A stretch of 64,000 nucleotides of DNA. It comes from Octopus vulgaris (taxonomy: Eukaryota). Positions 1 to 64,000 of the stretch are shown here, in pieces. Under the pieces are notes generated by a model that was not told the DNA's origin, searched no databases, and saw only the letters and a program-made list of their open reading frames with translations. Made by a program: the position numbers and the translations under genes. How positions within the stretch are numbered: the first letter of the stretch is position 1; every line of letters begins with the position of its first letter. The stretch spans positions 1,426,001 to 1,490,000 of the forward strand of contig OX597843.1 in assembly GCA_951406725.2 (NCBI GenBank). The letters run 5' to 3'.

Positions 1-41
1 CAGCCCATGGACAATATGTCCAATTTTTCGGCATATTTGGC

Positions 42-77
<36 letters not shown>

Positions 78-258
78 CATCATCATCTTCATCATTTAAA
101 ATCCGTTGTCCATGCTGGCATGGGTTGGATGGTTTGACCAGGGCTGGGAAGTGGGAAGTCTGCACCAGACTCCAGTCTGATTTGGCATGGTTTCTATGGT
201 TGGATACCCTTCCTAACGCTAACTACTCCAAGAGTGTAACGGTTGCCTTTTATGAAGG

Positions 259-1042
259 AAGTGAGCTGGCAGAATCGTTAGCACGCCAGGCGAAATGCTT
301 AGTGGTATTTCGTCTGCCATTACGTTCTGGGTTCAAATTCCGCCAAGGTCGACTTTGCTTTTCATCCTTTCGGGGTCGATAAATTAAGTACCAGTTATGC
401 ACTGGGGTCGATGTAATCGACTTAATACCTATGTCTGTCCTTGTTTATCCTCTCTGTGTTTAGTCCCTTGTGGGTAGTATAGAAATTAGGTATTTTGTCT
501 GCCGTTACATTCTGGGTTCAAATTCCGCCAAGGTCGACTTTGCCTTTCATCCTTTCGGGCTCGATTAAATAAGTACCAGTTACGCACTGGGGTCGATATA
601 ATTGACTTAATCCGTTTGTCTGTCCTTGTTTATCCCCTCTGTGTTTAGCCCCTTGTGGGTAGTAAAAAAATAGGTATTTCGTCTGTCGTTACATTCTGAG
701 TTCAAATTCTACCGAAGTCGACTTTGCTTTTCATCCTTTCGGGGTCGATAAATTAAGTACCAGTTATGCACTGGGGTCGATGTAATCGACTTAATACCTA
801 TGTCTGTCCTTGTTTATCCTCTCTGTGTTTAGTCCCTTGTGGGTAGTATAGAAATTAGGTATTTTGTCTGCCGTTACATTCTGGGTTCAAATTCCGCCAA
901 GGTCGACTTTGCCTTTCATCCTTTCGGGCTCGATTAAATAAGTACCAGTTACGCACTGGGGTCGATATTATCGACTTAATCCGTTTCTCTGTCCTCGTCT
1001 ATCCTCTCTGTGTTTAGCCCCTTGTGGGTAGAAAAGAAATAG
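259..1042 (+). mobile_element. SINE family A (GAGCTGGCAGAATCGTTAGC head, Meta/MESC-like core), tandemly iterated
   Basis: The core GTCGACTTTGCCTTTCATCCTTTCGGGGTCGATAAATTAAGTACCAG repeats four times. Other copies at about 16502-16736, 20244-20475, 23147-23553, 24818-25210, 32884-33100, 36779-37315, 45709-46127, 56208-56442 and 62870-63280. Confidence 0.8.
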
Positions 1043-1199
1043 GTTGCCTTTTATGTGCCACTGGCACAAGTGTCATTGTCTTAATTTTCTAAAACAGCTG
1101 AATTATTTCTGATAATGTTGGAGTTACCTCTCTTATTTGGTGTTTTCTGACTGCAATAATCACGTAAGTGAGATTTTTTCCCCAAGCCATTGTATTGTA

Positions 1200-1613
1200 C
1201 TCTTTTACTCTTTTACTTGTTTCAGTCATTTGACTGCGGCCATGCTGGAGCACCGCCTTTAGTCGAGCAAATCGACCCCGTGACTTATTCTTTTGTAAGC
1301 CCAGTACTTTTTCTATCGGTCTCTTTTGCCGAACCGCAAATGACGGGGACGTAAACACACCAGCATCAGTTGTGAAGCAATGCTAGGGGGACAAACACAG
1401 ACACACAAACACATAAACACACATGCATATATATATATATACATATATACGACAGGCTTCTTTCAGTTTCCGTCTACCAAATCCACTCACAAGGCATTGG
1501 TCGGCCCGAGGCTATAGCAGAAGACACTTGCCCAAGATGCCACGCAGTGGGACTGAACCCGGAACCATGTGGTTGGTAGGGAAGCTACTGACCACACAGC
1601 CACTCCTGCGCCT
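1200..1613 (-). mobile_element. SINE family B (AGGCGCAGGAGTGGCTGTGTGG tRNA-like head, internal microsatellite, AAGAGTA tail)
   Basis: Pol III A/B-box-like TGGCTGTGTGG...GGTTCAGTCCC. Copies at about 8251-8659, 12166-12722, 21810-22229, 30549-30957, 35162-35699, 41478-41830, 41943-42345, 44178-44640, 48320-48701, 51352-51945 and 59112-59523. Confidence 0.85.
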
Positions 1614-2131
1614 GTACATCTGATATCCTATCAAACATATTCTTTTAAGTGACTCAGCGTTCAGATTAGTTGTTAAATTGATAACAGTACTTAATTTCTT
1701 TTAAAGGTAGTGCTTATTTTATCATTCTCTTCTTTTTATTTTTTTTGGTGTCAAAGCAACTGCTAAGATATGGCAACTTATAAGTTGCCATATCTTAGCC
1801 GTTCAACATCAGTTGGATTTTCTCCATGGGGCTTTTCAAATTTTTTTTTCTCACTGCAGTCTTGGAAATGATGGAAGACAACTTTGTATGAAAAAAATTT
1901 TTGAAAATTTCTTATTTATTTTTCACCTCCTTCCATCCCCACTTCTCCGGACCAGTTTTCACCAATTTTGGTCAACAATTTTTTTTTTTCACTACACACT
2001 TAAAAACAGCTCTCCAAGATGTTAGTCACAACCACATGACTCTACTTGAGAGTTGCTTCTGTCCGAACATTCGGTCATTGATCCGAGCAGGTTCCTCTCC
2101 CCTAGCTGGTGACTCCTTGAGAAGCCTTACC

Positions 2132-2791
2132 GGATCTTTTCAGCTTGAACGGCAGTTTTTTCTAGCGGTGTCATATGAAATTGTCACCCATAATTATGAC
2201 CCTAGTATCAATCTATTGCATTTCAATCTGTTTTAGGGTTAGGGGTGGGGGGAAGGGTATCTTTTTTTTTTCTTCACAAATGTAAATAAACCCAATCTGT
2301 TTCTTAAACGAGGGACATATTCATATGGCACAGAATGTTTTTTTTACCTCAATGGACACCATTGATTGGTTGAAATTGCAGAAATTGAAGAAAAAAAACA
2401 ACAAATATCTTACAATCTATAGAATTTTCTCAATAAAGCTAAGAGAAAAAGATGTTTTTATAAACAAATTCTACCAGTATACGATGTTTAAAAGTGTTTA
2501 GTTACATGGAAATTATTTTAAAAAACTGCTGTTCAAACCGAAAAGATCCAAACGAGGGACATATTCATACGGCACAGGAGTTTTTTTTTTACCTCAATGG
2601 ACGTCATTGATTGGTTGAAATTGCAGAAATTGAAGAAAAAAACAACAAATATCTTACAACCTATAGAATTTTTGCAATAAAGCCAAGAGAAAAAGATGTT
2701 TTATAAACACATTCTACCAGTATAAGAAGTTTAAAAGTGTTTAGTTACCTAGAAATTATGTTAAAAACTGCCGTTCAAACGGAAAAGATCC
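2132..2791 (+). mobile_element. MITE with GGATCTTTTCGGTTTGAACGGCAG terminal inverted repeats (full copy plus partial tandem duplicate)
   Basis: About 24-bp TIRs at both ends. Other copies at about 12123-13331, 20610-20805, 25492-25895, 47955-48751 and 50141-50557. Confidence 0.8.
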
Positions 2792-2996
2792 AAAATTTTC
2801 TGAACCTTCAGATTTTTCCAATATGCTAGGCCACTGGTTTAAATTGATATTAATTTAATTAACATCAATTTTTACCCTTACTATTTAAATTTAAATGTTT
2901 CTTTCTAAAGCTCAACACCACTGACATCATCATCATCATCATCACGAATGATAATTACGGAAAAACAGTAACAACAAGATGAACAACAAAACCTAC

Positions 2997-3135
2997 CAGC
3001 GATCAATGATGGCTTTCACACAGCTACGGTCCTTCAGTTTACCCAAAGACAACACGGCGCTCTCTCTTACTATTCGATCCTTGTCCTGGAGCATTGGAAG
3101 TATCTTCTCTGCAGTTTCTCTCTTTGATCCTTTAC
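2997..3135 (-). CDS. TIR-HEAT gene, coding exon 6 (HEAT-like repeat)
   Basis: Acceptor ggcag, donor GTAGGT, 139 nt, phase 1 to 2. ILPMLQDKDRIVRESAVLSLGKL fits the HEAT consensus. Confidence 0.88.
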
Positions 3136-5574
3136 CTGCCAACAATCAATGAGGGGTGGTCATGGCACAATAAGGAAAACAACAACAACAACAACAATAA
3201 TAATAATAATGATTTAAAATTTTGGTACAAGGTCAGCAATTCTGAGGGGGTAGTGAAATTGATTACGTTGACCCCAGTACTTTACTGGTACTTTATTTTA
3301 TTGACCCCGAAAGGATGAAAAGCAAAACTGACTTTGGTGGAATTTGAACTCAGAATATAAAGATGGAGGAAATGCTACTAGGCTCAGGTGTGGCAGTGTG
3401 GTAAGAAGTTTGCTTCCCAACCACATGGTTCCGGGTTCAGTCCCACTCGGTGACACCTTGGGTGAGTGTCTACTATAGCCTCAGACCGACCAAAGCTTTG
3501 TGAGTGGATTTGGTAGACAGAAACTGTTTATCTTTAGAATGACATTGTCGGGTAGGTGTGAGAGGCAGGATCTGGCCTTGTTTTGAATGAATCAGGCATT
3601 ATCTTATAGCTTTGAGGTTTCAATGATGTGACCGTTTATTTTTAGAATGACATTGTAGGGTAGGTGTGAGAGGCTGGATCTGGCCTTGTTTTGAATTAAT
3701 CATGCATTATCTCATAGCTTTGAAATTTCAATGATGTGATTGTTTATTTCTAGAATGACATTGTAGGGTAGGTGTGAGAGGCAGGATCTGGCCTTGTTTT
3801 GAATTAATCATGCATTATCTCATAGCTTTGAAATTTCAATGATGTGATTGTTTATTTCTAGAATGACATTATAGGGTAGGTGTGAGAGGCTGGATCTGGC
3901 CTTGTTTTGAATTAATCATGCATCATCTCATAGCTTTGAAATTTTAATGATGCGATTGTTTATTTCTAGAATGAGATTGTAGGGTAGGTGTGAGAGGCTG
4001 GATCTGGCCTTGTTTTGAATTAATCATGCATTATCTCATAGCTTTGAGATTTCAATGATGTGATTGTTTATTTCTAGAATGACATTGTAGGGTAGGTGTG
4101 AGAGGCAGGATCTGGCCTTGTTTTGAATTAATCATGCATTATCTCATAGCTTTGAGATTTCAATGATGTGATTGTTTATTTTTAGAATGACATTGTAGGG
4201 TAGGTGTGAGAGGCTGGATCTGGCCTTGTTTTCAATTAATCATGCATTATCTCATAGCTTTGAGATTTCAATGATGCGATTGTTTATTTCTAGAATGACA
4301 TTGTAGGGTAGGTGTGAGAGGCAGGATCTGGTCTTGTTTTGAATTAATCCTGCATTATCTCATAGCTTTGAAATTTCAATGATGCAATTATTTATTTTTA
4401 GAATGACATTGTAGGGTAGGTGTGAGAGGCTGGATCTGGCCTTGTTTTGAATTAATCATGCATTATCTCATAGCTTTGAGATTTCAATGATGCGATTGTT
4501 TATTTCTAGAATGACATTGTAGGGTAGGTGTGAGAGGCAGGATCTGGCCTTGTTTTGAATTAATCCTGCATTATCTCATAGCTTTGAGATTTCAATGATG
4601 CGATTGTTTATTTCTAGAATGACATTGTAGGGTAGGTGTGAGAGGCAGGATCTGGCCTTGTTTTGAATTAATCCTGCATTATCTCATAGCTTTGAGATTT
4701 CAATGATGCGATTGTTTATTTCTAGAATGACATTGTAGGGTAGGTGTGAGAGGCAGGATCTGGCCTTGTTTTGAATTAATCATGCATTATCTCATAGCTT
4801 TGAAATTTCAATGATGTGATTGTTTATTTTTAGAATGACATTGTAGGGTAGGTGTGAGAGGCTGGATCTGGCCTTGTTTTGAATTAATCATGCATTATCT
4901 CATAGCTTTGAGATTTCAATGATGTGATTGTTTATTTTTAGAATGACATTGTAGGGTAGGTGTGAGAGGCTGGATCTGGCCTTGTTTTGAATTAATCATG
5001 CATTATCTCATAGCTTTGAAATTTCAATGATGTGATTGTTTATTTTTAGAATGACATTGTAGGGTAGGTGTGAGAGGCTGGATCTGGCCTTGTTTTCAAT
5101 TAATCATGCATTATCTCATAGCTTTGAAATTTCAATGATGTGATTGTTTATTTTTAGAATGACATTGTAGGGTGAGGTTAGATCTAGTTGATTCGTGTAA
5201 AAAAACAGGGAGATTATTTTGACTGGATATGGCCAGTTTAAATGTTAAAGCATCATCCAGTGTACTCCTAGATACACTGTGACTAAATAAAAATTAGTTC
5301 ATATCTTACGTTCTACTGGGAGTTTGGTGTTATACAAAATGTGGCAAAAAATAGAATTTAAGAGTGAACTTACCTGCTTTGGCCAGGGCGATGGTAGCAA
5401 CAGCACGAATATTTGGGTCAGATTCATGTAACATATCTTCCAGAAAGTGTAAAACAGCAGGTGAGGAATAGGAACCTGAGAAGAAGAGGCAAATGTAATC
5501 TATTTATTTATTTATTTATTTATTGGCAGACAGACAGACAGATTGATAGATAAAGACAGAGATAGATACATAGG

Positions 5575-5639
<65 letters not shown>

Positions 5640-5695
5640 TAATAGATAGATAGATAGATACACAGATAGATAGATAGATAGATAGATAGATACAC

Positions 5696-5749
<54 letters not shown>

Positions 5750-5775
5750 ATACACAGATAGATAGATAGATACAC

Positions 5776-5826
<51 letters not shown>

Positions 5827-6444
5827 TAGATAGATAGATAGATAGATGATAGATAGATAGACACATAGATAGATAGATGATAGATAGATAGACACATAGA
5901 TAGATAGATGATAGATAGATAGACACATAGATAGATGGATAGATAAACAGACAGACAGACAGAGAAAGACAAACATAGAAGATAGACAGACAGATATAGA
6001 AAGATAGATAGATAGATAAACAGATAGATAGAAAGATAGATAGATAGACAGACAGGCAAGCAGGCAGACAGGCAGATAGAGAGAAAGATAGATGGATAGA
6101 TAGATAGATAGATGGATAGATAGATTAATAGATAGATAGATAGATAGATAGTTATGTTTCTTTATTAGCTACACAGGGCTGCCCAAAGACGGGACAAATT
6201 ACAAGGTAGAGCTTTTCTTTTGGGGATAAAAAAGGGGGTTTGGTTTTTGATCAAAAGGGATCGTTATCACAGAAATGTCAATGGATAGGTAGATAGATAG
6301 ATAGACATACAGACATACATATAGACAGGCAGGCAGACAGACAGAGAGAAAGATAGATGGATAGATAGATAGATAGATAGATAGATATATATATATAGAT
6401 AGATAGAGAGATGGATAGATAGATAGATAGTCAGACAGATATAT

Positions 6445-6479
<35 letters not shown>

Positions 6480-8950
6480 TAGATAGATAGAGAGATATAT
6501 AGGCAGATAGATAGACAGGCAGACAGACAGATAGCTAGATAGAAAACAAGGTTCAACCAAATTAATGTACCTCCCACCCCCCACCTCTAATTTCAATTTA
6601 ATTAGATAACTGAATCAAATGCTTAAACAACTAAGGAATGGCTGAAATATTTAATGAATTGAAAACGAAAACCCATGTTCACTCTATCAATCAGTAGTTT
6701 GTGAAACCACAACTGAAAGTATTCAGTTGCTTGTTCAGCTCAACACATATTGCTTTGGTGGAGGCACATGGCCTAGTGGTTAGAGCAGCGGACTCGCGGT
6801 CGAGGGATTGCGGGTTCGAATCTCAGACCGGGTGGTGTGTGTGTTTATGAGCAAAAACACCTAAGCTCCACGCGGCTCTGGCAGAAGGTAATGGCGAAAC
6901 TTCTGCTGACTCTTTCGCCACAACTTTCTCTCACTCTTTCGTCCTGCATCTTGCAGCTCACCTGTGATGGACCGGCGTCCCGTCCAGGTGAGGAACCTAT
7001 ACGCCAAGGAAACAGGCCCTTATGAGCCAGGCATGGCTTGAGAAGGAACAAACAAACAAATGTTTATTTGCGTGAGTGTTTCCTTGTGTGTGTTTGTCTA
7101 TGTGAATGTTTCTTTGTGGAGGCACATGGCCTAGTGGTTAGAGCAGCGAACTCACGGTCGAGGGATTGCGGGTTCGAATCTCAGACCGGGTGTGCGTGTG
7201 TGTGTGCATGTATATATATACATACACACACAGCAGTGTAAAAGTGTGAAATGGCAAACAACTGGTGTCAGTTTAGATTATGGAACATATACATTTAAAC
7301 ATAATTGCTGAGTTGTTACAATAGAGTACATCATAAGACACAGGGAAGTAAGAAGGTATGTAGATAGTCCCCTACAGCTGTTTCAAGAATAGATGCACAT
7401 GTAATTACAAAATTTGCCCACTCACCGAGATTTTCAATAGCGGTCAATCGATGTTGGCTGTCCATGTTGAATACTTGTTTCATGGCATGGTAGCCCACAG
7501 CATACTGTTGTAGTTTGTTATAGAATGATTCCGAATCTCCGTTCTCATTCTGACAGAACTGATTGAAAACCTCTCGGTCCAGTTTCTGCTCGCAGTGAAA
7601 TATATCCCGAAAAATCATATTGATGAAGAATGCGAGCTTGCTGTAAGAATACTTCGATGAAATCTGTTCTTCGTAGTCTACAAGGAAACACTGTTTGAAG
7701 ATGTCCCAACTGATGCTGGTCTCAGAGGGGAAGTGGCGGTCCCAGAAGTTAGAATCCACTTCTAGATCGCTGTGGCAATCCGAGTCATCCGAATCGGTAT
7801 CATCTTTGTAAGTCTTCATCACTGTACTCTCTTTAATCACAGAGTTCTGTCGAAAAAGTGTGGCAAACTTGCTAGAATTTGGTGAGTTTGATGAAGATTT
7901 TGTAAAGCAGCGCATTGGAGCGATCTTGTACATGTCAGCCTTGATGCTGCCAATAAGGATTTTGAACTTCTTGTCAAAGTTGTCGCTCTTACCAAAGAAG
8001 CACCAGTTCAACTTTGACAGCATCAGTTTCCTGTTCAAAGACAAAAATTGGGATCACCATCATTAATTATGAAAAAGACAGTGGGCTGTCAGTATTGTAA
8101 GGACAACAGACAAAGTGCTGATAAGCAGTTTGTCAGTCTGCACATTCTGAGTTCAAATTCCACCAGGGCTGACTTTGCCTTTCATCCTTTTGGGGTCAAT
8201 AAAATAAGTACCCATTGAACAAGGGCAGAGGAGACAATTAACTTAAACCTTTACTCTTTTACTCTTTTACTTGTTTCATTCATTTGACTGTGGCCATGCT
8301 GGAGCACCGCCTTTAATCGAGCAACTTGACCCCGGGACTTATTCTTTTGTAAGCCCAGTACTTATTCTATCGGTCTCTTTTGCCGAACCGCTAAGTTACA
8401 GGGACCTAAACACACCAGCATCGGTTATCAAGCAATGTTAGGGAGACAAACACAGACACACAAACATATACATATATATATATATATATATATACATATA
8501 CACGACAGGCTTCTTTCAGTTTCCGTCTACCAAATCCACTCACAAGGCTTTGGTCGGCCCGAGGCTATAGTAGAAGACACTTGCCCAAGGTGCCACCAGT
8601 GGGACTGAACCCGGAACCATGTGGTTGGTAGACAAGCTACTTACCACACAGCCACTCCTCTCAAAAACTGCTGGCTTAATGCTAAAATTTGAAACCATTA
8701 TTATTATTAATGATGATGATGATGATGATGATAACAATCCTTCTTATTACAGGCACAAGACCTGAGATTTGTGGGAAGGGGTTAAGTCGATCACATCGAC
8801 CCCAGTACTCAACTGGTACTTAATTTGTCGACTCTGAAAGGATGAAAGGCAACGTTGTCCTTGGCAGAATTTGAACTCAGAATGTAGTGATGGGTGAAAT
8901 ACCACTATGCATTTTGTCTGGTGTTCTAACAATTCTGCCAGCTCACCACC

Positions 8951-9001
<51 letters not shown>

Positions 9002-11077
9002 GTCCTTTCTACTAAAGGCACAAGGTATGAAATTTTGGCGAAGGAACCTGTTGAGTACATCAACTCCACTGTTTCACTGATACTTAATTTGTCAACCCCG
9101 AAAGGGTGTGAAAGGTTGAGTCAACCTCGGCGGAATTTGAACTCAGAATGTAGCAATAGGTGAAATACTGCTAAGTATTTTGTCCAACATGCTAACGATT
9201 CTGCCAGCTCACCCCCTCACCACTACCACTACCACCAACTGCCTCTCAAGCTTCTTTGATAACGTCCAGGTTTCTGAGCCATATAGTAGAACTGGTTCGA
9301 CTGTGGCTTTGAAGATTTTAAGTCTGAAATCTCTACTTAGATTTGATGACCAGATCTTATGCATGTCATAATGAACTGACGCAGGACCGTCGTGCATGGG
9401 CTGCCATGGTTCGAGATGCCTCGAGGGTGGTAGAAGAAGCCGACTCAACCCGCCCAGGGTGAATGTCGCCACAAGTACAAGTACGGTACTTAACTGGTAC
9501 TTAATTTTACCAAACCTATAAGGACGAAATCTAAGTTGATCTAGATTTGATTTATTAAATAAAAGTGTAGCTGTGTGATTGTTTTGCAACCACATGGTTC
9601 CAGGTTTAGTCCCACTGTGTGGCACCTTGGGTGTCTTTGACCAAAGCCTTGTGACTTGATTTGGTAGTGTGGTAAGAAGCTTGCTTCCCAACTACATGGT
9701 TCCTGGTTCAGTCCCACTGCGTGGCACCTTGGGTGACTTCTACTACAGTCTTGTGACTTGATTTGGTAGTGTGGTAAGAAGCTTGCTTCCCAACCACATG
9801 GTTCCTGGTTCAGTCCCACTGCGTGGCTCTTTGGGCAAGTGTCTTCTACTATAGCCTCGGGCCAACCAAAGCCTTGTGAGTGAATCTGGCAGATAGAATC
9901 TGAAAGAAGCACATTGTGTGTGTGTGTGTGTGTGTCTGTTTTTGTGTTGTGCCCAATCACTACGTGACAACCAGTGCTGGTTTGTTTACAACCCTATAAC
10001 TTAGCAGTTCAGCGAAAAGAGACTGACAGAATATGCACTGGAGTCAGTTTCTTGGACTAAACCCTTCGATGTGGTGCCACAGCATGGTTAGAAGTCCAAT
10101 GACTGAAACAGGTAAAGAGATAGAAAGAAAATAACATAAGTGAGTAGTATACTTACATTCCTGAGTTGAGGTGGTCACCAAGTTCTTTGAAATTGTCGAT
10201 ACGAGCCACAGGAATGATTATAGAATTGGTAACGTAGGCCAAGGCCAGTTCATTCTGGCAGGTTACGTTCTCAATGGAATCCAAAGACAGAACCATCAGA
10301 AAGATCTAGAATGAGAAAAAATAAAATCCACGGACAATTAATATAATAAAGGTGAAGGTAATTAAAAAATCAATTAATGGGAATGATTGATGGAAGACAG
10401 GAAATTATTCAAATATTTCTGTTGTTCTTGTTTACACTATTTGATATGTCCCTCCTACCTTGTTGCTGTTTAGCCCCAGGTCAGTCCTCATCCAGCAGAC
10501 CTATGATCAAAGATGTTCCAGATGTGACCATCCAGTGTTTTATTCTGACATAGTGTATCTAGGACTACATTATCTAATGTGTCCTTGTGTGGAGGCACGT
10601 GGCCTAGTGGTTAGAGCAGTGGACTTGCATGTTCGAATCTCAGACCAGTGGTTTTCAAACAGAGTTCTGCCAGTACAGTCCAGGTGTTCCGCAAGAAGTT
10701 ACAAAACTGCTAAAATCGGCAGTAATTTTTAATTCTCCTGTGCAGATATGTGTGCATAAAACTATTAAATTATTACACTGGGGTTCCTCGAGCCAGTGGA
10801 ATGTTTCCTTGGAGTTCCGCTCCAGCAAAAAGTTTGAAAAGCACTGTCTCAGACTGAGTGATTTGTGTGTTTATGAGCGAAAACACCTAAGCTCCACGCG
10901 GCTCCAGCAGAAGGTAATGGCGAACTTCTGCTGACTCTTTCGCCACAACTTTCTTTCGTTGTTTCCTCCTGCATCTTGCAGCTTACTTGCGACGGACCGG
11001 CGTCCCGTCCAGGTGGGGAACCTATACGTCAAGGAAACCGGGAAACCAGCCCTTATGAGCCAGGCATGGCTTCAGAA

Positions 11078-11140
<63 letters not shown>

Positions 11141-12335
11141 ACTTATAAGTAAGGGCTAAAGAAAATTATTTCAAAGCCAATATGCTGATAACAGACTATT
11201 AAATCATCAATTTCCACATATAATCTACTCGCTACAGCAAAAAAATCAAAGAACTGAAGTTGGGCAAGCTGGCCGTTAGAATTTTTAAAATTCGTTACTG
11301 GGGTACTTAAATGTACTCATGTTTTTTGCTTCGGCTTTTTCCATAGGCGCATGTAAGTATCTTATTTATATTCTCTCGTAAGCTCTACTGAAGAGGAATA
11401 AATCTTTTATGAGATTATTTCCGAAATTGATTCAATATAGAGATAACGAATTTTAAAAATTCTAATGGCCAGCTTGCCCGACTTCAGTTCTTTGATTTTT
11501 TTTGCTATAGCGAGTAGATTATATGTGGAAATTGACGATTCAATAGTTTGTTATCAGCATATTGGCTTTGAAATAATTTTCTTTAGCCCTTACTTATAAG
11601 TTGTTTATAATTTTAACCGTAAAGGTATTTTAATATGCTGCCACATTTCTTGATGGAATTTTTTTCTGTAAAGAAAAAAACTTCATCCTATATTAGTAGT
11701 ATATATATACATATAATATGTCCTTGGCTATAAATACTTAGGTACACACCCAGTAGTATATTGGATATTTAATATCCTTTAGATGGATTCTTGACCTCTA
11801 ACTCTTACAGAAATAAATAAACAAGTAAAAAAAACAAAGGAAAAAGAAAGAAGATATCTCACCTTTGATTTAACTACAGCCTGGCCACGTTGTGAAGTTG
11901 AATACTCAACAGTGGAGTAAATAGAGCTGGGAAGCTTGTCGTACCAAACTTTCCAGTCATATGGTTTCAATTCAGCTGCAAAAGAGATGGCAACAAGAAT
12001 TAGTCAGAGACAGTAAAAGCTGTTTGTTATTCTTTTCTACTCTAGACACAAGGCCTGAACTTTTGGGGGACGGTGCCAGTTGATTAGATCGACCCCAGTA
12101 CGCATCTGGCACTTAATTATCTGGATCTTTTCGGTTTGAACAGCAGCTTTTTTAAACTAATTTCCACGCAGGAGTGGCTGTGTGGTAAGTAGCTTGCTAA
12201 CCAACCACATGGTTCTGGGTTCAGTCCCACTGCGTGGCATCTTGGGCAAGTGTCTTCTGCTATAGCCCCGTGCCGACCAATGCCTTGTGAGTGGATTTGG
12301 TAGACGGAAACTGAAAGAAGCCTGTCGTATAGATG

Positions 12336-12366
<31 letters not shown>

Positions 12367-14681
12367 TTGTGTGTCTGGTGTCTTCTGCTATAGCCCCGGG
12401 ACGACCAATGCCTTGTGAGTGGATTTGGTAGACGGAAACTGAAAGAAGCCTGTCGTATATATGTATATATATATATAAGTGTGTGTGTATATGTTTGTGT
12501 GTCTGTGTTTGTGTGTCTGTGTTTGTTCCCCTAGCATTGCTTCACAACCGATGCTGGTGTGTTTACGTCCCCATCAGTGGTTCGGCAAAAGAGACCGATA
12601 GAATAAGTACTGGGCTTACAAAGAATAAGACCCGGGGTCGAGTTGCTCGACTAAAGGCGGTGCTCCAGCAAGGCTGCAGTCAAATGACTGAAACAAGTAA
12701 AAGAGTAAAAGAGTAAAGAGAGTAACTAAACACTTTTAAACTTCGTATTCTGGTAGAATGTGTCAAAATAAAACATCTTTTTCTCTTGGCTTTATTGAGA
12801 AAATTCTATAGTTTGTAAGATATTTGTTGTTTTTTTTCTTCAATTTCTGCAATTTCAACCAATCAATGACGTCTATTGAGGTAAAAAAACCTTCTGTGCC
12901 GTATGAATATGTCCCTCGCTTGGATCTTTTCGGTTTGAACGGCAGTTTTTCAAAATAATTTCCACGTAACTAAACACTTTTAAACTTCGTATACCGGTAG
13001 AATGTGTTTATAAAACATCTTTTTCTCTTGGCTTTATTGAGAAAATTCTATAGTTTGTAAGATATTTGTTGATTTTTTTCTTCTATTTCTGCAATTTCAA
13101 CCAATCAATGACGTCTATTGAGGTAAAAAAAACCCTTCTGTACCGTATGAATATGTCCCTCGTTTAAGAAACAGATTGGGTTTATTTACATTTGTTAAGA
13201 AAAATAAGATACCCTTCCCCCACCCCTAAAAGAGATTGAAATGCAATAGATCAATACTAGGGGTCATAATTATGGGTGACAATTTCATATGACACCGCTA
13301 GAAAAATCTGCTGTTCAAACAGAAAAGATCCCAGTTAAGCAGTGGGGTTGATGTAATTGACTGTCCCCCGCCCCACAAAATTTCAAGCCTCATGCCTATA
13401 ATAGAAAGGATTATTATCACAGATAATATTATCAAATGGATGTTGGCTTCAAATTTTGGCACAAGGCCAGCAATTTCAAGAGAGGGAATCAGTTCATTAC
13501 ATCATCCCCAATGATCCATTGTTACTCACTTTATTGACCTCGAAAGGGATGAAAATCAAAGTCATCCTCAGCAGAATTCGAACTCAGAATGCAGAGATGG
13601 ATGAAATATCACTAAGCATTCTACTCAACATATTAATGATCCTGCCAGCTCGCCACCCCTTAATGTTATCGAATGGATATTATGATCAGTGTTAGGAGTG
13701 TGTAAGGCAGTGAACCGGCGGAACCGTTAGCACATCGGACTAAAGGCTTTGTGGCATTTCTTCAGGTTTTGAGTTCAAACCTGACTCAAAGTTAACTTTG
13801 CCTTTTGTTCTTTTGAGGTCAACAAATTAGGTACCAGCTGAGAAACGGAGAGGGGGGGGGTCAATATAATCAGCTAGCCCCCAAAATTCCAAGCCTTGTG
13901 CTTAATGTAGAAGGAAGCATGTGGAGTTTGTGACAACTGGGAACAAGAGAGAGAGAGGGAGTGAAAGAGATACTGAAAGGCCTTACCAGCTGGTTACAGA
14001 AATAATAATAATAATAATAAAAATAGATGCGCCCTTTTAAAGCCTAGTCAGGCTCATGGGCCCGGTTTCCCGGTTTCAATGGCGTATGTGTTCCCCAGCT
14101 GGACGGGATGCCAGTCCATTGCAGCGTTACTCATTTTTGCCAGCTGAGTGAACTGGAGCAATGTGGAATGAAGTGTTTTGCTCAAGAACACAACGCGTCG
14201 CCCGGTCCAGGAATTGAAACCACAATCTTACGATCATGGAGCTGACACCCTAATAACTAAGCCATGTGCCTCCACAATAATAATAATAATCATCATCATC
14301 ATTGTTTAGCGTCCGTTTTCCATGCTAGCATGGGTTGGACGGTTCAACTGGGGTCTGGGAAGCCAGAAGGCTGCACCAGGCCCAGTCTGATCTGGCAATG
14401 TTTCTACGGCTGGATGCCCTTCCTAACGCCAACCACTCCATGAGTGTAGTTAATAATCCTTTCAACTGGGGGTAAAAGGCCTAACATTTGTGGAGAGGGG
14501 ACTGGATGATTACACTGACTCCAGTGTGAAACTGGCACTAAATTATCGACCCCAAAAGGATGAAAGGCAAAGTCGACCTCAGCAGAATTTGAACTCAGAA
14601 TGCAGCAGCAGGCAAAGTACTGCAAAGCATTTTGTCCAGTGTGCTAATGATCCTGCCAACTCACAGCCTTATTATTATTAC

Positions 14682-14718
<37 letters not shown>

Positions 14719-15593
14719 GAGTGAGAGAGCAGTGCATGCCATCAAAGCGACACTGGGGTAAAATATACGAAGCCCAGTATATCCATCATGACTACACGTC
14801 TGATAAGGGTACACCAGGCACATGCATCATAACCATATGTGCACATGGTGATCTCATATCAAGATAAACAGCACATGACCTTGCAGGTGGGGCCCAGATA
14901 GAATTTTCTTCCTGTCGAGTAACCCATCCTGCTCAAAAGGTCCCTGAGTAAGGGTTGTTTAAGGATGTTGAACGAACCACTCATGTTTCCAGAGGTGAAT
15001 TATTCAAGCCCCAAAGAATCCCTCTCAACACATGGCTATGATACTCCCCCACTACTTCTGCTCGTGATAAGAGATGCACATATCGTCAGCCACTAAGGGA
15101 CATGCTCAACTGGTTAAGGTCAAACAATTGATAAGCAAATCTGTGGTATTGAGCAGAATATTTGCTGTAAAACCCATCTTTCATACCAAGACAAAACAAT
15201 GTACATGATAACACTTCCAATCAGTTAAGATCAGAAGCCATGAGAGCCACTGCCTGGTACTGCATCAGGGCATTTATTATTATTATTGTTTTTTTTTTCC
15301 TCTTCTTTCAAATTTGCTTCCATTTCTTGCCGAGTGTCTTCTTGACTCCTAGGGCAAAGAAACTCATTGTATACATTGGTAGGCCATTAAACTAAACTCA
15401 CTAGTTCATTCATTTTTTTCTTTTTTAAAGTTATTATTATTATTGTTATTATTATTATCATTATTATTATCATTATTATTATTATTATTATTAGCAGCAG
15501 TAGTAGTATGAAATTAATAAAATACTCACCAGCTAGTCTTTCCACAAAGGGAAAGTCTTTTATATCATAACTAATCACGATTTCTGGATCCAT
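2997..15593 (-). CDS. Spliced gene for a TIR-domain / HEAT-repeat protein (6 coding exons seen, about 390 aa, 3' end unresolved)
   Basis: Exons 15530-15593, 11863-11975, 10157-10305, 7426-8030, 5374-5475 and 2997-3135 all have GT-AG boundaries and matching phases. They join into one ORF: MDPEIVISYDIKDFPFVERLAAELKPYDWKVWYDK...IFLMVLSLDSIENVTCQNELALAYVTNSIIIPV...HRLTAIENLGSYSSPAVLHFLEDMLHESDPNIRAVATIALAKAGKGSKRETAEKILPMLQDKDRIVRESAVLSLGKLKDRSCVKAIIDR. Confidence 0.88.
3527..5172 (+). repeat. 108-bp tandem satellite, about 15 copies
   Basis: TAGAATGACATTGTAGGGTAGGTGTGAGAGGC recurs at 3535, 3643, 3751, 3859 and onward. Confidence 0.95.
5374..5475 (-). CDS. TIR-HEAT gene, coding exon 5 (HEAT-like repeat)
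   Basis: Acceptor ttctcag, donor GTAAGT, 102 nt, phase 1 to 1. LEDMLHESDPNIRAVATIALAK fits the HEAT consensus L..LL.D....VR..A..AL. Confidence 0.9.
5522..6541. repeat. (GATA/GACA)n microsatellite block
   Basis: Direct reading. Similar blocks at 24050-24780, 38900-39450 and 54740-55015. Confidence 0.95.
6759..7050 (+). mobile_element. SINE family C (GGAGGCACATGGCCTAGTGG tRNA-derived head)
   Basis: A box TGGCCTAGTGG, B box GGTTCGAATC, (AAAC)n tail. Also at 7117-7190 and about 10590-11080. Confidence 0.85.
7426..8030 (-). CDS. TIR-HEAT gene, coding exon 4 (end of TIR, Ser/Asp-rich linker, helical domain)
   Basis: Lies inside the complex-sequence ORF 7331..8044. Acceptor aacag, donor GTGAGT, 605 nt, phase 2 to 1. 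Confidence 0.9.
9236..9370 (-). mobile_element. Short RTE-like LINE fragment
   Basis: MHKIWSSNLSRDFRLKIFKATVEPVLLYGSETWTLSKKLERQL. Confidence 0.75.
10157..10305 (-). CDS. TIR-HEAT gene, coding exon 3 (IFLMVLSLDSIENVTCQNELALAYVTNSIIIPV...)
   Basis: Acceptor ttctag, donor GTAAGT, 149 nt, phase 0 to 2. Carries the TIR betaC-alphaC (CxxEL) and betaD (IIPV) motifs. Absent from the ORF track. Confidence 0.9.
11137..11604. repeat. Long inverted repeat (arms about 160 bp, spacer about 145 bp)
   Basis: 11137-11297 is the near-perfect reverse complement of 11444-11604. Confidence 0.92.
11383..11442 (+). ncRNA. Type I hammerhead ribozyme-like motif
   Basis: CTCTA-CTGAAGA-GGAATAAATCTT/ttat/GAGATTATTTCC-GAAA-TTG/att/CAA-TA-TAGAG: conserved core plus three pairable stems. 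Confidence 0.75.
11863..11975 (-). CDS. TIR-HEAT gene, coding exon 2 (ELKPYDWKVWYDK...AVVKSK)
   Basis: Acceptor tttgcag, donor GTGAGA, 113 nt, phase 1 to 0. 'KVWYD' matches the TIR betaB motif. Confidence 0.88.
12123..13331 (-). mobile_element. GG-TIR MITE (partial plus full copy) interrupted by a SINE at about 12166-12722
   Basis: TIRs at 12123, 12922 and 13331. The MITE sequence resumes after the SINE tail. Confidence 0.75.
15530..15593 (-). CDS. TIR-HEAT gene, first coding exon (MDPEIVISYDIKDFPFVERLA)
   Basis: ATG with an in-frame TGA two codons upstream. The acceptor (tttcag) at 15612-15613 implies an upstream 5'UTR exon. Donor is GTGAGT. 'IVISY' matches the TIR betaA (F/I-SY) motif. 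Confidence 0.85.
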
Positions 15594-16739
15594 GTTTCAC
15601 AATGTACAATCCTGAAATGAATGAAAGGGGTAGAATTTAATTAAACGTCTCGTTAACATCACCATCATCATCATCATCATCATCGTATATTTCTTTTACC
15701 CGTTTCAGTCATTAGACTGCAGACATGTTGGAGTACCATTTTGATGAATTTTAACTAAATGAAGCAACCCCAGTATTTATTTTTCAAGCCTGACATTTAT
15801 TCCATTGTCTCTTTTGCCAAACCACTGAGTTACAGGGACATAAACACACCAACACCGGTTGTCAAGCAGTAATGAGGGATAAACACAGATACAAAGACGC
15901 ACGCAAATATATATCATTGTCATGACCAATGCCAGTGCCGCCTAATTGGCAACCGTTATAAGAATATTAAATCTACCCCAGTATTTCACTGGTACTATAT
16001 TTTATCAGCCCTAGTGGTATAAAATGTAACAATTCCATTCACATCTAGAATGTTCTTGAGCAATATCAAATCAACCCCAGGATACATTATCTAAGATGCT
16101 TGATAGGAATATTAAATCCACCCAGTATGTCACTGGTACTTTATTTTATCAACCCCAGAAGGATGAAAGGTAAAGTTAATTTTAATGCTCTGTGATATAT
16201 GGTCATGGTTGGAGACAAGAAATGTCACTGAATAGAAATACATGGGTGACACAAGCCAATGTTGGGGGAAAAGCTGACCCCCCAGCATGGTGGTTCAAAG
16301 GGATAGAAATAGCAGCTAAATTTCCCTCAAATTATCACCACCACTGACTTTAATATGTAAGACACACTGGATAATGTGGTGTTAGATAGACTGAGTTAAA
16401 GATGGGATGGTCATGGCTGGAAAGCCTTTATTTGATCGTAGATCTGACAAGTCATTACTGACCCAGGGTTTGTTAACTGTAGCAGCAGCAGCAGTGACAA
16501 TACCTATTTCTTTATTACCCACAAGGGGCTAAACATAGAGGGGACAAACAACCACAGACATAGGTATTAAGTCGATTACATCGACCCCAGTGTGTAACTG
16601 GTACTTAATTTATCAACCCCGAAAGGATGAAAGGCAAAGTCGACCTCGGCGGAATTTGAACTCAGAACGTAACGGCAGCCGAAATACCGCTAAGCATTTC
16701 GCCTGGCGTGCTAACGATTCTGCCAGCTCGCCGCCACAA

Positions 16740-18380
16740 GAGCAGTGGCATCGGCAGTTGTAACCGATAGCAACATCAAAAGCAATAGTAACAACAGCAC
16801 CAGAGATAGCAACAACAATAATGAGTGGCAATAGCAATAGAGACAGCAGCAATAGCAGTTGCAATAGCAACAACAGTTGCAGTAGCAATGACAGTTGCGA
16901 TAGCAACAACAGCGGCAATTGCAACAACAGTGGTGATAGCAACGACCACAGAGTAACGGCAGCAACACCAACAACCACCGCAATAGCAACAACAGCAGCA
17001 ACAATAGCAACAGTGACAGCAATAATTGCAACAACAGCAGTAGCAATAGTGGTCACAATGACAGCAATAGCAACAACAACAACAGCAATAGCAGCAAGAA
17101 GTGCAATAGGTGCAACAGCAGCAATAGCAACAACAACAGCAATAGCAGCAAGAAGTGCAATAGGTGCAACAGCAGCAATAGCAGCAAGAAGTGCAATAAG
17201 TGCAACAGCAGCAATAGCAACAACAACAACAACAGCAGCAAGAAGTGCAATAGGTGCAACAGCAGCAATAGCAACAACAACAACAGCAGCAAGAAGTGCA
17301 ATAAGTGCAACAGCAGCAATAGCAACAACAACAACAGCAATAGCAGGAAGAAGTGCAATAGGTGCAACAGCAGCAATAGCAACAACAACAACAGCAATAG
17401 CAGGAAGGAGTGCAATAGGTGCAACAGCAGCAATAGCAACAACAACAACAGCAAGAAGTGCAATAGGTGCAACAGCAGCAATAGCAACAACAACAACAGC
17501 AAAGAAGTGCAATAGGTGCAACAGCAGCAATAGCAACAACAACAACAGCAATAGCAGAAAGAAGTGCAATAGGTGCAACAGCAGCAATAGCAACAACAAC
17601 AACAGCAGCAAGAAGTGCAATAAGTGCAACAGCAGCAATAGCAACAACAACAACAGCAGCAAGAAGTGCAATAGGTGCAACAGCAGCAATAGCAACAACA
17701 ACAACAGCAATAGCAGGAAGGAGTGCAATAGGTGCAACAGCAGCAATAGCAACAACAACAACAGCAGCAAGAAGTGCAATAAGTGCAACAGCAGCAATAG
17801 CAACAACAACAACAGCAATAGCAGGAAGAAGTGCAATAGGTGCAACAGCAGCAATAGCAACAACAACAACAGCAATAGCAGGAAGGAGTGCAATAGGTGC
17901 AACAGCAGCAATAGCAACAACAACAACAACAACAGCAATAGCAGCAAGAAGTGCAATAGGTGCAACAGCAGCAATAGCAACAACAACAACAACAACAGCA
18001 AGAGGTGCAATAGGTGCAACAGCAGCAATAGCAACAACAACAACAGCAATAGCAGGAAGAAGTGCAATAGGTGCAACAGCAGCAATAGCAACAACAACAA
18101 CAGCAATAGCAGGAAGGAGTGCAATAGGTGCAACAGCAGCAATAGCAACAACAACAACAGCAGCAAGAAGTGCAATAAGTGCAACAGCAGCAATAGCAAC
18201 AACAACAACAGCAATAGCAGGAAGGAGTGCAATAGGTGCAACAGCAGCAATAGCAACAACAACAACAACAACAACAGCAATAGCAGCAAGAAGTGCAATA
18301 GGTGCAACAACAACAACAGCAAGAGGTGCAATAGGTGCAACAGCAGCAATAGCAACAACAGGAAGAATAGGAACAAGACA
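16740..18380. repeat. Compound (CAA/CAG/TAG) microsatellite grown into a ~45-60 bp minisatellite
   Basis: The unit AAGAAGTGCAATAGGTGCAACAGCAGCAATAGCAACAACAACAAC repeats more than 20 times from about 17095. Confidence 0.95.
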
Positions 18381-18499
18381 AACATCATGAATGGCATTTA
18401 GTTGTGAACATTCACAGATAAAAACTGTGTCAACATAACAAAAATGCCTTTTCTAACATTAGGCTGGCGTTTTAGTTAATTACTGTTAATTAAAAACAG

Positions 18500-19355
18500 T
18501 CACACACACATATATATATACACACAGGCATATTTAGACATGTTTAGATACAGACACATGCACACGCAGATATATACACCCATACATGCACACACACACA
18601 CACATAAATGAACACACACACATATACACCCTTACATGTATACATATACACAGACATACATGCATTTGTGTATATACATACATGTACATGTATATACATA
18701 TACATACATGTACATGTATATACATACATATATATATATACATACATATATATATATATATATACATACATGTACATGTATATACATACATATATATATA
18801 TACATACATACATATATATATATATATACATACATACATATATATACATACATACATATATATATATATATACATACACATATATATACATACATACATA
18901 TATATATATATACATACATACATATATATACATACATACATACATATATATACATACATACATACATATATATATATACATACATATATATATATACATA
19001 CATACATGTATATATATACAAATATACATGATGTATATATACAAACATACATGTATATATATACAAACATACATATATATATATACATACATACATATAT
19101 ATATATACATACATATATATATATACATATATATATGCTAGCATGGAAAACGAACGTTAAACGATGATGATGATGATGATATACATATACCCACAAATAC
19201 ACACATATAGAGATATACATACATGTATATACATATAAACATATATACATATATGTATATAAAAACACACACACAAACATATATAAATACAGACACAGAC
19301 ACACCTATATACAGATAGATGCACACATGTACATAAACATACACACACACGTACA

Positions 19356-19389
<34 letters not shown>

Positions 19390-19400
19390 CATATGCATTC
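18500..19400. repeat. (TA/CA/TACA)n microsatellite block
   Basis: Direct reading. Similar blocks at 31215-31552, 31875-32160, 40438-40662, 42350-42546 and 62088-62285. Confidence 0.95.
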
Positions 19401-19874
19401 CTACACTCACACACTGTTAATTTGCAAGAATGTCTAGTAATACTAAACTACATATGCAAAAGGAAAAAAAAAAAAACAGTGTAAATTTAGTCCAACAAAG
19501 AATTTAGTCACTTCCTGGTGAGCCAAGACTGGTTCTTCGAAATAAACACTCTCTAGATAAAATTACAGCATTACTTAGCGACAGCTGACGAACATTCATT
19601 CTGAGTAAAGAACGAAGTGAGACTCACACACGCACTTTAGTTTTGTGGTTTCCACCCTTTTCTATATCCTGCACTCTGGGAAATCCTCAGCAGCATTTGA
19701 TAACCCCACCCTTTTTTTGTCTTCATAGTCACATGGATTGGATGGTTTGACAGAAATGGGTAACCCAGAGGACTGCACCCAAGTCCCAGTGTCAGCCTAG
19801 GGAGGGCCTCTGTACCTGAATACCCTTCTCTCTAACAACTACTGCTCTACAAAGAGTACTGGAATTATGTGTTA

Positions 19875-20168
19875 GTTAGTTAATTTTTTGGCTCAAAAAG
19901 CAAAAAGTAAGGCCATGTAGGGGGACATGGAGTTATGTACAGGGTGGTGTTCATGTAAAGAGTTCAGGCCACTTGAGGTCAAGGGAGACTTTGAACAGAG
20001 CAGTTGTCGGCATCTTCACTATCTCGTCTGCCAGCTTATTCCACGGATCCGCAACCCGGACGGAGAAAGCCCCTCTCCTTCGATTGAGATTAAATCGTCG
20101 CAGATAGAGCTTTTCGGAGTGACCCCGCAGCCGACACTCTGGAGCAGGAGTGAAGAACAGCTCTTTCA
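19875..20168 (-). mobile_element. CR1/L2-type LINE 3' fragment
   Basis: LRGHSEKLYLRRFNLNRRRGAFSVRVADPWNKL...FKVSLD is the CR1-like ORF2 C-terminus. A related 3' piece lies at about 29470-29570. Confidence 0.75.
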
Positions 20169-20810
20169 AGTGTGTGTGTGTGTGTGTGGTGTATGCATAT
20201 ATACATGCACACACATCTAGGTGCTGGCATAGTCATGTGATAAGGCGGTGAGCTGGCAGAATCGTTAGCACGCCGGGCGAAATGCTTAGCGGTATTTCGT
20301 CTGCCGCTACATTCTGAGTTCAAATTCCGCCGAGGTCCACCTTGCCATTCATCCTTTCGAGGTCGATTAAATAAGTACCAGTTGCGCACTGGGGTCGATA
20401 TAATCGAATTAATTCGTTTGTTTGTCCTTGTTTGTCCCCGCTGTGTGTAGCCCCTTGTGGGCAGTAAAGAAATAAGAAGTTCACTTCCCAACCATATGGT
20501 TCCAGGTTCAGTCCCACTGCATGACACCTTGGGCAAGTGTCTTCTCCTATAGCCTCAGGCCAATAAAAGCCTTATGAGTGGATTTGGTAGACGGAAACTG
20601 AAAGAATATATATCCTTCGTTTAAGAAACAGATTGGGTTTATTTACATTTGTGAAGAAAAAAAAGATACCCTTCCCCCCACCCCTAACCCTAACTCTAAC
20701 TAACCCTAACCCTAAAACAGATTGAAATGCAATAGATCGATACTAGGGTCATAATTATGGGTGACAATTTCATATGACACCGCTAGAAAAAACTGAAAAG
20801 ATCCTACATA

Positions 20811-21420
20811 CACTACAATGTCATTTTAAGAAACACAATCACATCATTGAAACCTCAAAGCTCTGAGATAATGCATAATTAATTCAAAACAAGGCCAGAT
20901 CCAGCCTCTCACACCTACCCTACAATGTCATTTTAAAAACACAATCACATCATTGAAACCTCAAAGCTCTGAGATAATGCATAATTAATTCAAAACAAGG
21001 CCAGATCCTGCCTCTCACACCTACTCTACTATGTCATTCTAAAAACACAATCACATCATTGAAACCTCAAAGCTATGAGATAATGCATGATTAATTCAAA
21101 ACAAGGCCAGATCCAGCCTCTCACAGCTACCCTACAATGTCATACCAAAAACGAGCTATCGTATTACTGAAACCTCAAAGCTCTGAGATAATGCATGATT
21201 AATTCAAAACAAGGCCAGATCCAGCCTCTCACACCTACCCTACAATGTCATACCAAAAATGAGCTATCACATTACTGAAACCTCAAAGCTATGAGATAAT
21301 GCATTATTAATTCAAAACAAGGCCAGATCCAGCCTCTCACACCTACCCTACAATGTCATACCAAAAACGAGCTATCGTATTACTGAAACCTCAAAGCTCT
21401 GAGATAATGCATTATTAATT
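20811..21420 (-). repeat. Same ~108-bp satellite, about 5-6 copies, reverse orientation
   Basis: Reverse complement of the unit at 3527-5172. Confidence 0.9.
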
Positions 21421-22274
21421 CATCGAAAGTGTTGTGTGAATAAATAAACATTCCGTTTGAAAGAGTAATCAGAATGCTGGAGGTACAACATTTGAGGAAA
21501 GAAAAATAAAGGAATTTAATTAAACAAAGAGAAGAAAGAAACAAAAACCACTGAAATACACACAAGAAATGCAATTAACAATAGCAGCTGTTTGGGAATT
21601 AAGTCACACTTCTAACGAGGAGTGACTGGAGATGTTTGAGATAACAGACAAATAACTGTCCCAAGTTTCAAGTACTATGGTGAGATTATGTTAATATCCT
21701 GTAATACATACATAGCAGTATTTATGTTATAATTATTGTATTATAATGAAGGTTTGGGTATGGGTGGGGGTGTTTATGTGTCTGAGAGAGAGAGAGAGAG
21801 AGAGAATATACTCTTTACTCTTTTACTCTTTTACTTGTTTCAGTCATTTGACTGCGGCCATGCTGGAGCACCGCCTTTAGTCGAGCAAATCGACCCCGGG
21901 ACTTATTCTTTTGTAAGCCCAGTACTTATTCTATCGGTTTCTTTTTTGCCGAACCGCTAAGTGACGGGGACGTAAACACACCAGCATCGGTTGTCAAGCA
22001 ATGCTAGGGGGACAAACACAGACACACAAACACATACACACACATACATACATATACATATATACGACAGGCTTCTTTCAGTTTCCGTCTACCAAATCCA
22101 CTCATGAGGCATAGGTCGGCCCGAGGCTATAGTAGAAGACACTTGCCCAAGATGCCACTCAGTGGGACTGAACCCGGAACCATATGGTTGGTTAGCAAGC
22201 TACATACCACACAGCCACTCCTGCGCCTATATGCTAATATTCTTTAAACCTTAAGCAAAGGTACAGTCACAGCT

Positions 22275-22820
22275 GTGTGGTAAGAAGTTTTCTTCCCAAC
22301 CTCATGGCTCCAGGTTCAGTCCCACTGCATGGCACCTTGGGCAAGGTGTCTTTCTTCTACAACAGCCCCTGGGCCAATCAGAGATTTGTGGAGGCACATG
22401 GCCTAGTGGTTAGAGCAGCGGACTCACAGTCGAGGGATCATGAGTTCGAATCCCACTGCATGGCACCTTGGGCAAGGTGTCTTTCTTCTACAACACACCC
22501 TGGGCCAATCAGAGCTTTACGGGAGCACATGGCCTAGTGGTTAGAGCAGCGGACTCACAGTCGAGGGATCATGAGCTCGAATCCCACTGCATGGCACCTT
22601 AGGCAAGGTGTCTTTCTTCTACAACACACCCTGGGCCAATCAGAGCTTTATGGGAGCACATGGCCTAGTGGTTAGAGCAGCGGACTCACAGTCGAGGGAT
22701 CACGGGTTCGAATCCCACTGCATGGCACTTGGGCAAGGTGTCTTTCTTCTACAACAGCCCATGGGCCAATCAGAGCTTTGTGGAGGCACATGGCCTAGTG
22801 GTTAGAGCAGCGGACTCACG
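22275..22820 (+). repeat. ~119-bp tandem repeat (about 4 units) made of fused SINE B and SINE C heads
   Basis: The unit CACATGGCCTAGTGGTTAGAGCAGCGGACTCAC...TTCGAATCCCACTGCATGGCACCTTGGGCAAGGTGTC repeats. Confidence 0.85.
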
Positions 22821-24409
22821 GTTTTTATGGCTGGATGCCCTTCCTAATGCCAACCACTCCAAAACTGTAATGGGTACTTTTTACATGCCACCAGCAATGG
22901 CCATGTGTATGGTTTCACAGGTGTTAATTACCAGACAATTGCCATGACTACAGTTTCACTTAGCTTGACGAGTCTTCTCAAGCACAGCATTACACCAAAG
23001 GTCTCAGTCACTTGTCATCACCTCCGTCAGGCCCAACATTCAAAGGTTATGCTACCAGCAAGGGCCATGATTATGATTTCATGGGTGCTATTTAGATGAC
23101 ACCATTAACAGCCTTGACTATGGTTTCATGTGTGTGTGTTTGTACTTTACCTATTTCTTTCCTACCCAGAAGGGGGGACAAAGAAGGACAGACAAATGGA
23201 TTAAGTCGATTATATCGACCCCAGTGTGTAACCGGTACTTAATTTATCGACCCCGAAAGGATGAAAGGCAAAGTCGACCTCGGCGGAATTTGAACTTGGA
23301 ACGTAGCGGCAGACGAAATACCTATTTCTTTACTACCCACAAGGGGCTAAACACAGAGAGGACAAACAAGGACAGACAAACGGATTAAGTCGATTACATC
23401 GACCCCAGTGCGTAACTGGTACTTATTTAATCGACCCTAGAAGGATGAAAGGCAAAGTCGACCTCAGCAGAATTTGAACTCAGAACGTAACGGTAGATAA
23501 AATACCGCTAAGCATTTCGCCTGGCATGCTAACGATTCTGCCAACTCGCCACCTTTATGTGTGTATATACTTTACCTTTTATCTTTTACTTATTTCAGTC
23601 ATTAGACTGTGGCCATGCTGGGGCACCACCTTGAAGAGTTTTTAGTCAAGTGAAACGACTTGCACAAGTAAACTTACAGAGGAACTGAACCCAATACCAC
23701 ATGGTTGGGAAGCAGGCTTCTTTACCACACAGCCAATACCAATAAGTGAAAATCTACCTACAGCTATTGACACAGTTTTGATGTGTGAGCCAAAGTTCAG
23801 GACCCTCACACCTCCTCATTCTCAGCTACTGCCACCACCACCACCACCATTTCTGTTAGGAGTGGATTTTACAAAGGAATGTGTACAAAGTGACTGCCAT
23901 ACCATTACGGAGGTATTTATATGCCATCTCTTCAATATGTTTGACTTCTCTACCTGCAAATCTATACAAATGTCACACCTAATCTAATCAGCTACACCCA
24001 CAGATTCTCTCTCTCCACTTCTTCCTGCCTACCTACTTATCTGTCTGCTTTCACCTACCCGCTTGTCCATCCATCCATCCACACTCATCTATATTTATCT
24101 ATCTTTCCACCTGTTTATCCATTTTTATACCTATCCATTTGCCTATCTAGCTACCCATCCATCAGTACATCTATCTGTATGTCTGTCTGTCTATCCATCC
24201 ATCCATTTATCTAGCTATATGTCTGTCCTTCCTTCTTTCCTTCCTTCCTTCCATACATCCATCCAGTCATCCAGTCATCTGTCTAACTATCCATCCATCT
24301 ATATATCTCTCTAGCTATCCATTTACATCTTTGGTCATCCATTTAGCTTTCTATTTGTCTATCCATCTCTCTAACTATCCATCTATCTCTTTAGCTATTC
24401 ATTTATCTC

Positions 24410-24463
<54 letters not shown>

Positions 24464-25491
24464 AATCTATCAATCTATCTATCTATCTCTCTAGTTATCC
24501 ATCTATCTGACTATCTATCCATTTGTCCATCTCTAGCTATCCATCTATCTATCCACTTGTCCGTCTCTCTAGCTATCTGTCTAGCCATCCCTCTAGCTAC
24601 CCATCTATCCATCCATTTGTCCATCTCTCTAGCTACCCATCTATCTATATATCTCTCTAGCTACCCATCTATCTATATATCTCTCTAGCTACCCATCTAT
24701 CTATATATCTCTCTTGCTACCCATCTTTCCATCTTGGTATCCATCAACCTATCTGTCTGTCCATTAGTTTATCTACTTATCCAGTCAACATCTTCACTAA
24801 CTACTCAAACACCCACCTACCTATTTCTTTACTACCCACAGGGGGCTAAACACAGAGGGGACAAACAAGGACAGACAAACGGATTAAGTCGATTATATCG
24901 ACCCCAGTGCGTAACTGGTACTTATTTAATCGACCTCGGCAGAATTTGAACTCAGAACGTAACGGCAGATGAAATACCTATTTCTTTACTACCCACAAGG
25001 GGCTAAACATAGAGGGGACAAACAAGGACAGATACACAGATTAAGTCAATTACATCAACTCCAGTGCGTAATTGGTAGTTATTTAATCGACCCCGAAAGG
25101 ATGAAAGGCAAAGTCGACCTCAGCGGAATTTGAACTCAGAATGTAACAGCAGACAAAATACGGCTAAGCATTTCGCCTGACGTGCAAACATTTCTGCCAG
25201 CTCACCGCCTTCACCTACCTATCCATCTCATTGACATCTACACACCTTGTATCTATCTAGCCCTCCACCAAGTCAACATCACATTATTTGTCTATCTGTC
25301 CATTAACACCTACACAATATGTCTAGTTATCCATCCGCCCATCCACCCAAACATATTCATCTACAAACCGACCAAGCCTGTAGTTATTTGCCAAAAGTTA
25401 ATTGACATGTTTAGACATGCTGACATACACATTAATACATACATACCTTCACTTACACACACAACTATACATGCCTATACATACAACCTTA

Positions 25492-25895
25492 GGATCTTGT
25501 CGGTTTGAACGGCAGTTTTTTCTAGCGGTGTCATATGAAATTGTCACCCATAATTATGACCCTAGTATTGATCTATTGCATTTCAATCTGTTTTAGGGTG
25601 AGGGGAAGGGTATCTTTTTTCTTCACAAATGTAAATAAACCCAATCTGTTTCTTAAACGAGGGCTATATTCATACGGCACAGAATGTTTTTCACCTCAAT
25701 AGATGTCATTGATAGGTTGAAATTGCAGAAATTGAAGAAAAAAACCAACAAATATCTTACAAACTATAGAATTTTCTCAATAAAGCCAAGAGAAAAAGAT
25801 GTTTTATAAACACATTCTATCAGTATACGAAGTTTAAAAGTGTTTAGTTACGTGGAAATTATTTTAAAAAACTGCCGGTCAAACCAAAAAGATCC
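25492..25895 (+). mobile_element. GG-TIR MITE, intact copy with probable 8-bp TSD
   Basis: Flanks are caacctta / caacttta (one mismatch); TIRs GGATCTT...AAGATCC. Confidence 0.8.
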
Positions 25896-27004
25896 CAACT
25901 TTACACACACATACATATAACTACACATACAATTTCCTATCATATACATACATCATACACACACAAACATCATACAGACATACATATACATACATACATC
26001 ACACACATTCATGCAGTGCCAGATTAAGACCCATACAAACCTCAAGTACTTACAAGATTTTGGGGCCCCCATATACATGCAATTCAAAATATAAACAATA
26101 ATAAACCATATTTATTTTCCAAAATGAAACAGTAAGATGGAAAATACTGTTTGTTTTAGAATCATCATCATCACCATCATAGTTTAACGTCCGTTTTCCA
26201 TGCTAGCATGGGTTGGACGGTTTGACCGGGGATCTGGGAAGCCAGAAGGCTGCACCAGGTTCCAGTCTTATCTGGCAATGTTTCTACAGCTGGATGTAGC
26301 CCTTCCTAACGCCAACCACTCCGTGAGTGTAGTGGGTACTTTTTACCTCACTACCTCCTCCTCCTCCTCATCGTTTAACGTCCGTTCTCCATGCTGGCAT
26401 GGGTTGGACGGTTCGACCGGGGATCTGGGAAGCCAGAAGGCTGCACCAGGCTCCAGTCTTATCTGGCAATGTTTCTACAGCTGGATGCCCTTCCTAACGC
26501 CAACCACTCCGTGAGTGTAGTGGGTGCTTTTTACGTGCCACCCGCACAGGTGCCAGGCGAGGCTGGCAACGGCCACGGTCGGATTGGTGCAATTTACGTG
26601 CCACCGGCACGGAAGCCAGTCGAGGCAGCGCTGGCATCGGCTACGATTCGGATAGTGCATTTTACGTACCACCAGTCCAGGGGTCCTGGCATCTGCCGGG
26701 TGCCAGTCATAGGATTGGTTCAATTTCGATTTAGATTTGAACAGTTTTCTCTTCTAATTGCAAAATCTTTGATCAGATCCTCAAAATTAATCTTACATAA
26801 CAAATCTGCTTCTTACTTAATTGTACTTGTGACGCCGTTCACCCAGGGTGGGTTGAGCCGGCTTCTCTGGTCCTAACGGCATCACGAACCATGGTGGCCC
26901 ACGCTCAAAGGTCCCATGTGAGGTCACTGGAGATAGCGAGCCATTCGCGGTTCCATCTGCGCAGACTGACCACCTGCGGACCTGAGAGTTCAGAGAGGTC
27001 CTCC

Positions 27005-27410
27005 TTTATCGTCATTGCTCAGGTCTTCGGTTGTCCACCCGTGCATTTGCGCCAGCTGGGAAGTGGAGGTGGGAGGAGGAGGACATCGCGAATCAGCTCA
27101 CCCCCTGGACGCCGGGCCACATGACCAAACCACCTTAAGCGCCGTTGTAAAAGCACCGAAGGGAGGGGCCGGAGATTCAGGCAATGACGAAGACCAGCTG
27201 TAGGGACCGGATCACTGCGTCGGCAGCGAAGAATGTGGCGGAGACAGTCATTGTCGAACACCTCCAGCCTTCGCTGACCAACTACCCTCATAGGCCATGT
27301 TTCGCAACCATACAGGAGGATAGTACGAAAGACGGCCTGGTAGATTCGCCCTTTGGTCACCGAGGAGACCTCTCTTCTGTCCCAGAGGCACCGCTCGAGG
27401 TGCACGAATG
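27005..27410 (-). mobile_element. RTE-like LINE fragment (post-RT region)
   Basis: TKGRIYQAVFRTILLYGCETWP...LEVFDNDCLRHIL...QRRLRWFGHVARR is the typical RTE/L2 C-terminal motif set. Confidence 0.85.
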
Positions 27411-27849
27411 TGGACCTGGGCTGTATGTTGTGTTCTTGAGCAAGGCACTTCATGTGCGTTGTGTTCTTGAGCAGCGGTGGTGCCCCACTGGTGGTGCCCC
27501 AGCATGGCCGCGGCCTTCGGGCTGAAACATTTTTAAGGATTTAAGGCACTTCATTTCTCATTGCTCCAGTTCACTCAATTGTAGAAATGAGTAGTGATAT
27601 CACTGGGCCTTTGCCTTTCCCTTGGATAACATCAGTAGCATGAAGAGGGGAGGCTGGTATGGATGGGTGACTGCTGGTCTTCCATAAACAACCTTGCCCA
27701 GACTTGTGCCTCAGATGGGAACTTTCAAGGTGCAATCCCATGGTCATTTATGACCAAAGGGGTCTTTACCCCTTCACCCATATTTGACAGATTTATCTGA
27801 ATGCTAAAGGGTCAAAGTGATTTCTTTTGTACCATAAAACCATTTACCA

Positions 27850-28503
27850 CTAGCAGTATCGCCCGGCGTTGCTCGGGTTTGTAAGGGAAATAACTATATA
27901 AGCATTTTTAGAGAGTTACTTCCATTATATAAACCGAGCGAAAAATGCATTAAAAATGCGGAAAAATGATGGTAAATTTTTTTTAAAATCGTAGACTCAT
28001 CGTAGACACGCGCTAATACCCGAAGGGGCTCGATATGAATCACAACTATAAGATACCCGCTTTTGGTTAAACTGCACCGAAAATGTGGGAGTAGTTAGGA
28101 ATCTAAATCGGAGTAGACAGACACACACACAACTTCAGTTTTATATATAACTAGCAGTATCGCCCGGCGTTGCTCGGGTTTGTAAGGGAAATAACTATAT
28201 AAGCATTTTTAGAGATGTAAAGTATAATAGCCATCTCAATATGGCTAACCACAAAGGGGGGGTGTTACTGTAGCTTTTTACGTTCTGAGATTTAATAATA
28301 AAGTTTTAAAGAGTTACTTCCCTTATATATGCCAAAAATGCATTAAAAATGGGAAAAATTGATGGTAAATTTTTTCTTAAATCGTAGACTCATCGTAGAC
28401 GCGCGCTAATACCCAGAAGGGCTCGATATGAATCATGACTATAAGATACCCGGTTTTGGTTAAAATGCACCACAAAATGTGGGAGTAGTTTTATATATAA
28501 AGA
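27850..28503 (-). mobile_element. Non-autonomous Helitron, two head-to-tail units
   Basis: On the minus strand it begins A|TC at 28503 and ends with the hairpin CCCGAGCAACGCCGGG, a few nt, then CTAG|T at 27850. The same 3' end recurs at 28151. No TSD. Confidence 0.8.
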
Positions 28504-28844
28504 TTTCTGCGGTGCCCCACCACCACTTCCCTTGATGCACTAATCACATGCTTAATTTCCTAAATGATTAATCCGATGTTGCACATATGCCGGTCCCTCT
28601 CATATACATACAGCATCACACACCAGTTCTACCGATATGCCCAACCCAGAATCTAAGATAGCAGACACATCCTAGAGCCCCACCCTTGTTCCAACAGCCC
28701 CTACCAACATGTTTGTCAGGTTTCAGATGAAGCAGGATCTGCAAAGGTTTACAAAACCTAAACCCAGACGTTACAGCCAATCAGATGTTTGTTGATTGGG
28801 ATTTTAATTAAGGATTGTAGAGTTCACATGATGGGAAAGGGGTG

Positions 28845-30120
28845 GGAAGAAAGTGAAGAAGAAAAAGAATGAAAGAAGAAGTAAGAAAAATGAAAGAATA
28901 AAAGGAATGAAAGAAAGAAGAATGAAAGAAGAAAGGAAAGAATGGAAGAAAGAAGAAAAAGAGTAAAAGAAAGGAAGATGAAAGAAAAGAAAGAATGAAA
29001 GAAAGAAAGAAAGAAAATGAAAGAAAAGAAGTGAAAGAATGAAGAATGAAAGAAGAAAAATAATGAAAGAAAGAAGTAAGAAAAATGAAAGAAATAAAGG
29101 AATGAAAGAAAGAAAGGAATGAAAGAAAATGAAATAAAAGAAATGAAAGAAAGAAGAATGGAAGAAGGAAGAAAAAGAGTAAAAGAAAGGAAGATGAAAG
29201 AAAAGAAAGAATGAAAGAAAGAAAGAAGAAAGAAAATGAAAGAAAAGAAGTGAAAGAATGAAGAATGAAAGAAGAAAAAGAATGAAAGAAAGAAGAATGA
29301 AAGAAGGAAGAAAAAGAGTAAAAGAAAGGAAGATGAAAGGAAAGAAAGAATGAAAGAAAGAAAGAAAGAAAAGAAAGGAAAGAAAGAAGATTGAAAGAAG
29401 GAAGAAAAAGAGTAAAAGAATGGAAGATGAAAGAAAGAATGAAAGAAAGAAAATTTCAATTCAATACAATTTTTATTGGCTTAAAAAGCAAAAGCAAGGC
29501 CATGTAGGGGGACAGGGAGTTATGTACAGGGAGGGTGGTCATACAAAGAGCTCAGGCCATTTCTGGTCAAGCGAAGAAAAGAAGTGAAAGAATGAAGAAT
29601 GAAAGAATAAAAGGAATGAAAGAAAGAAGACTGAAAGAAGAAAGGAAAGAATGGAAGAAAGAAGAAAAAGAGTAAAAGAAAGGAAGATGAAAGAAAAGAA
29701 AGAATGAAAGAAAGAAGAATGAAAGAAGGAAGAAAAAGAGTAAAAGAAAGGAAGATGAAAGAAAAGAAAGAATGAAAGAAAGAAGAATGAAAGAAAGAAA
29801 ATGAAATAAAAGAAATGAAAGAAAGAAGAATGAAAGAAGGAAGAAAAAGAGTAAAAAGAAAGGAAGACGAAAGAAAGAAAATGAAAGAAAAGAAGTGAAA
29901 GAAAGAAGAATGAAAGAAGAAAAAGAATGAAATAAAGCAGACTAAAGGGAAGAAAAAGTATGAAAGAAAGAGGAAATGGAAGGAGCAAAATGAATGATGA
30001 AAAAAAAACCAATGAAGAAGGGAGGAGGACAGGATGGGCAGGGAACGAAAAAAAAGAGGTGGAGGAAGAGGAGAGAAAATAAAGGAAAAAATACGACCAG
30101 AAAGAAAATGAAAAAAAAAT
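28845..30120. repeat. Polypurine (GAAA/GAA-rich) low-complexity tract
   Basis: Nearly pure A/G on the + strand. Similar tracts at 46845-47840 and 48905-49385. Confidence 0.92.
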
Positions 30121-30481
30121 AATATAGTAAAATATAAATAAAAACTACTAAAAATACCTATATACATACATACATATATATATATATTTATATACACACA
30201 TACTTACATACATACACATACACAGGAAAGAAAGAAGTGAAGAAGGAGAGTGCTGAGAGTGCAAACAATGGTGTATTCAGTAAAGTTAGTCATTGAAGTT
30301 GATGGGGAGTGACTAAAGATACTTGAGTCTTGGTTGGTTTCATTGGTCTTTTATTGGTGTTGAGTGAGATTAGTGCTGTGAATTTTACTAGGTTTTAGTA
30401 CAGATTAGACACAGATTGTCAAGTGGTGACAATTTGAAGAAAAAAAAAATTATGACCATCAAAGTAGTAGTAGTAGTAGTG

Positions 30482-30529
<48 letters not shown>

Positions 30530-31218
30530 ATTGTATGTATGTATGTATACTCTTTACTCTTTTACTTGTTTCAGTCATTTGACTGCGGCCATGCTGGAGC
30601 ACCGCCTTTAGTCGAGCAAATCGACCCAGGGACTTATTCTTTTGTAAGCCCAGTACTTATTCTATCGGTCTCTTTTTGCCGAACCGCTAAGTGACGGGGG
30701 ACATAAACACACCAGCATCGGTTGTCAAGCAATGCTAGGGGGACAAACACACACACACACAAACACATACACATATATATATATACATATATACGACGGG
30801 CTTCTTTCAGTTTCCGTCTACCAAATCCACTCACAGGGCATTGGTCGGCCCGGGGCTAAAGCAGAAGACACTTGCCCAAGATGCCACGCAGTGGGACTGA
30901 ACCCGGAACCATGTGGTTGGTTAGCAAGCTACTTACCACACAGCCACTCCTGCGCCTTGTATGTATGTATGTCTGTCATTGTTCAGTTTTATTTCAAGAT
31001 TCCTTCCCAACAGAGAAAGAGCAGGTTTCTTAACCTAGATCCAAGGTTCCTTCATTGGAATTTCAACATCAACAACAGGGCGGGCTAGAAAAAAGTTGGC
31101 AACAGGTGGCCACACGAAATTCAACTCTATACTTTAAAGAGTGTCTAACACTATAGCCTTGGGACGACCAAAGCCTCATGAGTGAATTTGGTAGACGAAA
31201 ACTGAAAGAAGCCTGTGA

Positions 31219-31254
<36 letters not shown>

Positions 31255-31514
31255 CATATATATATATGTATATACATATATATGTATATACATATATATG
31301 TATATATATGTATATATATATGTATATATATACATATATATATACACATATATATACACATATATATACACATATATATATGCACATATATATACACATA
31401 TATATATGTATATACATACATATATATATACACATATATATACACACATATATATACACATATATATACACACATATATACACACATATATACACACATA
31501 CATATATGAACACA

Positions 31515-31545
<31 letters not shown>

Positions 31546-31708
31546 GTATATATTAATCAATTTAGGGTAGCAAAAAATTCAATAGAAATTATTTTGCCAC
31601 CAGCGGTCTAGTGAGAAAGAGGAAATAGTCAAAGACTATGAATAAATTCAACAACAATTGAGGAACGGCTACAATAGGCCGTTCGACCCACTATACATAT
31701 AAATATAC

Positions 31709-31739
<31 letters not shown>

Positions 31740-31879
31740 CATATATATACATAGATATATACTCAGAGTAACAGGTTTTGTTGAATTTTCTGCTGCTTTA
31801 AATAAAGCATATTACTCTACCACTGGTATTTGAGTACCCTTTTTTCCACCTTGTTTCACATTTATGTGTTTACACACAC

Positions 31880-32164
<285 letters not shown>

Positions 32165-32818
32165 GAGAGTTTACGAAAATAAACAAAAGATGAAGACAGG
32201 TGGTGTACAAAACAAACAGATGTATTAGTATAACGCTCAGGAATAGAAAAAGTCTTTTATGTTTTGAGCCTATGCTCTTCTACAGAAAGGGACACAGAAA
32301 AAACAAGGAGAGAAAAAAAAGAGAGAAAAAAAGATGTGTGTAGTGGTTAACGATCTATCATGCATGTGTGTTTGTGTCTGTGTTCGTCTCCCCACTACCA
32401 TTGCTTGAGAACCGATGTCGGTGTGTTTGCGTCCCCCTACCTTAGCTGTTCAGCAGAAGAGGCTGATAGAATAAGCACCAGGCTTTCAGGAAATAAGCCC
32501 AGGGGTCAACTTCTTCGACTAAAGTGTGGTGCTCCAGCATGGCCACCGTCAAATGACTGAAACAAGTAAAAGAATAAAAGAATACCGGGAAAACGTCCAT
32601 ACCACTAAACCAAGAAGCTTCTTTGAATATGTACGATGTATTCTAAGGCTAAATAGTAATTCTGTTTACGTTTGCATAACTGAGATATTTTGGTTGGATT
32701 ATATAGTCATTGGTGTTACATTACTTTCTATATTCTGTAACTGTCACAAGATACTTTTCCAGGCCTGAATATTTTGTGGGGAGGGTGACAGTTGATTAGA
32801 TCATGATGATGATGATGA

Positions 32819-32865
<47 letters not shown>

Positions 32866-33770
32866 GTGTGTGTGTATTATAGGTACGCACTGGGGTCGAT
32901 ATAATCGACTTAATCCGTTTTTCTGTCCTTGTTTATCCCCTCTGTGTTTAGCCCGTTGTGGGTAGTAAAGAAATAGGTATTTCGTCTGCTGCTACGTTCT
33001 GAGTTCAAATTCCGCCGAGGTCGACTTTGCCTTTCATCCTTTCGGGGTCGATTAAATAAGAACCAGTTACGCACTGGGGTCGATATAATCGACTTAATCC
33101 ATGTGTGTGTGTATGTGCACATGCATGTATGTATATGTGACTGTGGTGTGTGTGTGTGTGAGAGAGAGAGTGTGTGTATTTGTTCTACCCACTGTTTGTC
33201 AATGAGTTGGCTTGTTCACAACCTTGCTTCTAAACCACATGGTTCTATGTTCAGTCCCACTGCATGGCACGTTGGGCAACTGTCTTCAACTAAACCCTTG
33301 GGCTGGCCAAAGCCTTGTGAGTGGATTTGGTAGATGGAAACTGAAAGAAGCTCACTGTGTGTGTGTGTGTGTGTGTGTGTGTATAGGGGCGGTGCAAAAT
33401 TGGTAACTGGAGTAGAATGAGTAATTGAGTAATTTGTGATTTCTTGTTGCAAGCGTTGCCTCATCATTTTGTAATGTTGCATCATCTTTGGGAGTAAAAA
33501 TTGGTTAGCATAGTTGTTGTTGTTAAAGTTGAGAGAGTTTGAAAGAATCAAGTGACAGATGCATTTTTTCAAGAAATTTTTCCTCATCATAAAAAGTGCT
33601 GGTGATGGCGACACTTAAAAAGCACCCAGTACACTCTGTAAAGCGGTTGATTTAGGAAGGGCATCCAGCTGTAGAAGTGAAGCCAAAACAGACCATAGAA
33701 CCTAGTGCTACCCCTGGCCTAGCTAGTTCCTGTCAGGCCATCCAACCCATGAGAGCTTAGAAAACAGACA

Positions 33771-34709
33771 TTAACCCTTTCGTTACTGCATTTATTTTGA
33801 GATGCTCTGTGTTTTTTTTTCAATTACTTCTAGTGTTAGGAACATAAATTGTGGCTAAGGTTTGGTGGAAGATTTTAATTCAAAACTTATGAAAACAAGA
33901 CATTTGTACTACAGAGACAGAGGTGGTTTCAGCCAGGTTGGAATCAAAAGGGTTAAGAATTGATTCTCTATTATATATTTTAACCCTTCTGTTACCGTAT
34001 TTATTTTGAGATGCTCTGTGTTTTTTTCAATTACTTTAAATATAACAAAGAATTAAGTAAAATAACTTAGTTATCATTCAGCTAGTGTTAGGAACATAAA
34101 TTGTGACTAAGGTTTGGTGGAAGATTATAAGTCAAAACTTATGAAAACAAGACATTTGTACTACAGAGCCAGGGGCAGTTTGAGCCGAGTTGGTATCAAA
34201 AGGGTTAAAAATATCATGGTGACTTTAACCCTTTTGTTACCATATTTCTGTTGAGATGCTCTGTGTTTCTTTCAATTAATTTTAAATATAACAAAGAATT
34301 TAGTAAAATAACTTAGTTATCATTAAGCTAGTGTTAGGAACATAAATTGTGGCTAAGGTTTGGTGGAAGATTTTAATTCAAAACTTATGAAAACAAGACA
34401 TTTGTACTACAGAGCCAGAGCCGGCTTCAGCCAGGTTGGTATCAAAAGGGTTAAGAATTGTTTCTCTATTATATATTTTAACCCTTTTGTTACCGTATTT
34501 ATTTTGAGAAGCTCTGTGTTTCTTTCAATTACTTTAGATATAACAAAGAATTTAGTAAAATAACTTAGTTATCATTCATTAAGCTTGAGATAGGAACATA
34601 AATCGTGACTAAGATTTGGTGGAAGATTTTAATTCAAAACTTATGGAAACAAAACATATGTAATCAAAGCCAGAGCTGGTTTCAGCCAGATCGGTAACGA
34701 AAGGGTTAA
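33771..34709 (+). mobile_element. Four clustered piggyBac-like MITE copies (about 185-230 bp each)
   Basis: Each unit runs TTAA-CCCTT...AAAGGG-TTAA (starts near 33771, 33980, 34225 and 34478) and shares the same internal sequence. Confidence 0.75.
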
Positions 34710-35480
34710 ATGTTGATGATGAGAATGATATGTCTGTGTGTTTATGCACCCACCCACCCACCGCATGAGGTAATGAACTGGTTTACATAATTTTATCTAT
34801 GAATCATTTTTCTTATCAGCAAACATTTGCAGTGAACTTGCAGCCTTCAGCTGAACAGAATTAATTTCAAAACAGTCACACAGTCCCCAATATCCTTCAA
34901 AAGTGTCTCAACACAAAAATCTCAGTTTATCCTGGTGCAGTACTCTGGCCTATCACCTCTAATGTCGTCATCATCAGTTTTACGTATGTGTGTGGCTTGG
35001 ACAGAATTCGTTAAAGCAGATTTGTTTTTCAGCGACTTAATGCCTTTCCTAAACACCAATCCTCACCTGTCAGGTAATACTTCCCCGTGGCCAGGTGTTT
35101 TAGGGGAAGATAAGTAGTAAATGACACTGCACATATGACTGGCACTCATATACAACCAATTACTCTTACTCTTTTACTTGTTTCAGTCATCTGACTGTGG
35201 CCATGCTGGAGCACCGCCTTTAGTCAAGCAACTCGACCCTCGGGACATTCTTTTTGTGGAGCACCGCCTTTAGTCAAGCAACTCGACCCTCGGGACATTC
35301 TTTTTGTGGAGCACCGCCTTTAGTCGAGCAACTCGACCCCGGGACTTATTTTTTTTGTAAGCCCAGTACTTATTCTATCGGTCTCTTTTGCCGAACCGCC
35401 AAGTAACGGGGACATAAACACACCAGTATCGGTTGTCAAGCAATGCTAGGGGGAAAAACACAGACACACAAACAGACACA

Positions 35481-35524
<44 letters not shown>

Positions 35525-36239
35525 TACATATATATGACGGGCTTCTTTCAGTTTCCGTCTACCAAATCCACTCACAAGGCTTTGGTCGGCCCGAGGCTAT
35601 AGTAGAAGACACTTGCCCAAGGTGCTACGCAGTGGGACTGAACCCGGAACCATGTGGTTGGTAAGCAAGCTACTTACCACACAGCCACACCTGCGCCTGA
35701 CTTAATGCTTTTCCTAACACCAATCCTCACCTGTCAGGTAATACTTCTCCGTGGCCAGGTGTTTTAGGGGCAGATAAGTAGTAAATGACACTGCACATCA
35801 TATGACTGGCACTCATATACAACCAATGTGAATAAAAGATAGGATAGTCATGGTTGGAACAACTTTGATCATAGGCCAGCTGGATTATGGCTGACCTGGG
35901 GTTAAACAACAACAAATTTAAGGACTGGAATTGAACTAATAAAAAAATAGGGTTTACTGGCTTTGATCATTGAACCTGGTAATGCTGGGGCATGCCTAAA
36001 GGTCGCAATGCCCCAGCAAGGCCATTAGAAGAACATACTGCGCCCAATAGCTATTTTTAGATCAATTAGTTCAATTGTGTATTGTATCATTAAAGTTATT
36101 AACGAACGTTAATTGCTCCCTTAATTAGCTGCTAATTAGTTAAACATCGCATTGAAGAGATAAATTAAACTATATTTGGAGGCTGGTTTAAAAGGTTTTT
36201 GTAACCAAAACAAAGCCTTTCCACCTGGATATACAGATG

Positions 36240-36608
36240 GAAGCACTCCGTCGGTTACGACGATGAGGGTTCCGGTTGATCCGATCAACGGAACAGCCTG
36301 CTCGTGAAATTAACATGTAAGTGGCTGAGCACTCCACAGACACGCGTACCCTTAACGTAGTTCTCGGGGATATTCAGAGTGACAAGGCCGGCCCTTTGAA
36401 ATACAGGTACAACAGAAACAGGAAGAAAGAGTGAGAGAAAGAGTGGTGAAGGAGTACAGCAGGGATCACCACCATCCCCTGCCGGAGCCTCGTGGAGCTT
36501 TAGGTGTTTTCGCTCAATAAACACTCACAACGCCCGGTCTGGGAATCAAAACCGCGATCCTATGACCGCAAGTCCGCTGCCCTAACCACTGGGCCATTGC
36601 GCCTCCAC
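36240..36608 (-). mobile_element. SINE family D (GGAGGCGCAATGGCCCAGTGG head; related to family C)
   Basis: tRNA-like head. Flanked by a direct repeat ACCTGGATATACAGATGGAA (probable TSD). Further copies at about 42760-43451. Confidence 0.8.
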
Positions 36609-37887
36609 TTACCTGGATATACAGATGGAAAATCAAAACAAAGGAAGAAATAAAGTATTAGAGAGGGAAAGAGAGTAGGAGGAAGGTAGGAGTGAGGCAA
36701 AGGAAGAGGAAGAAACAGAAGAGAGATGTCACACCAAAAATATTCAAACAATATTTTACAAATGAGTAAGAAGTCATAAGGTGGTGAGCTGGCAGAGATG
36801 TTAGCACGCAGGACGAAATGCTTGGCGGTATTTCGTCTGTCGCTCGTTCTGAGTTCAAATTCCGCCGAGGTCGACTTTGCTTTTCATCCTTTCGGGGTAA
36901 ATTAAATAAGTACCAGTTACGCACTGGGGTAGATGTAATCGACTTAATCCGTTTTTCTGTCCTTGTTTGTCCCCTCTGTGTTTAGCCCCTTGTGGGTAGT
37001 AAAGAAATATTTCGTCTGCTGCTACATTCTGAATTCAAATTCCGCCGAGGTCGACTTTGCCTTTCATCCTTTCAGGGTCAATTAAATAAGTACCAGTTAC
37101 GCACTGGGGTCGATATAATCGACTTAATCCGTTTTTCTGTCCTTGTTTGTCCCCTCTGTGTTTAGCCCCTTGTGGGTAGTAAAGAATTAGGTATTTCGTC
37201 TGATGCTACGTTCTGAGTTCAAATTCCACCATGGTTGACTTTGCCTTTCATCCTTTCGGGGTAGATTAAATAAGAACCAGTTACGCACTGGGGTCGATAT
37301 AATCGACTTAATCCATGTGTGTGTGTATGTGCACATGCATGTATGTATATGTGACTGTGGTGTGTGTGTGTGTGTGTGAGAGAGAGAGTGTGTGTATTTG
37401 TTCTACCCACTGTTTGTCAATGAGTTGGCTTGTTCACAACCATGTAACTTAACAGTTTGGCAAAAAGAGATCAATAGAATAAGTAAGTATTTGGGGTCAA
37501 TTTCTTCTACTAAAACCCTTGAAGGCAGCACCTACGCATCACCACATTCGAATGACTAAAAGAAGTGAAAAATAGAAAAGAAAAGATACCATATGCATAT
37601 ACATACTCATGCTAGTGTGTGTGTGTGTGTTTTCTGTCTGCATCACCAAAAAATTTAAAGCTCTCAGCTTAAATTTTTGGGGCCAGCCAGATTTAAACAG
37701 TCTCAAGTGTAATCAGCCGAAACTGTAAGGATGATCTGGAAATTTAACTGATGAGAGAAGGCTGCGAATGACCCGTCTTTATTTTTTCTAGTTTGTTTTT
37801 TTGTTGTCTTTCCTGTCTGTCTTTGTATGTCCGGATGTTTTATTGGCGTCTGTTGCATTTTTGTTCCATGTTTTTGATTTATATATG

Positions 37888-37924
<37 letters not shown>

Positions 37925-38130
37925 GTAAAATAATATGTGACAATTATTCAATAGCCAAGATAAAACTCTGAGTTTTGGATGCCGAGGTGGATATCCACAA
38001 CACCATCTCTTCCGAAGATGGTGTTATGGATTTCCACCTTGGCATCCGAAACTTCCCAGACTCCAGTCGAGCCACCACTTTTGATGAAATTTTTTGCTGA
38101 AAAAATTTTATCCTATATTAGTAGTAGTAG

Positions 38131-38163
<33 letters not shown>

Positions 38164-38961
38164 GCAACAAGAATGAATCCGGTAATTTAGTACAATTGTT
38201 TCATACTACAACATTTTATTAAAAGCTGTAAATATTACAGCAGATTTAATATGCCGAGTAATCTTCAGCTAATTTTATATAGGTTTTCCAATAATATAAA
38301 GTTCTCAGATCAATTAATAACATCTTAGGGAAGGTAAATATACAGATAAAGATGTAGATATGAATCTTAGGAACATGAGGTCGTGTGGTTCAGATGCTAA
38401 CTGACCAAAACTTTGTTCACAACTGACTGTAGTAAGAAAATTTCCTTAGTTATAAGGATGGGGGGTAAGGGCAGGTCAAGAATTCAAGTTAGTTGAAGAA
38501 AAGAGGAAAATTTAGGAGATGTAAAAGAAGAACAGATTATATATATATTGAGCTGGCAGAAATGCTTAGCGGTATTTTGTCTGTCTTTACGTTCTGAGTT
38601 CAAATTCCGCTGAGGTCAATAAATTAAAAACCACCTTCCCCAAAATTTCAGGCCTATATATACATGTGGAGTGAAACACATAAATTAATATTGAACTCCC
38701 ATTAGATGGAGTACTCTTCTTGTTGACCTTTCTACGCAAATCAATTTACTATATATATATATTTCCTAAGCTTCAAAACACTTATACACTTAATATGTGT
38801 TATTTATAAATTTTGCATCATACATAATACACAGAGAGATGATATGTACATATATACATAAGGAAATAATAACACATCTCTGCTTGTATGTAAGATGATA
38901 GATAGCTAGATCAGATAGACAAATAGACAGACAGATACATAGATAAAGCGACAGATAGATG

Positions 38962-39010
<49 letters not shown>

Positions 39011-39030
39011 GTAGATTAGAGAGATAGATC

Positions 39031-39072
<42 letters not shown>

Positions 39073-39133
39073 ATACATAGATGGATAGATAGATAGACAA
39101 ATAGATCAGATAGATAGATTAGATAGATAGATC

Positions 39134-39171
<38 letters not shown>

Positions 39172-39325
39172 GTAGGTAGGTAGATAGATAGATAGATAGA
39201 TAGACAAATAGACAGACAGATATATAGATATATAGATAGATAGATAGATAGACAAATAGACAGACAGACAGACAGATATATAGATAGATAGATAGACAAA
39301 TAGACAGACAGACAGACAGATATAT

Positions 39326-39395
<70 letters not shown>

Positions 39396-40225
39396 ACAGA
39401 TAGATAAATAGATCAGATCAGATCAGATAAATTAGATTAGATGAGATAGACAATATATACACACACATGCTTATATGCTAGTACGTAAAATCTATCTATC
39501 TAGATTATATATATGTATGTATGTATGCGCATGTCTCTACGTATAGAACTTACAAAAGTTTTAACAACACGAAAGTTGCTAAAAGTTTTTCGCTTAACGA
39601 TATATCGTTTCAATTAATTCAATCAACACACAAACAGATCTACTAAAAACAAATAGCATAAAAAGTAATAAAAAACACAAGGAAAAATGTAGACAACAAA
39701 ACACATACGGAAAGGCCACAATCATTAATTAAATTTAAGGATCAAATTAAAACGCAAATTAGAAAAAAGTAAATAAAATCTTTCGATGCAGCAAAAATAA
39801 AAATCTACTTACTATGTCCAACAAAGTTTAAGACGGACAGGAGACAAGAATCAGAGTATAATGCCGTTAGAAGCTGGATACGTATATATGTATATTTTAT
39901 TTAAATTCGGTCCAACAATTAATGATGAAGTTCAATTAGAAAGGCGAGAAGTGGTACTATGTTCTCTGTGTTATTAATGCAAGGTGGTAGTGGCAGTGGT
40001 TGCGGTGGTGGGTTTTGTATCGGAGGGGGACATTGCATCACACAACTAACAAATACCACTCTGGTACTCCCTCTCGTCTTCCTACTGCTCCTCTGTCGCC
40101 ATCTCTCTCTCTCACTCTCTCTCCATCTGTCTAAGCGTATTAATCGTTATTGTCTTCCATCCCTCAGTATGCGTAAGCGTACAATGCTTGTGTATGTGTG
40201 TGCATAATTAATATATATATATATA

Positions 40226-41400
<1,175 letters not shown>

Positions 41401-41417
41401 TAATATAATATAATATA

Positions 41418-41482
<65 letters not shown>

Positions 41483-42384
41483 GCTTGCTAACCAACCACA
41501 TGGTTCCGGGTTCAGTCCCACTGCGTGGCATCTTGGGCAAGTGTCTTCTCTATAGCCCCGGGCCGACCAATGCCTTGTGAGTGGATTTGGTAGACGGAAA
41601 CTGAAAGAAGCCTGTCGTATATATGTATATATATGTGTGTGTCTGTGTTTGTCTGTATATGGTGGTGTGTTTACGTCCCCGTCACTTAGCGGTTCGGCAA
41701 AAGAGACCGATAGAATAAGTACTGGGCTTACAAAGAATAAGCCCCGGGGTCGATTTGCTCGACTAAAGGCGGTGCCCCAGAGCCGCAGTCAAATGACTGA
41801 AACAAGTAAAAGAGTAAAGAGTAAAAGAGTATATATATATATATAAGCTCAAATAAAGGTTACAAACCTCATTAAGGGATAATGAATATACTGGTTTATT
41901 ACCTATTATAAGAAGTATTGAACATTACAATTAATATTCAACGGAGTGGGTGTGTGGTAAGTAGCTTGCTTACCAACCACATGGTTCCAGGTTCAGTCCC
42001 ACTGCATGGTACCTTGGGCAAGTTTCTTCTACTATAGCCTCGGGCCGACCAAAGCCTTGTGAGTGGATTTGGTAGACGGAAACTGAAAGAAGCCCATCAT
42101 ATATATGTATATATACATATATATATATGTGTGTGTGTGTGTCTGTGTTTGTTCCCCCCAACATCGCTTGACATCCGATGTTGGTATGTTTACGTCCGCG
42201 TAACTTAGCGGTTCGCCAAAAGAGACCGATAGAATAAGTACTAGGCTTACAAAGAACAAGTCCTAGGGCCGATTTGTTCGACTAAAAGTGGCGCTCCAGT
42301 ATGGCCGCAGTCAAATGACTGAAACAAATAAAAGAATAAAAGAAAAAAGTATATGTATATGTACGTATACATACATATATATAC

Positions 42385-42545
<161 letters not shown>

Positions 42546-44108
42546 TTGTCGGTCATTTACGTGTTTGTACCGAAAGATCACTTTTATGTGGCTTTCTTGA
42601 ATTAAATCGGCAGCATTTGTGAAGTTTGAAGGAGAGTTGACGATTTGGCTGTTATATCTAGCATGATGGCCGTCCACGTGAGACAGCGCCGTTTGAAACA
42701 CCTGTTGTCTCAGAATGATTATAACTGGCACTCTCTCGCCTACAACAAGAGTTGCAGCTGATTCGATCGACGCAACAGCCTGCTCGTGAAATGAATATGC
42801 TGAGCATTCCACAGACTCGCGACCCCTGAATGCGACAAGGCTGGCCTTTTGGAATACAGGTACTACACATAGGAGCACTCCGTCGGTTACGACGATGAGG
42901 GTCCCAGCTGATACGATCAACGGAACAGCCTGCTCGTGGAATTAACGTGCAAGTGGCTGAGCACTCCACAGACACGTGTACCCTTAACGTAGTTCTCGGG
43001 GAGATTCAGCGTGACACGGAGTGTGACAAGGCCGGCCCTTTGAAATACAGGTACAACAGAAACAGGAAGAAAGGGTGAGAGAAAGTTGTGGTGAAAGAGT
43101 ACAGCAGGGTTCACCACCATCCCCTGCCGGAGCCTTGTGAAGCTTTAGGTGTTTTCGCTCAATAAACACTCACAATGCCCGGTCTGGGAATCGAAACCGC
43201 GATCCTAGGACCGCGAGTCCGCTGCCCTAACCACTGGGCCATTGCGCCTCCACCCTTTGAAATACAGGTACAACAGAAACAGGAAGAAAGAGTGAGAGAA
43301 AGTTGTGGTGAAAGAGTACAGCAGGGTTCACCACCATCCCCTGCCGGAGCCTCGTGGAGCTTTTAGGTGTTTTTGCTCAATAAACATTCACAATGCCCGG
43401 TCTGGTAATCGAAACCGCGATCCTACGACCACTCGGCCATTGCGCCTCCACACTACACATATTTGCCATGGGATTAGTCGATTACATAGACTCCAGTGCT
43501 CAACCAGTCCTTATTTTAACGACCCCAAAAGGATGAAAGGCACAGTCGACCCCAGCGGAACAACAACAATAGTCACATCATCTACAACAAACGATAAGAC
43601 TGCTTAAGGGCAGGTGTCAGCAAAGCGGTCAGTATTGATCCCTGGAAGAAGGGGATTATGTGTCAAACACCTGTAACGATCGACGACCTTTTAAATTCCT
43701 TCCAACGGTCAGAATTTTTCACGAATGTAGCTCTGTACACTGATGGCAAAAACTGCATTCGTTTCCTCAAGAAATTCTACAAACGGGAATGCATACGATT
43801 ATAATAATAATTAGGGGTGGTTAAGTTGTAGAGCAGGGTTCAGCAAAGAGGTGAATATTGTCCCCCTCCCCTGGCGGTGGTGGTGGTCTATGTGACCATC
43901 TTAGGGAGTCGGTAAACACCTGAAAAAATGCTTTAATGGTGTAGCTGTGCGATAAGAAATTTGCTTCACAACCACGCGGTCCCGGGTTCAGTCCCATTGT
44001 GTGGCACCTTGGGCTAGTGTCCTTTTCTATAGCTGGTGGTAGACCAAAGCCTAGTGAATAGATTTCATTGGTGAAAACTGAAAGAAGTCTGTCTTGTGTG
44101 TGTGTATA

Positions 44109-44172
<64 letters not shown>

Positions 44173-44364
44173 ATATGTTCTTTTGTTTGTTTCAGTCATT
44201 TGACTGCGGCCATACCGAAGCACCGCCTTTAGTCGAACAAATCGACCCCAAGACTTATTCTTTGTAAGCTTAGTACTTATTCTATCGGGCTCTTTTGCTG
44301 AACCGCTAAGTTACGGGGACGTAAACACACCAGCATCGGTTGTCAAGCAATGGGCGGGGGACAA

Positions 44365-44438
<74 letters not shown>

Positions 44439-44929
44439 TGCCCCAGCATGGCCACAGCTCATAAGCTGAAACTAGAATCAATCAATCAATCAATCATATA
44501 TGTATGTATGTATGTATATATACGACGGGCTTCTTTCAGACAAGGCTATAGTAGAAGACACTTCCCTAAGGTGCCACGCAGTGGGACCGAACCATGTGTT
44601 TGGTAATCAAGCTACTTACCACACAGCCACTCCTGCGCCTATGTATGTATTATATTTATATATATATATGTATGTATGTATTATTATATGTATAAGGTGT
44701 GTTATGAGAATTTATGGAACAAATATGCCATAGAAACTCAACAAACTGTTAAAAGTTGATTGTTGAGTTTCTGTGACATTTGTTCCATAAATTCTCACAA
44801 CACACCTTAGACTTTGTAACATTTCCATATTCGCAAAATTCTTACGCCAGTAAGCTACCAACGGAATGTGAAGAATCTTTATTAGAGATTGTCCTTTCGA
44901 ACACTCAAAAGTAAAGGATAATATAGAAC

Positions 44930-44968
<39 letters not shown>

Positions 44969-44985
44969 ATGTATGTATGTATGTA

Positions 44986-45048
<63 letters not shown>

Positions 45049-47842
45049 AAAGTAAAAAAATATACAAACGGGACAAGAACGTGAAACATTTAGAAGACGA
45101 CACAAAAAACACGGACGGGACATTCGAAGCCCTCAATCATCAGTCAAGAACCGGATCATCTTCGCAATTTCGGCTGATTTAGCTAATTTTTGAATTTTAC
45201 TATTTAAAATTCGGACAGTCCGAATTTTAGTTTTAAATCCCACCAACAGACCATTAAATGTTTTTATAGGGAGAAAGATATTGGAAAACATCAATATGTC
45301 AGAGTGACAAATAAACGAAGAGGGCATGAGGTGGTTATGAGATGTGCTTGAAATAACAGCTAAATATCCCTTAAATCGTGCACTTAAATTTGTTTTTGTT
45401 TTTGCATAATCGCATTAATTCCCGTGTATATAACACAAATCCACAAAAAGTTTCTGAAAATTCCCAAAAATGAAAAAGTTACGAGGGGTTAAAGCAGAAT
45501 CCCGCCACATAGTCAAGTATGTGTCTGTCCCTGTAATTTAGTGATGCGGCAAAAGGGATTGATAGCAGTCGCGGTCCCATGAATTTTTCAAAGGGAGGAC
45601 ACAGGTCAGAAGGGAATACAATTCCAGGAGAGAAGGGCGCCCATTTCTTGAGGGGAGCACGTAACCTTCAATACCCTACGCTCGGGTCCGTCCCTGGATA
45701 GAATAAGTACCTATTTCTTTATTACCCACAAGGGGCTAAACACAGAGGGGACAAACAAGGACAGACACAGGTATCAAGTCGATTACATCGACCCCAGTGC
45801 GTAACTGGTACTTAATTTATCGACCCCGAAAGGATGAAAGGCAAAGTCGACCTCGGCGGAATTTGAACTTAGAACGTAAAGACAGACCAAATACCTATTT
45901 CTTTACTACCCACAAGGGGCTAAACATAGAGGGGACAAACAAGGACAGACATAGGTATTAAGTCGATTACATCGACCCCCAGTGCGTAACTGGTACTTAA
46001 TTTATCGACCTCGAAAGGATGAAAGGCAAAGTCGTCCTCGGCGGAATTTGAACTCAGAACGTAACGACAGACGAAATACGACTACGTATTTCGTCCGGCG
46101 TGCTAACGTTTCTGCCAGCTCGCCGCCTAAATATACCTAAATATATATGGATAGAATAAGTACCAGACTTTAAAAGTACTGGGGTCGAATTGTTCGAGGA
46201 AACCCTTCAAGGCAGAGCCCAAGCATTTCTCCAGCCAAATGACTGAAACTTGTAAAGAAAAATATAAGATATTAAATTAAATAAAACATTAGAAATTTAC
46301 ACGGTGGTGGTGGTGATGGTGAGGTCGATAAATTACGAACCATCCCACAAAAGGGACATTCGCTGACCCCTGTTTTAAAATGTTATGTCATCAACAGACA
46401 TATCAACACAAACAACAGACATATCAACGCAAATGTGACCCCCTCCTCCCTTCGACTTCGTCTCCTCATAAACTTTCAGAAAAAAAGTTTGTCTTTTGAT
46501 GAAATTTGTTTACGATTGTTATTCAGATGTAGTTTACGATTATATCGGAATTCAATGTGAAAAAGAAAATCGCTGGGAGTGAATAATAAACACGACACGA
46601 CATTAAGGCTTTGTCCACCTCGGCAATAATAAAGTGAAGGCCATCGTCCTCAATAATTACTATAATATCAGACAAGAATAGTGTTCAAGTTATTTATCTA
46701 CCTCGGCAATATTAATGATGAATTTCTTTTATTGGCCACAGGAGCATAGATGAGAAGGGACATCAAAAGACAACGTAAGGATACTCACCGAAGTATAAAT
46801 ATCAACAACCACTGGCTTCGAAAAAGTTTTCTCCCATGCAGAGAAGGCAGAAAGAGGAAAGAGGGAGATGGTATGAGATTGAGAGAGTTACAATGAGAAT
46901 AATAGAGAGAGGGAGTGAGAGCAACATAGTAAGGGAAAGAGAGAGGAAGAGTGGGGAGAAATAAAGTAAGGACGATAGAGTAAGAGAGAAGAAGACAGAG
47001 GAAGAGGGATATGGTATGAGATTGAGAGAGTTACAATGAGAATAATAGAGAGAGGGAGTGAGAGCTGGAGAGCGAAAGAGAGAGTCACAGAGTAAAAATG
47101 GAAAAGAGAGGAAGAATTAGTAAGAGAGGGATTAAGAGAGGGTGAGAGCAACATAGTAAGGGAAAGAGAGAGTAAGAGTGGGGAGAAATACTGTAAGGAC
47201 GATAGAGTAAGAGAGGGGAAGACAGAGTAATAAAGTAAGGAAGAGAGGGGAAAGAAAAATAGAGTGACAGAAAATAAGAGAGGGGAAGAGTAACAGATTA
47301 AGAAAGAAAGAGTAGGAGAGAGGAAGAGAGGGGAAAAGAAAACGAGAGTAAAAGAAAATAAGAGAGGGGGACAATAACAGTAAGAAAGAGACAGAGTAGG
47401 AGGGGAAGGAGAAAACTAAAAAGAGAGAGAGAGAGGAAGTCAGAGAGAATAACCAAAGAAAATAGAGAGTAAAAGAGAGAGTGAAGGAAAGAAAGTAACA
47501 GATATAGAGAGAAAGACAGAAAGTAAGAAAGATAGAAACAGTAATAAACTAAGAGAAAGTGAAATGGATAAAGAAAGGGTAAAAGAAGAATGGGAGAGAA
47601 GGGGAAAAGGAAGGAGGTCACATGACCAAAAGTTTATTATCGACAAAACTTTAGTAGAGATGGGAAGTAAGAACGAGGGAGTGGTAGTAGTGATAGTAGG
47701 AGTAGATCGTTATAGTGGAGGAGTAGAAGGAGGTTAAAAAGCAGTGAAGGAGAGTAGGAGGAGGGAAATGAGAAAACAGACGATAGAGACAAGGAGAGAC
47801 TAAGGAAACAACTAGAGGAGGAGGAGGAGGAGGAGGAGGCGT

Positions 47843-48493
47843 GGTACATAAATTATTGCGGCTTTTTTTTTTTCAATAAATTTTATCCAACAAACGCCGA
47901 GCAGAAACTGAAGTGGATGGTGACTATGATCCGGAATAATAATTTAAAGTTGTTGGATCTTTTCGGTTTGAACGGCAGTTTTTTCTAGCGGTGTCATATG
48001 AAATTGTCACCCATAATTATGACCCTAGTATCGATCTATTGCATTTCAATCTATTTTAGAGTTAGGGTTAGGAGTGGGAAGAAGGGTATCTTTGTTCACA
48101 AATGCAAATAAACCCAATCTGTTTCTTAAACGAGGGACATATTCATACGGCACAGAATGTTTTTCACCTCAATAGATGTCATTGATTGGTTGAAATTGAA
48201 GAAATTGAAGAAAAAAAGCAACATATATCTTACAAACCATAGAATTTTCTCAATAAAGCCGAGAGAAAAAGATGTTTTATAAACACATTCTACCAGAATA
48301 CGAAGTTTAAAAGTGTTTAGTTACTCTTTTACAGTCATTTGACTGTGGCCATGCTGGAGCACCGCCTTTAGTCGAGCACATCGACCCCAGGATTATTCTT
48401 TGTAAGCCTAGTACTTATTCTATCGGTCTCTTTTGCCGAACCGCTAAGTTATGGGGACGTAAACACACCAGCATCAGTTGTCAAGCGATGTTG

Positions 48494-48537
<44 letters not shown>

Positions 48538-48905
48538 CGACGGGCTTCTTTCAGTTTCCGTCTATCAAATCCACTCACAAGGCTTTGGTCGGCCCGAGGC
48601 TATAGTAGAAGACACTTGCCCAAGGTGCCACGCAGTGGGACTGAACCCGGAACCATGTGGTTCGTAAGCAAACTACTTACCACACAGCCACTCCTGCGCC
48701 TAATAACATGGAAATTATTAAAAAAATCTGCCGGTCAAACCGAAAAGATCCAATTTAAACAAAACGCCGAGCACAAATTGAAGTAGATGGTGAATATGCT
48801 CCGGAATAATCATTTAAAGTTGTTTTTTTGTTAAATGTTGTTATTGATTTTGTTGAATAAAATTTGTTGAAAAAAAAGCCGCAATAATTATGCACCAAAC
48901 TAATA
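47843..48905. mobile_element. mariner-like MITE carrying a nested GG-TIR MITE and SINE
   Basis: Inverted termini TGGTACATAAATTATTGCGGCTTTTT / AAAAAGCCGCAATAATTATGCACCAAACTAATA resemble Hsmar1-type TIRs (TTAGGTTGGTGCAAAAGTAATTGCGG). Confidence 0.7.
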
Positions 48906-49527
48906 GAAGAAAGATGAGGGTGGAGTTAGAAAGAGGACAAGTGAGAAGAAGGAGGAGGAGGAGGAGGAGAAGCAAATGTAGAAATCGTAAAGAAGGCGGA
49001 GAGGAAGAGGTAAAGTAAATGGAAGAAGGAGGAGGAGGAGGTGTAAAGGAGAGGTGTAAGTTTTAGAGGAGGCGAAGTAGTGAAAGAAAGGAGAAACATA
49101 GGTAGTGTGTGACGGTGGAGGAGGAGGAGGTGGAGTAGTGAAAGAGAGGAGAGACAAGGGTGGTGTGTGAAGGGTTTAGGATGAGGAGAAGTTGTGAAAG
49201 ATGGTGAAACAGGTGAAGAAAGTAATAGAAGTCGAGATGAGGGCGGAGGAAGTGTAAGGAGGTAGGAGGAGGTGGGCGAAGTAAAGAAAGGTGTTGAGAG
49301 AGAGTGAGAGCATGAGAGTGTTAAGAGGGAGGGGAAGAGTAGTGAATAAAGTGAGATGTGGGTGGTGGTGGTGGGAAGTTAAGTAGGTCATGTGATCGCT
49401 CTGGCATTTCTTGCTGGACAACAATCATCACCACACCCAACCATCACTACCATAACAACCATCAACACAACCTCCACCACCACCACCACCACCACAACCG
49501 CCGACATCACCACCACCACCACCGCCA

Positions 49528-50012
49528 TCAATCATGCATTATCTCATAGCTTTGAGATTTCAATGATGTGATTGTTTATTTTTAGAATAACATTGTAGGG
49601 TAGGTGTGAGAGGCAGGATCTGGCCTTGTTTTGAATTAATCCTGCATTATCTCATAGCTTTGAGATTTCAATGATGTGATTGTTTATTTTTAGAATAACA
49701 TTGTAGGGTAGGTGTGAGAGGCAGGATCTGGCCTTGTTTTGAATTAATCATGCATTATCTCATAGCTTTGAGATTTCAAAGATGTGATTGTTTATTTTTA
49801 GAATGATATTGTAGGGTAGGTGTGAGAGGCTGGATCTGGCCTTGTTTTGAATTAATCCTGCATTATCTCATAGCTTTGAGATTTCACTGATGTGATTCTT
49901 TATTTTTAGAATGATATTGTAGGGTAGGTGTGAGAGGCTGGATTTGGTCAGTTTTAACATAAAACAGGTTGAATATTTGGACCAGATGCTGTATTAAATG
50001 CTAAAGGGTTAA
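49528..50012 (+). repeat. Same 108-bp satellite (about 4 copies) ending in a MITE terminus AAATGCTAAAGGG-TTAA
   Basis: Direct sequence identity with the other arrays; terminus seen at about 49996-50012. Confidence 0.9.
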
Positions 50013-50140
50013 ATTTTGGCTCAAGGCCAGAAGGACAAAGTCTATTACATCAGCCCCAGTGTTCAACTGGTATCTATTTTATCAACATTATTTACGTTGG
50101 ATATATAGGTGTCCTCACCTTGTTTGTTGTTACCACAATG

Positions 50141-50557
50141 GGATCTTTTCAGCTTGAACGGCAGTTTTTAACATAATTTCTAGGTAACTAAAAAATTTTA
50201 AACTTCGTATACTGGTAGAATGTGTTTATAAAATATATTTTTCTCTTGGCTTTATTGAGAAAATTCTATAGTTTCTAATATATTTGTTGTTTTTCTTCAA
50301 TTTCAATTTCAACCAATCAATGACGTCTATTGAGGTAAACAACACTCTGTGCCATATGAATATGTCCTTCGTTTAAGAAACAGACTGGGTTTATTTACAT
50401 TTGTGAAGAAAAAAAGATACCCTTCCCCACACCCCTAACCTTAAACCTAACCCGAAAACAGATTGAAATGCAATAGATCGATACTAAGGTCATAATTATG
50501 GGTGACAATTTCATATGACACCGCTGGGAAAAACTACCGTTCAAACCGAAAAGATCC
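50141..50557 (-). mobile_element. GG-TIR MITE copy
   Basis: Both TIRs present with the shared internal sequence. Confidence 0.8.
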
Positions 50558-50859
50558 CTGTTTTGTTTTGGTTTTTACAATCGTATGAATTCCCGTGTGT
50601 AGAACACAAATTTGCAAAAATTGTCTGAAAATTCAAAAATGTTTGTAAATTTTATATCCTAAAATTTCTAGTCTTTTTCGTTTTTTTTTTTTTTAATCAG
50701 AGATGAAAATATGGACAGTAAGAATATTTTGCTTAAATTACATACACCAAAATTTTTTATTTTATTCAGAATTTTATGAATTCTCGTGTGAAGAACACAA
50801 ATTCGCAAATACATTCCCAAAATTCCAAACAATAAATTCTGAGGGGGTGCTTAAAGCAG

Positions 50860-51005
50860 AAATCCTGCGGACGAAATTTAAACAAGATCCAGTTTTTACA
50901 GTCAACCTATTACAATTCCTAATTTTACATACAACATCCGATATCAGACAAAAACTTCCGCTTTGACATGGACTCTGGCTCTTAATTGACACGTGCGTTA
51001 TCATC
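50860..51005 (+). promoter_or_regulatory. Putative RBM19 core promoter / 5'UTR
   Basis: Unique sequence directly upstream of the ATG with an ETS-like ACTTCCG and an E-box CACGTG. Inferred from position. Confidence 0.4.
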
Positions 51006-51041
51006 ATGTCCCGTTTAATTGTTAAAAACCTCCCAAAAAAT
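51006..51041 (+). CDS. RBM19: RBM19 exon 1 (MSRLIVKNLPKN)
   Basis: ATG at 51006, donor GTAAGT at 51042. Confidence 0.92.
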
Positions 51042-51722
51042 GTAAGTTATTTCTAAATTTACTCAAATATCGGACTACAATGTATAATGGTTTGTTCCCT
51101 GTAATATTTCTCGTAATTATTGAGTAAAATAATTCGATATTACTACTGTTTACGGTTTGGGGTTCAAAATCCGTCAGAATCGGTGTTGATTTTTGTTTTT
51201 CCAAGGGGGGCATACCTTCAATTTAGTGTCCCAACTACTTTCGTTAAAAGTCTATGACGTCATAAGTGTGTGTGTGTGTGTGTGTAACATTGTCTTTTGT
51301 TTGCTCGACAGAACTGAACAGTCAAGCACACTCGTCCACGAGTACTAATAATACTCTTTTACTTGTTTCAGTCATTTTACTGTGGCCATGCTGGAGCACC
51401 GCCTTTAGTCGAGCAAATCGACCCCAGGACTTATTCTTTGTAAGCCTAATACTTATTCTATCGGTGTCTTTTGCCGAACCGCTAAGTGACGGGGACATAA
51501 CACACCAGCATCAAGTTGGGGGTTCAAACACAAACACATAAACACTCACACATACATATATACGACAGGCTTCTTTCAGTTTCCGTCTACCAAATCCACT
51601 CACAAGGCTTTGGTCGTCCCGAGGCTATAGTAGAAGACACTTGCCCAAGGTGCCACTCAATGGGACTGAACCCGGAAGCATGTGGTTGCTAAGCAAGCTA
51701 CTTACCACACAGCCACTCCTGC

Positions 51723-51773
<51 letters not shown>

Positions 51774-53566
51774 TACATATATACGATGGGCTTCTTTCAG
51801 TTTCCGTCTACCAAATCCACTCACAAGTCTTTGGTCGGCCTGAGGCTATAGTAGAAGACACTTGCCCAAGTGCCACTCAGTGGGACTGAACCCGGAACCA
51901 AGTGGTTGGTAAGCAAGCTACTTACCACACAGCCACTCCTGCACCTAAATAATTCCCAAATTTATTTCATGCTCTTTCTTTCACTTGCTCTACTATACTG
52001 TTATTGTTTAGTCCTGTTGCTATTCTGATGATCAAAGTTCTTCCAACTTTGATAGTCACGTCCTTTATTCAGACTTAGTGTATCTTGGAATACATTATCA
52101 TTGTTGATTAGCCTCTAGTAGACCTATGATCAAAAATGTTCCAGATCTAACCATCATGTCTATTATTCAAATATAGTGTGTGTGTGCATATATATATATA
52201 TACTTTATTTAAAGCAGCAGAAAATTCAACAAAACCTGTTACTCTGAGTTTCCCGTTGCCGTTCATCGGACAGTTTTTGCTTTTTTCCACCTTGTTTCAC
52301 ATTTATGTGTTTACTCCGGTATATATATATATACATACATATATGGTTGGTTGGTTGGTTGGCATCCTTTTTGTCTCGGGAGACAATGGAGTTGCGCATA
52401 AAATAGTCTAGTCCGGATTTTACATTTCATGTCCTGATACATTTCCTGCTGTGGCTGTGTACTCCTATCCTGGACAAACACTCCCTCTGGCAGGTACTGC
52501 AAATGTAGTGAAGACTTCCTGGCTGGTTGTAATGTCATAGTTTCTTGTTGAAGTCTTTTCTTGTCTTTCCATTTCTCCTCTCTCTGTCACTCCTTTGTAT
52601 TCCCTCTTTTACGGTACATCGCCAATCTCCACGGTTGCTGGCAACTGCTTCCCAATTGCTAATATTGATGTTGCAGGCCTTCATATCCCTTTTGCAAACA
52701 TCCTTGTAACGTAAGAACGGTCTTCCCACAGACCTAGTACCCCTAGCAAGCTCTCCGTAGAGTATGTCCTTGGGAATTCTGCCATCTTTCATACGGCTAA
52801 CATGCCTAAGCCATCTCATACGTCTTTGTGTGAGGAGTGCAAACATGCTTGGTATTCCTGCTTGCCTGAGGACATCTTTGTTGGGGATATGATTCTGCCA
52901 TTTGATGCGGAGGATTTTCCGGAGGCAGCGCAGGTGAAAGATGTTTAGGCGACATATCTATTTATATATACATATATATATATATTTGAGTAATTTAATG
53001 AATTATCTTATTAAGGATAATTCGAAAGATAACCGATACCTGGGTAGCAAATTCACATCAGAAAGAACACGGTTGAAGCTACGTCCCTAGGGCATAGACT
53101 ACGTGTCTTCATGCGGGAAATTTGTATGTTTATTTTAAAATTATAAGTATATGAAAGAATGGAGTTGAACGACTAGTTAACAAATATCCTTTATTCTCAA
53201 CATATGTTTCGAAGGCTGCATATTCCTAATTCCGAAGGAATAAGGAGTACATTATGCAGATTTCTCATCAGGAAAATCAAGGAACTTATGTCGACATCAA
53301 AATGCACAAAAACCTTTAGCTGACCACTCTCAAGGAGCCCATGGTGATAATGGCTCATTATCGCCATGGGCTCCTTGAGAGTGGTCAACTAAAGGTTTTT
53401 GTGCATTTTGATGTCGACATAAGTTCCTTGATTTTCCTGATGAAAATCTGCATAATGTACTCCTTATTCCTTCGGAATTAGGAATATGCAGCCTTCGAAA
53501 CATATGTTGAGAATAAAGGATATTTGTTAACTAGTCGTTCAACTCCATTCTTTCATATACTTATAA

Positions 53567-53610
<44 letters not shown>

Positions 53611-54874
53611 TGCAACAGGATTCTTTCCGTTTCTGTCTACCGAATCTACTCACATGGCTTTGGTCAGCTCAAGACTATAGTAGAAGACTCTTGCATAAAG
53701 TGCTATACAATGGATTGAACCAGGAGCCATGTGGTTGGGAAGCAAGCTTCTTACCACGCAGTCAACTTTACCTTTTTTTTAAATCATTCTTAATTTCTGT
53801 TTATTCCAGATGACCCAGGAGCGTTTACAGGAAATATTCGGGGTCAAAGGTCACATAACCAACTGTAACCTCAAATACACCAAAGATGGTATTTTCCGCA
53901 AGTTTGCGTTTATTGGATACCAAAAGGCTGAAGATTGTACAGAAGCCATAAAATATTTCAATAAAACTTTCGTTGATACCTCCAAGATACAGGTAAGAGG
54001 AAAATATCAAAAGGTAGTTGAGCTACAGAGGCATTGATTTGGATAAATTGGTGTGGCTGTTTGGATGCAGGTGGTGCTGGTGATTGGTCATGGCTGGTTA
54101 TACATTCAGACATTCAAGCTGTCTTGGTGACAGTATATTTTTGGCACTGGAGTCAAACCATCCAACCCAAGCCATCATGGTAAGCAGACGTTCAGTGGTG
54201 ATGATGAAGATATATATATATATACATTGCTTATATGTGAAACATGTATATAAATATATATTGTACCTGTATTTCAAAGGGGTCAGTCTTGTCATATTCT
54301 GTGTCATGTTGAATCTCCCTGAGAACTACATTAAGGGCACATGTATGTGGAGTGCTCAGTGGTCAGTCAGACTCCTGTATTTGTTTATCTTCATCTCCTC
54401 TTCATTATGGGTAGCGATGCCTGGGTGTGTGGCTGATGCAGCGAGGCTGGGGAATGTGTCTATGACCATGTTACTTTCCCTCAGTGGAGTATTGAAAGAT
54501 GAAGATCTGTTTGCGACAGTGAAAAAGGGCATGTTTATATCTGTAACAACTTCCATTTTCCAGGTAGAGCCTGCTTACGACCTAGGGGATGCAAACAAGC
54601 CAAGATCCTGGAGTAAGTACTCTGCAGAAAGTTCCAATTATATTTACAAGGAAAAGAGCAAACCTAAATCGGATCCTGAAAAAAATGAAACCGACAGCAA
54701 AAACAAGGTACTTACACCTGTGTTTGCATGTGTCTGTGTGTATCTCTCTATATCTCTCTCTCTCTCCATCTATCTATCTATCTCTGTCTTTCTATCTATC
54801 TCTCTACCTATCTATCTCTATCTGTCTTTCTATCTATCTCTATCTGTCTATCTATCTACCTCTATCTACCTATC

Positions 54875-54910
<36 letters not shown>

Positions 54911-56496
54911 CCTATCTATCTCTATCTGTCTTTCTATCTATCTCTCTACCTATCTATCTATCTATCTATCTCTCTACCTCTCCATCTATCTATCTCTATC
55001 TATCTCTCTATCTATCTTCACTCTCAGTCTGTCTCTACACTATCTCTCACACTTATTTCTCTTTTTCTCTTTCCAGACCCACAAAAAGAACAAAGATGAA
55101 AAAATGAAAGAACTCCTTGGTGATGTGAGTAGAATCTTTTTTTTTTGTCATTGCCATTTGTATTTATGCCGGTGGCACGTAAAAAGCACCCACTACACTC
55201 ACGGAGTGGTTGGCGTTAGGAAGGTCATCCAGCTGTAGAAACACTGCCAGATCTGACTGGCCTGGTGCAGCCTCCTGGCTTCCCAGACCCCGGTTGAACC
55301 ATCCAACCCGTGCTAGCACGGAAAACGGACGTTAAACGATGATGATGAGGAGGAGGTAGTGAGGTAAAAAGCACCCACTACACTCACGGAGTGGTTGGCG
55401 TTAGGAAGGGCATCCAGCTGTAGAAACACTGCCAGATCAGACTGGAGCCTGGTGCAGCCTTCTGGCTTCCCAGACCCCGGTTGAACCGTCCAACCCGTGC
55501 TAGCATGGAAAACGGACGTTAAACGATGATGATGATGATGATATGTGGTGTGCAAGAGAGATGACTGCACTGGTATGGCCATGTGATGCATATGGATGGA
55601 GACAGCTGTGTAAAGAAGTGCCAATCTCTAACTGTGGAGGAAACCTGTGGTAGAGGTAGACCCAGGACAAGGTGGCGAAACATGATCTTCGAATATTGGG
55701 CCTCACAGAGGTGATGGCAAATGACCGAGACCTTTGGCGATAATGCCGTGCTTGAGAAGACTCATCAAGTGAAGTGCAATCATAGTCGTGGCTGATGCTG
55801 GTTCCACATAACAGACATCTGTGCCGGTGGCACGTAAAGAGCACACATTACACTCTTGGAGTAGCTTGGTGTTGGGAAACGAGATCCAGCCATAGAAACC
55901 GTGCCAAATCATACTGGAACTTGGTGTTCCAGTCAAGCCATCCAACCCATACCAGCTTGATAAGCAGAAGCTAAATGATGATTTATTTTTAATATACACG
56001 ATAGAGGCAATACTGAATTAAAATAGCAATCCATATACTATACCGAATGTTTAAATGTATATACACTGTTGATAGGCCGAATACTACAGTATTTACATTA
56101 TTTGCATTGGATGGATATGTGTCCTGACTTTCTTTGTTGTTACCACGATGTTTCAGCTGGTGTACTCTCCAGCCTTCATCAGGTGTCCTGGTGGAATTTT
56201 GAACCCAAGGTGGCGAGCTGGCAGAAACATTAGCACGGTAGGTGAAATGCCTAGCGGTATTTCGTCTGCCGTTAGGTTGTGAGTTCAAATTCCACTGAGG
56301 TCGACTTTGCCTTTCATCCTTTCGGGGGTCGATAAAATTAAGTACCAGTTATGCACTGGGGTCGATGTAATCGACTTAATACCTATGTCTGTCCTTGTTT
56401 GTCCACTCTATGTTTAGCCCCTTGTGGGTAATAAAGAAATAGGAATTTTGAACCCAACCCTTTATTTGACTAATGGGGTAGTAGTAGTAGTAGTAA

Positions 56497-56529
<33 letters not shown>

Positions 56530-58494
56530 GCAGCAATAGTGCGCCCAATACATTTAAGTTTTTTGGTCCTTTTCAATGACTGAAACTTTAGCCAGACATA
56601 TTTTGACACAAGAATTCATCTCTTCTGATACTTTTTCTGTTTTTAACACAGCTTAACCATTAAGCAAAATAAGCACATACTTAAAGCATCGAGGGAAGAG
56701 TGTGGGGTGGGGCACCAAAGAAATGGTAAATGGTTTACAACACAAAAGAAATCACTTTAACCCTTCAGTATTCAGATTACTCTGCCAAATGTAAAGCCTA
56801 TTTATTCACCTTATTTTGAATTTATCCTGCATTATCTTGTAGCCTTGAGATTTCAACGATGCGATTATTTACTTTTGGACTGACACTTTAGGGTAGGTAT
56901 GAAAAGCTGGATCTAGCCAGTTTGACCATAAAACAGATAGAATATTTTATCTGAATATGGCTGGCTTAAATGCTAATGAGTTAAACTTGCTAAAATAATG
57001 ATAGTGTGGAGGCACGTGGCCTAGTCGTTAGAGCAGCGGACTCGCGGTTGAGGGATCGCGGGTTTGAATCTCAGACCGGGCGATGTTTGTGTTTATGAGT
57101 GAAAACACCTAAGCTCCATGCGGCTCCAGCAGAAGGTAATGGCGAAACTTCTGCTGACTCTTTCTTCACAACTTTCTCTCACTCTTTCCTCCTGCATCTC
57201 GCAGCTCATCTGCGACAGACCGGCGTCCCATCCAGGTGGGGAACATCTACGCCAAGGAAACCGGGAAACCGGCCCTTATGAGCCAAGCATGGCTCAAGAA
57301 GGAACATTGTGGAGGCACATGGCCTAGTGGTTAGAGCAGTGGACTCGCGGTCGAGGGATCGCAGGTTCGAATCTCAGACCGAGCGATGTGTGTGTTTATG
57401 AGCGAAATACCTAAGCTCCACGCGGCTCCAGCAGAAAGTAATGGTGAACGTCTGCTGACTCTTTCGCCACAACTTTCTCTCACTCTTTCCTCCTGCATCT
57501 TGCAGCTCACCTGCGACGGACCGGCGTCCCATCCAGGTGGGAAACCTATACGCCAAGAAACCGGGAAACCAGCCTTTATGAGCCTGGCATGGCTCAAGAA
57601 GGAACAGTGTGGAGGCACATGGCCTAGTGGTTAGAGCAGTGGACTCGCGGTCGAGGGATCGCGGGTTTGAACCTCAGACCGGACGATGTGTGTGTTTATG
57701 AGCGAAATACCTAAGCTCCACGCGGATCCGGCAGAAGGTAATGGCGAAACTTCTGCTGACTCTTTCGCCACAACTTTCTCTCACTCTTTCCTCCTGCATC
57801 TTGCAGCTCACCTGCGACGGACTGGCGTCCCGTCCCGGTGGGGGAACCTATATGCCAAGAAACCAGGAAACCGGCCCTTATGAACCAGGCATGGCTCGAG
57901 AAGGTACAAACAACAACAAAATAATGATAGTGGTGTTGATGTTTGTGATGATGGTGATGATGATGACAGTTATTATTATGGGAATGATGGTGATGATGAT
58001 GATGATAAACCAGACAAGAGATTATGTCTGTCATTAATTATTTAGTCATTTACCATTTTTGTTCTTTCTCTTTTATTCAGCTTTATGAGAATTCTGAGTT
58101 TTTGGAATTCCTGGAAGCGCACAAGTTGTCTGGAAAAGGGGCCAAGAATATGTGGAGCAACGACACAATAGAATTCCTTAAGAAGTCATTCGATTCACAG
58201 AACAAGAACAAAGGAACAGCTGAAGCATCTGAGGTTGTCTTTGATGATTCTGGTAATGAATCAGCAGATGATGAATACGAAACCATGGCTAAAAATAGTA
58301 AGCCTCTACTATGTCTTTCTTCCATCTTTCATGTCTGCAAAACAAATCACTTTTCTCAGTTTTTTCTTCTATATAAGCACAGGCATGGCATGGCACTTTG
58401 AACTACTCTGTTCTACTATCGTCTCAGGTTAACAAAGGAATTATATGTGGACATGGTTGAAAGAAAGTGAAGAGGCTTTTAGTGTGTATGTGTA

Positions 58495-58537
<43 letters not shown>

Positions 58538-61500
58538 ATAAGAAAACGGAGGAATAGATTTCTTTCAATCATCAACTTTCAGATAATACCAATTCATATA
58601 ATTTATTAACTAATTATTTGGATTAAATAGGAACATCCAAATCCAACAGAATAAGACAGAATAAAACAATATACATCAATAAGTAAGATAATACCATAAG
58701 AATAATACATATAAAATGGATCTTAGAGCTGTTTCAGCCTGTAGATAAGGGTATCTCATTATGCCCATATTAGTCAGATGCATTGAGGTAATATGCAGTT
58801 AAAAATGAGTTACTTATATATATATCTCAAGGCCTCATATCCAAGTATATATATATATATATATATATAAATATATGCATATATACATACATATATGTAC
58901 ATACCTACATCTATATGTATATATACATGCATATATGGGTACAGCACATCAAAAAAACGTTGAACACAATGAGAAATGAAAACATAAAAACAAAAACATG
59001 GAAACAAACTTTTTTCCAAACAACGAAAAAACAGAATACAAGACAATCATGAGCTGATTGCCCCTAACCACTAAGCCATGTGCCTTCACAGTATAACATT
59101 ACATATATATTACTCTTACTCTTTTACTTGTTTCAGTCATTTGACTGCGGCCATGCTGGAGCACTGCCTTTAATCGAGCAACTCGACCCCGGGACTTACT
59201 CTTTTGTAAGCCCAGTACTTATTCTATCAGTCTCTTTTGCCGAACTGCTAAGTAACGGGGACGTAAACACACCAGCATCGGTTGTCAAGCAATGCTAGGG
59301 GAACAAACACAGACACACAAACACACACATGCATATATATATATATATATATATATATACGACGGGCTTCTTTCAGTTTCCATCTACCAAATCCACTCAC
59401 AAGGCTTTGGTCGGCCCGAGGCTATAGCAGAAGACACTTGCCCAAGATGCCACGCAGTGGGACTGAACCCGGAACCATGTGGTTGGTAAGCAAGCTACTT
59501 ACCACACAGCCACTCCTGCGCCTGTTGAGGAAGTATTCCGACCACCCCCATGTGACTAAAATTGAACTGAGACATTTCTGTTAAACAGACAACTGTCCGG
59601 TCATCAACAGTTCATGTTGGTCAAAGTTCAGTGAGCCTTTGATAATAGTAATAGTAGTGTATTGTGTTTATACTTTCTTCCCACCTGCTTTGTTATATTA
59701 TATATCCAATGCAAGGATCATCATCATCATCATCATTTAGCGTCCGCTTTCCATGCTAGCATGGGTTGGACGGTTCAACTGGGGTCTGGGAAGCCATAAG
59801 GCTGTACCAGACTCCAGTCTGATCTGTCAGTGTTTCTATGGCTGGATGCTCTTCCTAACGCCAACCACTCCATGAGTGTAGTGGGTGCTTTTTACGTGCC
59901 ACCGACACAGGTGCCAGACGAGGCTGGCAAACGGCCACGGTCGGATGGTGCTTTAACATATTTGTTTTTTTATGATCCATCATGTAAAAAGCACACAGCA
60001 TACTCTGTAGTGTGGTTGGCATTAGGAAGGGCATCCACCTGTAGAAACCATGCCACAACAGACAACTGGAGTTTGGAAAGCTCCCTGCCAGCCAGTTCCA
60101 TGTCAAACTGTCTAACCCATGCCAGCATGGAAAACAGATATTAAACGATGATGATGGTGGTGATGATGATGGTGGTGGTGGTGTAGATGATGATGAAGAA
60201 GAAGAAGAAACACTAGCTTAATGAAAAAATTATTTTACTAAATCCTGCCAAATCAGGATTATTTTAAAAATTAATTAACGCACATAATTAATATCTCATT
60301 AGAACTTTAATCACAAAAGCTATAACAATTAAAACTATATTAAAATATAATTTTATCACATGAATCGTATTTTTTTTTTTGTGATTATTCCAGCCAGTGG
60401 TGACCATTCAGTAGGAAAGACAACACCAAGAGATCCCCTTGAGAATAAAATGACCGAAGATCCTAAGGTGATGTTATTATTATTATTATCTAATATTGTT
60501 GTTTAGCCCCTGATTTGCCCTGATTCAAAAGATCTATGAGCATAGGGCCCACGACACATTTTAACGCCCATAATCATTTGTGTTTTCTTTTTTTATTTTT
60601 ATTATTCCACAGCCTGAAACCCAACCAGTAAGATACTCCGTTCGATTGAAGGGCCTCACTGGTCGGTATCACTCTGTAAGTATGCGTTAGTCTTTTTTGT
60701 AATGATATTGGGCTGTTTTTGTGGGGGTCTTCTCAGGGACAGCAGAGTGGCTGCCAAAAGAGTAAAGGAGTGACTGGACATTCCATGTAGCATCACGAAT
60801 TTTGTCACATTAGATGATTTCTCAAATGGTCATGTGGGTTGCACTGATCCTTTCCAATGTTGGGTAGCCTGGTTTCTTCTGGTCAGTGTTGTAACAAACT
60901 GAGGGTTCTTCTGGGCTGGTTGTTGATTCTCCACAGAATCATCAGATGAGTCTGTGTATACACAAATATATACATTCTGCAAAGACTATTTTCCTAGATG
61001 TCTACAGAGAATGAGTGGAGATGAGGAGATGAACCAGATATAGTTTGGCAAATGTATCCTCCTGTTTTAGAGTCTTTTTTTCGGTGGTGGGCAGGGGACA
61101 TTTACACATTTTATCAATCTTAGAGTACTGCTAAAGAATATATATATTTTTTTTTTTGAAATTTCAGGACACTATAAAGGAGTTCTTCTACCCCATCAAA
61201 GTGAAACAAGTCCACATACCCCGTGGTCTCAATCACAGACAATTTGGTGAGTAAACAGTTTGGGATAAACCAGTTGTTGTTCATGGGTGAGGTTGATGGT
61301 GGTAGTGTTGGTGGTGGTGGTAGTGTTGGTGGTGGTGGTGGTGTTGTACAATACAGAAGAAGCAGCAGCAGCATTGGTTATAGTGGCTAAGTGATCAAGA
61401 AGTTTGCTTTGCAACCACAAGTTCCCAGGTTCAGTTCCACTGTGTGCATCTTAAACAATGTGTCCTTTACAGTAAGCCCCAAAGCAATCAAATCTCGTCA

Positions 61501-62522
61501 GTGAAACCAAACTGTTTGAGTGGATTATTGTTGTAATTCAAAAAGCACAGCTTTGTCACTCCCCAAGTCATGCTAATCCTCTCTAAGTGTTTCTGTGGAA
61601 TACTCAGCCAGGTTAACCATAAATTTCAAGAGGTAAGTTATTGAGTATTTTGGTTGCAAAATTGAATATTAGTCACTGAAATCAAAAGAGGGTCCCCCTC
61701 TATACTTTGTATAATCATCCTTTCTACTATAGGTACAGGGCCTGAAATTTTGCGGGAGGGGGTTTAGTTGTGTGGTACTTATTTCGTTGACTCCGAAAGG
61801 ATGAAAGGCAAAGTCGACCTCAGTGAACTTTGCACTTTAAAGGAAGCAGGGAGTCAAATGAAATAAAATCTGTGTCTGTCTGTTTTAGGTATCGTGTTTG
61901 CTGAATTCTTTAATCCTGAAGATGTAAAAATGGCCATGGAGAAACAAGGGAAGTTTATCAGTGAGTTGAACCCTTCACTTTGCCAGTCACTGTTCTGTTA
62001 TCTTGCTTTTATTATCTCATACCATTCTCTTTCCCCTCTCTCTCTTTCTCTCCCTGTCTCACTCTTTTTCTCCACCTCTCTCTCTCTCTATATATATATA
62101 TATATGTATGTATATATATATTATATATATATATGTATGTATATATATATTATATATATATATTATATATATATATATGTATGTATATATATATTATATA
62201 TATATATGTATGTATATATATATTATATATATATATATGTATGTATATATATATTATATATATATATATATGTATGTATATATATGTGGTTGGTAAGCAA
62301 GCTACTTACCACACAGCCACTCCTGCGCCTATAATCAATATATATAATCAATAATTATATTTGAAGAATCTATCTTGTTATTTTGTCTCTAAAATTTTTT
62401 TGTTGCCAACTTCCCATCAAGATGGTGCCAAGATCACATTGAAGGAAACTGTAACCGGTGATGATGATGATGATGGTGGTGGTGGTGGACATTCATACAA
62501 GAAGACTGCTGCTGAACTAAAA
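51006..62522 (+). CDS. RBM19: RNA-binding protein 19 (MRD1-like multi-RRM pre-rRNA processing factor), 5' part, 10 exons, about 339 aa in window
   Basis: The spliced product MSRLIVKNLPKNMTQERLQEIFGVKGHITNCNLKYTKDGIFRKFAFIGYQKAEDCTEAIKYFNKTFVDTSKIQVEPAYDLGDANKPRSWSKYS matches the RBM19/Mrd1 RRM1 as recalled. It continues with the EFLEFL...WSND linker and RRM2. All junctions are GT-AG and in phase. Confidence 0.93.
52340..52952 (-). mobile_element. RTE-clade LINE 3' fragment
   Basis: QRRMRWLRHVSRMKDGRIPKDILYGELARGTRSVGRPFLRYKDVCKRD followed by a (CCAA)n tail. Confidence 0.85.
53135..53572. repeat. Near-perfect palindrome of about 438 bp (3-nt loop GCT at 53353-53355)
   Basis: Arms are reverse complements with only a few mismatches and one indel. 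Confidence 0.95.
53432..53513 (+). ncRNA. Hammerhead-like motif inside a long palindrome (mirror copy on the minus strand at about 53194-53276)
   Basis: TTTTC-CTGATGA-aaatCTGCATA...TATGCAGccttc-GAAA-CATATG-TT-GAGAA. Confidence 0.55.
53810..53992 (+). CDS. RBM19: RBM19 exon 2 (RRM1 core)
   Basis: Acceptor ttccag, donor GTAAGA, 183 nt. Contains the RNP1-like RKFAFIGY. Confidence 0.95.
54564..54707 (+). CDS. RBM19: RBM19 exon 3 (VEPAYDLGDANKPRSWSKYS...)
   Basis: Acceptor ttttccag, donor GTACTT, 144 nt. Confidence 0.9.
55077..55124 (+). CDS. RBM19: RBM19 exon 4 (THKKNKDEKMKELLGD)
   Basis: Polypyrimidine tract plus CAG, donor GTGAGT, 48 nt. Confidence 0.85.
56144..56186 (-). ncRNA. Degenerate minimal hammerhead-like motif
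   Basis: Minus strand: CAC-CTGATGA-agGCTGG/agagtaca/CCAGCt-GAAA-CATCGTG. Confidence 0.45.
56757..56984 (+). mobile_element. piggyBac-like MITE containing one diverged copy of the 108-bp satellite unit
   Basis: TTAA-CCCTTCAGTATT...AATGCTAATGAG-TTAA ends with the satellite monomer inside. Confidence 0.6.
57008..57918 (+). mobile_element. Three head-to-tail copies of SINE family C (about 300 bp each)
   Basis: Heads at about 57008, 57311 and 57611. Confidence 0.88.
58081..58297 (+). CDS. RBM19: RBM19 exon 5 (LYENSEFLEFLEAHK...WSND...)
   Basis: Acceptor ttattcag, donor GTAAGC, 217 nt, phase 0 to 1. Confidence 0.9.
60394..60467 (+). CDS. RBM19: RBM19 exon 6 (linker)
   Basis: Acceptor ttccag, donor GTGATG, 74 nt, phase 1 to 0, which bridges exons 5 and 7. 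Confidence 0.75.
60613..60675 (+). CDS. RBM19: RBM19 exon 7 (PETQPVRYSVRLKGLTGRYHS, start of RRM2)
   Basis: Acceptor ccacag, donor GTAAGT, 63 nt. VRLKGL is RNP2-like. Confidence 0.85.
61168..61246 (+). CDS. RBM19: RBM19 exon 8 (DTIKEFFYPIKVKQVHIPRGLNHRQF)
   Basis: Acceptor tttcag, donor GTGAGT, 79 nt, phase 0 to 1. Confidence 0.88.
61889..61960 (+). CDS. RBM19: RBM19 exon 9 (GIVFAEFFNPEDVKMAMEKQGKFI)
   Basis: Acceptor ttttag, donor GTGAGT, 72 nt. GIVFAEF is RNP1-like. Confidence 0.88.
62422..62522 (+). CDS. RBM19: RBM19 exon 10 (NGAKITLKETVTGDDDDDGGGGGHSYKKTAAELK)
   Basis: AAG acceptor, donor GTAAGC, 101 nt, phase 1 to 0. Completes RRM2 beta4. Confidence 0.75.
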
Positions 62523-64000
62523 GTAAGCTTTAAAATTTCTCACCAGTTTTGGTTCTTAGTATCTTGGTCAGTGTTTTTCTCCTTTCTTAGTCGATAAAAG
62601 GCAAAGTCGACTTTGGAGGAATTTGAACTCAGAACATATTCTGAGTTCAAATTCCTCCAAAATCGACTTCGCCTTTCATCCATTTGGGGTTAATGAATTT
62701 AGTGCCAGTAAAACACTGGGGTCATTGTAATTGACTAGTTCCCTCCTCCAAAATTTCATGGCCTTATGCCTTCACTACAAAGAATTATTATTACCTCTGC
62801 CTTAGCTAAGGCGGAGATGTAGTTTCCAGTCATGTTTCTTTGTTTGTCCATGGACAAGATATCTCAGGAAGGTGGCGAGCAGACAGCATCGTTAGCACGT
62901 CGGGCGAAATGCTTAGCGGTATTTCGTCTGCCGTTCTGAGTTCAAATTCCGCCGAGGTCGACTTTACCTTTCATCCTTTCGGGATCGATAAATTAAGTAC
63001 CAGTTACACACTGGGGTCGATATAATCGACTCAATCCTTTTGACTGTCCTTGTTTGTCCCCTCTGTGTTTAGCCCCTTGTGGGTAGTAAAGAAGTAGGTA
63101 TTTCGTCTGCCGTTACATTCTGAGTACAAATTCCACCGAGGTCGACTTTACCTTTCATCCTTTCGGGGTCGATTAAATAAGTCCCAGTTATGCACTGGGG
63201 TCGATATAATCTGCTTAATCTGTTTGTCTGTCCTTGTTTGTCCTCTCTGTGTTTAGCCCCTTGTGAGCAGTAAAGAAATAGAGATCTCAGGAACTGCTGG
63301 ATGGATTCGGATGACACTTTGGCTTCATGTCTGGCTCAAACTGATTAGATTTTGGGATCAATCCAGTACCGGAAAATGCTTCTGGATTATTTTTCCAGTT
63401 TTTTAACTTAATTTTTCAGAATGGTCAGGTTCATTTTTAGTATTTTCGTTTGTGAGAGCAGTCCAGTTTTATTTCAGATATTCTCATTTTAAAAATCATC
63501 TCTGGCTAATCATTGAGAAGACGTTGGTGTTGCCTTGATGGAGGTTTGCACTCTCTGAGTGCTCTTGTTATAATCATTAAGGTGACAAACTGGCAGAGTT
63601 GTTAGCATTCCAGGCAAAATGCTTAGCATTTCATCCATCTTCACATTTATTGTGTGTCATGTTTAATGCCCCATTTTTGTGTCATGGAATTTCACACAAC
63701 ATGGACCAAATTTCTTCTTAAGAAAAAATATATATTCATATAAATTAAACATTATATCATGAATAGCGATAGCGAAACCGGTCGATATATTAAAAATTAT
63801 ATTAAAACCATGTAAGTGTGCGTATTTTCCTTTTTTAATTCCTTATATACATTACAAGTCACCACGTGGGGGCAACCAAAATTCCTCTTTTCTGTTACTA
63901 CTACTATATATATATATTTAATAAACCATGTATTATGTTCCATTTGATAGACTATTCATTATGTGTTGTGGTCAGTAGACCATCTAGTGTGTGTCATGTT

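Follow-up and report, generated by a model that had tools for sequence, protein, structure and literature searches.

Which animal TIR proteins beyond SARM1 are enzymes is a live question (excerpts of bioRxiv 10.64898/2026.04.20.719644), and it is raised again by a gene in the 64,000-nucleotide stretch of the Octopus vulgaris genome analyzed here (the window; contig OX597843.1, positions 1,426,001 to 1,490,000), whose predicted product joins an N-terminal TIR domain to C-terminal HEAT repeats. A preliminary description of this DNA had proposed a hidden gene encoding the parts of SARM1 in reverse order, with the TIR domain as effector. The question is whether this protein is itself likely to cleave NAD+, and to what family of TIR proteins it belongs.

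Gene structure and family membership

On the minus strand of the window, a chain of six GT-AG exons provides 390 open codons and zero stops, with a GT donor at each of exons 1 to 6, an AG acceptor at each of exons 2 to 6, and phases that agree along the chain (1,0,2,1,1,2). Its product is a 100% match to residues 1-390 of an annotated, uncharacterized Octopus protein (P0001, 436 amino acids), so the six in-phase exons are real but the gene was not hidden to annotation. A seventh coding exon (G000:C30:1424198-1424335), about 1,670 b to the left of window base 1, encodes residues 391-436, including a WRND motif and the terminal helix. At the other end of the gene, a splice acceptor at 15611, together with a stop in frame immediately 5' of the ATG, shows that another, non-coding exon lies upstream and that the protein has no N-terminal extension.

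Splicing of introns 2 (1557 b) and 3 (2126 b) is indicated by contigs placed on exons 2-4, one per run, which skip both introns at CT..AC ends in 4 of 4 runs from 4 studies, the RNA nature of these runs being presumed by the tool and not labeled on the record. The size of one contig is compatible with exons 5, 6 and 7 plus a 495-nt 3' UTR, which is indirect, as the alignment covers exons 2-4 only; the end of the UTR inferred in this way is 8 b away from where an AATAAA starts. A chance chain of exons is ruled out by the annotated protein, the spliced contigs and 30 full-length relatives.

Sequence comparison places the gene in a named invertebrate family, ecTIR-DC 11. The predicted protein is 34% identical over 435 amino acids (E 4e-84) to Trichoplax TrispH2_006850, a full-length ortholog that is labeled ecTIR-DC 11 and drawn with TIR and Armadillo domains in Fig. 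S1 of PMC6321704. The two proteins fall in one clade in two trees, one with support of 100/100 that carries a long-branch warning and a quick tree with SH-aLRT 99. The Octopus protein has the N-terminal TIR and C-terminal ARM/HEAT arrangement of this family and lacks a membrane helix or signal peptide, and nothing excludes its membership. Gerdol et al. 2017 is said to be the defining work for the ecTIR-DC families. Because the gene is annotated and its family is named, the architecture is not new, contrary to what had been supposed.

The same comparisons divide the family into two old paralogs, A (which includes the window gene) and B, both of which are found in Octopus and Trichoplax. The Octopus B gene (G000:C1:152.90-152.92 Mb) encodes a protein 29% identical to the window protein, and 5 of 6 coding introns are common to the two genes in place and phase when read by eye on the alignment. 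Each appears to be present once, since exon 4 of the A type has one match in the Octopus genome and B has one locus; unlike in Trichoplax, no paralog adjoins the window gene within the window or 80 kb leftward. A choanoflagellate homolog points to a pre-animal origin (20 of 37 added representatives were assigned a taxon). The trees give no sign of receptor-type expansions, except for extra decayed copies in some gastropods.

A search of full-text literature found no functional study, EF-hand or A/B split of this family, nor the choanoflagellate homolog or the active-site loss in A versus retention in B described below, and six accession strings retrieved 0 papers; Gerdol et al. 2017 and Table S4 of bioRxiv 10.64898/2026.04.20.719644 lay outside this search, so a member may already have been assayed.

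TIR, linker, EF-hand-like and HEAT regions

The TIR domain begins at the first residues of the protein, which form strand A in the structural model. Exon 1 (15530..15593; residues 1-21) encodes betaA-alphaA with the IVISY motif, exon 2 (11863..11975; residues 22-59) betaB with Asp34, a BB loop that lacks the glycine motif, and alphaB, and exon 3 (10157..10305; residues 60-108) betaC and alphaC, with Thr74 at the tryptophan position, Glu78, and the invariant L81, Y83 and P91. The Pfam check proposed earlier for TIR_2 and HEAT_2 placed both above their cut-offs, TIR_2 at residues 5-134 with 48.2 bits (E 1.9e-12, cut-off 28) and HEAT_2 with 61 bits (cut-off 27.7). In a structure search, the predicted TIR fold matched that of SARM1 with Z 16.2 (rmsd 2.5, 127 residues), and scores for RPS4/RRS1, TIR-1 and MyD88 (Z 15.0) lay within about 1 Z of this value, with MAL at Z 14.4.

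The matches to MyD88 and MAL could suit an alternative Toll-like receptor adaptor in which the HEAT repeats, in place of a death domain, recruit downstream factors. Such a role is hypothesized for ecTIR-DC proteins in excerpts of PMC6321704, and mussel gill has high levels of ecTIR-DC 11 transcripts together with those of MyD88 and STING, although that passage of PMC5549309 names no paralog. However, the family occurs in Trichoplax, which lacks true Toll-like receptors (excerpts of PMC6321704), and in a choanoflagellate, and its TIR sequence resembles those of enzymatic TIRs more than those of Toll-like receptor adaptors, so that an adaptor role is highly improbable. The assignment as neither a Toll-like receptor, MyD88 nor SARM1 holds: the Pfam scan of the window protein found no LRR, nor, in that protein and its relatives, a death domain or another known oligomerizing domain besides SAM; SAM families were absent at E<=0.05 from 13 of 13 proteins scanned; and a peak 19-residue hydropathy of 1.15, read in place of a dedicated predictor, argues against a membrane helix.

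Exon 4 (7426..8030; residues 109-310) encodes the end of the TIR, the linker, a helical domain and the start of the HEAT region. The disordered Ser/Asp linker spans residues 148-199 and is acidic as described, with 8 Asp and 4 Ser among the 22 residues of 181-202. What had been recorded simply as a helical segment is indeed helical, but a predicted Cbl-type EF-hand-like module had been missed there: residues about 200-296 are predicted to fold as an EF-hand-like pair that resembles the Cbl EF-hand domain (Cbl_N2). Cbl ranked first in three kinds of search (sequence, Foldseek and VIA), each with a weak score: 14-19.5 bits in Pfam, below the cut-off of 22 (E 0.0016-0.07), E 0.0017 in a PDB profile search, E 0.07 by Foldseek, and a fold score of Z 7.0 (rmsd 3.6, 86 residues) versus 5.6 for calmodulin. 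The ESM Atlas yielded no usable match for this domain, and for the whole protein only leads below 0.9. The module shares with the TKB region of Cbl and Cbl-b a starting FW-x5-6-[IV]-x-W-x-x-F motif and two helix-loop-helix units, but the window protein has no match to their four-helix bundle or SH2 domain. By eye, no canonical Ca2+ loop (DxDxD/G..E ligands) is present in 21 aligned rows, some B rows being acidic with an incomplete pattern, and direct calcium sensing is therefore unlikely.

The HEAT region (residues about 297-412) continues through exon 5 (5374..5475; residues 311-344), which encodes a repeat with DPNIR, and exon 6 (2997..3135; residues 345-390), which encodes one with DRIVR. 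The preliminary description correctly placed HEAT-like repeats here but counted at least 2-3; with exon 7, the model has helices at 300-435 that form about four short two-helix repeats with D-x-x-[IV]-R. Their best fold matches are alphaRep and CpcE/F-type PBS-lyase HEAT proteins (Z 15.8-19), from which this family differs by its WRND motif and conserved terminal helix. The comparison with SARM1 and TIR-1 thus extends to the TIR fold, the alphaC glutamate and a helical-repeat domain in one chain, but a reversed SARM1 is not what is found, since the TIR is N-terminal, SAM is missing, the repeats are of the short alphaRep/PBS-lyase type and threonine occupies the position of W638. Trichoplax also has a separate Sarm1-like gene, labeled ecTIR-DC 3 (Fig. 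S1 of PMC6321704). That figure shows only TIR and Armadillo domains for ecTIR-DC 11, and none of the texts consulted mentions an EF-hand-like domain, a division into A and B, or the difference between their active sites.

Active-site residues in paralogs A and B

As judged from aligned residues, the catalytic motif is decayed in paralog A and retained in B. The window TIR keeps the alphaC glutamate (E78) on which the earlier proposal of NAD+ hydrolysis was built, as well as the betaB aspartate (D34) and S8-Y9, but T74 stands at the aromatic position of WxxxE. Across subfamily A this position is Q, A, H, T or R and is aromatic (W/Y/F) in 0 of 22 rows, and the betaB aspartate occurs in 1 of 22, the window protein. 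The BB loop (35-51) has no glycine, is unconserved in A and is modeled with pLDDT <50 at 39-46. By comparison, among eight B rows tyrosine fills the aromatic position in 7, aspartate is present in 6 of 7 and glutamate in 7, and the xGxx[F/V]L pattern appears in the 7 rows that cover the BB loop. In a wider set, all three marks were found in 0 of 21 A rows versus 21 of 34 others, by a W[VI]D test that does not count the W-Y-D of the window protein. When used alone in PDB sequence searches, the B TIR finds Cat1, Roq1, TIR-1 and AbTir (best E 0.001), and the window TIR finds no TIR. Paralog B aligns with Cat1, AbTir, BtTir and Roq1 in W-V-D, the BB-loop glycine and (S)xY/F-C-x-D-E-L, whereas A has lost the aromatic residue and the BB-loop pattern.

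These differences bear on the reading in which the window protein is itself an NAD+ hydrolase, inhibited by its HEAT repeats and released by a ligand, in the manner of SARM1 or bacterial TIR-HEAT defense proteins. E78, D34 and S8-Y9, together with the predicted fold match to SARM1, speak for it, and several HEAT fold matches begin at model residues 82-86, which hints at a place for TIR alphaC next to the solenoid in the model, although the pTM of the whole-protein model is only 0.63. Excerpts of bioRxiv 10.64898/2026.04.20.719644 report activity in E. coli for 12 of 61 Glu-bearing animal TIRs, one of them drawn with an ARM domain, but also none for the other 49. Excerpts of bioRxiv 10.1101/2022.05.07.491051 assign importance for activity to W204/W638 and to an intact BB loop; subfamily A has neither the aromatic residue nor the BB-loop glycine motif, and the Pfam scan found no known oligomerizing domain. 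The glutamate itself is retained in 19 of 22 A rows, and such conservation between placozoans and molluscs suggests that it is under selection, but the two relatives closest to the window protein have Asp instead, and a bryozoan has His. Since the rest of the motif is decayed across the subfamily, we consider an effector role for the window protein doubtful. Paralog A could nevertheless be a slower, ADPR-making enzyme, because AbTir with W204A or E208D is less active but not inactive, and among TIRs that make linear ADPR the aromatic residue is less conserved and not strictly needed (excerpts of bioRxiv 10.1101/2022.05.07.491051).

Possible roles of the two paralogs

The reading we prefer, at a probability of about 55%, is that this ecTIR-DC 11 protein binds other proteins as a scaffold or regulator and cleaves NAD+ weakly or not at all. 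Together, its EF-hand-like region and HEAT solenoid may form one rigid binding platform, as the long helix 278-296 continues directly into the first repeat, and this platform may bind a conserved cellular partner, as HEAT is the most conserved part (identity within subfamily A is 61% for HEAT, 46% for TIR and 19% for the linker). The flexible acidic linker would tether the TIR, and TIR-TIR or TIR-HEAT contacts might run through a family-specific TIR surface (alphaC LALAY, MKLMLxKxNW). B may retain the ancestral form, an NADase or cADPR maker that is activated by assembly and often carries a lipid anchor, with paralog A tuning or relaying the signal of B instead of executing it.

The single A and B copies in the genome, a slowly evolving HEAT part, a pre-animal origin and trees without immune-receptor-type expansion (bar the decayed gastropod copies) might also be expected of an ancient holozoan gene in which the TIR is incidental and whose role is in housekeeping or signaling outside immunity, for example in calcium/cADPR signaling or cilia. 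Immunity or cell death is, to our knowledge, where nearly all characterized TIR proteins function, and canonical Ca2+ ligands are missing from the EF-hand loops, which leaves this explanation very unlikely.

Under the scaffold or regulator reading, a small, two-copy, pre-animal TIR family gains an anatomy of three domains and a clear-cut prediction, that B is active and A is blunted. A natural pair of active and decayed TIRs in one genome, as predicted here, would test what beyond the glutamate makes an animal TIR an enzyme. A more specific, and distinctly speculative, proposal is of an ancient enzyme/pseudoenzyme pair, from placozoans to octopus with choanoflagellate roots, in which B, anchored to the membrane, would work as an NADase or cADPR synthase under the control of its EF-hand/HEAT region and A would co-assemble with B to restrain or trigger it, in what would be an animal analog of the paired TIR receptors of plants. 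An N-terminal lipid anchor on the window protein is ruled out by its MDPE start and the in-frame stop upstream; a Met-Gly start is present in 18 of 34 non-A rows and in 5 of 21 A rows.

Structure and transcripts of the gene

The gene for the window protein (P0001, 436 amino acids) lies on the minus strand, and the window, which spans G000:C30:1426001-1490000, contains its coding exons at 15593-15530, 11975-11863, 10305-10157, 8030-7426, 5475-5374 and 3135-2997, all having GT donors and matching phases and, from the second onward, AG acceptors. When joined as the preliminary description had drawn them, these six exons give 390 stop-free codons. A search with exon 4 retrieved P0001, the uncharacterised LOC115226206 of Octopus vulgaris, at 100% identity, in a cluster shared with proteins recorded from O. 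sinensis and O. bimaculoides. Beyond the left edge of the window, at a distance of about 1,670 b, a seventh exon supplies the last 46 residues; the O. bimaculoides gene model P0043 is without this exon and ends at residue 390, exactly at the end of exon 6. For introns 2 and 3, the proposed splicing is borne out by contigs from four of four public runs (four studies), in which both are precisely removed. The length of one contig is consistent with exons 5-7 plus a 3' UTR terminating at AATAAA, which leaves about 173 nt for non-coding exon(s) upstream. The gene is real, and its exons had been rightly called.

Domain anatomy and family membership

An AlphaFold2 model built from a 30-row alignment (mean pLDDT 77.8, pTM 0.63) comprises a TIR domain (residues 3-148), a disordered linker (148-199), a helical domain (200-296), helical repeats (300-410) and a terminal helix (413-435). 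Pfam profiles recovered the TIR and HEAT domains that the preliminary description had named, each above its cut-off (TIR_2, 48.2 bits; HEAT_2, 61 bits), and none of the 13 proteins scanned matched SAM, death or LRR families. The TIR fold matches SARM1 (Z 16.2), RPS4/RRS1 (15.8), TIR-1 (15.7) and MyD88 (15.0), and the HEAT repeats match alphaRep and CpcE/F (Z 15.8-19), a result that sequence and Foldseek searches also give. The likeness to SARM1 suggested earlier is confined to the possession of a TIR domain and helical repeats; SAM is absent and the repeats are of the alphaRep/CpcE/F type.

The middle domain, modelled alone (110 amino acids, pLDDT 84.6), is likely to be a Cbl-type EF-hand-like pair, because several individually weak matches point to Cbl when taken together. 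These include Foldseek (Cbl best, E 0.07; the first 22 rows listed all Cbl or Cbl-b), VIA (Cbl best, Z 7.0, rmsd 3.6 over 86 residues; calmodulin second at 5.6), a PDB sequence search (Cbl-b in 14 of 14 matches, best E 0.14), a profile search against PDB (Cbl, E 0.0017) and a Pfam Cbl_N2 match in Pecten (E 0.0016). Canonical calcium ligands are absent from the loops of this domain.

The same layout is common to 30 full-length proteins (out of 33 matches) from cephalopods, bivalves, gastropods, a chiton, annelids, a brachiopod, a bryozoan, an echinoderm, amphioxus and Trichoplax. A profile search found all three domains in 39 of 147 further representatives, two of them fragments that were later removed; carriers include Ciona, Glandiceps, Tubulanus, Geodia, Intoshia and the choanoflagellate Salpingoeca urceolata. 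Another 13 of the 147 rows, including P0111, P0120, P0121, P0131 and P0147, are proteins of 900-2300 amino acids with 4-7 related TIR domains and without HEAT, which score highly against the family profile and likely form a separate family using the same TIR type.

The numbering of ecTIR-DC families reportedly stems from Gerdol et al. 2017. The architecture is already known and named, because the Trichoplax orthologue TrispH2_006850, 34% identical to the window protein across 435 residues, is labelled ecTIR-DC 11 (TIR + Armadillo) with its neighbour TrispH2_006851 (PMC6321704, Fig. S1); the novelty implied by the preliminary description does not stand, and the window gene is a newly added member of a named, uncharacterised family. 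The ecTIR-DC families are described as widespread in invertebrates and mostly uncharacterised, their proteins are hypothesised to be adaptors, and family 11 is described as high in mussel gill (PMC6321704, PMC5549309, PMC6836662, PMC8662601, PMC10279657). For the window protein, a role as a TLR adaptor seems improbable, as does one in signalling outside immunity. Literature searches did not find in print the EF-hand-like domain, the ancient pairing of a predicted active copy with a decayed one, or the pre-animal origin, and the interest of the family rests on these three features.

Paralogues A and B and their TIR active sites

An IQ-TREE analysis of 30 rows separated 22 A proteins, including the window protein and 006850, from eight B proteins, including 006851 (support 100/100). 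A quick tree of 30 rows including distant members also recovered A (SH-aLRT 99) and B (87), and placed Geodia and Salpingoeca proteins beside A (89). The Octopus B paralogue, P0083 (430 amino acids; G000:C1:152902317-152924789, minus strand; nine coding exons found), is 29% identical to the window protein and has five of the window gene's six coding introns at the same position and phase.

The active sites of the two subfamilies differ. An aromatic residue at the Trp position occurs in 0 of 22 A versus 7 of 8 B rows, the betaB Asp in 1 of 22 versus 6 of 7, and the alphaC Glu in 19 of 22 versus 7 of 8; B rows also show W-V-D, xGxxFL and Y/F-C-x-D-E patterns that A rows are without, and the Trichoplax B TIR aligns with Cat1, Roq1, BtTir, TIR-1 and AbTir. 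Across a wider set, all three marks occur together in 0 of 21 A rows versus 21 of 34 others, the remaining 13 including other lineages in which the site has decayed, among them the Salpingoeca pair and copies from heterobranch gastropods. The gastropod copies (P0095, P0119, P0136, P0139, P0141 and P0150) are fast-evolving, with long N-terminal extensions and mostly Leu or Gln in place of Glu, and represent a separate loss of the active site. Three metagenome records (P0117, P0127 and P0130) form a divergent clade outside both animal paralogues, with a full enzyme motif and odd composition, and possibly come from unicellular eukaryotes.

At this site the window protein carries T74, D34 and E78, and Glu is replaced by Asp in its two closest relatives. 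In one study, the active-site Trp stacks on NAD+ mimetics and is needed for cyclisation, its loss reduces activity, an intact BB loop is required, and AbTir W204A and E208D retain some activity (bioRxiv 10.1101/2022.05.07.491051). Glu alone is a poor predictor of activity, because only 12 of 61 Glu-bearing animal TIRs were active in another study (bioRxiv 10.64898/2026.04.20.719644). That the window protein is an autoinhibited NADase is given a minor share of probability, above that of the adaptor and non-immune roles. P0083 carries the full enzyme motif and is the stronger candidate for a genuine TIR enzyme. Its N-terminus, MG-x-x-x-S, a myristoylation-type motif, has a similar counterpart in many non-A members and none in the window protein.

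Gene structure, domains, orthology, paralogy and motif decay are established observations. The ancestor may have been an assembly-activated TIR enzyme joined to an EF-hand/HEAT binding module, which B would preserve and in which A would have retained the binding surfaces while the catalytic pocket drifted; if so, A proteins are predicted to act as scaffolds or regulators, a reading to which we assign a probability of roughly 0.55. In line with retained binding surfaces, the HEAT part shows 61% identity within A, and L81, Y83, P91, L111, L113, W118 and W391-R-N-D are invariant.

Other features of the window

A spliced plus-strand gene within 53810-62000 is in head-to-head orientation to the TIR gene; it opens with an RRM_1 exon near 53810 (E 3e-8), has exon-like frames near 54600, 58050-58350 and 61870, and presumably resembles RBM19. 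Intron 5 of the TIR gene holds a tandem array at 3530-5170 (unit about 120 b, more than 12 copies by eye). Minus-strand frames at 9209-9691, 27019-27540 and 52535-52957 look, by eye, like C-terminal remnants of LINE reverse transcriptase; the sole Pfam match of the first was DUF6451 (E 0.009). At 16760-18400, a long array of low complexity, built of (GCA/ACA/ATA)-rich units, yields spurious frames of 440-590 amino acids on both strands.
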